DNA of 64,000 bases from an uncultured Phycisphaerales bacterium (GTDB lineage: Bacteria > Planctomycetota > Phycisphaerae > Sedimentisphaerales > Anaerobacaceae), in assembly GCA_963718665.1 (NCBI GenBank), contig OY970359.1, positions 1,440,001-1,504,000 of the forward strand. Direction: 5' to 3'. The notes beneath the pieces were generated by a model, which made no database searches, was not told where the DNA came from, and was given only the letters and a program-made list of their open reading frames with translations. This document shows, piece by piece, positions 1 through 64,000 of this stretch. The translations under genes were made by a program, and so were the position numbers. Each line of letters begins with the position of its first letter. Positions within the stretch are counted from its first letter, which is position 1.

Positions 1-522
1 CGTGATGTGTTTTGTCCTGGTTATTTCCTCGAATCGTTTTAATAAATCAAGGTTTGCTCCCGCTATAGCCGTCGCCCTGGCTAAGTATGAATACTCATAA
101 AAGTCGCTCTTGACTTCCTTGAGAAGCGAAAGCCGGGCTGCCTGATACTTTTGTTTCGCTGCTTCAGCGTTCTTCGCCGCCGCATCGGCCCTCGCGTTTA
201 TCTTGCCGAACCACGGAAACATCTGTGTTATGCTTACAACCCGCTTTTCGTACGCATCCGGCAGGTAGTAGCCGTATCCCAATTGAGGGTCTGGCAGCGT
301 TTTTGCCTGAACAACCTCCTTCGTTGCCGCCACCCATTGCTGATAGCTGCTCTTTAACCCGGCGTTGTGCGCCTCCGCGTAACTTATATAGTCCTTCAGC
401 GTCAAAAACCGGTTTGGCTCAACAATCGCAAGCAGAGTAGCGTTGTTCGGCTCGCTCGTCGCGACCGCGCATTGGGCCAGAATCGCTATAATCGCTCCTG
501 CTATCAGTATTGCTGTTCTCAT
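1..522 (-). CDS. TolC-family outer membrane efflux protein, N-terminal part (runs off the window)
   Basis: Not in the ORF track. Manual translation from ATG 522: MRTAILIAGAIIAILAQCAVA (signal peptide)...KTLPDPQLGYGY...SITQMFPWFGK...YEYSYL; LPDP and QxFPWFGK are typical of CusC/TolC-like proteins. Confidence 0.8.
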   Translation of the reverse strand, partial: MRTAILIAGAIIAILAQCAVATSEPNNATLLAIVEPNRFLTLKDYISYAEAHNAGLKSSYQQWVAATKEVVQAKTLPDPQLGYGYYLPDAYEKRVVSITQMFPWFGKINARADAAAKNAEAAKQKYQAARLSLLKEVKSDFYEYSYLARATAIAGANLDLLKRFEEITRTKHIT

Positions 523-678
523 TGGTCTGTTTTCCACTAACCTTGCCGGGATACACTATATCAGCTTTGCCATCATAAACAAACGACATCTGTGATTAAG
601 ATATAGTATCCACCCAGAAAAACCGGTTTCTTAATTATTACCGGTGTCGATAATTTGTTGTTCCTGGTTTTGCCGTGA

Positions 679-1731
679 TTATTTGTCGTTCGCGTCCGCG
701 GTGCCGACGTGGGTTGTCAGCCGTTCGACGAGAAAATCCCCGAAGGCGTTGAGATTTTTCCATTTCATCGCACAATTTATTTTCTTCGCCTTGCCGTCTA
801 TCACCGTGCGCCCGTCATCCGTAACGCGAATACCGAGGGTTTCCGTCTCCAGTAAATCGTGACTCATCGCAAGGTAAATCGCCACGGTATCAAACAGTGT
901 TGTACTCCGGGCACCCGCCTGTGCCTCATTTATGTTGCCGCTTTTTGCCCACACACGGTAGTTTTCAATAACTGCTTTCGTTATTGGGCTGTTGCAGTCC
1001 AGGACCTTCTTGTAGTCGTCCCCGTCCAGCGACACCATCCCGCAGGTATCTAAAGGCGTTATTGTCATATCCCATTCCGCCGCGAAGACCATCTGTGACG
1101 CCTTGATAAATGAAACAATGTTGTATTCTTTTTCCGGCTTCGACTTCTCGCCGTAGCCCCTGCGGATACTTCCCTGCATCCCCACAAACCGGGCCTTCTT
1201 CGCTATATTCGGCTCGCGTTCCAGCGCAGCCGCGATATTGGGCAGGGGGCCTGTTGAGATAATAGTTATCGGCTCCGGGGAATTCATAATCGTATCTATC
1301 ATCGCCCGCACGCCGTCCTGGTAAATCTTCCCTGGATACTTCGATAAATCGAAATCCTTCACCCAGCCATCCTGCCTGTGCCCGGTTTTCATATCCCCTA
1401 TGGCCACCCCCGTCCCGATTGGTATGTCCGTTCTTCCTGCTGTTTGCAGCATTTTTGCCACAACCTTTGTTCTGGCCGTCGTATCGCCCACCGCCGTGGT
1501 AATCAGCTTTATGTCGAATTCGGGTGATTGAAGCAGCATTGCCAGCGCCCACGTGTCGTCGATGTCGTCGCAGATGTCGGTATCGAGAATAACCGCTATC
1601 TTAGCGTTCTTGTCTGCGGGGAAAATCGCGGACTTGACGTTGGTTGATACTTTTTCGACCTTCTCGCACCCGCAAAATATAATCAACGCCGTCAGGGCCG
1701 CGGTCAGCAGGTATCCTTTTTTCCCGTTCAT
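679..1731 (-). CDS. Inosine-uridine preferring nucleoside hydrolase family protein with lipoprotein-like signal
   Basis: ILDTDICDDIDD Asp-rich motif, TGPLPNIA, EYNI, PLD; hydrophobic N-terminus ending FCGC. Confidence 0.85.
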   Translation of the reverse strand: MNGKKGYLLTAALTALIIFCGCEKVEKVSTNVKSAIFPADKNAKIAVILDTDICDDIDDTWALAMLLQSPEFDIKLITTAVGDTTARTKVVAKMLQTAGRTDIPIGTGVAIGDMKTGHRQDGWVKDFDLSKYPGKIYQDGVRAMIDTIMNSPEPITIISTGPLPNIAAALEREPNIAKKARFVGMQGSIRRGYGEKSKPEKEYNIVSFIKASQMVFAAEWDMTITPLDTCGMVSLDGDDYKKVLDCNSPITKAVIENYRVWAKSGNINEAQAGARSTTLFDTVAIYLAMSHDLLETETLGIRVTDDGRTVIDGKAKKINCAMKWKNLNAFGDFLVERLTTHVGTADANDK

Positions 1732-1896
1732 TTTAAGTTCCTTTCGAATGCTGTTTGCCGGCCGATATGATAATCTTCTGTCAAGCCCTCTGCTAATACA
1801 AATTACCTAAGAATCCTTCTCATCTTTGATTATCCCCCCTTGACTTTTCGCCGGATTTTTATATTGTTGCATAAGTTTTGTGCAAGGAGGCCTAAA

Positions 1897-3163
1897 TTGG
1901 CAGAAAAAATGACAGCAGGAGCGTTTGTTTTTGAATCGCCGGCAAGTTCGCCGGTCGGCAGCGTGTTGTATGACGAGCACCTCAAGCTCACCGATAAATC
2001 CCATATCGCCGAATTCGCCGGATATCTGATGCCCCTGTGGTATTCTTCGATTGCCGAAGAACATTCCGCCGTCCGTCAGCGGGCGGGCATTTTTGACTGC
2101 ACCCACATGGCGCTCTTGAGGTTGTAGGCCCGAACGCCGAAAGCTTTCTCGACGCGGTTACGACCAATAACGTCCGAACATTGCAGGTCGGCTCAGCACA
2201 ATACAGCTACCTCCTTGATGCTGCGGGCAATGTTCTCGACGATATAATCATCTACCGGCGCGATAAAGAAAAATTTATGGTCGTTGTTAACGCCTCGAAT
2301 GAGCCGAAAGCCAAAGCGTATCTGGCTGCATTGCAGGCAGGCAAAACAAAAATAGACCTGGCAAAACCCGACAGGAAAATTAAGACCGCCCCCGTTCGTG
2401 ATATGCGTGATACCAAAACTGGCCCCGATTGCAGGGTCGATATTGCTATTCAGGGGCCTTCATCGCCGGATGTCCTTTGCAAGCTCGCGGATGCCTCGGT
2501 CGGTCAGCAGCTCAAAAATCTCAAAAGCTTTACGTTCTGCCAGGCGAAACTGGCGAATATCGACTGCATCATCTCCCGCACCGGCTACACCGGGGCAAAG
2601 GTCTGTTTCGAGCTTTTCGTGCATCCGAAAGACGCCGCGAATTTGTGGCAAAAGTTAATTGACGCGGGCGCATTGCCCTGCGGACTGGCGCAAGAGATAG
2701 CTTGCGTGTCGAAGCCGGTCTGCCTCTTTATGGCCACGAGCTTGATGGACCGTATAATATATCCCCGTTCGAGGCTGGCTATGGCTGGGCGGTTAAGCTC
2801 GACAAGGACTTCTTCATCGGCAAGGCAGCGATGGAGAAAATCTCAAAAACCTGTAAAATGAAAGTCGCCCGTCTCGAGCTTTCAGGCGAAAAGGGCGTTC
2901 GTCCCGTCCGCCAGAATGACCCGGTGATAAGCGATTGCGTATGCGTTGGCTGGGTCCTCAGCAGCGCAACCGCCGGCTCAAGACAAATTGCGATTGTATA
3001 TATGGACAAGGATAAAGCGGTCGAGGGTAATTCGGTTGATATATATTACCTGGCACGCAGCGAAAGCCAGAAAAACAAGGGCAGAAAACAGGCCGTACAG
3101 CAAGGCGAGCGGATAAACGGGGACATAACAGGCAAAGTGGTAAGCCGATTCGAAAAATTTTAG
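1897..3163 (+). CDS. gcvT: Glycine cleavage system T protein (aminomethyltransferase); two apparent frameshifts near 2110 and 2688
   Basis: [55 protein letters not shown] spread over three frames; GGAGG RBS before TTG 1897; first gene of the gcv operon. Confidence 0.9.
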
Positions 3164-3178
3164 GACTGGAGAAAATCT

Positions 3179-3559
3179 ATGGTTCCAAAAGGGCTGCTTT
3201 ACACAAAAGACCACGAATGGGCAAAAATCGAAGGCGATATCGCGATTATCGGCATAACCGACCACGCCCAGAACCAGTTGGGCGAGCTGACCTTCGTTGA
3301 ATTGCCCGACGTCGGCAAAGAGGTCAAACAAAAAGGCGAGCTTGCCGTCGTCGAAAGCTCCAAGGCCGCCAGCGATGTTTATTCGCCGGTAACAGGAAAG
3401 GTTATCGAGGTCAATAAGGCCCTCCAGGCCAAGCCGGAAATAGTAAACGACGAGTGTTACGGCTCCGGCTGGATTTGCAAAATCCAGATAACAGACAAGG
3501 CGACGACGGAAAACCTTATGGACACCACGCAGTATGAGGAATACCTGAAAGGGCTTTAA
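3179..3559 (+). CDS. gcvH: Glycine cleavage system H protein
   Basis: YTKDHEW, GITDHAQ, VESSKAASD lipoyl-lysine motif. Confidence 0.97.
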   Translation: MVPKGLLYTKDHEWAKIEGDIAIIGITDHAQNQLGELTFVELPDVGKEVKQKGELAVVESSKAASDVYSPVTGKVIEVNKALQAKPEIVNDECYGSGWICKIQITDKATTENLMDTTQYEEYLKGL

Positions 3560-3562
3560 GAT

Positions 3563-4894
3563 ATGCCGTTTATTGCCAATACCGCCGAGCAGCAAAAGCA
3601 GATGCTTTCCGAGATGGGTCTCACGATGGACAAGCTCTTCTCGGATATACCGAAAGGACTTTTGGCTGGCTCTCTGAATTTGCCGGACGGTCTGCCCGAG
3701 CAGGAAGTTCGCAATGTGCTCGCTGACCTCGCGGATAAAAATTCCATAAACCTCACGCTTTTTTTAGGCGGCGGCTTCTACGACCATTTCATACCGTCCG
3801 CCGTGTATTCGCTCATATCCCGCAGCGAATTTTATACCGCCTACACGCCTTATCAGCCCGAGGTCTCGCAGGGGACATTGCAGGCCATATACGAATATCA
3901 ATCGACGATTTGCCGGCTGACCGATATGGAAGTCGCCAACGCCTCAATCTACGATGGCGGCACCGCCATGTACGAGGCGATGATGATGTCCCTTCGCATC
4001 ACGGGCAGAAACAAAGTAATCATAGATGACAGTGTCAATCCTATTTACCGCGTTATGATTGAATCCTATACGCGCAACCTCAAAATCGAGCACGTCACGA
4101 CCCACTGCGAAACCGGCCTTGTTGACCGTGACCAGATATTGGCCAAACTCAATAATGACACCGCCGCCGTGATTTTGCAGAACCCCAATTTCTTCGGCTG
4201 CATCGATGACTTCAGTGACATAGCCGAAGCCGCACACAAAAAAGGCGCTCTTCTGGTCGTGTCCAGCTATCCCATATCGCTCGGAATCCTGAAAACACCC
4301 GGCTCAATGGGCGCTGATATCGTAACAGGCGAAGGCCAAAGCTTGGGTATGCCGATGTCTTTTGGCGGGCCATACCTCGGCTTTATGGCGACCCGGATGC
4401 AGCACGTCCGCAAAATGCCCGGCCGCATCATAGGCCGGACCAAAGACCGCAATGGTAACGACTGCTTCGTTATGACCCTTCAGGCAAGAGAACAGCACAT
4501 ACGCCGGGAAAAAGCTACTTCCAATATCTGCTCCAACGAGGCCCTTTGCGCAATGACCGCACTGGTGTATCTGTCATTATTAGGTAAAGAGGGTTTGCGA
4601 GAGACGGCGCAGCTTTGCGCCGACAAGGCCAGTTACGCTTACAATCGCCTCACCGCCATACCGGGCGTAAAATCCCATTTCAAGGCCAGGTGGTTCTTCA
4701 ACGAATTTGTGCTCGACCTGCCCAAAGACGCCGCGGATGTGATAGGTAAACTTATCGAAAAAGGTTTCGCCGCTGGCTTCCCGCTGAGCAGGTATTATCC
4801 CGATATGAAAAATTGCATTCTTGTTTGCGTAACCGAAAAGCGAACCAAACAGCAGATAGGTATGTTCGCAGAAGCCCTGGAGAGTGTTCTATGA
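3563..4894 (+). CDS. gcvPA: Glycine dehydrogenase subunit 1
   Basis: EFYTAYTPYQPEVSQG, QAREQHIRREKATSNIC. Confidence 0.97.
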   Translation: MPFIANTAEQQKQMLSEMGLTMDKLFSDIPKGLLAGSLNLPDGLPEQEVRNVLADLADKNSINLTLFLGGGFYDHFIPSAVYSLISRSEFYTAYTPYQPEVSQGTLQAIYEYQSTICRLTDMEVANASIYDGGTAMYEAMMMSLRITGRNKVIIDDSVNPIYRVMIESYTRNLKIEHVTTHCETGLVDRDQILAKLNNDTAAVILQNPNFFGCIDDFSDIAEAAHKKGALLVVSSYPISLGILKTPGSMGADIVTGEGQSLGMPMSFGGPYLGFMATRMQHVRKMPGRIIGRTKDRNGNDCFVMTLQAREQHIRREKATSNICSNEALCAMTALVYLSLLGKEGLRETAQLCADKASYAYNRLTAIPGVKSHFKARWFFNEFVLDLPKDAADVIGKLIEKGFAAGFPLSRYYPDMKNCILVCVTEKRTKQQIGMFAEALESVL

Positions 4895-6339
4895 AACTGA
4901 TATTCGATAAAAGCGTGCCCGACAGGCGCGGCGTTACAACAACGCGAAGCGACGTGGCCACTACCGTAAATATAAAAAAGGAATTTCTCCGTAATAAACC
5001 CGCCCAGCTCCCCGAGCTTACTGAGCTTGACGTGGTAAGACACTTCACGGAATTATCTCGTCGCAATTTCGGCGTCGATACCAATTTTTATCCGCTCGGC
5101 TCCTGCACGATGAAATACAACCCCAAAGTCGCCGAACGTATCGCCGCGTATCCCGGCTTCGCGCATCTCCACCCGCTCCTTCCCCAGTTACGCGGAGGTG
5201 GTATGCTTACTCAGGGTGCGCTCGCCGTCCTTTACGAAATGGATATGCTCTTGCGTGAAATAACCGGTATGGCTGGTTTCACCATGCAGCCGATGGCAGG
5301 CGCACACGGCGAACTCACCGGCATGATGATTATGGCTGCTTATCATCGCGACAAAGGCAATAAGAAAACCACAGTCCTCATCCCCGACAGCGCACACGGC
5401 ACTAACCCCGCAAGCGCAGCAATCGCCGGCTACAAGGTCGTCTCTGTCCCCAGCACCGACAAAGGCGTGATGGATGTCAACGCCCTTAAAAAACTCATCA
5501 ATGATGAAGTCGCGGGCCTTATGCTCACTTGCCCAAATACGCTTGGCCTATTCGACCCCAATATCAAACAGATTTGCGATTTGATTCACAGCGTCGATGG
5601 TCTCGCCTATTACGACGGCGCAAACCTCAACGCCATCGTCGGCAAAGCCCGCCCCGGCGACTTCGGCTTCGATATTGTCCACATCAATCTCCACAAAACC
5701 TTCGCCACCCCTCACGGCGGAGGCGGCCCCGGCGCAGGCCCCGTCGGTGTTACAAAGAAACTCGTCGATTACCTTCCCGTCTCAATTGTTACCAAACGCG
5801 ACGACGGCACTTACGCCCTTGAATACGACCGCCCCAAATCCATTGGCTACATCGCCCCCTTCTATGGCAACTTCGCCGTAATTCTCAAGGCGTATGTTTA
5901 TATCCTTATGCTTGGCAAAGCCGGCCTCGTCCGCGTTGCCGAAAACGCCGTCCTCAACGCTAATTACGTCCGCGTAAAATTGAAAAAACACTTTGCACAG
6001 GCAGTCGATGCTGTGTGCAAGCACGAATGTGTCCTGACGCCATCAAAGAGTATGCTCGATTCAGGCGTCCACGCCCTCGATGTCGCAAAAGCGATCATTG
6101 ACCGCGGCTTTCATCCGCCCACCGTCTATTTCCCCACGACCGTCCACGATGCGATTATGATTGAGCCGACGGAAACCGAGAGCAAAGAAACGCTCGACTC
6201 ATTTATCGATGCGATGCTCGATATCGCCGAAGTCGCCAAAACCGACCCCGAAAAAATCAAGGCCTCGCCTTCGACTACTCCCATTTGCAGACCAGACGAC
6301 ACCGCCGCCGCCAAAAACCTCGACCTTGCTTGCCTGTAA
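4891..6339 (+). CDS. gcvPB: Glycine dehydrogenase subunit 2
   Basis: YPLGSCTMKYNP, HINLHKTFATPHGGGGPG PLP-lysine motif; ATG 4891 overlaps the gcvPA stop (ATGA). Confidence 0.97.
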   Translation: MKLIFDKSVPDRRGVTTTRSDVATTVNIKKEFLRNKPAQLPELTELDVVRHFTELSRRNFGVDTNFYPLGSCTMKYNPKVAERIAAYPGFAHLHPLLPQLRGGGMLTQGALAVLYEMDMLLREITGMAGFTMQPMAGAHGELTGMMIMAAYHRDKGNKKTTVLIPDSAHGTNPASAAIAGYKVVSVPSTDKGVMDVNALKKLINDEVAGLMLTCPNTLGLFDPNIKQICDLIHSVDGLAYYDGANLNAIVGKARPGDFGFDIVHINLHKTFATPHGGGGPGAGPVGVTKKLVDYLPVSIVTKRDDGTYALEYDRPKSIGYIAPFYGNFAVILKAYVYILMLGKAGLVRVAENAVLNANYVRVKLKKHFAQAVDAVCKHECVLTPSKSMLDSGVHALDVAKAIIDRGFHPPTVYFPTTVHDAIMIEPTETESKETLDSFIDAMLDIAEVAKTDPEKIKASPSTTPICRPDDTAAAKNLDLACL

Positions 6340-6546
6340 GAAATAGATTTTTTCTTCCTTGAAATAATTAGCCCCGTCATCATCGCCGGAGGCGTGTGAC
6401 GGGGTTCCCCGCGAACTTTATCCTCCTCTGGCGGATTTTTGCCGGGTCATTAAAACGGCAGGGTTCCCCGCGGTTTGGGTAGAATTGGAGGTAGGAGCTA
6501 ATATTAAAAATAAAGTATAGGTGGCTATCCTCAGCTATTTACCTAT

Positions 6547-6846
6547 TTATTGGTTATGTTTTTTAAGCCAACTTTTTAATTTTCTGACGGCAAAGCAATT
6601 TATTCTATATTCGTCACATATAGATATAACTTTCTTTGTATTTTCAATGTTTGGACTTTTCGGTGAAAAGATGTTGTTATATTCCTCTGGCAACATCAAC
6701 AGCCATTTTGCTTCTTTTTTCGTATCGACACAAAAAACTTTGCCAAACATATTAACAGAAAATGTACTATCGCTATTTTTCTTTATTGAAACACTTGCTT
6801 CTTCTTTAACCGTTGTTGAGTTAATCTTCATAATCTCGACCTTCAC
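6547..6846 (-). CDS. Hypothetical protein (99 aa) in AT-rich islet
   Basis: ORF co-oriented with the other islet genes; no motif recognised. Confidence 0.45.
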   Translation of the reverse strand: MKVEIMKINSTTVKEEASVSIKKNSDSTFSVNMFGKVFCVDTKKEAKWLLMLPEEYNNIFSPKSPNIENTKKVISICDEYRINCFAVRKLKSWLKKHNQ

Positions 6847-6904
6847 TGTTTTTCACAACTACGTAAACATAATACCCGGTCATCCATGACCATAAGGAGG
6901 TTTT

Positions 6905-7006
6905 TTATGACGTTGCTATCATTAAAAATATCCAGAATATCAGCCCGAAAAACAGACTTATTCCAATTGTTGCAATCCACCCTTCTATATATTTTCTATC
7001 AGTCAT
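6905..7006 (-). CDS. Putative 33-aa single-TM small protein
   Basis: MTDRKYIEGWIATIGISLFFGLIFWIFLMIATS*, AAGGTG upstream; manual translation. Confidence 0.45.
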   Translation of the reverse strand: MTDRKYIEGWIATIGISLFFGLIFWIFLMIATS

Positions 7007-7106
7007 TTTCGCACCTTATAAATGTTATGCACCTTATAGTTGCTCGACCGGCTAAACGCAATGCCTCTACGGCATAGGATTTGGACTTGTGTAAGATAGT
7101 TTTCAT
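6999..7106 (-). CDS. Putative 35-aa small protein
   Basis: AAAGGAG RBS then MKTILHKSKSYAVEALRLAGRATIRCITFIRCEND*; stop overlaps the start region of the 33-aa ORF. Confidence 0.35.
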   Translation of the reverse strand: MKTILHKSKSYAVEALRLAGRATIRCITFIRCEND

Positions 7107-7190
7107 TGCTCACTCCTTTAAGGCCGGTTTACCAACATGCTTCTCTGTTAGAGGTGGGGGTGTAACAGAAATGTCATCTAATAATTTTAT

Positions 7191-7655
7191 TCACCCGTAA
7201 CCACAGCATGTCGTATTCTCGTCCGATTTCGTCGATACATTGAATTTCACCCAATTGCCCGTTCGTTTAAAGCCCATCTTTAACCAAAAAGGAAGCGATT
7301 CTTCGGGACAACAAAAACCAGATATAGCAGGATAGCCCTTGTTTTTCGCACATTTAATAATGTGTTCCACGAATAAACGCCCTATACCTTTTCCGCGATA
7401 ATCTGGTCTAACTTCAAGAATTTCAGCAGAGCATCCGTTTCCGAGATAAAAGGCCACAGGTAAATTATCCTTGTTGTCTATTGCTACAGTAAGTTCGCCT
7501 CTTTTCTGCCCCTCCTCTATCAGGTTTGTATTGTTGTAAAAGCCATTTCCTGTCCCAGAACGGTCAAATTCCTCTTTCAACCACGATTTAATTATTTTCA
7601 GGTCCTCCGTTGTTGCTAATCTGAAACGCATGGCAGTTCTCCTTTTGAAATCCAT
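7191..7655 (-). CDS. GNAT-family N-acetyltransferase
   Basis: EVRPDYRGKGIG acetyl-CoA binding motif A and FWLKMGF; probable start MRFRLAT at 7631. Confidence 0.85.
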   Translation of the reverse strand: MDFKRRTAMRFRLATTEDLKIIKSWLKEEFDRSGTGNGFYNNTNLIEEGQKRGELTVAIDNKDNLPVAFYLGNGCSAEILEVRPDYRGKGIGRLFVEHIIKCAKNKGYPAISGFCCPEESLPFWLKMGFKRTGNWVKFNVSTKSDENTTCCGYG

Positions 7656-7746
7656 ATCTCGCTATGAGATTATATCGGCTGAAAAGAAGGGATGGTTTAT
7701 CGGGAAAACGGCTCGATTACCTATTTTCCCCTGCCCCCTTTTTCTT

Positions 7747-8328
7747 CTAATGCATTTCGTAGATGTCATGAGGATAAGCATACTCGTCAGGATATGGAAC
7801 GTTTCCCTCATGAGCGAGCAAAAAACTGCGATATTTAATTACCGCTTTTGCGAATTCCTTGAACGATCCGATTGAACGGTTTTTATAAGCGTGGATTGCA
7901 TTTCTTCTTTCTCTCACCAAGTCAACAAAGATCCCCCACTGCCTTTTTTCTCTTTTTATCCATACGGTATCCTGAAAGAACCGGCATAACGCAATAAACC
8001 GCAACTCATCCGGATCAACTGCTTTTCCTTTTTTCTTTATTGGATTTGAAGAATAATTTTCATGAAAGACGCAAAGAAACCACATCATTGTTCCTTCGAC
8101 AAGAGCACCAAGATTTACCCATGCAAGTATAAGGCTGCCATCGTGTTCATCTTCATCTGGCACAGGTAACCAGCGTAAAAGGTTCTTAGATAAAGATACT
8201 TGCCAATCCAATCTTGATTTGGAGAGCATCTCTGCTGCGCTGCTGGGGGCCCATCCGCCATTTCCCCAGAAATCACGGATATGCTCATTTACTCTAATTA
8301 TATCTTTTATCGCGTCTCTAGGTTTCAT
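7747..8328 (-). CDS. Hypothetical protein (193 aa), helical, with RNxIH motif
   Basis: ORF track; RRNAIH matches an R-x4-H HEPN-like pattern. Confidence 0.7.
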   Translation of the reverse strand: MKPRDAIKDIIRVNEHIRDFWGNGGWAPSSAAEMLSKSRLDWQVSLSKNLLRWLPVPDEDEHDGSLILAWVNLGALVEGTMMWFLCVFHENYSSNPIKKKGKAVDPDELRFIALCRFFQDTVWIKREKRQWGIFVDLVRERRNAIHAYKNRSIGSFKEFAKAVIKYRSFLLAHEGNVPYPDEYAYPHDIYEMH

Positions 8329-8454
8329 AACCGCTCGCCTTTATTAAATTGCCTAATAACGACAATTTACACTAATGGTAGATAACTTACAATACAACAC
8401 TAACCGTATTCCCCGGCATTGATTCCTCCGACGAATTAATCGCCTGCTTGTCCG

Positions 8455-8504
8455 CGTATTTTGCCCGGCTTAATTTATTTCGGCCAACCTCGGCTAAATA
8501 GCCG
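8455..8504 (-). repeat. 50-bp structured repeat, inverted copy of 33561..33610
   Basis: 38/50 identity by manual alignment; core TGGCCGAAAYAAATTAAGCCG. Confidence 0.7.
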
Positions 8505-8619
8505 AAGGAAAAACAGTCAGCTTTATAAAAGAGCGATTAGCTCTTGCGGGCGCAGGTGAGGCATTCTGTAAAAGCTGGCTTTGAGAAGAATGTTCACCAA
8601 GAACGCAAAGCTGACTGTT

Positions 8620-8714
8620 CTCTGTGTAATCTGTGGAATCAGTGGCTAAGAACAGTGTCTATCAGTGCAATCTGTGGCAAGAGAACAGCGTAAATCTGCG
8701 TTAATCAGCGTCTA
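8620..8714 (-). repeat. Cluster of 9-bp-period repeats (CACAGATTA / CGCAGATTN type)
   Basis: ctgtgtaatctgtgg, cagtgcaatctgtgg, cagcgtaaatctgcgttaatcagcgtc; reverse complements recur at 33368-33432. Confidence 0.75.
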
Positions 8715-8771
8715 AAAAAATTCTCTGCCTGCCCTCCGTAGCTTCAGCGAAGGAGAACGGCAACGCGCATT

Positions 8772-8793
8772 GTAGGTCGGGGATTACCCCGCC
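8772..8793 (+). repeat. REP-like GTAG hairpin
   Basis: GTAGGTCGGGGATTACCCCGCC: GTAG tetranucleotide followed by a short palindrome. Confidence 0.45.
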
Positions 8794-8808
8794 ACCAAAA
8801 ACTCGCCC

Positions 8809-11610
8809 TTATGGCACACGGTACTGAAATGATGTTGTGATACTGCCGCCGGGGGGGATTATTTTCTCGACGTGAAGTTCAATCCGCCCATCCTTTGTCC
8901 GTCTCTCCATATCTTTCGGCGTCGTGCTAATCAGTTCCGCTCCGGCGGGCAGCAGATACGTTTCTATCCGTTGAGTCGGCTCATCTACTGCCGGACTGTG
9001 CCTCATATAATACTGAAATGTTTTTTCGCTGCCGGCTACCGGCTTTATTAATCCCTTCATCGTCCCGTCACAGGTGTATTCAATTAATCCGTTTGGTGGT
9101 ATCGGCTCGTTAAAAGTAACTTCATACCGATAGATATCCCCGTCGTGTACGCTCGTGAATTTCATATCCCTGCCGTTGGCGTCTCTCATTGCTGTAACCT
9201 GCACAAAATCCGAATTAATAAAATTTTGGGTGGTTATTTCTCTTCCGCTTTTGTTTGTCTCACGAGTGGGATTTTTGAAGAAAATTGTCCCATCGGGCCG
9301 TATGTCATCGTATATTATTTGCGTATAAGGCGCCGACTCAGTCCTGCTTTCTTTCCCTTCCGGCGCAGGCGCAGATGATGTTTTCTGTGTGCGCTCATTT
9401 ACGCTTCTTGCCTTTGCGATTAACTCTTCAGGGATAACTGTCGGCTTGCCGTCTTTATCCTTCGTCGCGAACACAAGAACGTATGGCTTAGCCGGGCTGC
9501 CCGAGAGATTCACGAAACCAATATACGGTTCAACATTAAATGCCACTAAATATGCCTTGCCCGGTTCAAGTTTCACCGGCAGTGTGCAGGTCTTCTTTTC
9601 CTCGTCATAGTAAGGTTTGCCCGTCGTTTCAGGATAAGGAGCGTCCCATTGAACCCACGACCACGATTTATCCTTCATCTGCTGGTTAAACGTAACCGTG
9701 AGGTTGTTCAAATCCGCCGACACGTCATTCGCGAACGTTGCCGGAGTTGTTCTTATAACAACCGGCGGGCTGCTATCTGCATGAGCCGCCGCCTCTCCTT
9801 GCACTGAATCTGACCCTGCGGATGAATCTTCGTTAACCCGCACATTGTCTATCGAGGCAGCCACCACCGACTTGTTTTCGTCAATGGAATAATGGCTTTC
9901 ATCGAACAGCCAAAGTCCCGGCTTGTGCAGCTTGAACGTCCAGTTAAAATGCATATGCATATTAGGCATATCATTTTTGTCAATCTTGACTCTTAACGGC
10001 ACATAGTGCGTCTCATCAACCGCCGCGTAATCCGAGAAATACTCATATACCTCGTTGCACTTTGCCCTGACAGGGAGCATCTTCTTCGCATCAATCCAAA
10101 ACGTTCCCCCTTCCACCGGCTGATTAAAAGAGCCATACCAGCTTCCTCTTAGTCCATTGCCCATGCGAATTTGTATCGACTCCTTCAGCTTAAAATCAGT
10201 CCTAATAATCCCGTTGACTTCTTCGATTGAGGTGTAGGTCGCAGCAAATGGCTCCTTTGCCAATTTGTGAAGGAGCGAATCGTATGTAATGCCCTGCCGT
10301 ATGGCCCTGTCAGCCGATGATGGTTCTGATGCCTTGAACGTTTTGGTCTCTCCATGATAAAGGGAAAACTCGTATGAATATTTTTTAACCTCCGCCGGCG
10401 GCCCTATTAACCAATAGCGATTCACCTCAGCCATCCGTTTGATGATTTCTTCGCCCCTGCTTTGCACGTCCATCGTTTGTCCTCCGGCTTTTACCCCCTT
10501 CGCCATCGGCAATAGTACCGCCGCAAAAGCAATTATCAGCGCAAGTCCGACAAAACCTATTTTCGTGTCTTTGGGTATGGGTTTGCTTAGCATAATTTTA
10601 ATCCTTTCTTTCAATTTGCTCTTGGACTCGATAATACTTACCGTCGCCAATCTGAACTGCGGCTGCAAAAATGCCTTCTCCGCAACGTCTATGAGAGTAT
10701 TGCTGTAGCTTGCCACCGCGCCGTTGAGGCGAGTCAGGACCATTTCATCGACGGCCTGCTCACGAACCCGGCGAGCGTAAGCATTCGCCGCCCACACAAA
10801 AGGATTATAAAAATAGAATATCTGGAGGATTGTCTGAAACAGATTGACCCACAAGTCGGCGCGTTTCACGTGGCTAAGCTCGTGCATCAGCACCATAGCC
10901 AGTTTCGAGTGGTTCATCTTTTCGAGAAGGCCGGTGGGTACTATAATCACGTGCCGAAACAGCCCGCACACGGCAGGACTGACCATATTGTTCGACAGTC
11001 GTAACTCCACGATACCATTGACGCCGATTCTTTCCTGGCAGTTACGAACCATATCGACTAATCGCTCTGATGCCGGCTTGCTTTGAGTAATCAGCTTTTT
11101 TATGGATGCAATCCGCCGGATGAATCCTGCCAAAAGTGCAAGGACGCCAAAGAGCCAGACAATAAATATTCCCCCTCGCCAGTTCAGTGGGGCAGTTTCA
11201 ACCGATGCCGGTGATTCTGCTGCCTTGACGACGCGGTTTTCAACAATATCTTGCGGCGAGTTTATAGGCCGGGCAAATTCGCTGCTCGTTTGAACGGGCG
11301 TTGCTGTGGCTGGGGTATAAGCAGTTTGTATCTGTGGTTCCGGCGGCTTGACTTGCGTTAGTTGGACCGAAAAGTTTACGCCGGTCAAATACCCAATACC
11401 GGTCGGCAGCGATAGCGTCGTCGGCAAAACAAGTTTAACTAACAGCAGACACCACAGGCAATATCGCAGCGATGCCTTCACTCGCCTGCGAATAGCGATA
11501 TCCGCTAAAAAAAGCAGAGAGGCCAATAACCCGAATTGCACCAGCATCGTCAGACCGTGCTGGCAGAAGATTGCCCCGCTTTTATTGAGAACGCTGATAA
11601 TAGTTCCCAT
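8809..11610 (-). CDS. BlaR1-like M56 family metallopeptidase / signal transducer with non-PBP extracellular domains (one Ig-like)
   Basis: N-terminal TMs, SPAVCG, HELSHVKR zinc motif, REQAVDE; later PPVVIRTTP..VTFNQQM Ig-like segment; follows a BlaI-like gene. Confidence 0.9.
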   Translation of the reverse strand: MGTIISVLNKSGAIFCQHGLTMLVQFGLLASLLFLADIAIRRRVKASLRYCLWCLLLVKLVLPTTLSLPTGIGYLTGVNFSVQLTQVKPPEPQIQTAYTPATATPVQTSSEFARPINSPQDIVENRVVKAAESPASVETAPLNWRGGIFIVWLFGVLALLAGFIRRIASIKKLITQSKPASERLVDMVRNCQERIGVNGIVELRLSNNMVSPAVCGLFRHVIIVPTGLLEKMNHSKLAMVLMHELSHVKRADLWVNLFQTILQIFYFYNPFVWAANAYARRVREQAVDEMVLTRLNGAVASYSNTLIDVAEKAFLQPQFRLATVSIIESKSKLKERIKIMLSKPIPKDTKIGFVGLALIIAFAAVLLPMAKGVKAGGQTMDVQSRGEEIIKRMAEVNRYWLIGPPAEVKKYSYEFSLYHGETKTFKASEPSSADRAIRQGITYDSLLHKLAKEPFAATYTSIEEVNGIIRTDFKLKESIQIRMGNGLRGSWYGSFNQPVEGGTFWIDAKKMLPVRAKCNEVYEYFSDYAAVDETHYVPLRVKIDKNDMPNMHMHFNWTFKLHKPGLWLFDESHYSIDENKSVVAASIDNVRVNEDSSAGSDSVQGEAAAHADSSPPVVIRTTPATFANDVSADLNNLTVTFNQQMKDKSWSWVQWDAPYPETTGKPYYDEEKKTCTLPVKLEPGKAYLVAFNVEPYIGFVNLSGSPAKPYVLVFATKDKDGKPTVIPEELIAKARSVNERTQKTSSAPAPEGKESRTESAPYTQIIYDDIRPDGTIFFKNPTRETNKSGREITTQNFINSDFVQVTAMRDANGRDMKFTSVHDGDIYRYEVTFNEPIPPNGLIEYTCDGTMKGLIKPVAGSEKTFQYYMRHSPAVDEPTQRIETYLLPAGAELISTTPKDMERRTKDGRIELHVEKIIPPGGSITTSFQYRVP

Positions 11611-11628
11611 AGTTTTGCCCTTTCCGAA

Positions 11629-12063
11629 TTAAATTGACGTAAGGCCCTGCTTGTTCCTTCCTGTTTTGCCAACAATATCCCTTAGTTCTTTTATCTGATT
11701 TTCAGACAGATTCTCGTTTTCGACTAAAAATTGAACCATCGGCGCAAGAGCTCCGTCGAATGCCCGGCCCAGCATCTTGCGAAATTCTCCTTTCGCCGCC
11801 TGGGTCCTGTTTATCTGCGAGCTGAAAAGCTGAAGGTTGCGGACCTTGTTTATTTTAAGCAAACCCTTATCGACCATCCGGTCCATCGTGGTCTTGACTG
11901 TGCTGTAAGCCCATCCCTTTTCGGTGGTCAGCGCCTCCTGTACCGTCCCCGCCGCACAGGGTTGGTGTTCCCATACCGCTTTCATTATTGCCCATTCCGC
12001 CTCCGTCAGCTCGCCAAAAGTCGCCTTGCTCTTCCCTTTCGAATTCTCTTTTCCGCCAACCAT
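11629..12063 (-). CDS. BlaI/MecI/CopY family transcriptional repressor
   Basis: LTEAEWAIMKAVW, WAYSTVKTTMDRMVDKG; GGAGG RBS before ATG 12063. Confidence 0.93.
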   Translation of the reverse strand: MVGGKENSKGKSKATFGELTEAEWAIMKAVWEHQPCAAGTVQEALTTEKGWAYSTVKTTMDRMVDKGLLKINKVRNLQLFSSQINRTQAAKGEFRKMLGRAFDGALAPMVQFLVENENLSENQIKELRDIVGKTGRNKQGLTSI

Positions 12064-12078
12064 AGAGCAACCTCCATA

Positions 12079-12124
12079 TATTCTACTGCGATAGAATATA
12101 TTCGACACGTGTAGAATAAGTCAA
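12079..12124 (-). promoter_or_regulatory. Two tandem 20-bp BlaI-type operators overlapping a sigma70-like promoter
   Basis: TATTCTACTGCGATAGAATA (12079-12098) and TATTCGACACGTGTAGAATA (12099-12118), resembling TACA-N2-TGTA; TTGACT...TATATT on the minus strand. Confidence 0.8.
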
Positions 12125-12395
12125 GATAATTTTTGAGATTTTTCAAAAATATTTTTTACTCCCCCCTCAAAATCTTTCTCAGGCCTGATGGCCATTCATG
12201 TTTCTTTTTGGAATACCGCCGTTGTTTTTTGTAAACATAAATACAGAATCTATCCCAAATTGGCATGTTATAGGCCTTAATGCATAATAGGGCAATTTAG
12301 TCACAGAGTATGCGTTGCAAAAAAACAACACAGTGCTAAAGAGTGTCAGTGAGCTGTGTTATACACTCAATCACAAAAGATATGTAACCTTATCT

Positions 12396-12497
12396 ATGCC
12401 AAATCGTTATGTCCTTCCTGTTTTCTCAACTATCATCCTTATGCTCATTGGCATAACATTTGCTCTCCTCTTCATTTTACTTTTGATTGTTAAATGA
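12396..12497 (+). CDS. Putative 33-aa hydrophobic small membrane peptide
   Basis: MPNRYVLPVFSTIILMLIGITFALLFILLLIVK*; no clear RBS. Confidence 0.4.
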   Translation: MPNRYVLPVFSTIILMLIGITFALLFILLLIVK

Positions 12498-12597
12498 TTG
12501 GGCGGGACGCTCAAAAACCCATTGATAGGAGGAGTGGTGTCCGCCCGATTTAAAGATAGCCAAAATCGGCTCGGCCGATTTTGTTATCCTATAGATA

Positions 12598-12631
12598 GGG
12601 GTCGCCGGAGGAGGCGACCCTGCTTTTTTTT
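12598..12631 (+). terminator. Rho-independent terminator
   Basis: GGGGTCGCC-GGAGGA-GGCGACCCT followed by GC and T8. Confidence 0.8.
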
Positions 12632-12725
12632 ACACCTGTCCGCCGGAATCTCTTATAATCAGGCAAGCTATGGAACCATAGTCGGGTAAGCTATGGGCAA
12701 GTTGTGAAATTATAATCGGGCGGGT

Positions 12726-13778
12726 ATGGAACGGGCTGGCTACAGGATAGTCGACGCGAATTTTAACCGGGCACGTGAGGCGCTGCGCGTAATTGAGGAT
12801 TATTGCCGATTCAATCTCAATTGCGCCCTGCTTAGCGGCCGGGCAAAGGAGATGCGTCATCAGCTATCATCAGCAATTGCCTGTCTTAACGCCGGGCAGT
12901 TGCTCGCAAGCAGAGATACGCCGGGCGACGTCGGCGTCGGGCAAACAATCGAAAACGCTATTGGCAGGGCGGATTTGAAGGATTCGCTCACCGCGGCATG
13001 CAAACGGCTACCTGAGGCGCTTCGGGTCATTGCGGAAGCATTACGAAGCGTTGAGCCAGGGATAGCCGACCAGATAGAACGCCTGCGATATGCCGCCTAC
13101 ACACTTGAAAAGGATATTGCCCTGTTTGCGGATGCCCGGGGCAGGTTCAGCAAGGTTCGGCTGTATGTCTTAATAAGTTCAAATTTACCCACCAATGTTT
13201 TTACTTTGGCGGGTCAATGTATCGCGGGCGGGGTTGACTGCCTTCAGTTGCGGGCAAAAGATATTGACGCGGACAAGTATTTCGCTATCGCCTGTGAATT
13301 TGTGAAGATGTGCAAAGACGCGGGGGTTATAAGCATTATTAATGACCGAGCTGATATTGCCATCGCGAGCGGCGCGGATGGGGTTCATTTGGGACAAAAT
13401 GATTTGCCGGTCGAGCAGGCACGCAAACTTCAGATGACGCCTATGATTTTTGGCAAGAGCACGCATTCACTTACCCAGCTTAACGCGGCAGTTGTGGAGT
13501 TGCCGACGTATGTTTCGCTTGGGCCTGTGTTCGCGACGCCGACCAAACCGGAGGCGAAACCGGTAGGCCTCGATTATGTTAAGCGGGCGTTACCTATTTT
13601 AACAGATACGGGTGTTGGCCACGTTGCTATTGGCGGCATAACCGAAAGCAATATCGATGCCGTATTGGCAACGGGTGCTCGGATTATCGCGGTCAGTTCG
13701 GCGGTTACCGCTTCACCGGACCCGAAAGCGGTTTGTAAAAAGCTTAAACAAAAAATCGCGGCATTTCTTGATAAGTAG
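12726..13778 (+). CDS. thiE: Thiamine-phosphate synthase, long form with N-terminal helical (ThiD2-like) domain
   Basis: RIVDANFNRAREALRVIED N-domain; QLRAK, IINDRAD, GVHLGQND, STHS, GPVFATPTK, AIGGI. Confidence 0.95.
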   Translation: MERAGYRIVDANFNRAREALRVIEDYCRFNLNCALLSGRAKEMRHQLSSAIACLNAGQLLASRDTPGDVGVGQTIENAIGRADLKDSLTAACKRLPEALRVIAEALRSVEPGIADQIERLRYAAYTLEKDIALFADARGRFSKVRLYVLISSNLPTNVFTLAGQCIAGGVDCLQLRAKDIDADKYFAIACEFVKMCKDAGVISIINDRADIAIASGADGVHLGQNDLPVEQARKLQMTPMIFGKSTHSLTQLNAAVVELPTYVSLGPVFATPTKPEAKPVGLDYVKRALPILTDTGVGHVAIGGITESNIDAVLATGARIIAVSSAVTASPDPKAVCKKLKQKIAAFLDK

Positions 13779-13863
13779 TAATTTCGTAACTGCCGGTGTA
13801 CCCACGATTTGCCGACTTGATAAACGGAAGTGCCGCAAGTAGCAGTAATTGTGAAACGGGGAG

Positions 13864-14120
13864 TTATCCACTTTAGTTTTAGCGATTTGTTAAAACAGTT
13901 TGAACTTTCTAACAATCAATATCTTACCCAGATTAAATATCTGGACTCAGCTTGCCCATTATGACCCCCCGCTGTTGAATCGTAACTCCTTATTTACGCT
14001 ATAGTTAGCATTTGCCCCATAACCGCTTACCTCGATATTTTGTTATTTTGGTAACAAATAACGATAGGACTGTTTTTCCTACTCGAATATAGGGTGAAAA
14101 CTATCAACAAGTTATCCACA
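13864..14120. promoter_or_regulatory. DnaA-box-like sites in the thiE-dapA intergenic region
   Basis: TTATCCACT 13864-13872; CTATCAACA 14101-14109 in tandem with perfect TTATCCACA 14112-14120. Confidence 0.45.
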
Positions 14121-14341
14121 TAGCCGGATTGTTAATAGATAGCTTCGATTTTCCTTAAAAGGGGCCGCTATATGGAGAGGCGGTTTTTGGGGAAATGCTA
14201 TTGCATAAGGCGGAGCGAACCTTTTGGTTGGGTCTTTTGTGGCGGGGAATTGAAATACGCTTGATTAAAGCGGAAGAAAAGGGTAAAAGGTATGGCTGAT
14301 TTTTGATTTCGGATTTCAGATTTAGTTTAGGAGAATGATAA

Positions 14342-15214
14342 ATGTTCGCAGGTGCAATGACAGCGCTGATAACGCCTTTCAGGGACGGGCAGGTCGATTT
14401 TGATACGCTCGATGAGCTGATTGAGTTTCAAATCGAAGGCGGAATAGACGGTATAGTGCCGGTTGCAACAACGGGCGAATGCCCGACGCTGAGCCACGAT
14501 GAGCACAAAAAAGTCATCGAACGCGTGGTCAAAACCGTGGCGGGGCAGGTTCCTGTAATCGCGGGGGCCGGCTCAAATTCGACGGCTGAGGCAATCGAAT
14601 TGACGGCATTTGCGAAAAAAATCGGCGCGGACGCAACTTTGCAGGTTGCCCCGTATTACAATAAGCCGACACAGGAAGGTTTTTACCAGCACTTCAAAGC
14701 CATCGCCGAAGAAGTGGATTTGCCGATTGTGCTGTATGATGTTCCCGGCAGATGCGGCGCGGGGATAACCGTCGATACGATTGTGCGTCTTTCCGAGATT
14801 GAGAATATCGTCGGGATAAAAGACGCGACGGGCCAGATGGACCACGTCAGCGAAATCGCGACGCGATGTAATATGACGATTTTGTCGGGCGATGACTCGA
14901 TGACGCTGCCAATAGCCGCGGTTGGAGGCAAAGGCGTAATCAGCGTCGTATCAAATATAGCGCCTGCCGATGTAAAAGCATTGACGGACGCGATATTAGA
15001 AAGCGATTTTACGAGCGCCCTGAAATGGCACAAAAAACTATTTGCGCTGAGCAGGGGAATGCTTTCGCTGGCGACCAATCCGATACCGGTCAAAGCGGCG
15101 ATGGCGATGCTGAACCTGTCGGATGAAGAGATGCGACTGCCTTTGGTGCCGATGGAAGAAAGCAAAAAAGCGCTTCTGCGAAAAACATTGCAGGAATACG
15201 GGCTGCTAAAATAA
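14342..15214 (+). CDS. dapA: 4-hydroxy-tetrahydrodipicolinate synthase
   Basis: TALITPF, TTGE, GAGSNST, PYYNKP, GIKDATG, SGDD, NPIPVK. Confidence 0.97.
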   Translation: MFAGAMTALITPFRDGQVDFDTLDELIEFQIEGGIDGIVPVATTGECPTLSHDEHKKVIERVVKTVAGQVPVIAGAGSNSTAEAIELTAFAKKIGADATLQVAPYYNKPTQEGFYQHFKAIAEEVDLPIVLYDVPGRCGAGITVDTIVRLSEIENIVGIKDATGQMDHVSEIATRCNMTILSGDDSMTLPIAAVGGKGVISVVSNIAPADVKALTDAILESDFTSALKWHKKLFALSRGMLSLATNPIPVKAAMAMLNLSDEEMRLPLVPMEESKKALLRKTLQEYGLLK

Positions 15215-15310
15215 TTGCCGATTGCGCCACGCTGTTATGGCGGGTAAACCCGCCTGCGGCGAAACCGTGTCAAACTCGGTTTTTAAGCGAAAAAGGCAAG
15301 TCGGCCTAAC

Positions 15311-16492
15311 TCAAACTGTCATCTTTGGGATAAAAACGTCGGATACAGAACGTATTGCGAAACTGTCAGTCATACCAGCAATGAAGTCCAAAACGATCAG
15401 TTCATTTGGGTCATCAGGCTTATAAACACCCTTCATGTCCCTAGCAACGAAATCCCGGAAAGTCCTATAAACCTGAGGAATCGAGGTGTCGTCAGCTGGA
15501 GGATAATCATAATTCTGAAATCCGTTTCTCTGCTTGAGTTCAGATAGCAAATCGTAAAAAAGATATTCGATGGTTTTCTTGGCTTGGGTTTTGTACATTT
15601 CTGCTTGGTCGCTGTGATAAATGCGTTCATCATTAAAATTAATCAATTCGTGCAGGAGATCACCTAATCCGTGGGATATTGCTATGTAATCTTTATCATA
15701 GCTTTCCTTGACCATGTCTTCAATGAACCTGCCGATGATTTGCCCATTAGTAGTACCCAATACTATTCTAAACTTTTCGGGAATATCTGGTTCCTTGATA
15801 ACTCCAACCTCAATGGCATCTTCTATATCTTTACCAACATATGCAATCTTATCAATCAAACGAACGATACATCCTTCTGGAGTTGCTGGATTACCCGCAT
15901 CTTCGCACGTCTTGATTATATCTAGGTTTTTCTCCTTGTTAGCTGGTTCAAGCTTACAAGTGGTAAAATCCTCTCCGCAGTGCGAGATGATACCATCTCT
16001 TACTTCCCACATTAGGTTAAGGCCCGGTCTCTCCCTGTCTCGCTTGGCGATACGATCAACTACTCTCAGACCATATATTTCATGAGAAAACTTTGGCATC
16101 AATTCCTTAAGAACAGGATGCTTGTTAAAAATATCTGTGAGAAACTCCTCACCTTGATGGCCAAACGGTGCATGTCCTATATCGTGAGCCAATCCTATTG
16201 CTTCAGCCAAATCTTCATTTAAGCCAAGACAGCGAGCGACAGTTCTGGCTGCGGACGCAACGAATCTTACATGGTCCATTCTTGTGCTGATATGGTCATT
16301 TTGGGGGAAGTAAAAAACTTGTGTTTTATGTCTTAAGCGACGAAACGATTGAGAATAGATAATTCTGTGAACATCTCTTTGGAAATCAGTCCGGAATTTG
16401 TCAGGGCCCTGAGGTGTTTGTCTACCGCGACTTGTTATGGTTGCGTATTTACTTGGGAATAATTCTTTTTCGAGTCTTCTGAAATGTTCCAT
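15311..16492 (-). CDS. HD-domain dNTP triphosphohydrolase (dGTPase family, short form)
   Basis: RTDFQRD..RII.S.SFRRL.HKTQV, TRMDH, HDIGHAPFGHQGE, DKIAY...DIED, DFIAGMTD. Confidence 0.92.
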   Translation of the reverse strand: MEHFRRLEKELFPSKYATITSRGRQTPQGPDKFRTDFQRDVHRIIYSQSFRRLRHKTQVFYFPQNDHISTRMDHVRFVASAARTVARCLGLNEDLAEAIGLAHDIGHAPFGHQGEEFLTDIFNKHPVLKELMPKFSHEIYGLRVVDRIAKRDRERPGLNLMWEVRDGIISHCGEDFTTCKLEPANKEKNLDIIKTCEDAGNPATPEGCIVRLIDKIAYVGKDIEDAIEVGVIKEPDIPEKFRIVLGTTNGQIIGRFIEDMVKESYDKDYIAISHGLGDLLHELINFNDERIYHSDQAEMYKTQAKKTIEYLFYDLLSELKQRNGFQNYDYPPADDTSIPQVYRTFRDFVARDMKGVYKPDDPNELIVLDFIAGMTDSFAIRSVSDVFIPKMTV

Positions 16493-17106
16493 GCCTTGTC
16501 CCTAAAGAGATTAATGAGTAAATCAGCGATATCGCTGGAAGGTTTTTGCGCAGACAAGTAATCACTAATCTCTTTTCCTCTCCTCGTAGCATCCTCAAAA
16601 ATGGGTTCTTTTGCTTGCAAGAAATTGCTTACGGCCGCAGAGAACTTGACCTCAAAAGATCCGGCAATTTTATCATAGCTATCGACGAAAGAAAAGTCGG
16701 CCAGACCAAGAACCAACGGGTTGCAGTTGCCCTCAATTAGCGACCGAGAATCATTCTTAAATATCACAACGACTTTATTATGGGCCCAAGCTATGCCCGC
16801 TTCGACCATTGCTCCTTCATCTGGAACGCGCCCATTCATGTTGAGCAATAATCCCGAACTATTCATTATCTGGAAAACGTCTAACGAGAAGATTGCCATA
16901 TTGAGAATCTTCTGAGCACTTTGTGCCGGGAACCCCTTCTCTATGAAAAATGGGAATAACTCTGCGAACTCTAGACCATTGCGCTGTGGTAGAAAAACTG
17001 GATATCCCGCATTCTCAAGAACCAAAGCGATTTGTGCCATCTCTTCTTTTTCTATGGGATTGAACAACGGACCGGCACAATATATCTTGTACGGACGTTT
17101 TTCCAC
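16435..17106 (-). CDS. Nucleoside 2-deoxyribosyltransferase / nucleotide N-glycosidase family protein
   Basis: IYCAGPLF, GYPVFLPQ, IF..D, PDEG...EAG.A.A..K with the catalytic Glu; AAGGAG RBS before GTG 17106. Confidence 0.88.
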   Translation of the reverse strand: MEKRPYKIYCAGPLFNPIEKEEMAQIALVLENAGYPVFLPQRNGLEFAELFPFFIEKGFPAQSAQKILNMAIFSLDVFQIMNSSGLLLNMNGRVPDEGAMVEAGIAWAHNKVVVIFKNDSRSLIEGNCNPLVLGLADFSFVDSYDKIAGSFEVKFSAAVSNFLQAKEPIFEDATRRGKEISDYLSAQKPSSDIADLLINLFRDKAWNISEDSKKNYSQVNTQP

Positions 17107-17871
17107 ACTTTTCTCCTTGGCGATAACGTTTAACGTCACGAAACCATGTAAACATAGCTTAAAATAGAAATCCGAGCTTTCATTGTCAATACTAATCCCG
17201 GCAAGATATAAGTTTTTTAAAAAACCAATAGCGTATGTAAAATAGAAAAGGAAGACCGACAAGTTTTATTACCCGGCTGCGGGAACAACAAAAGCATTCG
17301 AGGGCAAGCGGGTGGATAAGGAAGGTTAGCGGAAAATTGTTTACTGGAAACCAAATTTTCGACATAAAAAACAGCGGTGATGGGTACATTGAAAACTGAC
17401 GTAAATCCATTATTAGTAAGCAGTTATCAATAAATGCCCCTCATTTACCAAGTCCTTTTTTGTGTGTTTTTTGTGCCTTTTTGTGGCCATTTTTGACGTG
17501 TTTTTTTGTGGTCATTTTTGCCGTAACCTCTTTCCTTATATCGGCTTAAATTCTGGATATGAACGGTCGTATAAAACAAATGTATCAAACAGTTGTATGA
17601 TACAACTGTTATCCATTTTGCGCAGGTGTTTTTGACCATTTCCCAGAATTCTGAAAAAATTTTCTATTCCTTATTACATAAGCACTTATGCACTTTTGCG
17701 CCTGTGCTCTTTTTCGGATTTTTCGTCAAAAGCGCGAAGTTGCGCCATAGGGTAGAGGGACCTTAGTGGTTCTTCATGAGGTGATTAGCCCGCAGGCCCG
17801 CCTGCGGGTCATGAAAACCAAAATTAAAAACTTAGTGTCTTTGTGTCTTAGTGGTAGAAGAGGAGGAGAGT

Positions 17872-18474
17872 ATGGCAACGATTAACATAACGATACCCAA
17901 TTGGCTCGACCGCATTTGTGCCTGGCCGGTAACGGCCTATCGGCGATTCAAATACGGTTATCCATTTCGCAGGATTTATCTCGGCGAAGGCCAATGGACA
18001 ATCCTTGACCAGCAGGATTACTACCGTCTGAATAATTTCAGATGGTTTCTCAAAGGAAATGGAAAAAAATTCTATGCCCTCAGGAGCTTCAAAAATGATT
18101 CTGTCAGGACAAAAATGGTTTCAATGCACAAGGAAATAATGAATCCCCCGCCGGGTTTATTAGTTGACCATAGAAACGGCCTGTCATTGGATAATCGCAG
18201 AGAAAATCTTCGTATTGCAACACACGTTCAGAACTCCTGCAACACCCGAATAGATAAAACCAAAACGACCTCGCGGTTCAGAGGAGTTTATTTGCAGAAA
18301 CGCTCCGGCCGATGGATAGCAAGAATTTATTTTCAGGGCCAAAGAATTTGGCTTGGAATTTTCGATTCTGAAATCGAAGCCGCCCGTGCTTACGACCAAG
18401 CAGCAAGAATGTATCATAAGGAATTTGCACGTCTTAATTTTCCGGAGGAAAATTCACTATCCGCTACCCGCTGA
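17872..18474 (+). CDS. HNH endonuclease - AP2 DNA-binding domain protein (copy 1)
   Basis: [24 protein letters not shown]...RWIARI...[18 protein letters not shown]...ARLNF AP2; AGGAGGAG RBS. Confidence 0.9.
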
Positions 18475-18487
18475 ACGCTGTCCGCTA

Positions 18488-18898
18488 CTATGGGTAAACC
18501 TTGTCGGGGTCGAAGACCTTTTCGGCGACGAATTCGAGCTGTTCGGCTGTTCCTTTTTTCACTGCGCGGTAGAAGCAGGATTGGTAGCCATTGTGACACT
18601 GGCCTGAATCGACGGTAACTTTAAGAACGATGCAATCCTGGTCGCAATCGATGAGGATTTGGCTGACCTTCTGGACGTGGCCCGATTGTTCGCCTTTTTT
18701 CCAGAGCTTTTTTCGAGACCTGCTGTAATAAGTTCCACAGCCGGTTTTGATGGTGTAGTCGAGGGCCTCTCGGTTCATATAGGCGACCATCAGGATTTCG
18801 CCCGTTTTGGCGTCCTGTGCGATGGCGGGAATAAGGCCATTCGCGTCGAATTTCGGCGTCAGTTGTGTGCCCAGTTCTATTGTTTTGTCGGCAGCCAC
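18488..18898 (-). CDS. hisI: Phosphoribosyl-AMP cyclohydrolase
   Basis: GLIPAIAQD, YSRSRKKLWKKGEQSG, DCDQD, CHNGYQSCF. Confidence 0.96.
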   Translation of the reverse strand: MAADKTIELGTQLTPKFDANGLIPAIAQDAKTGEILMVAYMNREALDYTIKTGCGTYYSRSRKKLWKKGEQSGHVQKVSQILIDCDQDCIVLKVTVDSGQCHNGYQSCFYRAVKKGTAEQLEFVAEKVFDPDKVYP

Positions 18899-18999
18899 GT
18901 TTATTTCTCCTTCAATTTGCTCAATATGTAAATCTTGCCGGAAAGGGTTTTAACCGTTATCATCTTCTAAAACAAGTGTTTTACGCTGAAAGCAGATAA

Positions 19000-20003
19000 A
19001 TGGGCGAGCAAAAAAAGACCGCAACACAAAAACTGTTCTTTTTTCTGCGAATCGGGTTTGTAATAGCCGCGATAGTTGCGGTAACCATCTGGGTATCGCA
19101 GAACAGCCGATACGTGATTTTAGGCAGCAGTTTCGCGAAGATGGGGCCGTGGTTTTTCGCCGGGATAGTTGTGGCGTTTGTCGTAAGCCAGGCAATTTTA
19201 GCGTCGCGGTGGTGGCTGCTGCTGCGAACACAGGGGATTCGCATTAGTATCTGGGCGGCAATTCGGCTGCATTTTCTGGGGCTTTTTTATAATAACGCGA
19301 TGCCTGGCTCGGTCGGCGGCGATTTGATTCGGGCGTGGTATGTTACCAAGCACACAGAGAAGAAATTCGAAGCCGTGCTGAGCATATTTGTTGATAGGTT
19401 CGTCGGACTGTTAAGCTCTTTGATAATGGCGGGTTTTTGCTATTTCGTTTTGCTGCGGGGCGTAAACCTTGGGATAAGCCAAAAGGCGGCATCAGGCATT
19501 TTGAAGTGGGCAGTGATTGCTGTCGCGGCGCTGGCAATTTTAGTCGCAGCGATACCGGCGGGAAGAAAACTGGCGGCAAAAGTGTTTCAGCACTTCGTAA
19601 CGTTTGCCAAAAAGCTCTGGACGGCAGCGGTCCTGTATGGCAGCAACCCGTTGACCATACTTGCGACCTTCGGGCTTACATTTTTACTTCAGGGAATAGT
19701 CATAACGGGTTTCTGGTTGATTGGCCGACAGATAGGTATAGAAGCGGGGTTGAAATACTATTTCGTATTTTTCCCGCTGACCTGGGGTCTCGGCGCGATA
19801 CCCGTGAGCGTCGGCGGAGCGGGGGTTGTTGAAGGAGGGCTTGCGGGGCTGTTTGTGCTGGCTGGGGTGGGAGCAGAGCAGGCGCTGGCGATTGCGCTTT
19901 GTCAGCGGGCGGTGTGGATAGTCGCGGCTCTTCCTGCGCCTGGATACACTGGACGGGCAGGCATTTGCCGAAAGAGATGCAAATTGAGCCAGGCGAGAAT
20001 TGA
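19000..20003 (+). CDS. Lysylphosphatidylglycerol synthase TM-region / flippase-like (UPF0104) membrane protein; apparent frameshift near 19936
   Basis: RWWLLL, FYNNAMPGSVGGDLIR, DRFVG, PVSVGGAGVVEG; restoring one G gives the C-terminus LPGAWIHWTGRHLPKEMQIEPGEN*. Confidence 0.85.
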
Positions 20004-20060
20004 TGTTTAATACAGGCGAGAATTGATATTTGATAATTAACAAAAGGGAAGCGAGCAAGT

Positions 20061-20747
20061 ATGGCAAAGGGGCGATTCAGGGGATATTTTTTACGCGGGC
20101 TTGGGGTATTGCTGCCGACGGTTCTGACGATATGGCTGATTTTGTGGGGGTTTAACTTTATCAATGATAAAATCAGCGTTCATATAAAACATCTCATAAT
20201 TTTTGGGATAAAGCTGGCCGGGGGGTCGGAGGCAACGCTGGCGAATTTCTGGATTAGCTGGTTTCTGTCGATAGCCGGGTTTTTGATTGCACTGGGAATC
20301 GTGTACATAGTGGGAATCATGTTTGCCAGTGTGCTGGGCAGGGGTATTTGGCAATATATAGAACGACTGATGGCGAACATTCCCCTGTTAAAACAGATAT
20401 ATCCCTATATCAAGCAAATGACGGATTTCTTCTTCAAGCAGGAAGAAACCAAAAAAATATTTTCAAGGGTGGTTGCCGTCGAGTATCCACGCAAAGGAAT
20501 CTGGTCGGTAGGGTATGTTACGGGCAGCGGCATAAAAAAAATTGTTGAGGGGCAGAACAAGGAGTTTGTTACGGTCCTGATACCCACTGCACCGACGCCC
20601 TTTGGCGGTTTTCTAATAATTGTTCCGAAAGAAGAAGTCGTGGATTTGGATATGTCAATCGAAGAGGCGTTGAGGTTTATACTCAGCGCCGGGGTGATAG
20701 TTCCCGGCGAACAAAACGCTGCCCAATCGCCCGCCGGAAGTGAGTAG
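20061..20747 (+). CDS. DUF502 membrane protein
   Basis: FLRGL.VLLP, IPLLKQIY, VAVEYPRKG, IPTAPTP..GF, FILSAG. Confidence 0.9.
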   Translation: MAKGRFRGYFLRGLGVLLPTVLTIWLILWGFNFINDKISVHIKHLIIFGIKLAGGSEATLANFWISWFLSIAGFLIALGIVYIVGIMFASVLGRGIWQYIERLMANIPLLKQIYPYIKQMTDFFFKQEETKKIFSRVVAVEYPRKGIWSVGYVTGSGIKKIVEGQNKEFVTVLIPTAPTPFGGFLIIVPKEEVVDLDMSIEEALRFILSAGVIVPGEQNAAQSPAGSE

Positions 20748-20843
20748 ATTATGCGTGAAATCGGGAAGGGCTTGTGTATAATAAGCTGGCCGGCAGGGGC
20801 CGGGTTATAAGCTATTTAATTGTAAGTGAAAAGGAGAACCGCC

Positions 20844-21167
20844 TTGTTATTCAGGATTAGCGGCAAACACACTGAGGTTCCGGAAAGCGTAAAAAGCTAT
20901 GCCGAGGAAAAAACCGACAAGTTGCCCAAATTTTACGACGTCATCAACCAAATCGAGGTCATTGTTGACGGCAAAGAGGGAAGCAAGGAAGCGGGCAATA
21001 TCGCGGTGGAAATTATCGCCAGGGGAGAACGCAGGAAAATCTTCGTGGTAAAGGAGAAAGGCAACGACGTTTACGCCTGCATCGACCTGGCGGCGCACAA
21101 GCTGGAGCAGCAGCTCAAGAAGACCAAGACCAAAGAGCGGGACGAAAAAAAGCACAGGGCCCGCTAA
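20844..21167 (+). CDS. hpf: Ribosome hibernation promoting factor / RaiA family
   Basis: ISGKHTEV...YAEEK..KL, DVYACID...KLEQQL; AAGGAG RBS before TTG 20844. Confidence 0.88.
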   Translation: MLFRISGKHTEVPESVKSYAEEKTDKLPKFYDVINQIEVIVDGKEGSKEAGNIAVEIIARGERRKIFVVKEKGNDVYACIDLAAHKLEQQLKKTKTKERDEKKHRAR

Positions 21168-21236
21168 AATTCTGAGTTTTTCAGCCGATATGATGCAGAC
21201 AATAAAACCTTATGGGTACGTTTTAGGAAATATGGT

Positions 21237-21710
21237 ATGAAGTTTGCGGATTTCGTTTGTTTTGAGGCGGTCATCCCGGAGCTTGAGTCAAAGGACAGGG
21301 ATGGAGCCATAACGGAGCTTGTGGCTGCGCTTGACAAGGCGGGCCGGCTCGGGAAAGGCAACTGCGACAAAATAACGCGCGCCGTAATCAAAAGGGAAAA
21401 CGAGGCAAGCACGGGAATGGGCAAGGGAATAGCCGTTCCTCACGTCAAGCACAAGGCGGTCAAGGACGTCGTCGCCGCGGTGGGCCAGAGCAGCAAAGGC
21501 ATTGATTTCGCCGCGCTGGACAAGCAGCCGGTGTATTCGGTCCTTCTGCTGTTAAGTCCCGCCGAAGACCCCGACAAACACCTGCAGGCAATGGAACAGA
21601 TTTTCAAACACCTTCAGCAGGAAAAATTCCGCAAGTTCCTGAGGCAGTCACAGACGACCGCCCAGATTGAGGACCTGTTGAAGGAGGCGGACGTTAATCC
21701 GTCCCTGTGA
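21237..21710 (+). CDS. PTS IIA component (Fru/Ntr family)
   Basis: RENEASTGMGKGIAVPH phospho-His motif. Confidence 0.93.
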   Translation: MKFADFVCFEAVIPELESKDRDGAITELVAALDKAGRLGKGNCDKITRAVIKRENEASTGMGKGIAVPHVKHKAVKDVVAAVGQSSKGIDFAALDKQPVYSVLLLLSPAEDPDKHLQAMEQIFKHLQQEKFRKFLRQSQTTAQIEDLLKEADVNPSL

Positions 21711-21757
21711 ATTTTGTGATGCAACCAGGCCGGTGATATCTGAACGGATGCTCAATA

Positions 21758-22069
21758 GTGCAAAATACAGTTTGCGAAATTGAAGTTGAAATAAAAAACG
21801 CGGACGGGCTTCATATGAGGCCCGCGATGCAGTTTGTAGATACGGCCAGCAGGTTTCAGTCGTCGGTAAGCGTCAGCAAGGACGACACAAACGTGGACGG
21901 CAAGAGCATTATGCAAATGAGCATGCTCGCCGCAACGTGCGGAGCGCGGCTGAAAATCAAAGCCGAGGGTGCGGACGCGGCTGAGGCGGTTGAGGCGCTT
22001 CGAGAGCTTGTTGAGGTTAAGAAATTCGGCGAGCCGACACCCGAGGAAAAGAGTAAGCAGGCATGCTGA
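21758..22069 (+). CDS. ptsH: Phosphocarrier protein HPr
   Basis: GLHMRPA and DGKSIM motifs. Confidence 0.93.
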   Translation: MQNTVCEIEVEIKNADGLHMRPAMQFVDTASRFQSSVSVSKDDTNVDGKSIMQMSMLAATCGARLKIKAEGADAAEAVEALRELVEVKKFGEPTPEEKSKQAC

Positions 22070-22081
22070 TCCCGGTCAACA

Positions 22082-23821
22082 ATGGAAATAAAAAAAGGCG
22101 TAGCCGTTTCGCCGGGAATTTCAATCGGTAAGTGCCTCGTTATCGACGCAGAGGATTACCGGATTCCAAGGCGACTTATTGAGCCGTCGCAGCGACTGAC
22201 GGAAACGCAAAGGGTGCGCAACGTTTTCAAGGACGCCATCGAGGAGCTGACAAAGCTTCAGGCCGAGCAGGAGGAAATCGAAGGGCAGAAGATGAAAGAC
22301 ATCTTCGCGGTTCACCTCAGCTATCTTCGGGACCGCACTCTTCGCAAGAAAATAACCGATATGATAACCGCCGAATCGGTTACGGCTGAATTCGCCGTTT
22401 CCAGTACGCTGCGTGATATTGCCGCTCATTTTGCCAAGGTAAAAGACGCCTACATAAGCGAGCGGGCGGCCGACATATATGACATCGAACACCGGTTACT
22501 GCGACTACTCGTCGGAGGCAAGCGGCAGGATATCGCGGCCCTGAAAGAAGAAGCGGTTGTTGTCGCACGCGAGCTTAGCCCCACGCAAACGGCGAGTTTC
22601 AATAAAGAATACGTCAAGGGCATCGCCACCGGCGCGGGCGGCAGAACAAGTCATACGGCGATTGTCGCAAGGTCGCTGGGTATCCCAGCGGTGGTCGCGG
22701 TGGAAGACATCACCGAAAGCGTAAATGCTGGCGACACCGTTATAATCGACGGCAATCGCGGCATTGTCATAGTAAATCCCGACGACAACACGATACAGCA
22801 ATACCTCGAATACGCCGTCGAATATACCGAGCTGGAACACCGACTTGACGCGATAAGAGAAAAACCCGCCGAGACGCGAGACGGGGTGCGTGTGACGCTG
22901 TTTGGCAATATCGAGTTCCCTGATGAGGCACATGGCGTTCTTGAAAAAGGCGGCGAAGGTATCGGGCTTTATCGAACGGAATTTTTGTATCTTAACCGCG
23001 ATACCGAACCGACGGAGCAGGAGCATTACGAGGCCTACTCCAGGACGGTTGCGGTCTTCAAATCCAGGCCGGTTATATTGAGAACGGTGGACCTGGGAGC
23101 GGATAAATACACGCAGAGCAGACGATACGCCCGCGAGCCGAACCCGTTCCTTGGACTGCGTTCGATACGATATTGTCTTCAAAACCTGACGATGTTCAAA
23201 ACCCAGCTCCACGCCATTATGCGAGCGTCGGTCCTGGGCGACCTTCGGATAATGTTTCCTCTCATAACCAACCTGCAGGAGCTGATGCAGGCCAAAATGG
23301 TCCTCGGCGACGTGATGGAGGACCTCGACGACGAAGGAATCCCGTATAACAGAAAAATCAAGGTCGGTATTATGATTGAGACGCCCGCGGCGGCGCTTAC
23401 AGCGTCGATGCTGGCAAAAGACGTTGAATTTTTCAGTATAGGCACAAACGACCTCACTCAATATACGCTGGCGGTTGACAGGGGTAACGAGCTTGTCTCA
23501 ACGTTATATTCCTCGGTTGACCCCGCGGTCATTCGGCTTATCAGGACGGTGATTCAGGATGCGCACAAGGGGCGTGTGGAGACAAGCGTATGCGGCGAGA
23601 TGGCCTCGGAACCGGAATCCGTGATGCTGCTGCTCGGCCTGGGTATTCGCAAGCTGTCAATCGCCGCGCCGATGATACCTGAAATCAAACAGATTATTCG
23701 CTCAGTCACGGTAGAGGAATGCAATAAAGTCGCCAGAAAGGTTCTGGGGATGAATTCTGAAAGACAAATATCCAGCTTCCTTCGTGACGCGGCCAGAAAG
23801 ATATTACCCGAAGCATTTTGA
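22082..23821 (+). CDS. ptsI: Phosphoenolpyruvate-protein phosphotransferase (enzyme I)
   Basis: GGRTSHTAI, GIGLYRTE, EPNPFLGLR, SIGTNDLTQY, CGEMA. Confidence 0.96.
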   Translation: MEIKKGVAVSPGISIGKCLVIDAEDYRIPRRLIEPSQRLTETQRVRNVFKDAIEELTKLQAEQEEIEGQKMKDIFAVHLSYLRDRTLRKKITDMITAESVTAEFAVSSTLRDIAAHFAKVKDAYISERAADIYDIEHRLLRLLVGGKRQDIAALKEEAVVVARELSPTQTASFNKEYVKGIATGAGGRTSHTAIVARSLGIPAVVAVEDITESVNAGDTVIIDGNRGIVIVNPDDNTIQQYLEYAVEYTELEHRLDAIREKPAETRDGVRVTLFGNIEFPDEAHGVLEKGGEGIGLYRTEFLYLNRDTEPTEQEHYEAYSRTVAVFKSRPVILRTVDLGADKYTQSRRYAREPNPFLGLRSIRYCLQNLTMFKTQLHAIMRASVLGDLRIMFPLITNLQELMQAKMVLGDVMEDLDDEGIPYNRKIKVGIMIETPAAALTASMLAKDVEFFSIGTNDLTQYTLAVDRGNELVSTLYSSVDPAVIRLIRTVIQDAHKGRVETSVCGEMASEPESVMLLLGLGIRKLSIAAPMIPEIKQIIRSVTVEECNKVARKVLGMNSERQISSFLRDAARKILPEAF

Positions 23822-23945
23822 CGATTGCCGCCTGAAGCAACTATAATCGACCCCCAACATCCCCCGAAAAACAACAAATTGGCGTCTATAAGCCATTATG
23901 GCGCACCTACTTATATTTTATTTGCGAGTTAAAGACAAAAAACAC

Positions 23946-24001
23946 TTGACAATTCCGTAATAGCGATATAGTTTCGCCTCAGTGAACAGGGCGAAACTAT
24001 T
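23946..24001 (+). promoter_or_regulatory. Sigma70-like promoter with overlapping 11-bp inverted repeat
   Basis: TTGACA at 23946; ATAGTTTCGCC-N11-GGCGAAACTAT. Confidence 0.5.
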
Positions 24002-24386
24002 GGAGGTAACGCCATTGAATTACACGCCCCGTATTAGGCGGTGATTTACTGTTTAATTTTGGAGGGTGAGTATGAGCAGATAGCAGGTATCGTGTCGGTC
24101 ACAAAATCTTATTTAGGCAGGTGCTGTTTCCCGGTGGGTGTTATTGGAGAAAAGGTTTTGCGAGCGAGAATAAGGTTAGGGTTGATTATAGTATCAAATA
24201 GTGTAATAAAGGATAAAATGGGCAGGGGAAATAGCCGACCACCTCTATTTGAGCAATTTATTTACTCTTAGTGGAAATATCACCATGAAAAATATTATTC
24301 CTAAGGGCTTATCCATTCCATTCGCGTTCGCCATCAGAGAGCACGAGTGGAATAAACATGAAACCATAGTTAAGAAAGGAAATTGT

Positions 24387-25373
24387 ATGAAAATATTACA
24401 TGTAGCTCCCATAAGTCACTTGAGGATCTTAGCCGTCCTCGTGGCGTGCGCCTTGGCTACGCCCACAAAGGCCGATCCCTTAAACATCTCTGTCAAGAAG
24501 GGGGGAACGGAGAGCGATGCCATCAACTCCAGGGCGACACAACAGAATTTTGATATCCATAATGATACAGGTAAACCCGCTTATGACATTGAGGTCTTGT
24601 GGGAAGACAAGGATGGAAAAACTAAGGCTGGCAAGGTGAAATCGTATAGCGACAACGGCGACGTTGACAACGCAAAAGCCACCAAACGGGCCGGCATGGA
24701 CACGGCTGTGAATGGAGGGCCCAACAATCCCGTCAAATACAAGGTCGGAACTACTGAAAGCACTGGTCAGGGGCATAATCCTGGTGACCGTAGGTTTGAT
24801 CAGCACTGTTGGGGGCAAGATCCAGTGCTTCGGATAACGATCGAATTTGATGCGGCTCCGGAACTAACCGACAAACTTTTCGTGAGTCTTACGGATATAA
24901 ATGCGTCGCTGATAGCGTGCTTGCAAGACCCGTTGACCAATACCTCCGTCGCAACTGCCGCGTCCCTGAATGGGTGCGACTACACCAACGGGCTCGTGTC
25001 GGATTCATTAAACAAGCACTACTACAATTTTTACGACTTGGAGGACAACAACGGTTTCGTCTCGCTTACTGTCCCGACCAGTTCCAGCCATACTTTGCTG
25101 GAACTACTTGACATGGATGGGGCGACGGTTCTGACGTCAGCGACGGGTTCAACGAGCCTGACGTTGAACCAAGTGTTGGGTAGCCACGGCACCTATTACG
25201 TGCGCGTGAGCAATCCCATCGAATCGGCGACTTATTCTTTATACCAATCAATCGCCTATACGGAAGGGGGCATTCCTACCATTTCTGAATGGGGTCTGGT
25301 TGGAATGGCGGGAGCACTGTTGACGGCAGGGGCTATTGTGATTATGCGGCGAAAGAGGACGGTATCGGCGTAA
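24387..25373 (+). CDS. Secreted IPTL-CTERM sorting-domain protein
   Basis: Signal peptide; C-terminus IPTISEWG + TM helix + RRKR; AAAGGA RBS before ATG 24387. Confidence 0.88.
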   Translation: MKILHVAPISHLRILAVLVACALATPTKADPLNISVKKGGTESDAINSRATQQNFDIHNDTGKPAYDIEVLWEDKDGKTKAGKVKSYSDNGDVDNAKATKRAGMDTAVNGGPNNPVKYKVGTTESTGQGHNPGDRRFDQHCWGQDPVLRITIEFDAAPELTDKLFVSLTDINASLIACLQDPLTNTSVATAASLNGCDYTNGLVSDSLNKHYYNFYDLEDNNGFVSLTVPTSSSHTLLELLDMDGATVLTSATGSTSLTLNQVLGSHGTYYVRVSNPIESATYSLYQSIAYTEGGIPTISEWGLVGMAGALLTAGAIVIMRRKRTVSA

Positions 25374-25422
25374 ATAAAGTAGACATATAACGACCCAACA
25401 ATTCGGTAAGTGAGAAACAAAG

Positions 25423-26028
25423 ATGCGGCAGTCGCGGATGGAACGATATGCTCGGCAGGGGAAAAACAGAGCGAGAAGAAACTGGAAGGATACCAGAACG
25501 AGTTCATGGTTCGCCGAGCGGAAGGGAGTATTTGTTTTTTTTGTGATTTTCGGAATTCTAATGGGTGGGTTTTACATCTTCATGTGTTTTGTGCCGGTTT
25601 ATAACGGGACTGCTTTGCCTGCATATCATCATTTAATTGCAGGAATATCGGCTAAGGCGTTGTCTTTTTTGGGAGAAAATGCGACGGCTACAGAAGCACG
25701 CATCTTTTCGCCGCGATTTTCGGTGCAGATAAAACCCGGCTGTGACGCGGTCGAGGCGACGGCGTTATTTGTTTGTGCAGTTCTTGCATTTCCGGCGAGC
25801 TTTTCGCGAAAAGCAGCGGGGATTATAGGCGGGGTATTTGCACTGGCGGTCCTGAATCTTGTGAGAGTTGCAAGTTTATTTCTTATAGGGGTTCATTTGC
25901 CGGGTATTTTTAGCGTTATGCACATCGAGGTTTGGCAGGGGTTGTTCATAATTTTCGCCGTTATGCTGTGGGTGTTATGGCTCGTATGGATAGTGCAAAA
26001 TCCAGTTTATATAAAGACAAACCTCTAA
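25423..26028 (+). CDS. xrtH: Exosortase, probably XrtH (IPTL-CTERM associated)
   Basis: Multi-TM with GCDAVE (Cys), LNLVR (Arg), MHIEVWQ (His) catalytic triad; adjacent to the IPTL-CTERM gene. Confidence 0.85.
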   Translation: MRQSRMERYARQGKNRARRNWKDTRTSSWFAERKGVFVFFVIFGILMGGFYIFMCFVPVYNGTALPAYHHLIAGISAKALSFLGENATATEARIFSPRFSVQIKPGCDAVEATALFVCAVLAFPASFSRKAAGIIGGVFALAVLNLVRVASLFLIGVHLPGIFSVMHIEVWQGLFIIFAVMLWVLWLVWIVQNPVYIKTNL

Positions 26029-26672
26029 AAGCCAAACAGGCCATAAGGGGGCTTCTCGTATTCGCGGCTATATATTGCCTGCTTTTGGCCTGCTGGCCCG
26101 TAGTGGGAAAAGTTTATTCGCGGATGCACCGTTTAGGCGCCACTTTTTTGTTCGGGTCGTTTGGGACAAACGGTGTGGTTCGCTTCGGAGAATGTAACGT
26201 CAAAGGTTTTGACACGGAAATTACCCTTTATAATTTCGGGCGAGCAACCAAAAGCGGGGTAGCCAAAAAGGGCTGGAGTTACAAGTGCCGGCGCACGGAT
26301 TATATGTACGTGGTTTTTCTAATAGCATTGATTGTGGCCACGCCGATATCGGTCAGGCGAAAGCTGCCGGCTTTGGTGTCAGGGATTCTGCTGATATACT
26401 GTTTCATAGCCGCAAAACTGGCTGCGTGGGTTATCGATAGCTTCAGCAAAGAGCCGCTTTGTCTGTTTTCGATAAGTCCTTTTTGGGAGAAAGGATTCTA
26501 TGTGTTCTATAATCTTATGCAGGATATAACTTTTGGTTTCGTGGCGGCGGCTTTTATATGGATTTTGGTATCATTTCGGCGGGAGGATTGGGCAAATATC
26601 GTTTCGGGAGAGCAGAAATCGGTTCGGATACCTTTGCGGCCGGTTGCGAAGGCAAAAATGGGACGAGCGTAA
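25986..26672 (+). CDS. Exosortase-associated membrane protein
   Basis: Multi-TM, FLIALIVATP motif; overlaps the 3' end of the exosortase gene. Confidence 0.65.
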   Translation: MDSAKSSLYKDKPLKAKQAIRGLLVFAAIYCLLLACWPVVGKVYSRMHRLGATFLFGSFGTNGVVRFGECNVKGFDTEITLYNFGRATKSGVAKKGWSYKCRRTDYMYVVFLIALIVATPISVRRKLPALVSGILLIYCFIAAKLAAWVIDSFSKEPLCLFSISPFWEKGFYVFYNLMQDITFGFVAAAFIWILVSFRREDWANIVSGEQKSVRIPLRPVAKAKMGRA

Positions 26673-26805
26673 GCCAATTATCCGCGTTGTGGTTTGGCTG
26701 AAAAATCCTTGTTTTCAACCACGATTGGGGGATAATGAAGGGATTGTCGCACCCGTTTTGTATTATCAACGTTGATAAGGAGATGAGACCATAACCGGCT
26801 CGAAC

Positions 26806-27528
26806 ATGCAGGGCGATAGCAGCACTGGACGTGTGTGTGCGCTCGTCAAATTCCGAATAGGAGGGAGTTTGCGATTTTTGTCGCACGCGGAGACGATACG
26901 CGTTTTCCAGCGGGCCTGTGTGCGGGCGGGGGTGCAAATCGCGTATAGCCAGGGGTTTAATCCGCATCAGCGAATGTCGCTTGTTCCGCCTCGAAGCGTC
27001 GGGGTCGAATCAGATGATGACCTGCTATGCCTGTGGCTCAAGGAGGGCCAGACGGACCCCGTTAGAAAGAATCGTAATACAGAAATTTCCAATAAATCGC
27101 AGATTTCTAACGGGGCGGGGATTGACGCCGAAGCGCTGAAAAGTGTGCTGCCGGCCGGCATAGAAATCATTTCAGCAGAGGCCAGCGAGGCAAAAAATAT
27201 CCCTGAGCCGATTTCAGCAAGATATGTAATGAAGGTACAGGGACAGAAAATAGATGACGGAATCAGAAAACATATTTCAGAGATATTGGCAGGCGAAAAA
27301 GTTATAGTGAACCGGCGAACAGGCGAGGATGGATGGACCAAACCTGTTGATGTAAGGCCTTTTCTGGAAACAATCAAAGCCCAGGCGCAAGAATTTACAG
27401 TTGACTGCAAGATCAGTCCGGCGGGCACGATACGCGTTGACGAAATTCTCGGTTTGCTGCAATTGAAAACCGCGGATTTAACCGGACCGGTCAGGCGGAC
27501 AAACGTGAAATACACTGACAGACACTGA
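26806..27528 (+). CDS. Radical SAM-linked protein (DUF2344-like) carrying an in-frame 21-aa repeat insertion
   Basis: LRFLSH..T...FQRA..RAG..IAYSQGFNPH, SVGVES, VDVRP; upstream of rne/rng. Confidence 0.85.
   Translation: MQGDSSTGRVCALVKFRIGGSLRFLSHAETIRVFQRACVRAGVQIAYSQGFNPHQRMSLVPPRSVGVESDDDLLCLWLKEGQTDPVRKNRNTEISNKSQISNGAGIDAEALKSVLPAGIEIISAEASEAKNIPEPISARYVMKVQGQKIDDGIRKHISEILAGEKVIVNRRTGEDGWTKPVDVRPFLETIKAQAQEFTVDCKISPAGTIRVDEILGLLQLKTADLTGPVRRTNVKYTDRH
27057..27115 (+). mobile_element. 59-bp MITE-like element, copy 1 (intragenic, in frame)
   Basis: 12-bp TIR CCCCGTTAGAAA...TTTCTAACGGGG; flanks CGGA / CGGG. Confidence 0.88.
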
Positions 27529-27556
27529 CTTAAACACTGACAAACACCGACGTAAA
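27512..27556 (+). repeat. Short periodic ACACTGAC repeats overlapping the gene end
   Basis: acactgac-ag-acactgac-ttaa-acactgac-aa-acaccgac. Confidence 0.6.
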
Positions 27557-27592
27557 CAATGAAAAACATTGATACTATGTGAGAAGAGACAA

Positions 27593-29118
27593 ATGCCAAG
27601 AGAAATGCTTATTAATGTAGCCGAGAGCGAAGAATGCCGCATAGCGGTTATGGAAAACGGCTCGCTTGAAGAACTATACGTGGAGCGGGCAAGCTCCACA
27701 AGATACGTGGGCAACATATACAAAGGCAGGGTCGTCAACGTCGAGTCGGCGATTCAGGCGGCCTTCGTGGATTTCGGAACCGGCAAAAATGGTTTCCTGC
27801 ACATCAGCGACCTGCACCCGCGATACTTCGCCGGCAAATCCGCCATCGACACCGAGGAAATCGGCAAACGACGGTCGCTCAACGAGCGCAAACCGATTCA
27901 GGCCTGCCTGCACAAGGGCGAAGAGGTAGTGGTGCAGGTTACAAAGGAAGGAATCAATACCAAGGGGCCGACGCTGAGCACCTATCTTGCGCTGCCCGGT
28001 AAATACTTAGTTATGATGCCCTGGATGGAAAAATCGGGCGTCTCCCACAAAATCGAGGACGAGCAGGAACGGATTCGACTGCGAACCCTCTTCGAGCAGA
28101 GCAATCCCCCGAAAGATATTGGCTTCATTATACGGACAGCCGCACAGGGAAGCTCAAAGCGGGACATACAAAACGATATGAAGTATCTGCGGCGACTCTG
28201 GGCCGCGATTGAAAAAAGAATTTCAGGCGCAAGACGCCGTCCGAATTGTATCAGGAATCAGACCTGGTCATCAGGACGTTGCGTGACATTTTCAATAACG
28301 ACATCAGCAGGATAATGTGCGATTCCGAAAGTATGGTTAAGCGGATTCGCGACTTCCTTTCGATAGCGTCGCCTCGTCTCAAACAGCGAGTGGTATATTA
28401 TGACGGCAAAGAGCCGTTGTTCCACAAATACAAAATTGAGCAGGAAATCGCCAAGGTCCACTCGCGGGTCGTGCCCCTCAAAACAGGCGGGTCGATTGTC
28501 ATCGAGCAGACCGAGGCGCTAGTCGCAATCGACGTAAACAGCGGAAAATTCCGCAAGCACACGGACGCTGAAGAAACCGCTTTCAAAACAAATATCGATG
28601 CGGCCGAGGAAATCGCAAGACAATTGCGTCTGCGAGACCTGGGCGGTCTCATTATCTGCGATTTCATCGATATGCGAAGCCCAAAGCATCGCAGGGAAGT
28701 GGAAAAGGTCTTCAGAATCGCAACTAGGCCTGACCGCGCAAGGTCCCGGGTTCTGCACATAAGCAGCTTCGGCCTCATCGAAATGACCCGGCAAAGGATG
28801 CGGCCTTCGCTGCAATCCAGCACGTATCTGGCCTGCCCGAACTGCGCCGGCAGCGGCTATGTCAAAAGCCACGAATCCTGCGCAATTGAACTTATCCGGC
28901 TGCTTCACCTGGCTTCCTCAAAAGAAACGGTCAAAAAAGTTGAGTTGTTTGTCTCAAACGAAGTGGCGGATTATCTCCAGAACGAAAAAAGAGCGGCGAT
29001 TGCACATATTGAACAGACCAGCAACAAGCGGGTGATTATTCATTCGTCGCCCCAATATGCCGGTGAACGCTCTGAAATTGTCTGTTATAACGACAGGGGC
29101 AGTGTGATCAAACTATAG
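27593..29118 (+). CDS. Ribonuclease E/G family; apparent frameshift near 28227
   Basis: GNIYKGRV, QAAFVDFG, IDVNSG, IARQLRLRDLGGLIICDFIDM, CPNCAGSG across two frames. Confidence 0.93.
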
Positions 29119-29223
29119 CGCCGCCGCATACCCGGTACTGCGGTAAATCTTGACGGTGAGCGGTATTTCAGCGATACTGATAGCCCGGTTGGATATTTAA
29201 GGGCTTCTGGAGCATGGCATAAA

Positions 29224-30201
29224 ATGAAATTTGACCTTGATTACGCTCGGCAGGTAATAGACAGCGAGAGTAAGGCCATAAAAGGCCTCGCGGATATAAT
29301 CGGCCCGGACTTTGAACGGGCGGCGGAGATGATTTACGGCTGCTCCGGCTCTTGCATAGTCAGCGGAATCGGCAAGGCGGGCATCATAGGCCGAAAAATC
29401 AGCGCGACATTGGCATCGACCGGTACGCCGAGCCATTTCCTGCACCCCGCGGAAGCGGTGCACGGCGACCTCGGCCGGCTTAGAAAAGAAGATATAATTC
29501 TCGTCCTCAGCTACGGCGGCGAAACCGAGGAGGTTGTCCGCCTGATTAACCTTGTCAAACAGTCCCAGATTCCGCTCATTGCGATTACCGGCGAAAAGGA
29601 TTCCACCCTCGCCAAATACAGTGACGTAGTTCTCAGTATGGGCAAGCTCACCGAGGCCTGCCCGCTGGGAATCGCGCCGAGCGTCTCGACAACCTGTATG
29701 CTCGCGCTGGGAGATGCCCTTGCGTTAATGGTAATGAAAGCCAGAAACTTCAGCGTTGAGGATTTTGCGAGGTTTCATCCGGGCGGCTCGCTCGGCACAA
29801 AACTGATGACCGTTGAGCAATCGATGATGTTCAGGCCCGGCGAGAAACTCCCGATAGCGGCCGGTTCGGACACAATTGGAAAGATTCTTAAAAACACCAG
29901 CGACGTGAAACGACACGGCGCGATAATGGTTGTTGACAAACAGGGCAAGCTGGCCGGGATAATCACAGATGGCGACATACGCCGGCTGATGACAAAAGAC
30001 GGCCCCGGCGGTTTTGATATGAAGGCCTCCGATGTTATGACTAAAAACTGCAAAAGGGTTCGCCTCGATGCACTGGCGGCGGAAGCGACGGCGATTTTCC
30101 ACAAACACAGGATCGATGAGCTGCCCGTCGTGGACGCGGACGACAAGCCCGTGGGGCTTATCGATGTGCAGGACATTGTAACAATCAAAGTTGTCGGGTG
30201 A
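29224..30201 (+). CDS. kdsD: KpsF/GutQ arabinose-5-phosphate isomerase (SIS + 2 CBS)
   Basis: GIGKAG, ASTGTPS, EAVHGDLG, EACPLG, FHPGGSLG. Confidence 0.92.
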   Translation: MKFDLDYARQVIDSESKAIKGLADIIGPDFERAAEMIYGCSGSCIVSGIGKAGIIGRKISATLASTGTPSHFLHPAEAVHGDLGRLRKEDIILVLSYGGETEEVVRLINLVKQSQIPLIAITGEKDSTLAKYSDVVLSMGKLTEACPLGIAPSVSTTCMLALGDALALMVMKARNFSVEDFARFHPGGSLGTKLMTVEQSMMFRPGEKLPIAAGSDTIGKILKNTSDVKRHGAIMVVDKQGKLAGIITDGDIRRLMTKDGPGGFDMKASDVMTKNCKRVRLDALAAEATAIFHKHRIDELPVVDADDKPVGLIDVQDIVTIKVVG

Positions 30202-30202
30202 G

Positions 30203-30316
30203 CCCCGTTAGAAAAAAATTGTAATACGGAACTTTATGATAAATCGCAGCTCTCTAACGGGGTTAGAAAAAATGGTAATACAGAAATTTCCAATAAATCG
30301 CAGATTTCTAACGGGG
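30203..30316 (+). mobile_element. Head-to-tail dimer of the 59-bp element (copies 2 and 3), intergenic
   Basis: 30203-30262 full copy (60 bp); 30262-30316 copy lacking the leading CCCC. Confidence 0.85.
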
Positions 30317-30360
30317 CAGGCCTGACAAAAAGATAATATTGAGAAAGAGCAAAAAATAAA

Positions 30361-32406
30361 ATGCTGCTGCATTCGAGAAGGTTCACAATCTGGCTCGTTT
30401 CATTCCTGGCGGTGCTGGTCGTCTATTTTATTTACAACCGCCTGAATAGGACCCCGACTATACCAACGGACATAACTACGACGCCGGCGGGGCAGCTCGC
30501 CAACGTGCGCGATTCAAATGTCAATATCGGAAAAGTCGGAGACGTCGGCGTCGGCATCATTAAAAACGCACGCTATATCACCCTTAACGCCCAAAAACAG
30601 GTCGAAAGAGAGTTCGGATTCAAAGAGCTCCTTCACCAGGACGGCAACAACTGGGAAATCGAAAAGCCATATATGAATATCTACCGCCGAAGCTTCAACT
30701 GCTCGCTTACGGGCGAGCGGGCAATAGTCGCGGTGGAAATGGCGGGCGGCCGGGTAACGCCCAAACAAGGTATGCTGATGGGCAACGTTATTATCCGGAT
30801 TTTACCCAAACAAAAAGATGCCGCCGGCGAAATGACTATTTATCTTGATGATATCTCTTTTTCCGCGGACAAATCGTTGTTTTCGACGGCAGGGCCAATC
30901 GAGCTTGTCTCGGAAAACATCCGGATGACCGGCACAGGCGTGGAAATTGTTTATAACGGCGACGACGAGCGCCTCGAACGGCTGCAAATAACAAAACTGC
31001 AGAGCTTGCGTATAAAAAAATGGTCCCAGGGAACGGTTTTGCGGTCAACGCCGGACGCCAACGCAAATAACCAAAAAGGCGAAAGCGAACAAGCATCCAA
31101 ACGCGGGAAATACTACCAATGCACGCTCGACAAAGATGTCAGGATTGAAACGCCGAATGAACGGCTGCTTGCTGACGCCCTTTTGATAAACGATATCTTC
31201 ATGCAGGACAGCTCGGATGAGCAGGCAGGACAGGGATCCTCACCCGATGAAAACTTTGCCCCGATTCCAGCCAGCAACAGACCACAGGCAGCCGTTTCGG
31301 AGGAATCGCCCAGCGATATCACAATCACCTGCGACGGCGGCATTATAGTTACCCCGATGGGTACATCAGCCGAGAAGAAATCGCCCAAACAGCAAACCAC
31401 TTATGCCGAAATTATCGCCCAGCAGGATGCCAACGCCTCTCCGGTCGGCAAAACCACCTTCAGGGGCGTAAACGTTACCTACAGCGCGATAACGGGCGAG
31501 GCAGTCGCAATCGGCCCTTCAAGCATTGCGTTTGACGTGAACGAAAAAACAGAGAACGGCGCAGGCAAACCGGGAACCGTCAGAATGACCTCCCGCCGAC
31601 AGGCCGTGTTCTCGCCCGCCTCAAACAAGAGCACATTCGAAGGCGATTGCCGCTGCACGGTCTTACAGGAGGAGGGTGCAATACTTCAACAGTATATAGT
31701 TCTGGCCGACAAGCTCGAAATCGACCTGGTTAAGAAAAATACAAACAATGACTCCGGACAGGCAATGGATGTCAATCGCATGATTGCTACCGGCCCGGGT
31801 GTGCACTTAGCCAGCACAAAAAAAACCGGCAACAAGCTGTTGACGGGTATGGAGCTTAAATGCGCCTCGGTTAATTACGATACAAACGACGGCAATTTCT
31901 TCGCGACAGGGCCGGGCCTGATAAAAGTGGATAATTCGCAGACCGATGAGCCGCAGGAAAATCTCGACAGGTTCAGCTTGCGGCGAAAAAGTTACGCCCT
32001 TATGCGGAACTTCGACTGGCTTTCCTACGCAGGCCAAAGCAAACACTTAGTAGCTGATTCGAAGGGCGGTTCGCTTTTAGTTGATTATTTCCCGATCGTC
32101 GAAGGTCACGGCAACGAAAAGGTTTCCATAACCGCATCGCATGTCGAAGCCGATATCGCCGATATGCCGACCGGGCGAACGGAGCTTAAAGATATGCAGG
32201 CAACAGGCGCGGTTACTTACGAAGACAAGGACACGCAGGTCATAGGCAACGAATTTATCTACGATGCCAACACCGCCTTAATTGATATCAAAGGCGACAA
32301 AGTCCGTCCCTGCATTTTCAACGGTGCAGTTATCGACGCCGTGCGATACGATACAAAAACCGGCAAGTGGAATACGCACCTCAAAGGCCCGGGGGCGATA
32401 AGGTAA
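30361..32406 (+). CDS. Membrane-anchored beta-rich protein, probably LptC/LptA(OstA)-like LPS transport protein
   Basis: One N-terminal TM, repeated beta-jellyroll-like segments; directly downstream of kdsD. Confidence 0.55.
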   Translation: MLLHSRRFTIWLVSFLAVLVVYFIYNRLNRTPTIPTDITTTPAGQLANVRDSNVNIGKVGDVGVGIIKNARYITLNAQKQVEREFGFKELLHQDGNNWEIEKPYMNIYRRSFNCSLTGERAIVAVEMAGGRVTPKQGMLMGNVIIRILPKQKDAAGEMTIYLDDISFSADKSLFSTAGPIELVSENIRMTGTGVEIVYNGDDERLERLQITKLQSLRIKKWSQGTVLRSTPDANANNQKGESEQASKRGKYYQCTLDKDVRIETPNERLLADALLINDIFMQDSSDEQAGQGSSPDENFAPIPASNRPQAAVSEESPSDITITCDGGIIVTPMGTSAEKKSPKQQTTYAEIIAQQDANASPVGKTTFRGVNVTYSAITGEAVAIGPSSIAFDVNEKTENGAGKPGTVRMTSRRQAVFSPASNKSTFEGDCRCTVLQEEGAILQQYIVLADKLEIDLVKKNTNNDSGQAMDVNRMIATGPGVHLASTKKTGNKLLTGMELKCASVNYDTNDGNFFATGPGLIKVDNSQTDEPQENLDRFSLRRKSYALMRNFDWLSYAGQSKHLVADSKGGSLLVDYFPIVEGHGNEKVSITASHVEADIADMPTGRTELKDMQATGAVTYEDKDTQVIGNEFIYDANTALIDIKGDKVRPCIFNGAVIDAVRYDTKTGKWNTHLKGPGAIR

Positions 32407-32588
32407 TTGCCGATTTTCGATTGCCGATTTAGCCGCAAAAAAGTGCAAAATTCACAAAAGCATAAACGTAAATCGGGGTTTATCCGCCTTTTGACCATTA
32501 CTCGAGCTTTTTATAAGGCGTCTAACTCTAATTATTACAAAGGGTTATGCTAAAATAGTAAATTTTTTGAAAAGTGGTTATATTTATA

Positions 32589-32616
32589 TTGACTTATAAT
32601 TTTATTTTTGTATAAT
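32589..32616 (+). promoter_or_regulatory. Near-consensus sigma70 promoter upstream of HNH-AP2 copy 2
   Basis: TTGACT at 32589 and TG-TATAAT ending at 32616. Confidence 0.7.
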
Positions 32617-32789
32617 TCAAACTCGCACTGGCCGGTGGTGGGCTGGCCAGGCAGTTCGCGCAGCACCCGCCTTCGCCGAAAGCTACGGCGGGCGGGGCGC
32701 AAGATGTGACCCAGCAGGGCAAGGTAGCACCAAACATTAAGGCACTTGGTGATTTTGTGTCTTAGTGGCGAATTAAAGGAGATGGGGTC

Positions 32790-33368
32790 ATGTCTGTTAA
32801 TTTAAATTTAAGGGTTCCCGAATGGTTAGACAAAATCTGCGCAAGTCCATTGATTGTTTATCGCCGGCTGAAATATGGTTTCTCGTTCCGCAGAATTTAT
32901 CTTGGGCAGAACGAATACACAATCGTCGAACCAGCGGATTACTATGCCTTCAGTAAATACAACTGGATTTTAATAAGATGCAATAAAAAACCTTACGCTA
33001 TCAGCGAATTTAAAATCGGGCGTAAAAAAACTAAGAGGGTGTATTTGCACAGGGCAATTATGAAGCCCAGAGGACGGAAACTTGTTGACCACAGAAACTG
33101 CGACGGCTTAGATAATCGCAGGGCGAACCTGCGCTTGGCTACTTATGCTCAAAATCTCGCTAACAGGGCAAAAACAAAATCGAAGACAACTTCGAAATAT
33201 CGCGGGGTTTCTTTTAACAAGGGCGGCAAGAAATGGGGTGCCACAATTAGCTGGCGACATAAGGCAAGATGGCTTGGCCGATTTGAAAACGAAATCGACG
33301 CCGCAAAAGCATACGACAAGGCCGCACGTAAATACTATAAGGATTTCGCACGGTTGAATTTTCCGTAG
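32790..33368 (+). CDS. HNH endonuclease - AP2 domain protein (copy 2)
   Basis: VDHRNCDGLDNRRANL; SKYRGV...WLGRFENEIDAAKAYDKAA...ARLNFP; colinear with 17872..18474. Confidence 0.9.
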   Translation: MSVNLNLRVPEWLDKICASPLIVYRRLKYGFSFRRIYLGQNEYTIVEPADYYAFSKYNWILIRCNKKPYAISEFKIGRKKTKRVYLHRAIMKPRGRKLVDHRNCDGLDNRRANLRLATYAQNLANRAKTKSKTTSKYRGVSFNKGGKKWGATISWRHKARWLGRFENEIDAAKAYDKAARKYYKDFARLNFP

Positions 33369-33464
33369 CCACAGATTACACAGATTGCACAGATTTATTT
33401 TTGACGCTGATTAACGCAGATTGCGCAGATTTTTCACCACGAAGCGGGACGAAGAAACACAAAG
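33368..33464 (+). repeat. Cluster of 9-bp-period repeats
   Basis: cacagatta-cacagattg-cacagattt; cgctgatta-acgcagattg-cgcagattt; cacgaag..gacgaag..cacaaag. Confidence 0.8.
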
Positions 33465-33560
33465 GTTTCGGTCAGTGATGCGTACTTAACGCGGCCTTTG
33501 CTCTCCCTAAGGGATGCGCAAGGCCCACGTCTCGTCCGCGGGTCTAACTTCGTTATCCCC

Positions 33561-33610
33561 CGGCAATTCTGCCGGAACTGGCCGAAACAAATTAAGCCGA
33601 GCGAAACACA
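33561..33610 (+). repeat. 50-bp structured repeat (partner of 8455..8504)
   Basis: CGGCAATTCTGCCGGAACTGGCCGAAACAAATTAAGCCGAGCGAAACACA. Confidence 0.7.
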
Positions 33611-33658
33611 CTGTCCGCTCCACGCTGATTATTCCTTTGACGCCGAGAACGTCAGGAT

Positions 33659-36604
33659 TTATAGGAATAAATTTCTCAACAACCCTCTTACTTTCTCCGC
33701 TTCTTTATTGTTTCCCTGCGATTCAAATAACTTTATTGCTATTTCAAGTTCATTCTTGGCTTCCTCTTTTCTTCCAATTTTAGAAAGAAAGACACCATAA
33801 TCTCTGTCATTTTTGGGGTAATTATCTACCGGATAGTTAGCCACAACTCTTGTTGTTTCTTTGTATTCTTTTTCTGCTTCTTCGTATTTTCCTAGTTTTC
33901 CTAATGTATTTGCTAAATGCCTATGGGCTGAAGGGTACATATCATTTAGTTCTATTGCTTTTCTATATTCTTTTTCGGCTTCCTTATATAGTTTTAATTT
34001 ATCCTCATCGTTTCGTGCTCTATCACCTAATTCCTCTTGTAAAATTCCTAGATTTTTATGAGCTAAGGCACTGTTTGGGTCTAATCTTAATGCGTCTACA
34101 AGAGCATTTTTTGCCTCGTCAAACTTGCCTGATCTTATCAATGCTCTTGCGCGGTGGGCATGAATATCTGGAAGTTGACTACAAAGATACTCAAATTGGG
34201 TACGAACCTTACTATCATCGGGGCGTATTTTTAGTATTTCTTCAAATTGTCGTGCCGCTTCCACCTCTCTTCCGCGATATGATAAGAAATATTCATAAGT
34301 AGTACGCGCCTTAACATTCTTGGGATTTTTTTCTATCACTTTATTGTAGCAATCTTCCGCTTCTTTGTCCCTATTTAACTTTTCTAATAAAACTCCAAGA
34401 CAAATAAGCGCGTCTTCGTAGTCTGGAGTTATTTCTAGAGCATTTCTGTACTCTTCTTCAGCTTTTTCGTATAGTTTTTTAGCCTCATCACGTCTATCTT
34501 TCTTAACTTCCTCGTTCCCCAGAGTTACTAACAGATATCCAAGATTATTATGCGCTTCTGCATAATCCCGTTTTGATTCTATAGCTTTCCTATATTCTCT
34601 TTCTGCCTCGTCATATCTTTTTAAGTTCGTTAATGCATAACCGAGAGCGAGATGGGCTTCAGCATAATTAGGATTGATATCGAGCGCTTTTCTATGTTCT
34701 TTTTCGGCTTCTTCATAATTTTTTAGATTTGCTAATAAACGACCAAGATTGACATAGGCAACAATATAATCTGGAGATGCTTTTATAGCTTTTTTGTATT
34801 CCTCTTCCGCTTCTTTCCACCTTCTCAGTTTTGCCAATAAATACCCCAAATTGTTATGAGCAGAAGGATACTCTGGCTTTAATCTTATCGCCTCCCTATA
34901 CTCTTTCTCCGCTTCTTCATCTTTTCCTAATTTGTTTGCCAATAAGTGTCCAAGGAGATTATGTGCAAAAGGAGATTCAGTATTTAACTCTATTGCCTTC
35001 TTATATTCCTTTTCCGCTTCTTCATCTTTTCCCAATTTTCCCAAGGCATACGCAAGACAATGATGTGCCGATGGATAACTTTCGTTTATCTTTATTGCTG
35101 TTCTATGTTTTTCCACCGCTTCTTGATATAACCCTCTTGCTTCATCGCATTCTCCTTTAATTTCTCCTAAGCTGGTTAGCACATACCCAAGATTGTTATG
35201 GTTTGCAGCATAAGAAGGGGCTATCTTTATTGCTTCTCTATACTCGTCTATTGCTTTTTTATATAGTTCTTCCGCTTCGTTATATTTCCCCTTGGCCTCC
35301 TCAGATTCTCCCAATTTTGTTGATGCATACCCAAGACCGTTATGTGCAAGAGCATAATTGGGATATATCCTCAACGCTGCTAAATGACAATCTTTAGCAT
35401 GAACGAAATCATTTTTATAGAGAAATCCATTCCCAAGATAGAATAAACTCCCTGGATCGTTCACCCCAATAAGCATATTCTTTAATTTCATTAAATCATT
35501 TATTGAAGGATCATAATCATAGACGCAGATATCTAAATATGCTGCGTAAATATCAATAATGCCTTCATCCATTGTGATGAGACTTCCCTCCTTCAAGTTA
35601 TTGATAATTTCATCCCAAATATATTTTTTTGTTTTTTCAGGCGGTAACTCGAAGATATTTTCGCAAACATCCTTAACGCGACTCTCTTTATAAAGGAATA
35701 AATTTCCCCCCCTTAGTAACTTTAAAGCTCTTAAAACGACTTTACCGTCTTTTGCACTTTTATATCTCTCTTTCATATCTCCCAAGTCCAAAGTAATAGA
35801 CCCGGGGGTCCCATCAAACTGTTCTGGGTTCCACTTAAAATTTTTATCTTCTTTCTTGATATCTTCTAGCAGCATCTTCCGTTCATTTTCACTAATCACT
35901 TCCAGTTCTATGGTTGTGAATTGTCTATACATTTCTGTTTTGACTAAATCCAATTCTTCTCCAGTACGGCAAGTAGCGACTACGATTAATTTTTTACTTT
36001 TCTTCTTTAAACTATCGATTACATACTCGGTCTTCTTATCAACAAAACGTTCAAGATCATCGAGAAATAGGATGAGGTTCTTATTACTCCAAGGAGGGAT
36101 TTTAATTTTTTCTATCTCTGCCTCTTCGGGTTTTGGTTTGATTACTGAGAAATTTTCAAGTTTCTTTATTGCCTCATAGGACGCTCTTGTTTTTCCTATT
36201 TTTGGTTTGCCAGTAATCAAAATATATTCTTCATTTTTAAGGGAATTCTCTATTGTCGTATCGCTTTTTCGTGGCCTGTGGGCTTTTTTATAACCTTGAA
36301 TCTTGAAGTTTTCAGGTGTAAGTTTCTTAACTGGTTCATAAAATTCCCAAATCTTTCTAAATTCATCCTCTTTTTCTTTTTTCCAAGCATAAATCGTGAT
36401 CACAAAAAACACAGGAACAAGGGCAACCAAACCTATCATATGTATAGAGCAAAACTTGATGAGGTTAGATATCATCTCTTCTTTCCATTCGTGAGGAATA
36501 CGCTCATATATGATATTGCCGGAAATGGCCACGATGAGGCCAACCACGATACTCCCAAATATAAAACTCCCCATTAATTTTATGATTTTCCACAGACCTG
36601 CCAT
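33659..36604 (-). CDS. 2TM - STAND-like P-loop NTPase - TPR array protein (NLR-like)
   Basis: Two N-terminal hydrophobic helices; Walker A GKPKIGKT, Walker B LILFLDD, IVVATCR, GTP (GxP); more than ten TPRs (AHNNLG...EAEEEYKKAI...P); AT-rich. Confidence 0.85.
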   Translation of the reverse strand: MAGLWKIIKLMGSFIFGSIVVGLIVAISGNIIYERIPHEWKEEMISNLIKFCSIHMIGLVALVPVFFVITIYAWKKEKEDEFRKIWEFYEPVKKLTPENFKIQGYKKAHRPRKSDTTIENSLKNEEYILITGKPKIGKTRASYEAIKKLENFSVIKPKPEEAEIEKIKIPPWSNKNLILFLDDLERFVDKKTEYVIDSLKKKSKKLIVVATCRTGEELDLVKTEMYRQFTTIELEVISENERKMLLEDIKKEDKNFKWNPEQFDGTPGSITLDLGDMKERYKSAKDGKVVLRALKLLRGGNLFLYKESRVKDVCENIFELPPEKTKKYIWDEIINNLKEGSLITMDEGIIDIYAAYLDICVYDYDPSINDLMKLKNMLIGVNDPGSLFYLGNGFLYKNDFVHAKDCHLAALRIYPNYALAHNGLGYASTKLGESEEAKGKYNEAEELYKKAIDEYREAIKIAPSYAANHNNLGYVLTSLGEIKGECDEARGLYQEAVEKHRTAIKINESYPSAHHCLAYALGKLGKDEEAEKEYKKAIELNTESPFAHNLLGHLLANKLGKDEEAEKEYREAIRLKPEYPSAHNNLGYLLAKLRRWKEAEEEYKKAIKASPDYIVAYVNLGRLLANLKNYEEAEKEHRKALDINPNYAEAHLALGYALTNLKRYDEAEREYRKAIESKRDYAEAHNNLGYLLVTLGNEEVKKDRRDEAKKLYEKAEEEYRNALEITPDYEDALICLGVLLEKLNRDKEAEDCYNKVIEKNPKNVKARTTYEYFLSYRGREVEAARQFEEILKIRPDDSKVRTQFEYLCSQLPDIHAHRARALIRSGKFDEAKNALVDALRLDPNSALAHKNLGILQEELGDRARNDEDKLKLYKEAEKEYRKAIELNDMYPSAHRHLANTLGKLGKYEEAEKEYKETTRVVANYPVDNYPKNDRDYGVFLSKIGRKEEAKNELEIAIKLFESQGNNKEAEKVRGLLRNLFL

Positions 36605-36725
36605 TTTATCCTCCGGTATTCAATTATAAGGTGCTCCGTAGGCAATCGCGCACAACTAAAATAACCGAACGCTTCATGCTCCTAATTAGCATATTTCCTC
36701 TGCAACTATTCTGCCGTTCACCTAC

Positions 36726-36806
36726 TCACCTGTCAAGGGCGGCCTTGAGAACGTCGTCGGCTTTTTTAACAAAGACAAACTTCACCCCTTTTTTCGCCTC
36801 AAGATT
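36726..36806 (-). pseudogene. Orphan fragment resembling the extreme C-terminus of Lon protease
   Basis: NLEAKKGVKFVFVKKADDVLKAALDR*, with an in-frame stop directly upstream. Confidence 0.55.
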
Positions 36807-36892
36807 TCATAATACCGACGTTACCGTATTACTCGCTGCCCTTCGGGAAGATAAATCCTGTTATCCTATCAAAAAACTATGTAGCAAAAACG

Positions 36893-37636
36893 TCAGCGGC
36901 AGAGGGCTTTTAGTTCGGAGAGGGACAGTTCGTTTAGATGCTCAATAACTTTATCCGCGGGTTTTAAGTGTTCAGCGGCGTAAGTGTTGGTAATGGCGAC
37001 CGTTCGCATGCCGGCGGCCTTCGCGGCCTCAAGGCCCCAGTGCGAATCCTCAATCACAACACAATTTTCCGGCTTGATTGACTTGTGCATCCTCTTGTCG
37101 AGCAGTTTCAGAGCCAGCAGAAAACCTTCGGGGTCGGGTTTGCCATTTTCAACCTGTTCGGCTGAAACAATCACCTCGAAATAACTGCGCAACAACGCAC
37201 CCTTAAGAATCATTTCGATTTCAGGCAGCAACGCGCCGGAGCAGATTCCAATCGGGATTTTATTGCCGGCGAGCATATTAAGAAACTGGGGCACGCCCTC
37301 GATTATGCCCGCCCCGTTAGAAATCTGCGATTTATCGGAAACTTTTGTATTACGATTTTTTCTAACGGGGCCCGCCTCGGTCGCCGCCATTTCTTTGAAG
37401 AGGTTCGCCTTTTCGCCGAGCAATTTTTCGAACTGCTGATTCGATAAAGACAGCTTTCCCTCTTTGTTAACAATTCGCAGAAGCTCCTGGTCTGAAAGCC
37501 CGAGGAACCTGTCATAATAATCGCGTATCGATAACTGGTAATTGAATTTGGTCAGCGTGCGGTTGAACGCCTGATAGTGCAGTTTTTCGGAATCCACGAG
37601 GACGCCATCGAAATCAAATATAACAGCTTCGAGCAT
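36893..37636 (-). CDS. HAD-superfamily phosphatase (beta-PGM/CbbY-like) carrying an in-frame 21-aa repeat insertion
   Basis: IFDFDGVLVDSE, GKPDPEGF, VIEDS..GLEAAKAAGM. Confidence 0.93.
   Translation of the reverse strand: MLEAVIFDFDGVLVDSEKLHYQAFNRTLTKFNYQLSIRDYYDRFLGLSDQELLRIVNKEGKLSLSNQQFEKLLGEKANLFKEMAATEAGPVRKNRNTKVSDKSQISNGAGIIEGVPQFLNMLAGNKIPIGICSGALLPEIEMILKGALLRSYFEVIVSAEQVENGKPDPEGFLLALKLLDKRMHKSIKPENCVVIEDSHWGLEAAKAAGMRTVAITNTYAAEHLKPADKVIEHLNELSLSELKALCR
37312..37370 (-). mobile_element. 59-bp MITE-like element, copy 4 (intragenic, in frame)
   Basis: Perfect 12-bp TIRs; exact 4-bp direct repeat CCCG on both sides (+ strand). Confidence 0.9.
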
Positions 37637-37695
37637 ATCAACACCTTTGGCCACAGAGATTTCCGAAGCGGGCTCGTCGTTTCGCTCCGTGTTTA

Positions 37696-37790
37696 GCCAC
37701 AGAGGACACAGAGAGCACAGAGATTAAAAACAAAAACAGTGTAAATCCGTGTTAATCCGTGTCTGAAATCAGCGGTGTCAATTCGTGTCT
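37696..37790. repeat. 9-bp-period repeats in both orientations
   Basis: cacagagga-cacagagag-cacagaga, then cagtgtaaa-tccgtgttaa-tccgtgtc. Confidence 0.7.
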
Positions 37791-37796
37791 GTTTCA

Positions 37797-39597
37797 TTAT
37801 TGTTCGGGGACGGGGCCAATCAGGGCGGCAAAGTCCGTGAACGAGGATTTGTCGCCCGAACATATTAACTGGATAAGCGCCGCGTTTTTCGGCGAGTTTT
37901 TAGTGATGAACCGTCGGGCGACAATCGCCTTGCGTTTTTTCATAGGCATCGTCTGCTCTTTTGCTTCGTCTGAATCCTCGACCGCGACGGTCATCTCGAC
38001 CTTCGTGCTTGCGTAATCGCAGAACAAATACCCCACGATTAAATCCATCGCGATATCGACCAGCGGTCTTCCGTAGAGGTCCATATACTCCGCGCCCTGC
38101 TGTTTGACAAACGCGACGGCTGAGAATAGCTGTTTTGTTCCTTCGGCTAATTTGGCGAGCAGGTCTTTCAATTCGGGGTCATATTCTTTCTGCGCCAGCT
38201 CCGCAAGGTACTTTTCCGCTGTGCCGCTGCAAACGCCGCGGACCGCCGCGACAATTTGCAACTGAGAAGTGCCTTCGTAAATCGTCGTGATTCGGGCGTC
38301 GCGCGCATGCCGCTCGACCGCGTAATCGCGCATATAACCCGAACCGCCGAGAACCTGGATTGAGTCATAACTGACGCGGTTTGCCATTTCAGAGCATATA
38401 TATTTGCTCATCGGGGTCAGCATCGACGCGAGCCGGTCAAATCGGCGCGTCTGCTCTTTCAGCGATTTCAGTTTCTCTTTATCCGTAGGCGGGTTTAATT
38501 CGAGCTGCTTTTCACAGGAGATATTTATATCGACGACACGGGACGTTTCATAAAGCATCGCCCGTCCCGCCTCAATCGAGATTTTCATATCAATCAGCAT
38601 GTCGCGGACGGCAGGCAGCTTTTGTATTGCTGTGCCGAATTGTTTTCTGCTCGACGCGTAATCTCTCGCCACGCGATACGCCGCTTCGGCGATACCCAAT
38701 GACTGGCCGGCGATTCCGATACGCGCGCCGTTCATCAATGCCATAACGTATGTAACTAATCCGCGCTGCCTTTCGCCGATTAGCTGGCAGGGGGTGTTAT
38801 CGAAGAATATTTCGCAGGTGGGGCTGCCGTGAATGCCTAACTTGTCTTCAAGCCGGCGGATATGCACGGTCGGGCCTCTGTCGCATACGAACAAGCTGAG
38901 TCCCAGTCCGCCTGTGCGGTCCGGCTCGCTTCTGGCTAACACGAGCAGAACTTCGCCGCAGCCATTGGTGATAAATCTCTTAACACCGTGCAACAACCAG
39001 TTGCCGTTGTTATCCTGGAACGCGCGCAGCTTGACGGCCTGCAAATCCGAACCGGCATCCGGCTCAGTAAGCACCATCGCGCCAGTAATTTTGCCGGCGG
39101 CAAAATCATGCAGGTATTTTTGTTTTATTTCCTCGGACGCGAAGGCATCGATTGTCCCCGCGATACCCTGTAACCCGAATATATTCATAAGCGAGGCGTC
39201 GGCGCGAGACGATTTCGGTCGCCATCGAATAGACGAGATTCGGGAAATTAATCCCGCCGAAACGGTGAGGCAATGTAAAACCCATCACCTCCGCCTTGGC
39301 TAATTTGTCCATTGATTCGGCGATTCCTTTTGCGTAACTCACTGAGCCGTCGGCGTTGAGGGTACTGCCTTCCCTGTCAACCGATTCAGCCCGCGGCGCG
39401 ATAAAGTCCCCGCTCAACTGACCGATAGAATCGAGAACCATCTCATAATTGCGTATCGCTTCATCGGCGTCGGCGGGCGCGGAATCGAACTGCGAAGCGA
39501 ATTTGAAATCCTCTTCACACAATTTAGCGAGAGCGCCCAGGTCGATGTGTTTGAATAAAAATCGTATGTCGTCGTTATCAGTGTAAAAATTTGGCAT
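37797..39597 (-). CDS. Acyl-CoA dehydrogenase; apparent frameshift near 39203
   Basis: MVLTEPDAGSDL, GVKRFITNG, KLGIHGSPT, QVLGGSGY, RDARITTIYEGTSQLQ; N-terminus in ORF 39106..39597. Confidence 0.93.
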
Positions 39598-39599
39598 CG

Positions 39600-40652
39600 T
39601 TATTTACCTTCGCCTATAGCTTCCTTGAATCCCTTTTCCTTGATTGCCTTTATCATTTTCGGGACGACATCGTTGAGGTCGCCGACGATTTTATAATGCG
39701 CCACGTCAAAAATAGGCGCCTGCGGGTCGTTGTTGATTGCGACGATTTTCTGGCTCTGGTTCATACCCGACTGATGCTGTATCGCCCCGCTGATTCCCAC
39801 CGCGATATAAAGCGATGGTCTGACGGTCGTGCCCGTCTGGCCCACCTGGTGGTCGTGGTCGATTAAACCGAGGTCAACCGCCGCCCTCGTTGCCGCGGGC
39901 GCTCCGCCCAAGCAATTCGCCAAATCCCAGATTAGCCGGAAGTTATCCTTGCTGCCCACTCCCGCGCCGCCCGCCACGATAATCCGAGCTGCCTTGAGGT
40001 CAACCTTCCTGGCCCGGGTATGCTCTTCGAGAATCTCGATTGGCAGTTCCTCCGGGGATAATTGAACCTTTTCAGTGATTACCTGGCCTTTCCTTTTGGT
40101 ATCGGGCGTCGGCATTACCATAACGCCTTCGCGGACGGTTGCCATCTGGGGCCAGCGGTCATAATTGATAATCGTCGCAATGATATTGCCGCCAAACGCG
40201 GGCCGAATCTGGAAGAGCAGGTTCTTGTGCAATTGGCCGTCGGTTGTCTTGTGGTCGCCGATTTGCAAATCAGTGCAGTCCGCCGTCAAACCCGCCTTGG
40301 TTACGCTTGCGATTCTCGGCCCCAAATCCCTGCCCACCGCCGTCGCGCCGTAAATCACAATCTGCGGCTTGTATTTGTGAATCAGGTCATAAATTATTTT
40401 GGTGTAGCTGTTTGCCTGATAATGTTCGAGCAGCGGATGCTCCGCAAGATAAACTTTGTCCGCTCCATACTGAATCAGTTTTTTCGCAAGGGCTTTTACG
40501 TTATCACCCAGCAGCAACGCACCAAGCCCAACACCAAGAATGTCCGCCAGATGCCGACCTTTGCTCATAAGCTCAATGGGCGTATCTTCCAGCAGGCCGC
40601 CGTGCTGTTCCGCGAATACCCAAACTTCACCCTGTCTGTTTACGTCAATCAT
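39600..40652 (-). CDS. etfA: Electron transfer flavoprotein alpha subunit
   Basis: GLTADCT, RPAFGGN, QVGQTG, GISGAIQH. Confidence 0.96.
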   Translation of the reverse strand: MIDVNRQGEVWVFAEQHGGLLEDTPIELMSKGRHLADILGVGLGALLLGDNVKALAKKLIQYGADKVYLAEHPLLEHYQANSYTKIIYDLIHKYKPQIVIYGATAVGRDLGPRIASVTKAGLTADCTDLQIGDHKTTDGQLHKNLLFQIRPAFGGNIIATIINYDRWPQMATVREGVMVMPTPDTKRKGQVITEKVQLSPEELPIEILEEHTRARKVDLKAARIIVAGGAGVGSKDNFRLIWDLANCLGGAPAATRAAVDLGLIDHDHQVGQTGTTVRPSLYIAVGISGAIQHQSGMNQSQKIVAINNDPQAPIFDVAHYKIVGDLNDVVPKMIKAIKEKGFKEAIGEGK

Positions 40653-40693
40653 ATTTCGTATCTCGTATTTCGTCGTTCGTATTTCGTAATTAG

Positions 40694-41605
40694 TTATGCG
40701 ATGATTTTGTCTTCGAGAAGTTCGTGAATCATACCAGCCAGGCCGTTGTCGGTCGGCTCAATCGATTTTGTTTCTTTGGCGGCCAGCACGACGCTTTGAA
40801 TCCGGTGAACTTTTGTGGGTGAGCCGCTCCTGCCGCACCACGTCAAATCCGCTTTCAGCAAATCAAGGTTCCACTGCTCTATGAGAAGCCCCTTCTTGTC
40901 CATCTCGCTGCATTTTTGCACGGCCAGTTCTTTTATCTCTTCTGCGCTGGCGTGAGGATTTTCGGCTTTTATCTTCTGCTCGACCTCCGCGGGCGTCATT
41001 GCGGCCTTGTATTTCATCATTTTTTTTGCCGCCGCGACTCTCGGCACGTTGGCCTCACCCGTTACCGTCAGCAGCACGGGCAACTGCGTTTTGACCTTCT
41101 GCCAGCCGTTGCCAATGTTGCGCTGAGCAGTTATCGTCTGCCCCTCGATTTCGACCGGCTTTTCAACGTAGGTGATTTGCGGTATTCCCAGTTTTTCCGC
41201 CAATTGAGGCCCAACCTGTGCGGTATCGCCGTCAATTGCCTGCCTGCCGCAAAGGACAATGTCATATTTAATCCGTTTTACTGCGCAACAGAGTATGTAA
41301 CTCGTTGCCAGGGTATCACTTGCAGCACAACGGGCGTCCGTAATCAGGATTGCCTCGTCGGCCCCGCGGTAAAGGGCGTCCTTTAGTGTCGCGACCGCCG
41401 CGGGCAGCCCCATTGTTATAACAGTAACCGTCCCGCCGAAGCGGTCCTTGATATCCAATGCCATTTCAAGGGCGTTAAGGTCTTCCGGGTTGAATATCGC
41501 CGGCAATGCCGCACGATTCACCGTTCCGTCATCGTTCATCGCCTTGCCCGTTACCCTTTTGGTGTCGGGCACCTGTTTTACCAGTACTACGCAATTATAC
41601 GCCAC
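40694..41605 (-). CDS. etfB: Electron transfer flavoprotein beta subunit
   Basis: VKQVPDT, SDTLATS, GRQAIDGDTAQVGP, GSPT. Confidence 0.96.
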   Translation of the reverse strand: MAYNCVVLVKQVPDTKRVTGKAMNDDGTVNRAALPAIFNPEDLNALEMALDIKDRFGGTVTVITMGLPAAVATLKDALYRGADEAILITDARCAASDTLATSYILCCAVKRIKYDIVLCGRQAIDGDTAQVGPQLAEKLGIPQITYVEKPVEIEGQTITAQRNIGNGWQKVKTQLPVLLTVTGEANVPRVAAAKKMMKYKAAMTPAEVEQKIKAENPHASAEEIKELAVQKCSEMDKKGLLIEQWNLDLLKADLTWCGRSGSPTKVHRIQSVVLAAKETKSIEPTDNGLAGMIHELLEDKIIA

Positions 41606-41843
41606 TTTTGGTCTCCTTACCGGCTTGGGTCAATAGCCGCAGCCGCAATCAAAGGAGGGCAGTGTAGCAGGATTCTCAGCTAAGTCAATGGCCCAGAAAG
41701 CGTTAAACTGGGAAGGCAAAATGGCCGATTTCGTTATTGGACCACAGTTAGATTCTATTTTTATTTTGACAAAGGTCTGGTATAACTAATAATAGCAGGA
41801 TTAAACTGGAAGAATACCTCCTTCCAAACCGGTAAATGGATAA

Positions 41844-43079
41844 ATGGTAAACGACAGTACCAGCTACGACACGATGTTCGGCAAAATAGCCCTCGACCAG
41901 GGACTTTGCACCAATGAAGAGCTGAGACGGTGCATCGATGAAATCGATAACCGCCAAAAAACCAACCCCACCCTACTCAGAGACCTTCTTGTCGAAAGGG
42001 GTTACCTCACAAAGTCACAGGCAAGCCGAGTCATCAACACCATCAAAGAGGCGCGCGGATCCACTGCGACCCATCAGATACCGGGCTATATGATAATGGG
42101 TAAATTAGGCGCAGGCGCAATGGCGGTAGTTTACAAAGCCAGGCAACTGAGTTTGGATAGAATTGTAGCCGTCAAGGTCCTGCCAAAGCGTTTTTCCGAA
42201 AACAAAGAATACGTGGAACGATTTTATAAAGAGGGTAAGGCCGCGGGCAAACTCAATCATCCCAATATCGTTCAGGCAGTGGACGTCGGCGAATCGGGCG
42301 GACACCATTACTTCGTAATGGAATACGTCGAAGGGAAAACCCTTTACGATGATTTGGCGGCAGGCAAAGTTTACGGCGAGAAAGAGGCGCTGGACGTTAT
42401 TATACAGGTAGCCGAGGCCCTCAGGCACGCTCACTCAGTTGGTCTTATTCACCGCGACGTAAAGCCGAAGAACATAATGATTAACAAGGAGGGGATAGTA
42501 AAACTGGCCGATATGGGTCTTGCGAGGCAGACGACTGACTTCGAAGCGGCCAAGATGGAGAAAGGCAAGGCGTACGGGACGCCTTATTATATTTCCCCGG
42601 AACAAATACGCGGCGAAATAGACGTTGACGGCAGGGCGGACATTTATGGCCTGGGCGCGACGTTCTATCATCTGGTAACCGGGCGCGTACCTTTTATGGC
42701 CGACGACCCGATGGAAGTAATGCGAAAGCATTTGAAAGACCAGCTTGTCCCGCCCGACCATATTAATACTTCGCTTTCCGCGGGCGTGTCGGAAATCATC
42801 GAAGTTATGATGGCCAAAGACAAAAAAAACCGGTACAGCAACATCGAGGAGCTGCTGGTTGATTTAAAGGCAGTCCGCGACGGCGGATCTCCAATGCGGG
42901 CACACAGACGAATGAACGTGTCTGAGCTCGAAAAGCTGGAGGACGGCGAGGTGGTCGAGGAATCGGAAAACGTTGACCTCGAACAGTCCGTCACGCGATA
43001 CAAGACAACCGTTCTTGTTCTGGGAGCCATGGCAGGTTTTCTGCTGCTGATTGTTCTTCTCCTGCTGTTCCGCAAATGA
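41844..43079 (+). CDS. Hanks-type Ser/Thr protein kinase with C-terminal TM anchor
   Basis: LGAGAMAVV, VAVK, HRDVKPKN, DMG, GTPYYISPE. Confidence 0.95.
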   Translation: MVNDSTSYDTMFGKIALDQGLCTNEELRRCIDEIDNRQKTNPTLLRDLLVERGYLTKSQASRVINTIKEARGSTATHQIPGYMIMGKLGAGAMAVVYKARQLSLDRIVAVKVLPKRFSENKEYVERFYKEGKAAGKLNHPNIVQAVDVGESGGHHYFVMEYVEGKTLYDDLAAGKVYGEKEALDVIIQVAEALRHAHSVGLIHRDVKPKNIMINKEGIVKLADMGLARQTTDFEAAKMEKGKAYGTPYYISPEQIRGEIDVDGRADIYGLGATFYHLVTGRVPFMADDPMEVMRKHLKDQLVPPDHINTSLSAGVSEIIEVMMAKDKKNRYSNIEELLVDLKAVRDGGSPMRAHRRMNVSELEKLEDGEVVEESENVDLEQSVTRYKTTVLVLGAMAGFLLLIVLLLLFRK

Positions 43080-43138
43080 ACCGATTGCGGTCAAATTTGA
43101 ATTTTCGGTTAACCCTTAATCACTAATCGTAATTATCT

Positions 43139-44164
43139 ATGGCGACAGGTGCGCGTTTTACGTCAGAAGAACTGGCAGATGTCCTCAGCCGGTATGATAT
43201 CGGCAAAATCCGCAAGGTAATGCGTCTTGTGGGTGGCAGCAAACACGCGCCTAAAATCGTTGTAACGACCAACCAGGGAAGGTTCCTCCTCAAACGCCGC
43301 CTGCAGGATAAAGACGACGTATATCGGGTCGCATTCGCACACGCCGTGCAGTCGCACTTGGCCAAACGATATTTCCCCGTCGCACCGCTGGTCGCTGCAC
43401 GGGATGAATTTGGAACCATACTGCAGCTTAGCAGTAATATATATGAGCTTTTCAAATTCGTGGGCGGTACCCGTTATTCCGGCTCAGCCGAAGCGACAAT
43501 CGACACGGGCAGACAGCTCGCGAAGTTTCACCAGTACCTGACCAATTTCAAATTCGAGTGGGAGCCGCTCAAAGCGAGTTTTCACAATTCGACGATGGTG
43601 AGGAGGCATCTTAAAACCATCGCCTCGGACATTTCGCAAAGCGACGAAAGGAAGCTTCACCGCTGCGGGGAAGAGCTGATGTCTCTTTACAACAGCGCCA
43701 GCGTGCAGGTTAACCAGCTTGACTTCGACTCCTGGCCCAAACAGGTCGTCCACGGCGACTGGCATCCGGGAAATATGCTCTTCAACAAAGATAAGCTTGT
43801 CGCTGTGCTTGATTTTGATTCCGTGAAAATCGCCCAGCCGGTTACTGATTTAGCCAACGCTATGCTTCAGTTCTCTCTGGTCGGCTATCATCCCAATCCT
43901 GCCGACTGGCCCGATTATCTTGACCAGGCCAAATTAGTCCAGGTCCTCGAAGGTTATCGTGAGGTTATCAACCTGGATAAATACCATCTCGCTTCGCTTC
44001 TGGATTTAATGATTGAGACAATGATAGCCGAGGCAGTTTTGCCTATCGCCGCCACGGGATTTTTCGGCAATCTTAAGGGGACGGATTTTCTGAATATGAT
44101 TGTTCGCAAAGCACGCTGGATTAACGACAACCGCAAAATCCTCACCGCGGCTATTGAATCGTAA
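43139..44164 (+). CDS. APH / type II homoserine kinase-like phosphotransferase
   Basis: HGDWHPGN and LDFD motifs. Confidence 0.85.
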   Translation: MATGARFTSEELADVLSRYDIGKIRKVMRLVGGSKHAPKIVVTTNQGRFLLKRRLQDKDDVYRVAFAHAVQSHLAKRYFPVAPLVAARDEFGTILQLSSNIYELFKFVGGTRYSGSAEATIDTGRQLAKFHQYLTNFKFEWEPLKASFHNSTMVRRHLKTIASDISQSDERKLHRCGEELMSLYNSASVQVNQLDFDSWPKQVVHGDWHPGNMLFNKDKLVAVLDFDSVKIAQPVTDLANAMLQFSLVGYHPNPADWPDYLDQAKLVQVLEGYREVINLDKYHLASLLDLMIETMIAEAVLPIAATGFFGNLKGTDFLNMIVRKARWINDNRKILTAAIES

Positions 44165-44221
44165 GAAACCTTTTTGCGCATCACCGCCAGCCGACGCAGA
44201 AAGAATCAATACCTTCTCAAA

Positions 44222-44821
44222 CTAAGGCATCCCGGCCGTGGTGTGGCCAATAGCAAGATTGGTTGTGGAGATTACCTTGAAGTCGGCCTCAGACGGGCCT
44301 TTGATGCCCAAACGGATTGGTGAGCCGCAGCAGTTTTCAAGGGCGACGAATTTGAAATTATGCAGTCCTTTTTTCAATTCGACGGCTGTTATAATGGGCT
44401 TGTCGTATGAGGCCCGGATATCGAGGTCGCTGAACATAACGACTTTTTCATCGATAATCAGCGCCGACGCGATACCAGCGTCGTAAGAAAGAGCAAACTT
44501 CCATTGGCCGGATTTTTCCGCGTTGAATGAAAAGGTTGTTACATAAGCGACATCCCTGTCGGGCCTGCCGAAGATGTTTTGCCCGTTAAGTCCATTGGCC
44601 TCTTCAACCTCGGCGCAATTGTAATCCGCGCTGTCGGCAAGAATATTGTTAATATCATTGATATCGTGCGACCGTTTTGCGACGGATACGTTATACACCT
44701 CAAAAAATATGCTTTTGTCGGAGTCCTTGTCGCAATTGGTTTGGCCTGCACAGGGCATAACAACTGCCGGTATTAACACAAAATATAAGAACATCCTCAT
44801 AATCTTCCTCTTTTCCTTCAT
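44222..44821 (-). CDS. Secreted PA14-like protein with vicinal cysteines (CCXG-like)
   Basis: Signal peptide; SGQWKF...D......IID, LKKGLH.F....ENCCG. Confidence 0.6.
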   Translation of the reverse strand: MKEKRKIMRMFLYFVLIPAVVMPCAGQTNCDKDSDKSIFFEVYNVSVAKRSHDINDINNILADSADYNCAEVEEANGLNGQNIFGRPDRDVAYVTTFSFNAEKSGQWKFALSYDAGIASALIIDEKVVMFSDLDIRASYDKPIITAVELKKGLHNFKFVALENCCGSPIRLGIKGPSEADFKVISTTNLAIGHTTAGMP

Positions 44822-44919
44822 TTAATTAATCATCGGTTATGCGTCTTGACCATCGATAACGTCAATAGTTTATACGACTGAGGGTTCAACATTCAATCGA
44901 ATTTGAAAAATCCGCAAAC

Positions 44920-44949
44920 AAAAACCCCCGGCAAAAACGACCGGGGGTT
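44920..44949 (-). terminator. Rho-independent terminator after the EF-G paralog
   Basis: AACCCCCGG-N-CCGGGGGTT hairpin with a T-run on the minus strand. Confidence 0.75.
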
Positions 44950-44974
44950 GATACTCAAGCATAAATAAATTTCT

Positions 44975-47008
44975 TTATTCCGCAGTATGTTTTGGTTTAG
45001 CGTAAGCAGCAACGACGTTCGCCTGGATGTTCGGCGGGACGGGTTCATAATGACTCAGTGACATTGAGTAGCTGCCACGGCCGCCCGTAACCGATTTCAA
45101 CTGGCTGTTATACTGCGTAACCTCAGACAACGGCACCTGCGCCTTAATAAGCAGCATATTGCCCGGCAGCATATCCTGCCCCAGCACCCTGCCCCGCTTG
45201 CCCGCGAGGTCGCCCGCGATATCGCCGATGTTCTCAGCCGGCGCGGTTACTTCGATATTGACTATTGGTTCGAGCAGGACCGGCCTTGCTTTTTCGAGCG
45301 CTTCAAGAAACGCGCCTTTGCCTGCCGCCCGGAACGCCACTTCCTTTGAATCGACCGGATGATACTTGCCGTCGTAAACGGAAACCTTCACGTCCTGCAA
45401 CGGGAAACCCGCGACGAAACCGTTTTCCATAATCTCGTTGACGCCTTTCAGCACCGCCGGCTCGTACTGGCCTGGAATCGACCCGCCGAAAATGTCCCAG
45501 CTATATACCAATGGCGGGTCGGAATTTCGCGGCGCCGGCTCAATGCGAAGATAAACCTCGCCGAACTGCCCCGCTCCGCCCGTCTGCTTCTTGTGTCGAT
45601 AATGACCTTCCGCCTTAAGAGTAATCGTCTCGCGGTATGGTATCTTCGGCTCCTTGGTGTTGACCTTGAGCTTCGAACGGTTTTCCATTTTTTCGAGCAT
45701 CACACGAAGATGCAAATCGCCGAGACCGTTGAGAACAAGCTCTTTGGTTTGGGCATCCCTTGTAACTTTCAGGCAGGGGTCTTCCTCGCAAAGTTTCTCC
45801 AGCGCCGTGCCGATTTTCTGCTCATCGCCTCTCGCTGCCGGCTCAAGTGCCAGCGCGAACATCGGCGAAGGGGCCTCGGGCATTTCGAATTTGCCTGCTA
45901 TTTTGCCATCGCCAATCACGTCCCCAACCCTAAGATCCTCAATTTTCGCAAGCGTTATAATGTCACCCGCAACGCCCACGGGGATTTCCTGTGTCTCGCC
46001 GCCCTGAGATTTCAAAATGTGGCCCGGTCGAACGCCCTTTTTGTCGTCGTTGCGAATCATATTCGTGTCGGATTTAATAGTCCCGCTGAATATGCGTATG
46101 GATGAAAATTTCATATTCGACCTGGGGTCAAACGAAACGCGGAACACCAGGCCGGCAAGCGGCCCCGCGGGGTCTGCCGGAAGCACCGTTTCCTTGTCGC
46201 CTGCCTTTAGTTTTGCCGGCTCCGCCTGTGCCGGCGACGGGGTATATTTCACGATAAGATTCAAAAGCCCCTCAATGCCCACTTCTTTTCTGGCGTTCGT
46301 AAAAACAATCGGAACAACGTTCCCGGCCCGCAACGCCTGGACAAAAACCGCCGAAACCTTCTCCGCCGGTATCTGCTCGCCGCCCAGGTAGCTTTCCATA
46401 AGCTTGTCGTCCGCCTCGATTACGCTTTCGATAAGCTCCGTATGCGCCTGCGCAACATCCATAACGGGCGATGTGCCCGCGCTGTTTTCTATGCAGTCGA
46501 TTACTGACGCTTTGTCCGCAGCAGGCAGATTCGCGCATCGGCACTGCGTCCCGAAAAACTCCTGTATGTCCTTAATTAATCGGGGCAGCTCCGCGTTTTC
46601 CGCGTCCATCTTGTTGATGACTATCAGCTTGGCCTTGCCGGTCTTTGTCGCCGTCTCGAACACTTTGCGGGTTACGGTTTCGACGCCTGATGCAGCGTTA
46701 ATGACGATTACGACCGTCTCCGCGCCGACAATCGCTTTTATCGAAGGCCCTATGAAATCAGGATACCCCGGCGTATCGATTATGTTTATCTGCTTGCCCC
46801 CGTACTGGGCGTGAACCACCGACGACTTTATCGAATGGCCGTGTGCCTTCTCCTCATCGTAATAATCGCAGATACTGGTCTTGTCATCTACGCTGCCTAA
46901 TCGATTGGTCGCCCCTGTCTTGTGCAGTATCGCCTCGACGAGCGAGGTTTTGCCTGCGCCGCCGTGACCCATTATTACTATATTGCGTATATCGCCGGTA
47001 TTTGCCAC
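44975..47008 (-). CDS. fusA: Elongation factor G paralog (EF-G2-like)
   Basis: GHGGAGKT, DTPGYPDF, NKMD, KKQTGGAGQFG, YHPVDS; lacks the canonical HIDAGKTT and RGITI; probable GTG start 47008. Confidence 0.92.
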   Translation of the reverse strand: MANTGDIRNIVIMGHGGAGKTSLVEAILHKTGATNRLGSVDDKTSICDYYDEEKAHGHSIKSSVVHAQYGGKQINIIDTPGYPDFIGPSIKAIVGAETVVIVINAASGVETVTRKVFETATKTGKAKLIVINKMDAENAELPRLIKDIQEFFGTQCRCANLPAADKASVIDCIENSAGTSPVMDVAQAHTELIESVIEADDKLMESYLGGEQIPAEKVSAVFVQALRAGNVVPIVFTNARKEVGIEGLLNLIVKYTPSPAQAEPAKLKAGDKETVLPADPAGPLAGLVFRVSFDPRSNMKFSSIRIFSGTIKSDTNMIRNDDKKGVRPGHILKSQGGETQEIPVGVAGDIITLAKIEDLRVGDVIGDGKIAGKFEMPEAPSPMFALALEPAARGDEQKIGTALEKLCEEDPCLKVTRDAQTKELVLNGLGDLHLRVMLEKMENRSKLKVNTKEPKIPYRETITLKAEGHYRHKKQTGGAGQFGEVYLRIEPAPRNSDPPLVYSWDIFGGSIPGQYEPAVLKGVNEIMENGFVAGFPLQDVKVSVYDGKYHPVDSKEVAFRAAGKGAFLEALEKARPVLLEPIVNIEVTAPAENIGDIAGDLAGKRGRVLGQDMLPGNMLLIKAQVPLSEVTQYNSQLKSVTGGRGSYSMSLSHYEPVPPNIQANVVAAYAKPKHTAE

Positions 47009-47445
47009 TTTCGGTTCTCCAATAATAAGGTTACAACCGCCTGTCCGCCATAAAAGCCCTAAAACAAACCAGTATAGGAAAAAACCCCGCGTAGAACAAG
47101 CCCCCTGTAAGGAAAAAATCCGCCCGGCTGACACACCCTAAAGCCGGCCGTTTCTCATCAAATGCTGGTCTTAAACATTCTTGTTTCAAACGGAAAAATT
47201 TTTCGCTATTGCAAATTTTTCCTCCGCCCCCTAAGCAGACCCTTCACGATGTTTTTATTGGACATTCACGACCCCCCAAACACCCCCATCCCATATATTG
47301 TGTATCAGGCCATCGGTTTACTGTATGTCGGGGTTTTAGTTATGGGGCGTTGATGTTGCCTTTGCAGGAGCGACTCAAGAAAATTCGACTTCTGTGTCGA
47401 TACTGCGAACAGCCATTAAGAATTTTTATTGAAGGATTTTGTGAT

Positions 47446-47595
47446 ATGAGCAAAAGGGAATTGATTGATTGCATCTGCGAGATAAACAAGTCCGCAAGGC
47501 CGGATTTCCTGGCAAAATTCTCAGAAGATGAGCTAAAGGCCTACCTCGAACACTTAATGGAACTGGACCTCGAAGAACTGCTCGTCTGTGCCTGA
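47446..47595 (+). CDS. Small acidic helical protein (49 aa)
   Basis: GAAGGA upstream; MSKRELIDCICEINKSARPDFLAKFSEDELKAYLEHLMELDLEELLVCA*. Confidence 0.65.
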   Translation: MSKRELIDCICEINKSARPDFLAKFSEDELKAYLEHLMELDLEELLVCA

Positions 47596-47705
47596 CAGGC
47601 CCAATCGGCTTACGGAGAAGAAAGAAATACTCCCTGGAGGGGGGCCATAAAATACCAAATCAATTAACCACAAAAATCATCGTCTCTTTTACTCTCGCCG
47701 GAAAA

Positions 47706-48749
47706 TCATTGCTTTGGGGCCTGCTCAGCGGGAACCATCGGCGGTACCTCCGCAATCGCGTTCGCCCTTAGACCTATCGCCACGGGTTCAGAATCCTTTG
47801 GCACAGATAACACGAAATCAATCCATAACGTGCCATCTTTTACGTCCTTGGGATTAAGTGGAATTTCTTCTTTTGGCCCTACCTTCTTGACCTGGTCTCC
47901 CGTGAGATAGCCGATTAAGTCAGCGGTAACAGCGCTGCCGCCCAGACGCTGTTTATCACCCTTATCCACTTTTTTGCACATAAAGCGCAGTTGATTTGTC
48001 GCCAAAGAACCTTCCGTTAATATTCTGCCGGCTAATCCGACGCGCGTGATAATCAACTCGTAGTCGGTGATAGGTGGTATTGCATCACCGCTGGTGTACT
48101 TAAGCCCGGCTGGTGCGGGCCAGGCCGCCGTTTTCGCCGGTGTAGTTATGACGCCGGGGTCGGTGCGGACTTTCACTTTAGGATTGAGCCGGTTGAGGTA
48201 TAATTCGTCAACGAACCCGGCGTGCAGAACCGCGAAACTCTGCGTTCCGCTTGCGCTGCCGCCGCTGATAATGCCGAACAATCCTGCCAGAAAACCGTCA
48301 GGATTAAGTAACGCGTTGGCCGGTTTTTTGAGGTCGGGCCTGGAGGCGTCGAATCGCTGATAAGGATAACCGTCGGGCAGCGGTGATATCGCCGCGCCGA
48401 TTAACAGCACGCCAGAAACAACGTAACCAAGCAAAAGACCAAATACTATCCGCCCGACTCGCTCTGGCATAACGCCGAAATCGATTTTTTGTTTGGTAAG
48501 CGTGATGGCGGCGGTTTGAAGAACCGCGAATGTAATTACAAATAACATTCCGAAGCAAACCGGCTGGGCCAAATCAACAAGCATCTCCTGCTTGATTACT
48601 ATTTCCGACAACTGCTCATACCACCACAACGCCACAAAGCTTGCACACAACGCCGCAATAAACATCTCGAATGATTTTACCAAAGTACCCTTGAGATACT
48701 GGACCACGGCGCATCCCGCCATAATTATTAGTATCACTGCGCTTATCAT
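47706..48749 (-). CDS. CvpA-like membrane protein with periplasmic C-terminal extension
   Basis: Four N-terminal TMs, ERVGRIVFGLLLG; co-oriented with the pilT/pilB-like genes. Confidence 0.6.
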   Translation of the reverse strand: MISAVILIIMAGCAVVQYLKGTLVKSFEMFIAALCASFVALWWYEQLSEIVIKQEMLVDLAQPVCFGMLFVITFAVLQTAAITLTKQKIDFGVMPERVGRIVFGLLLGYVVSGVLLIGAAISPLPDGYPYQRFDASRPDLKKPANALLNPDGFLAGLFGIISGGSASGTQSFAVLHAGFVDELYLNRLNPKVKVRTDPGVITTPAKTAAWPAPAGLKYTSGDAIPPITDYELIITRVGLAGRILTEGSLATNQLRFMCKKVDKGDKQRLGGSAVTADLIGYLTGDQVKKVGPKEEIPLNPKDVKDGTLWIDFVLSVPKDSEPVAIGLRANAIAEVPPMVPAEQAPKQ

Positions 48750-48805
48750 TACAACCTCATTTTCACATTAACTTTTGTGCCGAGCGTTCATCGCCCGGCT
48801 CTGTT

Positions 48806-50464
48806 CTATTGTTCGGCTGTCTTCTGCTCCTTCGATTTTGAAAGAACTCTCACCGTCTCGTTTATCGATGTAATCCCCGCGATGACCTTCAGCAGTCCCT
48901 GCTCCTGGAGATACAGCATTTTAGCCCGCCTCAATTCGGTTCCAACGTCTGAAAGCGACTTTGCCTGCTTAATCGCGTTTCGCAGATGGTCGTTCAACAT
49001 AATGGTCTCAAAAATGCACATTCTGCCGAAGTATCCTGTTTCCTGGCAGCTTTCACAGGGGAATGGTTTTCCCCGCTTGTCGTAAACCACTTTGCCGGTG
49101 CGATAAAGGACCTTAGCTCTCTCTGCCGGGATGTTGAACTTGTGCAGAAGGTCGCTGTTCGGTTCGTATGCCTGTTTGCACTTCTCGCAGAGCTTTCGAA
49201 GCAAACGCTGGTTGCACATTCCCAGAAGATGCTCAATTGCCTTATTCTTGTCGCCGACGAGCTTAATCCATTTGGCCAATGCCTTGAGGGCATTTTCCTC
49301 CTCGATGACGACGTAAACAAGCTTGTTTTCCGCTGCCCCACAGGCGATTTGGGCTGTTTCGACGTCCTCACAATCCGCGACACCAACAATGTCCGGGTCC
49401 ATACGTACCATCGACTGAAGCTTTCTGCCGTATGTAGTTATGCCGCTGTCGCCCAGAACATAGATATTTTGCGTTATGTTGGGCAATTTGCCCGACGGCT
49501 GTCTCTCTAACGTCGTTATGCCGTTGAGAAACGCATCGTGACTCCGCAGCAGCGTATAGAAAGTCGTCGTCACGCCGCTGTTTTTGGGGCCCGAAACGAT
49601 AAACACTCCCTTTTTAGTGCCATGCAGCGTCCCGAGCTGTTCGAACTGGTCGGCGGTCAGGCCCAGGTCGCTGAGCTTGGTTATATTCTGCTGGGTTACC
49701 AGTTTCGCTCGCATTTGCTCGCCTGCGTTTGACCCGGCGGTCATCAACTCCCAGTCGATTCTCTTGCCCTGTTTGAAAATCGTGAACTTGCCCTTCTGCG
49801 GTTTTCGCTTTTCCTCCATATCCAGGTTAGCCAAATTTTTCACGAAGCGAAGCAGGTAGTCCATCTGATCTTTAGCGACAGCCGGCTGCTTCATAGCCGT
49901 CCCGTCGATGTAATACACGACATCGTAATTTTGCGGCGTCGGTGTGCAAACAATGTCATACGCTCTGCGATACAATGCGTCATCAAACAAGCTGTATGCC
50001 GCCTTGTATCCGAAATAGTCCGGCGTCTTCGCCTCGGGCACAGAAACCTCGTTGTTGTTGGCAGTGATAAACACGTAAGCCGCGACCGGCTCTTTCTTTT
50101 TTATGCTGCCCAGGAGCATATCTTTGATGTAGTCCGCTGTAAGCACACGCTGAAACTCGGGAACCGCCGCATTGCGGTGCATAACATAGCTGATGGTTGC
50201 GGCGCCTGTTGCGATAATATAAAACGCAAGACCTATAGCGAAAATCGGAATCAGAAGCCAGATAAGCCCGGCCGCGGCCCATACCCCGAAAACCACTCCC
50301 GTCCAGAACGTATATTTTGTTCCTATCGCCTCGGCGTCCTTATAGACCCAGTCGATAATGAACAACCAGCCGAAATATAAAATTAAAAATATGGCAAACT
50401 TTATCGGCGATACGTATCCGCCATAAACAATAGCTGCTAAAATGTCAGGCATAACATACTCCAT
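48806..50464 (-). CDS. GspE/PilB-like secretion ATPase homolog with N-terminal TMs and degenerate Walker motifs
   Basis: KRKPQKG, GPKNSGVTTT, RMDPDIVGVAD, QRLLRKLCEKC...CESC..TGYFGR. Confidence 0.85.
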   Translation of the reverse strand: MEYVMPDILAAIVYGGYVSPIKFAIFLILYFGWLFIIDWVYKDAEAIGTKYTFWTGVVFGVWAAAGLIWLLIPIFAIGLAFYIIATGAATISYVMHRNAAVPEFQRVLTADYIKDMLLGSIKKKEPVAAYVFITANNNEVSVPEAKTPDYFGYKAAYSLFDDALYRRAYDIVCTPTPQNYDVVYYIDGTAMKQPAVAKDQMDYLLRFVKNLANLDMEEKRKPQKGKFTIFKQGKRIDWELMTAGSNAGEQMRAKLVTQQNITKLSDLGLTADQFEQLGTLHGTKKGVFIVSGPKNSGVTTTFYTLLRSHDAFLNGITTLERQPSGKLPNITQNIYVLGDSGITTYGRKLQSMVRMDPDIVGVADCEDVETAQIACGAAENKLVYVVIEEENALKALAKWIKLVGDKNKAIEHLLGMCNQRLLRKLCEKCKQAYEPNSDLLHKFNIPAERAKVLYRTGKVVYDKRGKPFPCESCQETGYFGRMCIFETIMLNDHLRNAIKQAKSLSDVGTELRRAKMLYLQEQGLLKVIAGITSINETVRVLSKSKEQKTAEQ

Positions 50465-50483
50465 TGCGGTATAAATTCTGTCC

Positions 50484-51620
50484 TCACAGGATGCCGCCTT
50501 TTTCCGTGCGAATACCTTTGAGGGCCATTTTCAGCTCATCCGGGTTGGGTGCGTATTTATATGCGTCCTTCGGCTCAACGTAGCCGTCCATTATCAGTTT
50601 CACCAAGCTGTCGGAGAGGTCCTGCATCCCGTCCTGGACGCATGAGCGAATCAGGTTCGGTATCTCCGCCTCACGCTTCTCGCTTATCAGCTTGCGTGCT
50701 TCGGAATTGGCAAGAAGTATCTCGTTGGCGGGCATCCGGTCAACGCCCTGCTTGACGCACGGCAGCAATACCTGGCTGATTATTGCCCGAAGCGTTACGC
50801 TCAGCGTCTGCCTGGCAAGTTCTCGCTCGACCTGCGGGAACAAATCCACCAATCGCTGAACCGCCTGCGCAGCGTTGGTTGCGTGAACCGTCCCGAACAC
50901 CAAATGACCCGTCTCTGATGCCCGCATACCCGCCGATACCGTCTTGGCGTCGCGTAATTCCCCGATAAACACAACATCAGGGTCCTCTCGCATCAGGTAC
51001 GTCAACGCCTGGTCGTAATCAGGAACGTCAATGCCGACCTCGCGCTGTGAAACTAACGCCTTTTTATCCTTGATGTAATACTCAATCGGGTCCTCGATTG
51101 TAACGATATGACAGGAATGCGAGGCGTTGATGTAATCTATCATTGATACTGCCGTTGTCGTCTTGCCGCTGCCCGTAGGGCCTACTACCAGCACAAGCCC
51201 CTGGTTGCTGTCGGCTATCTTTTTCAGCATCGCGGGCAGGTAAAGCTGCTCTATCGTGGGCACGTCCGTATTGACCCTTCTGGCTACCAAACTCACCATT
51301 CCACGCTGCCGGAATATATTTACGCGAAATCGGTCCTCTTCCGACACCCCGTATGAAAAATCAAGCGTCCCATTTTTGGCGAAAGATTGCCTCTGCTCCT
51401 CGCTTAGTATCTCGGAGGTCAACTGCTCAAGGCGCTCCTCAGTCAACGTCTCACCCGTTGTGCTGCGAAGCTCATCCTGTATTCGCAATCTGGCCGGCTG
51501 TCCCGCCTTAAGGTGTAAATCACTGGCACGTGTCTTTATCGCCACACGGAAAAACTTGTTTATCTCCGGCTCTCGCTTTTGCGATGCGTCCTGCCCAGCG
51601 ATTTGTCCCGAATCGTCCAT
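50484..51620 (-). CDS. pilT: PilT/PilU type IV pilus retraction ATPase
   Basis: ASDLHL, GPTGSGKTTT, TIEDPIE, REDPDV.FIGELRD, ETGHLVFGTVH. Confidence 0.93.
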   Translation of the reverse strand: MDDSGQIAGQDASQKREPEINKFFRVAIKTRASDLHLKAGQPARLRIQDELRSTTGETLTEERLEQLTSEILSEEQRQSFAKNGTLDFSYGVSEEDRFRVNIFRQRGMVSLVARRVNTDVPTIEQLYLPAMLKKIADSNQGLVLVVGPTGSGKTTTAVSMIDYINASHSCHIVTIEDPIEYYIKDKKALVSQREVGIDVPDYDQALTYLMREDPDVVFIGELRDAKTVSAGMRASETGHLVFGTVHATNAAQAVQRLVDLFPQVERELARQTLSVTLRAIISQVLLPCVKQGVDRMPANEILLANSEARKLISEKREAEIPNLIRSCVQDGMQDLSDSLVKLIMDGYVEPKDAYKYAPNPDELKMALKGIRTEKGGIL

Positions 51621-51824
51621 AATCAAACCGAAATTTGCGGCATTTTTCCGCCTCTAACCGGCTTTTGTACCCAACGAGGGGCATTCACCCATTGTATTAT
51701 AGGCCATTTAATATAGGATATTTACAGCGATTTGTCAACCGCGACAACCTCATTTTTTACCCCCCCCCTTTGCCGCCCGATTGCCTTTACTTTTCCACCG
51801 AGGGTCTGTATTATATCCTCATCC

Positions 51825-51896
51825 GCCGATGTAGCTCAATGGTAGAGCACGGCTTTCGTAAAGCCGGGGTTATGGGTTCAAGTCCCGTCATCGGCT
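51825..51896 (+). tRNA. tRNA-Thr(CGT)
   Basis: GCCGATG/CATCGGC acceptor stem, D arm GCTC-AATGGTA-GAGC, anticodon arm CGGCT-TTCGTAA-AGCCG, T loop GGTTCAAGTCC; CCA not encoded. Confidence 0.96.
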
Positions 51897-51959
51897 ATTG
51901 CGTTTTGAACCAATCACCACCGCGAGATGGCTTATCGATAATTTATTTGGAGCTGGATT

Positions 51960-52394
51960 ATGAATAACGCGGATAAAGCGGCAGGGATATTCAAAGAGGG
52001 TTTTTCGTGTTCGATGGCGGTGCTTGCGACCTACTGCGAACAGTTCGGCCTGGATAAAAACCTGGCATACAAGGTCAGCTCCGGCTTCGGCGGCGGTATG
52101 CACTTGGACCAGACCTGCGGAGCCGTAACCGGCACATTTATGGTCCTCGGTCTCAAATTCGGCAGAACAAGGGCCGACGATATCGAAGCCAAAATGAAAG
52201 TCGCCAAATTAACAAATGAATTCGCCAAAAAATTCAAGGCGCGACACGGCTCAATCCGCTGCACCGACCTAATCGGCTGCAATATCAGCACCCAGCTGGG
52301 TTTCGAAGAGGCCCAAAAGAAAGACCTTTTCAAACAGCTCTGCCCCAAATACGTAATATCCGCCGCGGAAATTTTAGATGAGATGCTCGGTTAA
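51960..52394 (+). CDS. C-GCAxxG-C-C family (putative redox) protein
   Basis: GFSCSMAV, GFGGGM, TCGAVTG, GSIRC..L, C..YV. Confidence 0.9.
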   Translation: MNNADKAAGIFKEGFSCSMAVLATYCEQFGLDKNLAYKVSSGFGGGMHLDQTCGAVTGTFMVLGLKFGRTRADDIEAKMKVAKLTNEFAKKFKARHGSIRCTDLIGCNISTQLGFEEAQKKDLFKQLCPKYVISAAEILDEMLG

Positions 52395-52398
52395 TTAT

Positions 52399-53229
52399 AT
52401 GACTGGCGACTTACAACGAAAATACGATACCCTCAAAAAAATCCTCAATGACCTCGGCTCTGTCGTCGTCGCTTATTCAGGCGGCGTTGATAGCACGCTT
52501 TTGCTCAAAGTCGCCGTCGATACCCTCGGCGCCAAAAATGTTCTCGCCTGCATCAGCGCGGGTGTCGTCGAACCAAAACACGTTCTGAAAAGGGCTAAAA
52601 AAATCGCCAAAACCATTGGCGTCCGTCTTCAAACAATCGACGCCGACGAGTTTAAAGATCCCCATTTCGTCGCTAACAAAGCGGACAGGTGCTTTCACTG
52701 CAAGAGTCATTTGTGTCAGGAGCTTTTGGATGTCGCGGCCAAAAACGGTTTGAAGCAGGTCATCTTCGGCGCAAATCTCGATGACCTCGACGATTTTCGC
52801 CCCGGCAACCGCGCGATGAAACTCTTCGGCATACGCTCCCCGCTCGCAGAAGCCAAACTTACTAAAAACGACATCCGCGCACTCAGCAGAAAACTCCGCC
52901 TCGAAACCGCCGATGTCCCCTCATCGCCCTGCCTCGCATCCCGGCTTGTTTATGGTTTACAGATAAGTGCAAAACGCCTCAGTCAAATCGAAAAAGCGGA
53001 AGATTTTCTCAGAACTCTCGGCCTCGTCGAATTCCGCGTCCGCCATCACGACGTAATCGCCCGAATCGAGGTTCATCAGAAAGATTTCAAAAAGATTATC
53101 GCCGAGCCGAACCGTTCGCTAATCATCAAAAAACTCAAATCCCTCGGCTTCAAATACATTACCATTGACCTCCAGGGCTTCCGTTCCGGTTCGTTAAACG
53201 AAACTCTCTCAAAAAACGACAAACGCTGA
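52399..53229 (+). CDS. larE: ATP-dependent sacrificial sulfur transferase LarE family
   Basis: AYSGGVDS PP-loop, RCFHCK, RPG, SPCLASR, RVRHH, GFRSGSLN. Confidence 0.92.
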   Translation: MTGDLQRKYDTLKKILNDLGSVVVAYSGGVDSTLLLKVAVDTLGAKNVLACISAGVVEPKHVLKRAKKIAKTIGVRLQTIDADEFKDPHFVANKADRCFHCKSHLCQELLDVAAKNGLKQVIFGANLDDLDDFRPGNRAMKLFGIRSPLAEAKLTKNDIRALSRKLRLETADVPSSPCLASRLVYGLQISAKRLSQIEKAEDFLRTLGLVEFRVRHHDVIARIEVHQKDFKKIIAEPNRSLIIKKLKSLGFKYITIDLQGFRSGSLNETLSKNDKR

Positions 53230-53305
53230 ACCTGTTTTTGATTCAACTAAAACCAAAACTCTTGCCGAAATAATATCGTAGGCGTCATTAATACCGCCCA
53301 TACTT

Positions 53306-53824
53306 ATGAAAACTATATCGTTTCCGACAAAACCGTTTTTTGTTCTTGCAATCGCATTTTACGCCGGCTGCTCAACCCAGCCGCCAGGCGCCGATTCCTC
53401 ACCCGCGTTATTCCATGATTCCACCCCGTGCTCCCATTTCGGCCCCGCTCGAATCGACGTCCTCCCCATCACCTCCATCGCCCCCGCCTCTGCCGCCGGC
53501 CGCGACGCCACTATTAACGCCTACGTTTGCCTTATCGATACCTTCGATTCTCAAATCAAGGCCCCTGTTATCTTCCGCTTTGAACTCTTTCAGCGGCTCC
53601 AACGTTCCGCCGACCCAAAAGGCAAACGTCTAATCGTCTGGCCTGATATTGACCTTACCGACCCGGCTGTTAACAGCAATCTCTGGCAGGACTTCCTCCG
53701 TGCATATCTTTTTTCCCTGCCGCTGCAAAAAACCTCCGCCGAAAACTGCATTCTCCACGTTACCGTTATCTGCCCCTCAGGCAAACGCCTCAGCGCTGAT
53801 TTTATCGTCCGCACAAAATCGTAA
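53306..53824 (+). CDS. Hypothetical lipoprotein
   Basis: Lipobox YAGC after a hydrophobic stretch. Confidence 0.7.
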   Translation: MKTISFPTKPFFVLAIAFYAGCSTQPPGADSSPALFHDSTPCSHFGPARIDVLPITSIAPASAAGRDATINAYVCLIDTFDSQIKAPVIFRFELFQRLQRSADPKGKRLIVWPDIDLTDPAVNSNLWQDFLRAYLFSLPLQKTSAENCILHVTVICPSGKRLSADFIVRTKS

Positions 53825-53921
53825 TAGAAAAAATGCGACGGGTTTTATTCCGCCGCATCTTCATCAGTTCAAAACAAACTTAGTGTCTTTTTATTCGCTG
53901 AAAATGCCTGCTTTTTTGTTA

Positions 53922-54650
53922 TCAGTGTTTGCCAAACTTATCAATCAGCCGAATCATTTCGGCTGTCGCTTCTCGTATCCCGACAAACATACTTCTGGCG
54001 ATGATGCTGTGCCCAATATTTAATTCACTCAGGTCTTCCATTGCGGCAATTGGGCCGATATTGCGATACGTTAATCCATGCCCAGCGTGCACAATCATTC
54101 CCTTTTTTATGCCCAGGTCTCTGCCCGCCTCCAGCCACTTGAGATGCTGGTAAATATCTTTTTTGGTTTTTGCGTTGGCATATTGGCCGGTGTGAAGCTC
54201 GATGGCGTCGCAGCCGAATCTTGCCGCGGCGGCTATCTGCTCTTTTTCCGGCGTGATAAACGCGCTGACGAGGATGCCCTTTGCGTGCATTCGCCTGACG
54301 ACCTCTTTCAGGCGGGTGCCGCAGGATACGCAATCGAGTCCGCCCTCGGTGGTCAATTCCGCTCTTTTTTCCGGCACAAGCGTTACCTGCTGGGGTTCAA
54401 TCCCTTCGGCTATGCGGACAATTTCTTCTTCCATCGACATTTCGAGATTGAATTTGGACGCAATCGTCTCTTTAAGCACCTGCACATCGCGGTCGTTAAT
54501 ATGCCGCCTGTCCTGTCGAAGATGGGTAGTTATCCCGTTGGCCCCGGCTAATTCACATTCCGCCGCCGCCCAGACAGGGTCCGGCTCATCGGCACGTCTG
54601 GCCTGTCTTACCGTCGCTATGTGGTCGATATTTACATTTAGAACTGCCAT
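53922..54650 (-). CDS. pdxJ: Pyridoxine 5'-phosphate synthase
   Basis: LNVNIDHIATVRQAR, HLRQDRRHI, ELTTEGGL, ELHTG, HAGHGL, LNIGH. Confidence 0.97.
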   Translation of the reverse strand: MAVLNVNIDHIATVRQARRADEPDPVWAAAECELAGANGITTHLRQDRRHINDRDVQVLKETIASKFNLEMSMEEEIVRIAEGIEPQQVTLVPEKRAELTTEGGLDCVSCGTRLKEVVRRMHAKGILVSAFITPEKEQIAAAARFGCDAIELHTGQYANAKTKKDIYQHLKWLEAGRDLGIKKGMIVHAGHGLTYRNIGPIAAMEDLSELNIGHSIIARSMFVGIREATAEMIRLIDKFGKH

Positions 54651-54792
54651 ATTATTTACCTTAAAAGCGGGTCAATTATAACGCTTCCGCCGATATCAGC
54701 AAGATTATAAGTTGGCGGATTGTGTTTTGTCTCGGTATAATTCAGCACAGGCGAGGCAAGAAGAAATAACTATAATAAATCGCGAATAGACA

Positions 54793-55413
54793 ATGACATT
54801 AAGCTGGGCAAACAGAATAACCATTCTGAGGATACTGCTGATAGCGCCGTTTGTCATTTGTATGCTCCAGATAAACGATGCCGAACTGAGCGAGTATATC
54901 CGGCACCTGATTCGGTATTCAGCCGTAGCGATATTTTTTCTAATGGCGATAAGCGACTGTATTGACGGGTATTTAGCGCGTAAAAACGGGAATGCGACCA
55001 GGTTAGGGGCATTTCTTGACCCGACGGCCGACAAGTTGCTTATCACCTCCGCGTGCCTGCTGCTTGCCTCGCGCCACGCCGGGGTTACCGGCTTCATTCT
55101 GCCGCCGACCGTGGTCGTGCTGATTATCGGCAAAGACGTCCTCATATTTCTCGGCTTTTTGATTGTCTATTTTCTTACTGACAGAGTCCGCGTTGTTCCG
55201 GCCTTCGCGGGAAAGGCGTCCACGGCTCTTCAGTTGTCAATGGTTGCGGCGATACTAATTGCGCCGGAGGTCTCCGCGGTTCTTCCCGGCTGGGTTTATT
55301 TTGTGCAGGTCTTATGGTGGTCTGCGGCAGGAGCGGCGGTCCTGGCAACGCTTGTCTATATACGCACGGGCTCAAAATTCATCGAACAGTACGAGCAGCA
55401 CAATAATCATTAA
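54793..55413 (+). CDS. pgsA: CDP-alcohol phosphatidyltransferase (PgsA-like)
   Basis: ANRITILR; DCIDGYLAR...TRLGAFLDPTADK signature. Confidence 0.88.
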   Translation: MTLSWANRITILRILLIAPFVICMLQINDAELSEYIRHLIRYSAVAIFFLMAISDCIDGYLARKNGNATRLGAFLDPTADKLLITSACLLLASRHAGVTGFILPPTVVVLIIGKDVLIFLGFLIVYFLTDRVRVVPAFAGKASTALQLSMVAAILIAPEVSAVLPGWVYFVQVLWWSAAGAAVLATLVYIRTGSKFIEQYEQHNNH

Positions 55414-55459
55414 CGGGGTTTATCCGCTTATTTTTCCGGCCCGATGACGACGGCTGCAC

Positions 55460-55735
55460 CGTAACAGAGAATCTCAGTTGCCGAACTTTTGCCAGTCAGA
55501 CCTTTACACTGTCCGCAGCCGGCTTTACGGCCAAGCCGGGTAGGTCCTATAAATGCGGCAAAGCAGCCGCGGCCGAGGATGGTCTGATAACAGCGGCGAT
55601 AGGCCTCAATAAATGCACCTTTACGAGCAATAAAGGGGACCGATCTCGACGTTACGTCGTGAAAGCGGTATTCCGATCAGGTTTTTCCTGATTCGACGAG
55701 AATATTTCCCTGAATGTAACACAGAAAAAATTTAG
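55460..55735 (+). pseudogene. Degenerate remnant of the C-terminal region shared by the three downstream secreted proteins
   Basis: From 55496: QTFTLSAAGFTAKPGRSYKCGKAAAAEDGLITAAIGLNKCTF aligns with QVFRVPQGGFTAFKTGHLYKCSKAAA...TAQVDIDKATF; no start, internal stop. Confidence 0.65.
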
Positions 55736-55947
55736 ATTCAATTTCAGTTGGTAGGGACTCCTTGTCGATATTATACTTTGCTACGGAAGAAGACGTGTAT
55801 TAACAAATGACGGCCACCCCGATAAATATCGATAATGCCTTTGTAGTTTGTCTGCTGAGTTATAGGGCGCACCCCAAAATGTGAAGTTGGCAGCGCTCTT
55901 TGAAACCGGAATCAGAAGAAGATTGAATTTATTAGGAGATTACGAAA

Positions 55948-57528
55948 ATGTCATCAAACACAAGAAAAACAACTCTTACTAAAGCCATCTGTGTCCGGTC
56001 AACTGTGATTGTTGTATGTCTTGCCATGATGCTGGGTTTTGCTTCTACGGGTTACGGTGACGTCATACTGGGTAATTTCGAGAACGCAGACAGCAACGAC
56101 GGCTGGGTTCCCGGGTCGAATGACCCATGCGCCATTCTTGTTCCTGATTGCAACATAGGCGTCACATTGGGCCACGGGAGCCTCAAATTAACACCTGGCA
56201 CTGCTGGTGCCTACTACGGGCTTGGATGGGCAACGACTGAGTCAAGCCAAGTTTTGAATTTAACCGACGCAAATCTTCAGTTTGACCTGACAATGGTCGC
56301 TTCAGAATGGAGCAACGGCGCATGGACTCAGGTAGGTGATAAAATCGCGGTAAACAGCAATGGTCCTTCCGGCTGGAAGGAGTACGGACCAGCTTCCACC
56401 AGTTTATTGGCATATTCGTTTATAGACAGGGATACCGGCCTACCTACCGATAGATGGTGGGGTCCATGGGAAGGTGATGCGAACAAGACGTACAGCTATG
56501 ACATTTCGGACTACGATGCGACAAATGCTACCTGGATGCAAATTTATATCTCCGTTCAGGATGGTAACCTTATCGGCGGCGGGCATTTCTACTTCGATAA
56601 TATACGGCTGGTAACCCCGAATATGGTAATTTCCAAGTGTACGGTAACGGCCGGCAAAACCCAGGCCTCAAGTGATACCGATTACAGTAACATGGCTGAT
56701 GCCTTTACGGCATCGGGAACCTTTGTCCCGCCAGACTTCAACACATTTAAAGATGCCAACGCGGTGGTGGTCACAATTACCTCGACGACCGATGATTATC
56801 CTTACACTGAAACTTTGAGCGATTTCAGCCCGACGGCAGTGAACAGCAAACACAAGTACACACACACGGGCAAACTTGTCAAAGGCCAGGAGGGGAAAAT
56901 TACCTCCCTTACGCTGGATTTCCGTAAAGGAAAGTTTGCGATAGCAGCAAAGAATATCGACCTGACAGGTCTTGCCAGTCCGCTTGAGTTGACACTTGCT
57001 ATGGGCAGCAGTGAACTGATTGGGCATGCCAATGAATTGATTATCAACGGCCCAACAAAGACGATACCTACTCGTCTTATGCGGATGTATAAAGACACGC
57101 TCATAGTTACGCCCGGCAAGACAAAGGTCAAGAGTAGCGCCAAGGCGTCGTCTGATTCGCTGTCGGTTACGGGTGAAATCGCGGTGAAAGACATCAATAC
57201 AACCCAGCCGAACCTGAACAATGAACAAGTCGTCATTACATGGGGCGACCAGAATGATGCCAACAACGTTCAGACCTTCACGATTCCGACAAACAGCTTC
57301 AAGATTCCCACGACGGGGCATTTATACAAGCTCAACAAAAATATTGAGCCGAACGTAGCTCCTGTTGCCGACTCTAACACCATAGTGAGCGGCACAATCG
57401 ACCTTGATAAATGCACATTTGCGTTGTCGATAACGAAGGCGGACATTAATACTGTGCCCTCCGGCCTGGCGAAGTTCGGCATTGCGTTCGGCGATTTCAA
57501 CGAGGTAGCCGACGTTACTTTGCCTTGA
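55948..57528 (+). CDS. Secreted protein: CBM-like beta-sandwich + shared C-terminal region
   Basis: Signal peptide; Trp-rich domain ending FYFDNIRL; CTVTAGKTQ...IPTRLMR...FGDFNE. Confidence 0.75.
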   Translation: MSSNTRKTTLTKAICVRSTVIVVCLAMMLGFASTGYGDVILGNFENADSNDGWVPGSNDPCAILVPDCNIGVTLGHGSLKLTPGTAGAYYGLGWATTESSQVLNLTDANLQFDLTMVASEWSNGAWTQVGDKIAVNSNGPSGWKEYGPASTSLLAYSFIDRDTGLPTDRWWGPWEGDANKTYSYDISDYDATNATWMQIYISVQDGNLIGGGHFYFDNIRLVTPNMVISKCTVTAGKTQASSDTDYSNMADAFTASGTFVPPDFNTFKDANAVVVTITSTTDDYPYTETLSDFSPTAVNSKHKYTHTGKLVKGQEGKITSLTLDFRKGKFAIAAKNIDLTGLASPLELTLAMGSSELIGHANELIINGPTKTIPTRLMRMYKDTLIVTPGKTKVKSSAKASSDSLSVTGEIAVKDINTTQPNLNNEQVVITWGDQNDANNVQTFTIPTNSFKIPTTGHLYKLNKNIEPNVAPVADSNTIVSGTIDLDKCTFALSITKADINTVPSGLAKFGIAFGDFNEVADVTLP

Positions 57529-57595
57529 AGCCCTAACCACCGGCGGATTAGCGGGATGTCAGGCGTAGATACGACAGTTAATGAAAGTACACAGG

Positions 57596-57637
57596 AACCG
57601 ATTACGGTGAAACAACCAACACCGTAATCGGTTTTTC
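57596..57637 (+). terminator. 14-bp stem terminator-like hairpin
   Basis: AACCGATTACGGTG-N10-CACCGTAATCGGTT followed by TTT. Confidence 0.75.
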
Positions 57638-57742
57638 TGCTGGATTTACGGGCCAAGCAAAAGATGCATCTGCCAGGAAAGGTTCTTTTTCGATAGTTTT
57701 AAGAAAATCGGGAAGGCAGCTTATTTAATAAGGGCGATAGCG

Positions 57743-59677
57743 ATGAAGAAGACAGAGGAAGTATTCGGTACCGGACTTACTTTGGCATTTTATAAAGTTA
57801 TTATTGCGTGCGCACTTCTTTGTGCGGTCTCTTTGCTTTATGCCGCACCATCACCATTGCACGTGGAAGGCAACAAAATTAAAGATGCCGAGGGGCATAT
57901 TATTGTTCTTCGAGGCGTTTGTGCGCCTGATATTGGTGCGTTAAAAGAGTTATATGGCATACATGATTATATTGACCGCATTACAAACCCCGACGACCCC
58001 AACGGCACTTCGCCGGGATGGTACACAAGAGTTATAAAATACTTTGTTATCCCCAGTGATTCAGATGTAACCGGCAGTCCTCTTACATTTGACCCCTGCA
58101 ACCTCTCCGACCCAAATAACGAAGCTATATATGAAGCCCTCAAGGACGCCGTTGATTACGGGGCCGAGAAGGGCGTCTATTCGATTATCTGCCCGGATTA
58201 TCATAAAGGGATTAACGATGAGGTTGCCGAGACAAATGCGTTCTGGGGTTATATAGCACCGAGATTTGCCAACGACGGCAATGTCCTCTTTGAGCTTTTC
58301 AATGAGCCGACCGATGGCACCGGCAACTGGGGTATTATCCAACCTATAATGCAGGCGTGGGTTAATACTGTGCGGACTTCAGCGACGGATAATCTTATTC
58401 TTGTAACCGGCGGGTGCTGGGCTCAGCAGATTCAGCCGGCGGTTACTAATCCCGTTATCGGCGACAATATCGTTTATGATTTACACTGCTTTGGTCTTAC
58501 CTGGAGAACATCGGCTGATTCCTGGATTAAGCCGCAAATAGATACTGTGTCTCCTGTCTATCCGGTTTTAGTAACCGCATGGGGGTATGAGCCGAACTCT
58601 GACCCTTGCGTATATAGTACGCAATGGTCATGCGGCTCGGCTTCCGATTTTGGCCAGCCATTCCTTGATTATCTTGAAGGTCTTGGAATCGGCAGTGTCG
58701 CTTATTCGGCGTCTTATAGCTGGAACCCGTCGATGTTTGACTCAAACTGGCAGCTTCTTTGCGGCGATTATATGGGTTGTTTTGTGAAGGACTGGCTTTA
58801 TGAAAAAAGAGACGCCGAGCGGTTTTCAACTATGACAGTCACCAAATGCACAATTACGGCCGGCAAAACCCAGGGACAGGACTCATTTGCCTTCTCCGGA
58901 ACATTCAGCAACATTCCGATAGATTTCAGCCAGGCGGCCAGCATAGATGTAAACATTATTTCATTGACTGATGGAAATCAAGTTTACTACCAGGGTATCG
59001 AGTGCAATTCTTCTCCGTATGTAAAGAATGGCAAGTTTGGGTACACATATAAAATTCCCAAAGGCCAACCAGGCGCAATCACTTCATTGACGATAGACCC
59101 GAGTAAAAGGAAATTTGCCATGACAGCTAATAATGTTGACCTGACAGGCCTTTCCTGCCCCGTGTATTTGGAAATGGCGATGGGTTATTATACTCTGACG
59201 GGCGATGTCAACGAGACAATAGTTAACGGCAAAAGTGCCCTGATTCCTACCCGCCTTATGAGAACGTATAAAGACACGCTCGTTGTAAGCAATGCAAGCG
59301 CCAAGAAGGGCACCAAGCCGTCTTCTGATTCGCTGTCAGCCAAAGGAGACCTTGCGGTAGAAGATATTAGCGTCAACCTGTGCAATGAGGACGTCAACTT
59401 TATATGGGGCGACCAGGTATTCAGAGTTCCACAGGGCAAATTTACTATCTCCAAGACCGGGCATTTATATAAATGCAGTAAAGTTGTCGCAGACACCAGC
59501 AACGGCAACGCGGGCCTTGTAACGGCGAGCATAGATATCGACAACGCCACATTTGCCGTGTCGGTAAGCGCGGCCAATTCACTTGATGTCACATCGGATT
59601 ATATAGCTTTCGGCGTAAACTTCGGCGATTTCAACGAAGTAGTTAATGTTAATCGCGTTACGAAGCGTTCGTACTAA
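57743..59677 (+). CDS. Secreted GH5-family protein lacking the nucleophile Glu + shared C-terminal region
   Basis: LHVEGN.IKD..G..IVLRGV, FELFNEP; PVLVTAWG where the paralog has PVIMGEWG. Confidence 0.85.
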   Translation: MKKTEEVFGTGLTLAFYKVIIACALLCAVSLLYAAPSPLHVEGNKIKDAEGHIIVLRGVCAPDIGALKELYGIHDYIDRITNPDDPNGTSPGWYTRVIKYFVIPSDSDVTGSPLTFDPCNLSDPNNEAIYEALKDAVDYGAEKGVYSIICPDYHKGINDEVAETNAFWGYIAPRFANDGNVLFELFNEPTDGTGNWGIIQPIMQAWVNTVRTSATDNLILVTGGCWAQQIQPAVTNPVIGDNIVYDLHCFGLTWRTSADSWIKPQIDTVSPVYPVLVTAWGYEPNSDPCVYSTQWSCGSASDFGQPFLDYLEGLGIGSVAYSASYSWNPSMFDSNWQLLCGDYMGCFVKDWLYEKRDAERFSTMTVTKCTITAGKTQGQDSFAFSGTFSNIPIDFSQAASIDVNIISLTDGNQVYYQGIECNSSPYVKNGKFGYTYKIPKGQPGAITSLTIDPSKRKFAMTANNVDLTGLSCPVYLEMAMGYYTLTGDVNETIVNGKSALIPTRLMRTYKDTLVVSNASAKKGTKPSSDSLSAKGDLAVEDISVNLCNEDVNFIWGDQVFRVPQGKFTISKTGHLYKCSKVVADTSNGNAGLVTASIDIDNATFAVSVSAANSLDVTSDYIAFGVNFGDFNEVVNVNRVTKRSY

Positions 59678-59750
59678 AGGTGTCCGTCCGCGGGGGATAA
59701 TCCTTGACGGTTTTTGAAAAGAATGCGCCTTGAATTTTAGGGGTTATAGA

Positions 59751-61718
59751 ATGCTATCTAAGATAGAGAGGAAGTGCTTTGTGGGATGTTCTGCCGGATA
59801 TGTTCACGCTGCGTTTAAAAAATTTGCCATAGTATTTATATTTCTTTGTGTGGTCATGCCGCTATATGCCGTCCCTCCGCGGTTACACGTGGACGGCAAT
59901 AAAGTCAAAGACCCCAATGGAAACATTGTTATCCTCAGAGGCGTTGCCATGATGGACCTCGGCTCTCTCGAAGATTGGCAGGGCGGCGCACTAAATATGA
60001 TTGATCGTATAACAGATTTGAACGATTCTAATGGCAATTCTCCCGGCTGGTACACAAAGATAATCAGAATTGTGATTGCCCCGCCTGATTCGGAAAGCGG
60101 CTGGCCGTATCCCTTCAACCCGGACAATAACGACTTGTATAATCTTCTCAGAACAGTTGTTGATTACTGCGCTGAGAAGGAAGTTTACGCGGTCATTGAC
60201 TGGCACTATGTCGCAAATACTTATGACCACGTTGCGTCAACGAGCGAGTTCTGGCAGTATATGGCGCCGAGATTCGCCAACGATTCCCACGTTATTTTTG
60301 AACTTTTTAACGAACCGATTAATCAGGTAGGTTCCGATGCGGCCGACTGGAACAACGTCAAATCTGATATGGAGACATGGATTGGTATTGTGCGAGCATC
60401 AGCGCCTGACAATCTCATTTTTGTCGGCACGCCACGGTGGTGTCAGATTATTGGGCCGACAGCCACCGACCCTGTAGGCGATGTCAACGTAGTTTATGTT
60501 TCCCACATCTACCCAACTCATTGGCTTTCCAGCGGCAATTCGTACTACGTAAGCACTATTACTGCCGCCGCCGCAGTTCATCCGGTCATAATGGGCGAAT
60601 GGGGGTTCGAGTCATCGTCGGACCCGAACGATTATATAACTAATGGGACGATTTCCAATTATGGCGAGCCGCTGAAAGAATTTGTTGAGGGAATTGGCAT
60701 CGGGAATATCGCCTGGGTTGCCAGTTACAGCTGGGGTCCGCCGATGTTTAGTTATGATTCGAACACCGGGGTTTGGACGCTTCGGGTCGGCCCCGGCGAA
60801 ATGGGCGGTTTTACGAAGGACTGGCTTTATGAGGCAAGCGGCGTTACGCAGAACATCGATTTGAATATCACCAATTGTAAAGTTACAGCCGGCAAAACCC
60901 AGGCAGTGAGTGATACCGATTACAGTAACATGACGGATGCCTTTACGGCATCGGGAACAATGGCGTCATCGCCGCTGGCGCTGTCCAGTGTTACTCAGAT
61001 AGACATCAATATCGTATCACTGGCGGATGGCAACATTATTAACCACGAAACTATCAGTTTCGACCCCAGCAAGATAGTTAAAAACAATTACAAATATACT
61101 CCTCCCAAAGGCACCAACAGAGGTATTACTTCATTAACAATGAATTTCAGCAACAAGACCTTTACAATAAAAATGAATAACATAGACCTGACCGGCCTGG
61201 GCTGTCCCCTGCGGCTGGATATCACTATGGGTAACTATATTCTGGCAGGTGATGCCGACGAGACGGTAGTCAACGGTCCAAAGCAGTTAATCCCAACGCG
61301 CCTTATGAGGTTGTATAACGACAAAGTTGTCGTAAACAAGGCCAAGGCCAAAAATGGCAGCAAAGCGTCATCCGGCACGCTGGCCGTTACTGGAAATATT
61401 GCGGTGAGAGACACAAGTGTTAACCTGTGCAATGAGGACGTTAACTTTATATGGGGCGACCAGGTATTCAGAGTTCCACAGGGCGGATTTACCGCCTTTA
61501 AGACAGGGCATTTATATAAATGCAGTAAAGCTGCTGCTGACGCCAGCGGCAACGCAGGATTTGTTACGGCACAGGTGGATATAGATAAGGCGACATTTAC
61601 GTTATCGGTAAATGGCGCTAATGCGATTGATACGTCTGGTTCCATACTGTTCGGCATCAGCTTTGCCGATTTCAATGAAACAGTGCCTGTTAACAGCGTT
61701 ACCGGTCGTTCCTGGTAA
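59751..61718 (+). CDS. Secreted GH5 glycoside hydrolase (cellulase family) + shared C-terminal region
   Basis: IDWH, FELFNEP, HIY, GEWG, IAW: all catalytic-site motifs intact. Confidence 0.9.
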   Translation: MLSKIERKCFVGCSAGYVHAAFKKFAIVFIFLCVVMPLYAVPPRLHVDGNKVKDPNGNIVILRGVAMMDLGSLEDWQGGALNMIDRITDLNDSNGNSPGWYTKIIRIVIAPPDSESGWPYPFNPDNNDLYNLLRTVVDYCAEKEVYAVIDWHYVANTYDHVASTSEFWQYMAPRFANDSHVIFELFNEPINQVGSDAADWNNVKSDMETWIGIVRASAPDNLIFVGTPRWCQIIGPTATDPVGDVNVVYVSHIYPTHWLSSGNSYYVSTITAAAAVHPVIMGEWGFESSSDPNDYITNGTISNYGEPLKEFVEGIGIGNIAWVASYSWGPPMFSYDSNTGVWTLRVGPGEMGGFTKDWLYEASGVTQNIDLNITNCKVTAGKTQAVSDTDYSNMTDAFTASGTMASSPLALSSVTQIDINIVSLADGNIINHETISFDPSKIVKNNYKYTPPKGTNRGITSLTMNFSNKTFTIKMNNIDLTGLGCPLRLDITMGNYILAGDADETVVNGPKQLIPTRLMRLYNDKVVVNKAKAKNGSKASSGTLAVTGNIAVRDTSVNLCNEDVNFIWGDQVFRVPQGGFTAFKTGHLYKCSKAAADASGNAGFVTAQVDIDKATFTLSVNGANAIDTSGSILFGISFADFNETVPVNSVTGRSW

Positions 61719-61825
61719 GCAAGCCGGAATACCGGTAAGAAACAAATGACCTGCGTTTTAAATTAAAAATTTAATGCTGCCGGTTTTTTACGAGTGCAGG
61801 TATTACGCCCGGCCCCCAAAAGAGT

Positions 61826-64000
61826 TTATTGTCGAGCATTCTCGCCGTTAGCGGTACTCTGTTCTCTTTTGAACCATGTGCGGGTCTTTTTCTGCAGCGA
61901 TTCCATATATAGATAAAACACAGGCGTGACATAAAGCGTAATACTTTGTGAGAACAGCAAACCACCGACTACTGCAAGACCCAGCGGTCTTCGCGATTCA
62001 GCGCTGCGCCGAGCCCGATAGCGATAGGAAGGCCCGCCATAAGAGCCGCCATTGTCGTCATCATAATGGGCCTGAAACGGATGATGCTTGCCTCGACTAT
62101 TGCATCATAGGGGCTTTTCCCTCTATGTTGCGCCTCGATGGCGAAATCTATCATCATTATACCGTTCTTTTTCACAAGTCCGACGAGCATTATTATGCCT
62201 ACAAACGCGTATATCGAGAGTTCTTCGCCGAAAATTATCAGCGTAATCAGCGCCCCGAAACCCGCGAACGGAAGGGCCGACAATATCGTCAGCGGGTGAA
62301 TGAAGCTCTCATACAAAATCCCCAGGACAAGGTAAATTACCAGTATGGCAAGCGCCAGCAGAAGCCCAAGGCCTCGCATCGATGCCGCGAACGCCTGCGC
62401 CGTTCCCTGGAAGCTTGCCGTCATCGTATCAGGCAGGGTATCTTTTGCCAGGCGGTTTATCGCATCGACCGCGTTTCCAAGAGGAAAATTCGGCGGGAGA
62501 TTGAACGAGATTGTTACGGCGGGTGATTGTCCCTGGTGATTTACGCTCAACGGCCCTACGCCGTTGGTCAGGTTGGCCACGGCGTTCAACGGGACGAGCT
62601 GTCCGCTGTTCGACCTTATATAAAGCATACCCAGCGAGGCGGGGTTAAGCTGGTATTTCGGCTCAAGCTCCAGTATGACCTCGTACTCGTTGGTCGATGT
62701 CAGTATTGTTGATATCTGGCGTGTGCCGTAGGCGGAATACAAGGCGTCTTCTATTTGCTGGGCTGTTACGCCCAAACTCGATGCCTTGTCCCTGTCTATA
62801 TCAATATTAACCTGCGGATTTTTTATCTGCAAGTCACTGGTGACGTCAAGTAAGCCGGGCATTTGTCTTATCTTCTGCTCCATTATCCCGGCGTATTTGT
62901 ATAGCTCGTCCAGATTATAGCTTTGCAGTGTATATTGATACTGGCTCTTCGACAATCTTCCGCCAAGCTGAATAGACGGCGGGTTCTGCAGGTAAACCCT
63001 CATTCCCGGTATACCGTTCAGCAGGCCGCGCCATTTCTGGATAAGCTGGTCGGCGGAAAGCTTGCGTTCGGACTTTGGCTTCAGCCGGACAAACACCACG
63101 CCCAGGTTGCCCCCGCCTCTGCCGACGCTTGACATAAATGAACCTATTTCCGGCTCTTTTTGTAAAATGGTGTTTATCGCCCTTTGATGTTCCATCATCG
63201 AGTCGAACGAGATTCCCTCTATTCCTTCAGTAAACCCGAATATCTGTGCGCGGTCCTCGCTGGGTAAAAAACCTTTGGGGATGGCCACGAACAGATAAAA
63301 TGTCGCCGCCAGAATAATCGCCGAAAAAACCATCGTGCCGCGTTTGTGCTGAAGGACCCATATCAGGGTTCGTTCGTAAAACGTGACCATTTTGTTATAT
63401 AATATTTCTGTAAACGCATAAGCCCGGCCGTGCTTGACAGTTTCAGGTTTTCTCAAAAATCTGCTCGATAACATTGGTGTCAAACTAAGTGCGATAAACC
63501 CGGACGCCAGTACGGCCACTCCGATTGTTACGGAAAATTCCCTGAACAGCCGTCCTATCAGGCCGGGCATGAAAACAATCGGGATGAAGACAGCGCTTAG
63601 CGACAGCGTCATGCTTATAATAGTAAACGCAATTTCCTTCGCCCCGTCCACGGCCGCTTTGATTGCGCTTTTGCCCATTTCCATGTGCCGGAATATGTTT
63701 TCCAGCATAACAATCGCGTCATCGACCACAAACCCGACCGACAAAGTAAGCGCCATCAACGACAGGTTGTTTAAGCTGAATCCTCCAATATACATTATGG
63801 CAAAAGTCGCGACTATCGACATCGGCAGCGTCAAGCTTGGTATTACCGTTGCCGACACATTCCGCAGGAAAAGGAATATTACCAGAACTACCAGTATCAG
63901 CGTCAAAATAAGCGTAAATTCGACGTCCTTGACCGATTCTCTGATAAACATCGACCTGTCAAAAAGAATGTCCAGCGAAACCGACGCAGGCATCTGCTGC
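61826..64000 (-). CDS. RND efflux permease (AcrB/MdtBC family), C-terminal part; apparent frameshift near 62004
   Basis: GFVVDDAIVMLEN, LTPML, YESFIHP, KKNGIMMIDFA, RFRPIMMTT; restoring one G gives GAESRRPLGLAVVGGL...YVTPV and a stop at 61826. Confidence 0.93.

Follow-up and report, generated by a model that had tools for sequence, protein, structure and literature searches.

A co-inherited two-gene cassette of a deoxyribosyltransferase-family enzyme and an HD-domain dNTPase in a Phycisphaerales bacterium

Introduction

The described systems closest to the locus studied here contain either an HD-domain dNTPase or an enzyme of the deoxyribosyltransferase (NDT) family. Retron Ec86 has an NDT-fold effector with a defence role. 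To our knowledge, the HD dNTPase TT1383 of Thermus thermophilus has no NDT partner. The Sp-dGTPase family (NF041026) is described in the available text of its report (10.1101/2021.04.26.441389) as a single-gene, accessory HD dNTPase with a patchy distribution, and Tal et al. found defence genes next to 53% of the close Sp-dGTPase homologues and 10% of the distant ones. Clover (10.1101/2025.07.09.663793), as far as the accessible part of its report goes, combines the dNTPase CloA with the Pol-beta nucleotidyltransferase CloB and was discovered in defence islands. In phages with Z genomes, DutZ and DmtZ convert dATP to adenine in two steps. The available text on this pair (PMC12884076) presents a dNTP pyrophosphatase and a monophosphate-specific NDT, encoded beside purZ by two genes or as a fusion and yielding a free base or a base swap.

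Here we analysed 64,000 nucleotides of contig OY970359.1 from an uncultured Phycisphaerales bacterium (the window), in which an NDT-family gene overlaps an HD dNTPase gene, and compared this pair with its homologues in other genomes.

Results

The gene pair and its locus

The features of the locus are collected in Table 1. Both open reading frames were found on the minus strand where the sequence-only reading of the window had placed two genes overlapping by 58 nt. The pair is, as had also been claimed, richer in A and T than its flanks, with GC contents of 0.412 (dNTPase) and 0.430 (NDT), whereas dapA has 0.522, hisI 0.518 and the genome as a whole 0.492. The catalytic motifs, described from the sequence as intact, proved invariant or nearly so in alignments. 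The pair points head-on at dapA, and the HNH-AP2 gene and then hisI lie on its other side. A promoter scan found 5 sites against 5.9 expected in shuffled sequence, and a terminator scan at the locus found nothing above chance level.

Table 1. Features of the dapA-hisI region (positions in the window)
Feature	Position	Strand	Remarks
NDT-family gene	16435-17106	minus	223 aa; GTG start; AAGGAG 6 nt upstream
HD dNTPase gene	15311-16492	minus	393 aa
Overlap of NDT end and dNTPase start	16435-16492	minus	58 nt; translational coupling likely
Sigma-70-like promoter match 5' of NDT gene	17161-17189	minus	TTGACA-17-TATTTT; chance level
Non-coding leader, about 430 nt	17350-17790	none	repeat; cargo-slot marker, outside the enzyme pair
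HNH-AP2 endonuclease gene	17851-18474	plus	1 of 27 paralogues; slot marker
dapA	14342-15214		left flank of the insertion
hisI	18488-18898		right flank of the insertion
Whole variable insertion, dapA-hisI	15215-18493		3 empty among the 12 congener loci that show both flanks

A contig of another run, which may be the source study's own, reaches from dapA into the NDT gene and shows 0 differences, and a mis-assembly of this junction is therefore unlikely. In a relative, one contig connects position 15213 directly with 18494, that is, the insertion is absent. At position 16980 the window has T and the contigs of runs X1 and X2 have C, which replaces Asn with Asp at NDT residue 43. Asp is the family consensus at this residue, and the base in the window may be due to an error in its consensus or to strain variation.

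Elsewhere in the window, a low-GC stretch at about 6500-8500 contains a 193-aa open reading frame (7747-8328, minus strand, GC 0.41). It had no match in Pfam, NCBIfam or PADLOC and is possibly another foreign cargo gene.

A predicted Dgt-family dNTPase distinct from the housekeeping enzyme

The dNTPase matched the Pfam domains HD and HD_assoc above their curated cut-offs and passed TIGR01353 (179.1 bits, cut-off 152.35). It fell short of every equivalog model; the anti-phage model NF041026 gave 114.6 against a cut-off of 400. The PADLOC dGTPase model matched with 185 bits. Both by sequence and by fold, the closest PDB structure was 2DQB, the PRK01286-type enzyme TT1383, which is of similar length and only 26-27% identical. 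The predicted structure had a pLDDT of 91. Residue roles were placed by motif from those of E. coli Dgt, for which the available text (PMC6511015) gives metal ligands, a His-Glu dyad, a gate Tyr, and a Gln and an Asp at the 3'-OH. Among 50 paired dNTPase sequences, H74, H103, D104, D214, H112, Y218, Q58 and D222 were invariant, and E115 was present in at least 90%. Judged from these motifs and models, the protein fits an HD-domain dNTP triphosphohydrolase of the Dgt family. The match to E. coli Dgt spans residues 32-136 only and does not place the guanine-reading residues F391, E400, R433 and R442. With 19% identity to 9P8W, where the Sp-dGTPase family takes at least 45% or a score above the NF041026 cut-off, the protein lies outside that family.

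We then considered whether this gene is simply the vertically inherited dgt of the lineage, a finding that the sequence-only reading had named as one that would speak against its proposal. The genome carries a second dgt at C1:705k, which is 30% identical to the cassette dNTPase. A dgt was present in 41 of 41 genomes searched, and a close match to the cassette dNTPase in 0 of 40 relatives. Because of this second dgt and the lack of a close match in relatives, the cassette dNTPase is not the housekeeping dgt. We constructed a FastTree phylogeny from 92 of 146 dNTPase rows, those more than 76% identical having been removed. In this tree, a single clade with a support of 97 held 52 paired dNTPases, two rows shortened by contig ends and one long-branch row. 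The clade lies apart from the dgt of the host lineage and groups with enzymes of the PRK01286 type. Taken with the distribution of the pair, which is found in none of 23 congeners, the sequences indicate that the cassette dNTPase is an accessory enzyme, distinct from the housekeeping dgt.

An NDT-family enzyme with nucleoside-type residues

The product of the first gene matched PF05014 with 55.4 bits (cut-off 28.8) and no PADLOC model. The closest PDB entry by sequence and by fold was 7O62 (DpNDT), with CtNDT also among the nearest solved relatives. The DpNDT catalytic residues Y16, D74, D94, E100 and N127, as given in the available text of PMC12372993, map to Y9, D76, D96, E102 and N129 in the alignment to 7O62, so that the fold and the Tyr, Asp, Asp, Glu, Asn set are shared. 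In 52 paired NDTs, D76, D96, E102 and N129 were each conserved in 52, and Y9 in 50 with two gaps. The cassette protein differs from DpNDT and CtNDT in being encoded by a dNTPase-coupled gene and in a C-terminal extension of about 60 residues beyond the NDT core, modelled as two helices.

An Asp and an Asn that hold the free 5'-OH are described, in the accessible part of PMC12884076, as separating nucleoside transferases from the monophosphate hydrolases DNPH1 and DmtZ. With D96 and N129 invariant, the cassette NDT does not have the 5'-phosphate pocket devoid of Asp and Asn that marks nucleotide N-hydrolases of the DNPH1/MilB/DmtZ type, and enzymes of this type ranked below transferases in the fold search. 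As it keeps the Asp and Asn for a free 5'-OH, the enzyme is expected to accept the deoxynucleoside that the dNTPase would release, and it should thus take the product class of its partner. These residues favour the coupled two-step chemistry proposed from the sequence, but not the claim that a dNTP is irreversibly destroyed: the nearest characterised NDTs are, in the available text of PMC12372993, reversible base-swapping transferases.

Among the homologues we also noticed proteins of about 420 aa with two tandem NDT-like domains (P0125-P0130, P0135), the first of which often has no catalytic Glu motif.

The two genes are inherited together

We examined whether the pairing is conserved, a lack of which the sequence-only reading had likewise named as speaking against its proposal, and found that it is in both directions. 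Among the best 80 of 200 GTDB loci of the NDT subfamily, a dNTPase gene lay directly downstream in 62. Six loci end at a contig edge and 12 NDTs are solo, giving 62 of 74 informative loci; the solo genes belong to Burkholderiales and Opitutaceae. Starting from the dNTPase, 67 of 79 metagenome loci had the NDT upstream, six ended too early and six were without it. These last six are all distant (35-44% identity), so that every informative close dNTPase was paired (67 of 67). In the phylum sample (401 genomes), an NDT stood beside 6 of 7 close dNTPases other than the query's own.

Most paired loci show either an overlap of the 58-nt type or a gap only a few bases wide, and some pairs are gapped without overlap (L057, L088-L097). 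According to the labels of the metagenome-assembled genome (MAG) records, the pair occurs in eight phyla (Planctomycetota, Spirochaetota, Desulfobacterota, Hydrogenedentota, Bacteroidota, Margulisbacteria, Caldisericota and Zixibacteria), and sister groups cross phylum borders in both the NDT and the dNTPase tree. Tree distances of the two proteins correlated with a rho of 0.91 over 52 pairs. Related sequences are not independent, and this value therefore shows co-travel rather than co-evolution. A complex prediction for NDT and dNTPase scored 0.19, against a mark of 0.32.

No third conserved gene and no conserved sensor gene accompanied the pair in 81 loci. The HNH-AP2 gene, correctly noted from the sequence as a neighbour, was ruled out as a component: it is one of 27 paralogues in the genome, and only 3 of the 62 other paired GTDB loci have such a gene close to the pair. 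An apparent natural fusion of NDT and dNTPase (a 620-aa frame, L128/P0124) was also rejected. The C-terminus of its NDT continues in a different reading frame, which ends where the dNTPase begins, and the long frame is a frameshift or an assembly error. Other fusions were found neither among 149 dNTPase representatives nor among 15 longer homologues, the latter being weak evidence.

The cassette is mobile

Within the order, the NDT subfamily was found in 47 of 401 genomes, spread over 33 of 146 genera, and is patchy within genera. A further dgt was found in 29 of the 47 pair-bearing genomes, and none was seen in the other 18, where MAGs are incomplete. Among the best 80 of 200 GTDB loci, the commonest site, with 13 cases, is between a larA-like gene and gnd. 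Stable vertical inheritance was suspected at this site. Of 30 family loci inspected there, 16 were empty, one carried the pair (the query's own genome) and three another gene; in the remaining ten, gnd was not within 1.5 kb, and two of these contained DUF3800. The empty sites include loci whose larA is 96% and 92% identical, and such empty sites in close relatives weaken the case for vertical inheritance. Taken together, NDT and dNTPase form a real two-enzyme cassette that is mobile and co-inherited.

Concerning mobile replicons, the pair was unmatched in 50,697 phage records. Twelve plasmid records held distant or solo NDTs with less than 45% identity, and none had a dNTPase annotated under the match. 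IMG/VR contained one close NDT, without dNTPase. This gene (L130, 7962-8630) lies on a phage or prophage contig, adjoins tail genes and branches from within the clade of paired NDTs. It may have been captured from a host, or it may serve counter-defence.

The dapA-hisI slot and the HNH-AP2 sites

Seventeen congener dapA loci were collected, and dapA and hisI were both visible in 12. In addition to the empty loci (Table 1), two of these contain an ABC-transporter operon and seven an HNH-AP2 gene with varied cargo. PADLOC matches were found in four of the seven, namely AbiEi with AbiEii once and PDC-M41/M30 (DUF5131 and/or TcmP) three times. The other three have an HNH-like match under the cut-off, no match, and IS1595 with a serine hydrolase-like gene, respectively. 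The slots thus also hold cargo unrelated to defence: the ABC-transporter operon, the serine hydrolase and an EF-hand protein.

The 27 HNH-AP2 genes of the genome are dispersed and 37-63% identical. At 16 of 26 scorable sites their upstream neighbour is AT-rich, compared with 10.5% of 2016 genes genome-wide, and the pair occupies this upstream position at its own HNH-AP2 gene. At the 26 other sites, 18 of 69 neighbours had PADLOC matches at E 1e-8; among the genes of ten control regions the figure was 2 of 70. Strong, system-like matches occur at 9 of the 26 sites (type II, IIG and III restriction-modification, PDC-M41A, Hydrolase-TM, Fic and kinase), the remainder being generic. The leader of about 430 nt has eight further copies in the genome and includes a 23-nt palindrome (17588-17610). 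This family of HNH-AP2 genes and leaders resembles a set of landing slots scattered over the genome, or a homing element that carries cargo; a dispersed family of HNH-AP2 type reportedly has a precedent in phage. In another congener locus (L036, 1476-2749), read by eye, genes for an HTH protein and a reverse-transcriptase-like protein are inserted into a mur cluster.

Neighbourhoods in other genomes

We surveyed 148 nearest neighbours of the pair in 54 contexts and 148 further genes in 29 long contexts, using flanks of up to 10 kb and heuristic gene calls and leaving out 24 distant genes and two long ones. The surrounding genes are mainly housekeeping. Specific defence-type matches, read by hand, were present in 5 of the 29 long loci (17%; L057, L063, L081, L091 and L097). 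At two genes' distance they were present in about 6 of 54 contexts, and two shorter loci (L051 and L095) had them as well. On a measure that differs from that of Tal et al., whose figures come from the available text, this 17% is nearer to the 10% of distant dGTPases than to the 53% of the defensive clade. Small Pol-beta genes adjoin the pair sporadically only (L051 and L057).

Two loci had distinctive genes next to the pair on the same strand. A DarG-like gene lies directly 3' of it in a Bacteroidota MAG (L095, 1948-2655). Downstream of it in a deltaproteobacterial MAG (L093, 13102-16490) are genes for an unknown protein, a radical-SAM protein and a thymidylate-kinase-like protein.

Discussion

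By its predicted chemistry the cassette would work like dGTPase defence and like the DutZ-DmtZ relay. It belongs to neither of these, and Clover and retron Ec86 do not include it either. With the Sp-dGTPase family, as described in the available text, it shares an accessory and patchy HD dNTPase; it differs as a coupled pair and, on a different measure, in its share of loci with defence neighbours, about 17% against 53%. Like Clover in the accessible description, it combines an HD dNTPase carrying the same HD/His-Glu set with a partner that handles nucleotides, but this partner is an NDT-fold glycosyltransferase (PF05014) and not a Pol-beta enzyme such as CloB. In the fold search its dNTPase of 393 aa was only 20-21% identical to CloA, and Clover came to light in defence islands. 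Compared with DutZ-DmtZ, likewise a dNTP hydrolase with an NDT-family enzyme, it would join a triphosphohydrolase to a nucleoside-type NDT, and it resides on bacterial chromosomes without purZ. Neither a reverse transcriptase nor an ncRNA, as in a retron, accompanies it (81 loci; no Rfam match across 14000-19000), and relative to TT1383 the paired dNTPases are a clade of their own. In line with the earlier remark that the pair was not recognised as a named system, full-text literature searches on the pair, its enzymes and Clover gave no paper that names it. A term search of the available main text of Shi et al. 2026 gave 0 matches for deoxyribosyltransferase or NDT.

Taking into account the empty sites and the slot, we give about an even chance to the cassette being an accessory anti-phage module that depletes nucleotides. 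The HD enzyme is predicted to convert a dNTP to deoxynucleoside and triphosphate. The NDT would then break the base-sugar bond of the released deoxynucleoside through a covalent intermediate at Glu102, with a second base or water as acceptor of the sugar; hydrolysis of deoxynucleosides by NDTs is possible when there is no acceptor base. This step would block re-phosphorylation of the nucleoside by deoxynucleoside kinases of host or phage. Alternatively, the NDT might recycle the nucleoside and so let the host tolerate the dNTPase. By analogy, the trigger may be raised dNTP pools. The idea of defence that had been put forward for this locus is thus favoured locally, by the slot and its other occupants, and disfavoured by the neighbourhoods across homologues. 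The accessory nature of the dNTPase, the tight pairing, the turnover at the larA-gnd site and the precedents of Sp-dGTPase, Clover and DutZ-DmtZ also count in its favour. Counting against it are the low NF041026 score, the reversibility of the nearest characterised NDTs, the 18 of 47 pair-bearing assemblies in which a further dgt was not seen, the non-defence cargo of the slots, the lack of a conserved sensor or third gene, and the solo NDTs of Burkholderiales and Opitutaceae. A more specific version seems rather doubtful to us, namely that the NDT destroys or base-swaps the deoxynucleoside to shut off salvage by phage deoxynucleoside kinases or modified-base pathways, and that the cassette is cargo of HNH-AP2-marked mini defence islands among anaerobic sediment bacteria.

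A considerable, although less than even, probability goes to accessory nucleotide housekeeping. The dNTPase would trim an excess, damaged or non-canonical dNTP, the NDT would swap the base and a kinase would re-phosphorylate the product, which would balance or sanitise the pool, with mobility reflecting an optional metabolic trait. The mainly housekeeping neighbours point in this direction, as do the transferase-type NDT residues with DpNDT as the nearest enzyme and TT1383 as the nearest dNTPase structure. By analogy, Trypanosoma brucei, which likewise possesses an NDT, relies on a dNTPase of the SAMHD1 type for pool homeostasis. A kinase of the dNK family, which could complete the salvage loop, is present in this genome and in 28 of 47 pair-bearing genomes. 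However, 19 of the 47 gave no dNK match, a kinase is never part of the cassette (81 loci), and thymidine kinase was not found in this genome, which is 94.6% complete. Gain or loss between near-identical relatives, and residence in a slot that AbiE and PDC-M41 also occupy, would moreover be unusual for a metabolic gene.

We consider it unlikely that the dNTPase is a toxic effector restrained, as Clover might suggest by analogy, by a nucleoside ligand that the NDT makes or removes. The dependence is one-sided as expected of an antidote, with close dNTPases paired in 67 of 67 loci and NDTs solo in 12 of 74 (best 80 of 200); the NDT gene comes first with probably coupled translation, and an NDT without dNTPase is found on a phage contig. 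On the other hand, NDT chemistry follows from the dNTPase product, so that the pairing is explicable without a signal, and an allosteric site could not be placed on the dNTPase from the available alignments. It is very improbable that the genes merged long ago into an overlapping unit and merely travel together by chance or selfishly. An overlap does hinder separation, and the NDT subfamily stands alone in other lineages, but neither active site varies even among sequences only about 37% identical, the pair persists at loci without overlap, and the predicted product of one enzyme belongs to the substrate class of the other.

Depletion of dNTPs is an antiviral strategy that extends from bacterial systems to SAMHD1, and the partners and the control of the enzymes involved are under active study, as Clover illustrates. 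A dNTPase clade that is practically always paired with an NDT offers a small, testable two-gene case in which the product of a dNTPase would serve as substrate for a second enzyme. If the cassette serves defence, it would represent a new class of partner, and defence genes would lie hidden singly among housekeeping genes, out of reach of searches that rely on islands. If its role is metabolic, the cassette would give a physiological role to one branch of the Dgt-like enzymes, many of which are without a known role, and would add a new NDT subfamily of biocatalytic interest.

Follow-up and report, generated by a model that had tools for sequence, protein, structure and literature searches.

The window, by which we mean the whole 64,000-nucleotide stretch of DNA that was analysed, carries four copies of one short palindromic element, two of them in frame within protein-coding genes and two lying together between genes (Table 1). 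A sequence-only reading of this DNA had described a non-autonomous, MITE-like insertion that duplicates 4 bp of its target, keeps the reading frame and adds 21 residues to the host protein, and had placed no mobilising enzyme in the window. This description holds: both intragenic copies have exact arms and measure 59 bp each, they are flanked by CGGA/CGGG at the DUF2344 site and by CCCG/CCCG on the forward strand (CGGG/CGGG on the coding strand) at the HAD site, empty orthologous sites were found, and no gene for such an enzyme was seen in the window. For comparison, the window's own genome (G000, 2.61 Mb) was set beside 23 further genomes of its genus.

Table 1 Palindromic elements, target duplications and associated genes in the window
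Feature	Position	Strand	Remarks
Host gene 1: DUF2344/TIGR03936 radical-SAM-associated protein, 240 aa	26806..27528	+	PF10105
Left 4-bp target duplication, DUF2344 site	27053..27056	+	CGGA; CGGG in G015 and G016
59-bp element	27057..27115	+	In frame within DUF2344/TIGR03936 gene; exact arms CCCCGTTAGAAA / TTTCTAACGGGG
Right 4-bp target duplication, DUF2344 site	27116..27119	+	CGGG
kdsD/kpsF sugar-phosphate isomerase	29224..30201	+	Stop codon TGA forms the first three bases of the TGAG target
Target TGAG of outer intergenic copy	30199..30202	+	In 8 relatives, duplicated with one copy at each end
60-bp inner copy, second subfamily variant	30203..30262	+	Sits at TTAG of the outer copy's left arm
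Rest of outer 59-bp copy	30263..30316	+	Right end abuts CAGG, where kdsC formerly had its 3' end
Host gene 2: HAD-family phosphatase	36893..37636	-	PF13419
Downstream duplication copy, HAD site	37308..37311	-	CGGG on coding strand
59-bp element	37312..37370	-	In frame within HAD (beta-PGM-like) gene; exact arms CCCCGTTAGAAA / TTTCTAACGGGG
Upstream duplication copy, HAD site	37371..37374	-	CGGG on coding strand

Element and duplication together extend the DUF2344 protein by the peptide PVRKNRNTEISNKSQISNGAG and the HAD protein by PVRKNRNTKVSDKSQISNGAG, leaving an open frame in each case. The DUF2344 site is filled in 4 of the 23 genus orthologues and empty in 19, the HAD site is filled in 3 and empty in 20, and the empty sites are 63 bp shorter (the element plus a net 4 bp). 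Because most genus orthologues lack the insert and are shorter by exactly this length, the two copies are true insertions, as the sequence-only reading had expected of an orthologue alignment. At the HAD site, a contig from an unrelated run likewise skips the 63 bp. Alignment to the PDB places the HAD insert between residues 86 and 88 of the solved homologue TM_1254 (3kbb); this alignment was used in place of a single-sequence model of the insert-bearing protein, which was set aside (mean pLDDT 43). Elements occupy the same sites in further species of the genus, at 78–92% protein identity, and the peptide is near-identical among the three to four filled orthologues of each gene. Filled alleles are not monophyletic, requiring three changes in each gene tree, of which at least two are forced by supported branches in the DUF2344 tree.

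Downstream of kdsD, the reading of two intergenic copies at 30203–30316 stands as to their number, with the refinement that one is nested in the other. The inner copy has one mismatch in its right arm and is followed by a repeat of its TTAG target at 30263–30266. The outer copy has no CCCC of its own in G000; G007 keeps the uncollapsed junction TGAG-CCCCG-TTAG-CCCCGTTAG..., and nesting as in G000 is also found in G012 and G006. The empty kdsD site of G002 has a single TGAA instead of a duplicated TGAG. Beside this pair, kdsC has been deleted: the gene (TIGR01670) is present at the locus in 19 of 24 genomes, absent beside the element in G000, G006, G017 and G007 and absent without an element in G004, and a search for kdsC elsewhere in G000 gave no match.

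Genome-wide, BLASTn located nine places of this subfamily in the 2.61 Mb, four of them within the 10.3 kb spanned by the elements of Table 1, so the expectation of many more copies was not borne out. With one mismatch allowed, G000 contains 19 arm pairs, which cannot be ascribed to chance since three Markov-3 simulated genomes contained 0, 0 and 0. Five G000 copies are in frame, including two in rlmN and one in the dnaB leader, and hypE carries an in-frame insertion with another interior; the two RlmN copies are read in opposite frames and so yield unrelated peptides. The gain over the empty site is a net 4 bp at DUF2344, HAD, kdsD, both rlmN sites and hypE, and near-identical elements occupy the unrelated targets CGGG, TGAG, CGCG, CGAG and TTAG, each single-copy when empty. 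At three of six further short-element sites compared (863344, 1271171 and 1377939), neither flank agrees with the empty allele and the net gain amounts to 1–3 bp, an outcome that a simple staggered cut does not give. Interiors within the subfamily match the DUF2344 copy at 24–33 of 35 positions; because of this divergence and the filled sites in congeners at 78–92% identity, the earlier view of a recently active family is supported only in part. The stem formed by the arms is stable (z about -3.1 to -3.4), no Rfam family was matched at gathering thresholds in 26000–38500, and other repeat families are inserted at the same loops in relatives.

Beyond the genus, the 12-bp arms occur in records of at least seven phyla (labelled in the arm matches as Omnitrophota, Patescibacteria, Planctomycetota, Desulfobacterota/delta-proteobacteria, Nitrospirota, Nitrospinota and Elusimicrobiota). 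The short elements range from 30 to 80 bp (40–80 bp in the set of 133 used below), and 124 of 136 form perfect stems of 12–14 bp, of which the search patterns themselves imposed 10–11 bp. Exact 4-bp duplications, which the sequence-only reading had anticipated for other copies, flank 88 of 133 short elements (about 11 expected by permutation), and all 88 follow the target consensus Y-N-N-R; duplications of 2, 3, 5 and 6 bp number 5, 3, 2 and 0. Length plus four is divisible by three in 96 of the 133, which keeps the frame, and a frame-keeping length is found in all 20 copies of an 82-copy set that have at least 50 open codons on both sides. Stop codons are depleted from the two open frames of the interiors (54 and 66, against about 111 in shuffles with minima of 87 and 85) and number 162 in the frame that the arms already close. 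Since the arms recur across phyla with near-unrelated interiors (117 clusters among 133 short elements), what is fixed in the family is the ends and not the peptide. The claim of one shared peptide thus applies within the subfamily; family-wide, only the termini PVR..SNG, or PLE..LTG in the other open frame, are constant. Spread is patchy, with short copies in 1 of 300 other genomes drawn from the window's phylum and in 16 of 121 genomes of the phylum of G036, a genome that alone holds 69. Carriage by viruses or plasmids was considered and rejected: short and long arm patterns had no match in IMG/VR, and tblastn found none in annotated phages and one weak match in plasmids, results that concern those collections only.

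The same arms also bracket units of 271–320 bp that hold a single gene, encoding a GIY-YIG (Slx1/UPF0213-like) nuclease of ~86 residues. The search proposed earlier for an IS or other element with the same ends led to these units in other bacteria; the enclosed gene is of GIY-YIG type and no DDE transposase. One such ORF is present in 90 of 142 distinct arm-bounded stretches of 265–334 bp (gaps searched up to about 330 bp). All 59 aligned nucleases match PF01541, with Y5, G18, R26, E50 and R61 invariant and Y16 and E62 nearly so; the model (pLDDT 91) and the sequence are closest to UPF0213 and Slx1, and members of the clade have a C-terminal helix whose coding sequence extends into the right arm. 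Ends and nuclease clade are associated in both directions: of 23 nuclease matches of at least 100 bits, both arms are exact in 12 and variant arms are present in another 7, and 0 of 33 weaker GIY-YIG matches have an exact arm. The ORF spans the whole unit, and in 43 of 90 cases its stop codon is supplied by the flanking DNA, a sign that gene and ends have long evolved together. An exact duplication flanks only 22 of the 90 full-length units; among the other 68, both flanks read Y-R-R-R outwards in 40. The nuclease family comprises 2,687 clusters at E<=1e-20. Two derivations were rejected, namely that short copies are internal deletions of nuclease units (3 of 136 score >=30, versus 1 of 136 shuffled, with 90 units sampled) and that template switching extends the flanks into a longer stem (5 of 68 units without a duplication have exactly inverted flanks, against 10.7 expected). 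The sequence-only reading had missed that these ends are shared across phyla within one family, the longer members of which encode a GIY-YIG nuclease.

G000 itself has a nuclease unit of 304 bp (G000:C1:1036794-1037097) with 16-bp sibling arms TCCAGTTAGACCTCCT, inserted at the start (ATGAA) of a response regulator gene, where TGAA is duplicated; G007 and G002 have empty sites. Its ORF is intact and 54% identical to a nuclease with CCCCGTTAGA arms; neither G000 nor any of its 23 congeners yielded a unit with exact CCCCGTTAGA arms. The seven close nuclease matches of the genus comprise three with sibling arms, three with decayed arms and a short element behind the gene, and one without arms. The unit nuclease is 30% identical over 66 residues to the other small GIY-YIG protein of G000 (L265), which from its motifs we take to be of Ssn type. 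In the phylum of G036, the nuclease occurs in 5 of 16 genomes with short copies versus 8 of 105 without (Fisher p=0.014, the genomes being kin and not independent), and 11 of the 16 have no nuclease match at E<=1e-28; the best match in G036, an incomplete assembly, reaches 79 bits and has different arms.

Other candidate enzymes were sought around the arms. The arm ends presumably resemble those of piggyBac/IS1380-like elements; a DDE partner was rejected for G000, where the sole multi-copy DDE element (PF01609, seven identical copies of 1,044 bp) has other ends and longer duplications of about 8–9 bp. A RAYT/TIRYT partner was dismissed on two weak PF01797 (Y1) matches in G000 with no arms within 600 bp, HNH-AP2 genes on 27 dispersed paralogues with arms near only three, and a shared neighbouring gene on the finding that none is common to the flanks among 122 loci. 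Every G000 arm pairs within 70 bp except one, at 989722, nearest to which lies an HNH-AP2 protein gene. Lone arms in G036 and G037 (20 stretches; among the arms listed, 100 of 114 and 50 of 53) had a degenerate partner nearby or, in the portion listed, no transposase-like ORF, and no IS with a known transposase was found to share the arms in G000 or in these G036/G037 stretches, with gaps covered up to about 330 bp.

We consider it probable, on sequence grounds, that the 59-bp palindromes are gene-less insertions mobilised in trans by the ~86-residue GIY-YIG nuclease of same-ended units, whose activity is predicted; the nuclease is the likely mover because the same ends enclose ~280-base units holding only its gene. 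On a single strand, exposed on the lagging strand or in a cruciform, the arms would pair into a 12–14-bp stem with any loop, and this stem would be recognised by the nuclease and nicked at its foot, beside the 4-nt flank. The hairpin would afterwards be joined to a Y-N-N-R site, and the 4-nt gap filled, by the polymerase and ligase of the host. GIY-YIG enzymes hydrolyse DNA; we know of no strand transfer by them. Nearly all of a bacterial chromosome is coding, and for that reason variants whose length plus four is a multiple of three, and which are free of stops in two open frames, would persist at more sites and so spread more widely. In loops and termini, the added peptide is most probably carried along as a passenger that the protein tolerates, without function. 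Several findings weigh against mobilisation by the nuclease: the lack of exactly CCCCGTTAGA-armed units in the genus, the 69 short copies of G036 beside a best nuclease match of 79 bits, the 11 of 16 short-copy genomes without a match at E<=1e-28, short interiors that do not derive from the 90 units sampled, exact duplications at only 22 of 90 full-length units, and the three G000 sites with a net gain of 1 to 3 bp. We lend about even credence to the broader proposal that the ~270–300-bp units may form a new class of bacterial transposon, the smallest known, whose sole enzyme is a GIY-YIG nuclease that reads a 12-bp stem with any loop as cargo and borrows start and stop codons from the target, and which has given rise to hundreds of frame-preserving miniature lineages that add loops to core proteins of groundwater and sediment phyla.

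Terminal inverted repeats with a fixed 4-bp duplication are a classic DDE signature, and this likeness, the loose co-occurrence of nuclease and short copies and the limited gaps covered by the arm-pair search (250–311 bp, up to about 330 bp) would suit an unseen conventional transposase, such as a DDE enzyme making 4-bp duplications. Short copies and ~280-bp units alike would then be passengers (MITEs and a transporter-type MITE), with the nuclease as cargo that cuts element-free alleles or incoming DNA and so aids spread. We regard this as unlikely: G000 arms pair within 70 bp save the one at 989722, the multi-copy DDE element there has other ends and the Y1 matches are armless within 600 bp, the G036/G037 lone arms among those listed have degenerate partners or, in the portion listed, no transposase-like ORF, no gene is common to the flanks of many loci, and the unit-filling ORF, with its stop in the flank in 43 of 90 cases, points to a long shared evolution with the ends.

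A nuclease that moves nothing but, like SsnA, nicks single-stranded hairpins, with copies spreading passively by break-induced recombination, template switching and gene conversion, seems improbable; what separates it from mobilisation by the nuclease is chiefly the degree to which joining is directed. Recombination of transforming DNA is modulated by SsnA, for which transposition is not shown in the available part of that report (PMC11893778). Passive spread would also explain foreign flanks, adjacent deletions such as that of kdsC and patchy presence, and it is in keeping with filled alleles that are not monophyletic and with the 68 of 90 units lacking an exact duplication, 40 of them reading Y-R-R-R outwards. 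Against it, homology-driven copying makes no new non-homologous sites of constant geometry, whereas exact 4-bp duplications of varying sequence flank 88 of 133 short copies, and unrelated targets, each single-copy when empty, harbour near-identical elements. Selection of the peptide or of the RNA hairpin for some role in the host (regulatory stem, RNA-level removal or protein tag), at which the title and RT-PCR check of the sequence-only reading hint, is very improbable: the stem is stable and the peptide near-identical among three to four orthologues per gene, but most orthologues have no insert, the RlmN copies give unrelated peptides in opposite frames, interiors differ across the family, other repeat families use the same loops in relatives, and there is no Rfam match.

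The favoured reading offers a candidate parent whose ends are identical, whose enzyme has 86 residues and whose target is defined, and empty alleles are available as well; mobilisation therefore becomes a simple bench question. If the nuclease moves the element, GIY-YIG would join DDE, HUH and serine/tyrosine/DEDD recombinases as a transposition chemistry, and the element would be a kind of jumping DNA absent from the literature searched, in which no TIR-bounded GIY-YIG element was found among the papers listed (subscription papers and bioRxiv supplements lay outside its scope) and the arm sequences as text gave only unrelated primer matches among those listed. A loop-tolerant 12-bp stem could then serve as an attractive minimal tool for insertion or single-strand cutting. 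Given the loops added to RlmN, HypE and the DnaB leader and the adjoining kdsC deletion, the family shapes proteomes of uncultured lineages, and it can confuse annotation and marker alignments.

Among known systems, in-frame 'selfish palindromes' have been recognised in proteins since the Rickettsia palindromic elements, with which the family, compared by description, shares insertion into unrelated genes without breaking the protein. As the accessible part of a review (PMC10969869) describes them after Ogata et al. 2000 and 2002, those elements are about 150 bp long with a conserved peptide in one genus, and no mobilising enzyme is named there; the present elements measure 30–80 bp and have nothing but their 12-bp ends in common; they are scattered over several phyla, and their family includes a candidate member with an enzyme gene. 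Prokaryotic MITEs, in the text available from PMC10969869 and PMC11602168, are likewise non-coding, 50–800 bp long, with terminal inverted repeats of at least 10 bp, 2–10-bp target duplications, nested insertions and adjacent deletions; the 59-bp element has such repeats, a duplication evident from empty sites and no enzyme gene. Here, however, interiors are almost unrelated, the same-ended partner encodes a GIY-YIG nuclease instead of a transposase, and frame-keeping lengths are over-represented among the copies; of the catalogued bacterial MITEs, by contrast, about 90% lie between genes according to the portion seen of PMC11602168, a paper whose main text has 0 occurrences of 'GIY', 'Patescibacteria' and 'Omnitroph'. 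REP/REPIN and TIR repeats with RAYT/TIRYT, from what the available text of Di Nocera et al. 2013 (PMC3733652) gives, also comprise small palindromes, some intragenic, and a small gene enclosed by the same inverted repeats, but the present ends have no GTAG or CGTC tag and the enclosed gene is GIY-YIG rather than HUH/Y1.

A parallel in enzyme type is Ssn with its NTS/SRM repeats, a single-domain GIY-YIG protein of about 90 residues whose hairpin repeat also occurs alone in many copies; the sections available of PMC11893778 report cleavage of single-stranded DNA by SsnA, a few bases upstream of the hairpin and without need of the loop, and Chenal et al. 2025 there liken NTS-ssnA-NTS to an insertion sequence. 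Whole hairpins flank ssnA, whereas here the gene lies between the arms of a single palindrome; the present family also shows 4-bp duplications and empty sites, and 'target site duplication' has 0 occurrences in the Ssn main text. The SRM pattern, in its published form as available, has no match among 133 short elements or 90 unit ends, so that by motif the elements and units appear not to belong to SRM/Ssn, and the nuclease comparison points to the Slx1/UPF0213 side, Ssn proteins being CDD cd10448. Stand-alone Slx1-like/UPF0213 proteins (PDB 1zg2, 1ywl) share the minimal single-domain GIY-YIG fold; their prokaryotic genes are, in the part available of Dunin-Horkawicz et al. 2006 (PMC1564403), stand-alone or methyltransferase-linked, whereas the nuclease described here is the content of an inverted-repeat unit and carries a C-terminal helix.

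The two palindromic copies in the coding part of the window have exact arms of 12 bp each (CCCCGTTAGAAA and TTTCTAACGGGG) enclosing 35 bp. The sequence-only reading had taken them for insertions, and comparison within a set of 24 genomes of the genus, 23 of which yielded an orthologue for each gene, bears this out. The insert is present in 3/23 HAD and 4/23 DUF2344 orthologues, and the others show a clean 21-residue gap, apart from one relative (G008) whose DUF2344 site holds another short insert. At the DNA level, the empty HAD allele reads GAGG-CGGG-CATA, CGGG flanks both sides of the filled one, and the same 63 bp are missing from one contig of an unrelated public run. It is nearly certain that the window copies are real insertions.

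Positions of the two coding copies (window coordinates) and of the nuclease unit (coordinates of the window's own genome, G000)
Feature	Position	Remarks
59-bp element	27057-27115	exact arms; inside open frame of DUF2344/TIGR03936 gene
59-bp element	37312-37370	exact arms; inside open frame of HAD phosphatase gene
304-bp nuclease unit	G000:C1:1036794-1037097	arms TCCAGTTAGACCTCCT; TGAA duplication

Filled alleles do not form one clade: three changes are needed on each gene tree, at least two being forced by supported branches on the DUF2344 tree, and this pattern could stem from recurrent insertion at a preferred site, from precise loss or from inter-species allele exchange. Mapped onto the solved homologue TM_1254, the HAD insert lies between its residues 86 and 88, a region that we take to be the cap-core linker. 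Coding palindromes abound in the genus; HAD, DUF2344 and RlmN genes of relatives hold further short inserts, likewise in frame, that belong to different repeat families (loci L013, L023, L024, L041, L042, L043 and L052; rlmN in L460, L462 and L464), for example an 8-residue HAD insert in G006, G007 and G014.

Across the 2.61-Mb genome, 19 arm pairs were found at up to one mismatch per arm, compared with none in three simulated genomes. The earlier expectation of many more copies genome-wide proved too generous, as BLASTn with three window copies returned nine places, four of them within a 10.3-kb stretch of the window. Copies of the same subfamily as those of the window lie in frame in rlmN (two, one in the PVR..SNG frame and one reversed as PLE..FLTG) and in the N-terminal extension of dnaB (one), and hypE carries an element with the same arms and another interior. 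These elements are absent from orthologues, and in relatives the same loops are occupied by other repeat families. Empty-site comparison gave a net gain of 4 bp at both rlmN sites and at hypE, although the hypE target reads TTTA and the right duplication copy TGAA. Three intergenic sites in G000 gain +1 to +3, and neither flank there matches the empty allele. A sister set with arms CCCCGTGAGAT (G000:C1:17069, 22833, 490797, 993593, 1106587, 1271171, 1377939, 1563023 and others) includes 33-35-bp hairpins that are widespread in the genus. One such element comes directly after a nuclease gene with decayed arms of its own in G032, G008 and G031.

The intergenic pair of the window can be traced through relatives. 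In eight of these the kdsD stop codon carries an element flanked on either side by TGAG, and kdsC comes next; in G002 the site is empty. A second, 60-bp copy was inserted in G000 at TTAG within the left arm of the first, and G007 retains the uncollapsed junction of the nested copies. kdsC occupies its kdsD-adjacent place in 19/24 genomes and is missing in G000, G006, G017 and G007, where an element end joins the old kdsC 3′ end; it is missing too in G004, where no element is found. No kdsC was found by tblastn elsewhere in G000 (94.6% complete).

Several further features were recorded in the window. The RNase E/G gene (27569-29118) is split into two ORFs near 28229, and since contigs of two runs, which may be where this DNA comes from, have an additional base at 28229, the split probably stems from faulty assembly. 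An HNH-AP2 endonuclease gene that stands on its own (32790-33368) recurs at 26 other places in G000; these ~27 dispersed paralogues (38-57% identity), mostly among low-complexity and palindromic repeats and some with a common upstream block ending GCGCCATAGGRTAGAGG, look like a second selfish family. An AT-rich 981-residue TPR protein (33659-36604, minus strand), whose N-terminal part weakly matches the nSTAND3 NTPase (E 1.6e-4), could be a defence sensor; in a contig of another run, 32410 connects straight to 36927, leaving out this gene and the HNH-AP2 gene. The region 24249-26672 encodes a protein with a presumed C-terminal IPTL-like sorting signal (motif GGIPTISEWG), after which come an exosortase-like gene (PF09721, E 1.6e-5) and another membrane protein. 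Elsewhere in the genome, seven identical 1,044-bp PF01609 insertion sequences (at G000:C1:501587 and six further places; L508-L514), with ends TGCTCTGTAGAAA and TTTCTACAAAGCA and duplications of ~8-9 bp, are recently active and unrelated to the short copies.

The short copies extend far beyond the genus. An exact-arm scan of GTDB genomes returned at least 122 stretches, and the matches listed comprise records labelled Omnitrophota, many Patescibacteria, Planctomycetota, Desulfobacterota/delta-proteobacteria, Nitrospirota, Nitrospinota and Elusimicrobiota, with a few Clostridia and Gammaproteobacteria labels. Occurrence is patchy: short copies were seen in 1/300 other genomes drawn from the window's phylum and in 16/121 genomes of the phylum of G036, with a maximum of 69 copies in 1.4 Mb. 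We assembled 133 distinct elements (120 from the scan, 13 from stretches of G036 and G037), leaving out nested elements and those lying within 16 bases of the end of a locus. An exact 4-bp duplication flanks 88/133 (~11 expected by permutation) and reads Y-N-N-R in 88/88, while the interiors sort into 117 clusters; it is the ends that define the family. There are length peaks at 53, 59, 62, 65 and 68 bp, and length plus four is a multiple of three in 96/133. The arms contain TAG and TAA, which at frame-keeping lengths fall in one frame and leave the other two on each strand open. These open frames hold 54 and 66 interior stops, whereas shuffles give ~111 and the closed frame has 162. Although the elements cannot be treated as independent of one another, the trend is clear: the family is shaped for harmless translation.

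A search for an insertion sequence or other element ending in these arms had been suggested. No IS-sized unit was seen in G000 or the fetched stretches of G036 and G037, and no gene common to the flanks of short copies was found. Arms separated by 251-311 bp occur in more than 122 metagenome stretches, and by 255-295 bp in 22/301 genomes of G036's phylum. Among 142 distinct arm-bounded stretches (units were sought up to ~330 bp), 90 hold one GIY-YIG-type ORF by motif score; the remaining 52 consist largely of tandem short copies, degraded units or unrelated DNA. Of the 84 ORFs with 78-100 residues, 59 were aligned, and every one of these matches PF01541; the structural model (pLDDT 91) has UPF0213 and Slx1 as nearest solved proteins, and the protein family counts at least 2,687 clusters. 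The ORF takes up the whole unit and in 43/90 ends ...LTG in the right arm, with the first three flank bases (TAA, TGA or TAG) as stop. In the reverse test, 12 of 23 nuclease hits of ≥100 bits had both exact arms and 7 more had variant arms, compared with an exact arm in 0/33 weaker GIY-YIG hits. An exact duplication is lacking in 68/90 long units, 40 of which read Y-R-R-R outwards at both ends.

G000 itself has a single close nuclease homologue, 403 kb ahead of the window. This unit lies on the start (ATGAA) of a response regulator, borrowing the host ribosome-binding site and ATG; its ORF ends in a TGA overlapping the regenerated host ATG, and its right arm provides GGAGG. The site is empty in G007 and G002, and the unit is also present in G006 and G033. 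Within the 5′ part of the unit lies a decayed short element, in frame, that ends in TTTCTAACGGGA. Compared with the window arms, those of the unit differ at 2 of the first 10 bases, and no exact-armed nuclease unit was found among the 24 genus genomes.

Related arrangements were also seen. More distant GIY-YIG units (L476, G036:C93; L482, G634:C9) with other CCCCG-starting arms (CCCCGCCCTTCC, CCCCGCACCTTC) have TGAA on both sides, again on ATGAA, and suggest a wider superfamily with enzyme-specific arms. Small GIY-YIG genes between or just before putative tRNA gene starts (GGGGTGTAGCTCAG..., GGGGTGGAGCAG...; L421, L422, L433, L477, L499, L500) are possibly tRNA-targeting units. Short copies and one full nuclease unit (L247, L251, L256 in G037, L393) lie at G|FTL cleavage codons of prepilin-type leaders and rebuild ...FLTGFTLIELL....

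On balance we lean towards mobilisation of the short copies by this GIY-YIG nuclease clade. The analysis establishes the ends and the target, the duplication, the empty sites, the frame bias and a link in both directions to one clade of nucleases. Paired arms would be recognised as a stem in single-stranded or cruciform DNA, a nick would be made beside the 4-nt flank, and host enzymes would perform the joining. A free loop fits both the unrelated interiors and SsnA, for which PMC11893778 describes a dispensable loop and a cut a few bases upstream of the hairpin. More speculatively, the mismatched junctions could come from donor flanks that travel with the element and are resolved through a short heteroduplex. 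Against the nuclease model, co-occurrence is loose (nuclease in 5/16 genomes with short copies versus 8/105 without), no close nuclease was found in the 69-copy genome G036, and short-copy interiors show no kinship to the sampled nuclease units.

Among known systems, REP/RAYT or TIR/TIRYT (PMC3733652) was rejected for the nuclease unit, the two Y1 hits of G000 having no such arms within 600 bp. The literature searched yielded no description of an inverted-repeat element encoding solely a GIY-YIG nuclease, and if transposition by the nuclease were shown, the element would be categorically new. Structurally the short copies are MITEs. They work like Rickettsia palindromic elements as portrayed in PMC10969869, but are shorter, have no conserved peptide and cross phyla. 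G000 also holds a second small GIY-YIG gene of another type (L265, G000:C1:543362-543583), 14 matches to the SRM hairpin-repeat pattern and several NTS-like repeats (TGTCATTCCCGCG(A/C)AAGCGGGAATC); judged by these, a system of the Ssn kind probably coexists there. In how it works, the nuclease unit resembles the NTS-ssnA-NTS arrangement, but the SRM motif is matched by 0/133 short elements and 0/90 units, and the unit's predicted protein appears nearer to Slx1/UPF0213.

Follow-up and report, generated by a model that had tools for sequence, protein, structure and literature searches.

Avs1-4, Avs7-24 and the bNACHT proteins share a tripartite logic, in which a STAND NOD links a variable N-terminal output to a repeat sensor at the C-terminus; they act as single genes, and TM segments figure in their domain architectures. 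For the most part, the effectors tested in Avs proteins are enzymes of the nuclease, SIR2 or TIR kind. Avs5 (AVAST type 5) is a SIR2-STAND protein. In the plant resistosomes formed by the CC-NLRs ZAR1 and Sr35, oligomerisation of the STAND NOD gathers the N-terminal helices into a membrane channel. Tmn is a membrane-anchored NTPase that defends by a membrane or ion effect once a phage protein is sensed, but it belongs to the YobI/KAP-like NTPases, not to STAND, and is without a TPR sensor. STAND proteins of the MalT and PH0952 type (6mfv) are soluble, have DNA-binding or other outputs in cellular regulation, are without a membrane hairpin and lie outside acquired islands.

Here we describe a gene on the reverse strand of a 64,000-nucleotide stretch of contig OY970359.1 (the window), at positions 33659..36604, that reads 2TM - STAND NTPase - TPR (P0001; ATG start, 981 aa). 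Our best explanation, to which we give an even chance, is that its product is a STAND NTPase anchored in the membrane with the TPR array in the cytoplasm, and that the gene, horizontally acquired into a variable defence hotspot, is likely a single-gene NLR/Avs-like sensor of phage or mobile DNA; it is the layout, together with an acquired insert at a site that holds restriction and defence genes in sister species, that makes an NLR-like anti-phage sensor likely. The ORF, proposed in an earlier note from the DNA letters, is real and intact, its frame unbroken over 981 codons, and the gene is single-copy in the genome. Contigs from short-read runs X1/X2 map onto it with 0 differences, and the protein falls in the same length range as its homologues (897-992 aa). 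A Shine-Dalgarno sequence, GGAGG (36610..36614, reverse strand), can be read 5 nt upstream of the ATG. A promoter-like site, TTGACA-17-CAGAAT (36708..36736, reverse strand, ~100 nt 5' of the ATG), and a terminator-like hairpin (33599..33620, reverse strand, ~40 nt 3' of the stop codon) are consensus matches only, and the count of promoter-like sites in the region is not above that of shuffled controls.

The two TM helices claimed for the N-terminus were both seen by hydropathy (Kyte-Doolittle, 19-residue window, threshold 1.6) and in the AlphaFold model. TM helix 1 covers ~aa 11-33 (36506..36574, reverse strand; hydropathy peak 14-32, AlphaFold helix 2-33) and TM helix 2 covers ~aa 51-73 (36386..36454, reverse strand; hydropathy peak 51-69, AlphaFold helix 38-85), the latter running unbroken to aa 85 and then passing directly into the NTPase's opening beta strand (86-91). 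Lysines at the N-terminal tail and 7 K/R after TM2 suggest that both termini are cytoplasmic and that the hairpin sits in the inner membrane. Conservation is lowest in the TM region (30% identity among 30 full-length homologues), where conserved polar residues are absent, so that, judged by its sequence, a plain anchor would fit as well as an effector. The hairpin is the sole part of the protein able to serve as an output, and an effector role would fall to it.

The hairpin leads into a NOD module (aa 86-365; 35510..36349, reverse strand) made up of a nucleotide-binding domain, a helical domain and a winged-helix-like domain. The P-loop NTPase motifs that the earlier note had read from the sequence are all present on the reverse strand and conserved in a 32-member family alignment (A1). 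In the Walker A motif GKPKIGKT (aa 132-139; 36188..36211), G132, G137 and K138 are invariant in A1, as is R140 beside it, and in the Walker B motif LILFLDDLE (aa 177-185; 36050..36076), D182 and D183 are at least 90% conserved in A1, D182 being invariant in another alignment (A3). The T-C-R motif (aa 211-213; 35966..35974) terminates a beta strand and is placed like a sensor 1, with C212 at least 90% conserved in A1 and A210, T211, C212 and R213 nearly invariant in A3. The G-T-P-G motif (aa 265-268; 35801..35812) occupies a GxP-like position, with T266 and G268 at least 90% conserved in A1 and P267 and G268 invariant in A3.

AlphaFold modelled the protein with confidence (pLDDT 88-89). In structural alignments the NTPase pairs with Apaf-1, NLRC4 and MalT over ~290 residues, and the top Foldseek match of the NOD is Avs5, which together place it in the STAND class as an nSTAND3-like domain; MalT and 6mfv, a STAND-TPR structure of the PH0952 type, rank with the best structural matches, and Avs4 (8dgf_B) and Sr35 (7xx2_A) are also among the NOD matches. 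The features of the STAND superfamily, namely Walker A/B, a NOD that reaches beyond the AAA+ core and C-terminal superstructure-forming repeats, are all found. Checked against the alternative of a non-STAND NTPase, the domain shows the STAND fold and motifs, and the class proposed earlier stands. The nSTAND3 model (PF20720) scored 21.8 bits on the whole protein and 22.5 bits on aa 1-420, below its gathering cut-off of 27.2, and matched 18 of 32 relatives at E <= 0.01 (best 3.1e-8); the protein is thus a relative of nSTAND3 that falls outside the family as Pfam defines it. Searched by sequence against PDB chains, aa 1-420 gave no useful match, a search of the PDB with the A1 profile was swamped by TPR matches, and full-length Foldseek returned mostly TPR proteins that added nothing on the NOD.

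The remainder of the protein (aa 368-980; 33665..35503, reverse strand) is a TPR superhelix of 32 helices, or ~16 repeats, in the helix list of the model, so that the long TPR array described beforehand was confirmed by Pfam and by the model alike. The Pfam TPR families match at E 1e-40 to 1e-70, and TPR_11 (E 4e-70, 231.7 bits, cut-off 26.8), TPR_2 (E 3e-59, 192.7 bits) and TPR_1 (170.2 bits) each match 10-12 stretches, which makes the array a member of the TPR clan. The top full-length Foldseek matches are the TPR superhelix of OGT. Regular, OGT-like and conserved like the NOD (median identity 64% vs 67% in the NOD, 30 full-length homologues), the array is neither a fast-evolving nor an irregular sensor. 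A 102-bp periodicity inside the gene is TPR-encoding.

How, then, does the protein compare with the described systems? In PADLOC-DB 2.0, which we take to contain AVAST models, the whole protein found only PrimPol, TPR and PDC-M71B matches, all via the TPRs, and aa 1-420 found nothing below E 0.47. The suggestion of an Avs-type sensor holds in its NLR-like architecture and STAND NTPase, but no named Avs family was matched in PADLOC, and the HMM check proposed for nSTAND and Avs came out negative, with nSTAND3 below its cut-off. Sequence identity to Avs5 is ~16-17%, with no PADLOC match; no SIR2 domain was found in the protein by Pfam or PADLOC and a two-helix membrane hairpin takes the place of the Avs5 effector, and the sensor, unlike that of Avs5, is a long regular TPR superhelix. 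Avs1-4, Avs7-24 and bNACHT belong to other STAND clades and have no sequence-level match to the protein, and their tested, mostly enzymatic effectors differ from a hairpin. The plant CC-NLRs offer a 'works like' analogy only: their helices insert only upon activation, whereas the hairpin is predicted to be membrane-embedded throughout, the N-termini share no homology, and a common channel-forming principle would be one of analogy. No Tmn or YobI match was returned by PADLOC for the protein, the fold matches of which are STAND proteins.

The gene lies in a low-GC insert of 4.5 kb (32407..36892), flanked by two core genes that point towards each other and turn their 3' ends to it: one is LptC-like (30361-32406, forward strand) and the other encodes a HAD hydrolase (36893-37654, reverse strand). 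In genomes G017 and G015 the site is empty and the core genes are 10-50 bp apart. The AT-richness noted earlier is real, with the GC of the gene (0.34-0.40) below that of the flanks (0.50-0.54) and of the genome (0.492), and also below the 5th percentile for 2-kb windows (0.429). The gene had also been described as inserted between repeats; the insertion is borne out by synteny, but not the repeats, since no direct or inverted repeats bracket the gene or the insert, and flanking repeats were therefore rejected as insertion boundaries. Comparison with the empty sites of G017 and G015 revealed no target-site duplication at the junctions. The insert also carries an HNH-AP2 endonuclease-like gene (32790..33368, forward strand, 192 aa; Pfam AP2 1.8e-6, HNH_3 5.3e-6), convergent on the STAND gene. 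A repeated stretch is associated with HNH-AP2 on one side of the gene, and a 60-bp palindromic-ended element lies inside the HAD gene. The STAND gene was found in 0 of 40 relatives and is accessory and horizontally acquired. Of 20 assessable congeners, 12 have nothing at the insertion site. The other 8 carry different cargo there, among it a Type II RM system and a PDC-S13 candidate, and in most cases an HNH-AP2 gene lies next to it; the context is that of a variable hotspot with defence cargo in congeners.

The gene had been called a solo gene, and it does stand alone, as no neighbour or conserved partner gene is common to the 13 loci compared (related loci were collected with a closer alignment, A2). 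The word 'compact', used of it before, is misleading, since the protein belongs to a very large unnamed family of at least 780 clusters at 50% identity (780 cluster representatives). In most members 1-2 TM helices precede Walker A, and in one clade a Ser/Thr kinase is found instead. The hosts are very distant, comprising bacteria of several phyla and a methanogenic archaeon. No homologue was confirmed in 2.9 million viral contigs (176 pattern matches, 0 confirmed), and tblastn found none in 50,697 phage records and 72,556 plasmid records. Pfam, PADLOC and NCBIfam offer no name for the family other than 'TPR protein', and public records are mis-annotated, one homologue being labelled 'Cell division coordinator CpoB'. 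A description of the 2TM-NOD-TPR family was not found in the literature searched. The STAND phylogeny of PMC13581612 has 589 clades, and no 2TM-STAND or nSTAND3 entry was found in the supplementary tables searched.

From the workings of solved STAND and Avs proteins we infer how such a receptor might act. At rest it would be an ADP-bound closed monomer, held at the inner membrane by its N-terminal hairpin. Binding of a conserved foreign protein by the TPR superhelix would open the NOD and lead to ATP binding and oligomerisation, which would cluster several TM hairpins, the link between TM2 and the NTPase being one continuous helix. The clustered hairpins may then permeabilise or depolarise the membrane, and the infected cell would be stopped (abortive infection). 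Both the anti-phage activity and the effector role of the hairpin are putative.

The same protein could be a STAND tethered to the membrane for regulation or scaffolding, with a function in the cell other than defence, which we consider rather unlikely; the earlier note, too, had allowed for a signalling role. In that case the hairpin would be an anchor only and the ligand of the TPR superhelix a host protein, and nucleotide-dependent oligomerisation would serve to build or control a complex near the membrane, much as STAND proteins of the MalT, AfsR and PknK type regulate cellular processes. The TPR is as conserved as the NOD and the TM sequence poorly so, which suits such a role, as does the presence of MalT and 6mfv among the best structural matches. 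No partner gene, on the other hand, is conserved across the 13 loci compared. The kinase-fused relatives resemble signalling proteins; a kinase stands in the hairpin's place in 4 of the 11 relatives with a genome locus (L016, L018, L019 and L020, distant, at 23-25% identity) and in 2 of the 150 representatives listed. In two Zixibacteria species the homologue keeps the same place by ispG/GcpE, among housekeeping genes, and within the phylum the matches cluster in three families, which could reflect a vertically inherited cellular function; both count against a sensor, as do the lack of a fitting named defence model, the regularity and conservation of the TPR array, and the absence of confirmed homologues from the viral, phage and plasmid sequences searched. 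Set against this, the gene lies outside the core (0 of 40 relatives), in a low-GC insert at a site with RM and defence candidates elsewhere, and relatives at 46-50% identity in another bacterial phylum and an archaeon do not sit easily with reliance on a partner peculiar to one host. The contexts of the homologues speak on both sides, with 14 of 23 locus groups free of defence genes, 4 ambiguous and 5 with RM or defence-candidate genes within ~5 kb, an enrichment that varies with the null (P = 2e-5 at 0.0153, 0.07 at 0.10) and that counts PADLOC single hits and PDC candidates, a laxer criterion than complete known systems.

It is improbable, in our judgement, that the gene is cargo serving an HNH-AP2-marked mobile unit (by exclusion or addiction, for example) and not a host immune sensor. 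HNH-AP2 orthologues (47-85% identity) do accompany variable cargo, as here, in 6 of the 7 congener inserts compared; a 182-aa ORF in the G020 insert was considered as a further relative and rejected on comparison. Moreover, 22 of the 27 HNH-AP2 loci in the genome have a low-GC 2-kb window no more than 6 kb away, vs 29% of random positions. Pfam scans, however, showed no HNH-AP2 neighbour at the homologue loci of other genomes, and HNH-AP2 is kept alongside differing cargo, so they do not form a single invariant unit. The mobile-unit reading also overlaps with defence, because excluding competing elements is itself a form of defence. We regard it as very improbable that the gene is a recently acquired passenger, unexpressed or decaying. 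A 630-aa variant (P0002) matches P0001 exactly through aa 597, after which an additional A in an AAA run shifts its frame, other split ORFs occur in the genome, and no RNA run is listed as containing the stretch, but the short-read contigs, gap-free across 34283-34904, match the intact version over the A-run. The intact frame of homologue-like length, the retention of all catalytic motifs and the strong Shine-Dalgarno sequence likewise argue against decay.

Returning to the sensor of phage or mobile DNA, we tentatively propose, with less confidence than the sensor itself, that 2TM-NOD-TPR proteins are a large unnamed family of bacterial and archaeal single-gene immune receptors, in which the pre-inserted hairpin would be a death effector, bundled by ligand-driven STAND oligomerisation into a membrane-breaching assembly, the equivalent in prokaryotes of the channel formed by plant resistosomes. 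Within the genus, such receptors would be shuffled with RM and other cargo through HNH-AP2-marked hotspots. The site itself is a chromosomal hotspot between two core genes, where the HNH-AP2 gene persists and the cargo varies, and 4 of its cargo sets without a known defence match are candidates for new systems. Should the signalling role prove right, the interest would be lower, but the family would still be worth naming. If the receptor proposal is true, a widespread STAND family would make do with the simplest output conceivable, two membrane helices, and would provide a compact model for how NLR-type oligomerisation leads to membrane damage, a question shared with the plant resistosomes.

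The gene encoding the 2TM-STAND-TPR protein (P0001) lies at 33659..36604 on the reverse strand of the window, as a stop-free frame of 981 residues that is the longest of its neighbourhood. A Shine-Dalgarno-like GGAGG is found on that strand 5 nt ahead of the ATG, and matches to consensus only mark a promoter-like site ~100 nt upstream and, ~40 nt past the gene, a terminator-like hairpin. A 630-residue variant from a public protein collection (P0002) is identical up to residue 597 and frameshifted beyond, with one extra A after codon 597 (AAAA, against AAA in the window at 34810-34825, reverse strand). Short-read contigs (runs X1 and X2) are gapless against the window over this A-run and support the intact form, a non-independent agreement since both runs possibly come from the assembly's own sample; one contig spans the 5' end of the gene into the neighbouring HAD gene. 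Elsewhere in the window, RNase E/G (27569-28315/28246-29118) and acyl-CoA dehydrogenase (39106-39597/37797-39188) each appear as two overlapping frames in this single-contig genome, frameshifts that are either real or errors of assembly.

Hydropathy scanning placed two transmembrane helices at residues 14-32 and 51-69, corresponding to helices 2-33 and 38-85 of the AlphaFold model, the second of which joins the first β-strand of the NTPase without a break. Lysines ahead of the first helix and seven Lys/Arg residues after the second suggest that both termini are cytoplasmic. The nucleotide-binding, helical and winged-helix-like module (NOD, residues 86-365) contains Walker A (GKPKIGKT, 132-139), Walker B (LILFLDDLE, 177-185), a T-C-R motif (211-213) and a G-T-P-G motif (265-268); in an alignment of 32 diverse relatives Gly132, Gly137, Lys138 and Arg140 are invariant, and Asp182, Asp183, Cys212, Thr266 and Gly268 are at least 90% conserved. 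Pfam TPR families match the protein with E as low as 4e-70, and the full-length model (pLDDT 87.9, pTM 0.70), whose best matches in the PDB are the TPR superhelix of OGT, has 32 helices at residues 368-980, or ~16 repeats. The two membrane helices, the Walker A/B, T-x-R and GxP motifs and the long TPR array described in an earlier note on this DNA are therefore all present, the motifs being conserved across the relatives.

Assignment of the NTPase class from the sequence alone is weak: nSTAND3 of Pfam scored 22.5 bits (cut-off 27.2) and nSTAND5 16.8, and PADLOC and NCBIfam profiles gave TPR-driven matches only. Among 32 short family members, nSTAND3 was matched in 18 (best 3.1e-8) and nSTAND5 in 10. 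A confident AlphaFold model built from the family alignment (pLDDT 89.3) had the SIR2-STAND protein EfAvs5 as its best Foldseek match in the PDB (E 1.6e-8), in a list that also includes Avs4, the AVAST5 filament, MalT, SAMD9, CED-4 and Sr35, and a language-model atlas located the protein among nSTAND3 and nSTAND5 clusters. Based on the family Pfam matches and the structural matches of the model, the NTPase is of the STAND class, nearest to the nSTAND3 group that Avs5 uses. The HMM check for nSTAND/Avs proposed in the earlier note gave nSTAND matches among the relatives, but only a sub-threshold score for the protein itself and no family match in PADLOC. The Avs5 preprint describes Avs5 as Sir2, nSTAND3 and TPR/Sel1; although the NTPase is nearest to that of Avs5, the protein lacks its SIR2 domain, and it does not qualify as a member of Avs5, of an Avs family modelled in PADLOC or of Pfam nSTAND3 (no SIR2, no PADLOC family match, nSTAND3 below threshold). 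No description of the 2TM-STAND-TPR family was found in the literature searched, and the family may already be among the 589 clades of the 2026 STAND survey (PMC13581612).

By exhaustive phmmer search, residues 1-420 match 780 cluster representatives (E ≤ 1e-3), of which 393 have E ≤ 1e-10 and 50 have E ≤ 1e-30; the closest metagenome proteins are 64-68% identical over this region, and homologues occur in a Cryosericum genome (50% identity) and an archaeal Methanoregula genome (46%). Walker A is present in 184 of 188 relatives. With six N-terminally cut sequences set aside and a crude threshold, at least two transmembrane helices were predicted before Walker A in 93 of 178, one in 68 and none in 17, so that the hairpin is the usual N-terminal module of the family and not a one-off fusion. 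Median identity to the protein among 30 full-length close homologues is 30% for the transmembrane part, where little is conserved except hydrophobicity, 67% for the NOD and 64% for the TPR array; the sensor is thus conserved, not hypervariable. A cytosolic Ser/Thr kinase domain replaces the hairpin in one sister clade with the same NTPase and TPRs, comprising 4 of 11 genome loci (L016, L018, L019, L020) and 2 of 150 listed representatives (P0155, P0173). At L016 and L019 a Peptidase_MA_2 gene lies immediately downstream on the opposite strand. On one metagenome contig (L021, 60% identical) the homologue is split into frames of 143 and 772 residues, flanked by genes for IS200-like and IS110-like transposases and by runs of 130-150-residue ORFs.

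The gene is single-copy in the 2.61-Mb genome, and a search of 40 relatives (23 congeneric) found it in none. Of 300 further genomes from the phylum, 10 matched a NOD-only query, in three families and at ≤37% identity; since the metagenome, Cryosericum and Methanoregula homologues are closer than these, the distribution suggests that the gene was acquired horizontally from a donor of low GC. The GC content of the gene (0.34-0.40; flanks 0.50-0.54, genome 0.492) falls under the 5th percentile of the genome's 2-kb windows (0.429), in agreement with the AT-richness noted earlier; the repeats between which the gene was said to be inserted were not recovered, a repeat search around it giving none that bracket it. 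No relatives were found on the viral contigs, phage records and plasmids searched. Synteny directly shows an insertion: the gap between the LptC-like gene (30361-32406) and the gene for the HAD hydrolase (36893-37654) is 10-50 bp in two congeners (G017, G015) and 4.5 kb in the window.

All 23 congeners were surveyed at this site, three being not assessable with the two genes on separate contigs. The site is empty in 12 (gap 10-64 bp) and holds other inserts of 1.0-7.8 kb and low GC (0.39-0.45) in eight (L071-L077, L009). An orthologue (47-85% identity) of the endonuclease-like HNH-AP2 gene, which shares the insert in the window (32790-33368, forward strand), was present in six of seven fetched inserts, and the adjoining cargo varies by genome: a Type II restriction-modification pair in G022 (REase 1.6e-157, MTase 1.2e-68), PDC-S13, a Bro-N domain protein, in G020 (2.8e-111), an RT-Protease_XI/LmuA-like protease domain protein (3e-22) with an AAA protein in G003, and weak PifA-like and PDC-S09 matches in G009. 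The cargo of G002 (414 and 188 aa), G012 (538 and 93 aa), G013 (337 aa) and G005 (227, 179 and 102 aa), without PADLOC match, represents candidate defence genes; the G013 protein has a region in common with cargo proteins of G009 and G003. Given the pattern of empty and occupied sites and the restriction-modification and defence-candidate cargo, the site is a variable hotspot bearing defence systems, and of the arguments from context this location speaks most strongly for a defence function in this genome.

The HNH-AP2 family itself has 27 loci in the genome (38-57% protein identity to the copy on the insert), including a second in the window at 17851-18474 (forward strand). Of these, 22 lie within 6 kb of a 2-kb window under the 5th GC percentile, versus 29% of 2000 random positions, and they may mark many variable islands. 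The intergenic stretch 33462-33592 (133 bp) between the HNH-AP2 and STAND genes is 84% identical to genome positions 1059084-1059216, by another copy (1059352-1059849), so the HNH-AP2 gene may travel with flanking non-coding DNA. A ~60-bp element with palindromic ends (CCCCGTTAGAAA...TTTCTAACGGGG) occurs at 37312-37371, 27057-27115 and 30262-30320, with seven genome copies of at least 50 bp; one copy lies within the HAD frame without interrupting it, and another within a DUF2344 frame. G017, G015 and G020 lack it in their HAD genes, indicating an insertion of ~63 nt in the window, and it resembles palindromic elements that sit in frame within genes of other bacteria.

Contexts of homologues elsewhere were examined at 11 of 11 genome and 16 of 40 metagenome loci (24 too-short contigs were dropped), and merging loci with the same neighbours gave 23 groups. 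Restriction-modification or defence-candidate genes lie within ~5 kb in five: a Type I MTase/S fusion and, immediately upstream, a PDC-M41A/B pair (L010), PDC-S27 (L011), a Type IIG enzyme and LmuB-like ATPase (L041/42/36), an adjoining Type II restriction-modification system (L055), and an MTase, HEC-06 and GajB-like helicase (L058/59). Four are ambiguous, with HerA and NurA (L023), a PD-(D/E)XK protein (L018) or radical SAM proteins (L024, L026), and 14 have purely metabolic or housekeeping neighbours. Against a null of 0.0153 for known systems within 5 kb, taken from the methods of PMC13581612, P = 2e-5, and against a lax null of 0.10, P = 0.07; the enrichment is suggestive only, because some of our hits are candidate families or matches to a single HMM. 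No ORF of at least 50 aa within 2 kb was common to any two of 13 loci compared, and the gene therefore probably works alone.

The main alternative casts the protein as a regulator that is tethered to the membrane and serves a cellular role. The kinase-bearing sister clade, the regular and conserved TPRs and a plain, anchor-like hairpin support such a regulator, as do two Zixibacteria species, among the housekeeping groups, in which the homologue is kept beside GcpE; this reading fits poorly with the copy in this genome, which is accessory, acquired and located in a hotspot. The kinase-for-hairpin swap is also consistent with NLR-like proteins having a modular N-terminal output, and transmembrane modules are among the published architectures listed for bacterial NACHT proteins and for proteins whose sensors are of the Avs7/Dsr1 type.

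In the protein an unbroken helix links the membrane hairpin to a STAND NOD with intact nucleotide-binding motifs, which is followed by a long TPR superhelix; the protein has no further domain and no conserved partner gene, and has been transferred between bacteria and archaea. We propose that it works like an Avs/bNACHT-type sensor. By analogy with those STAND and Avs systems that have been solved, binding of a foreign protein to the TPRs would free the closed ADP state, and ATP binding would drive oligomerisation. The hairpins would be the only parts that oligomerisation can bring together, and their clustering may breach or depolarise the membrane and thereby abort infection.
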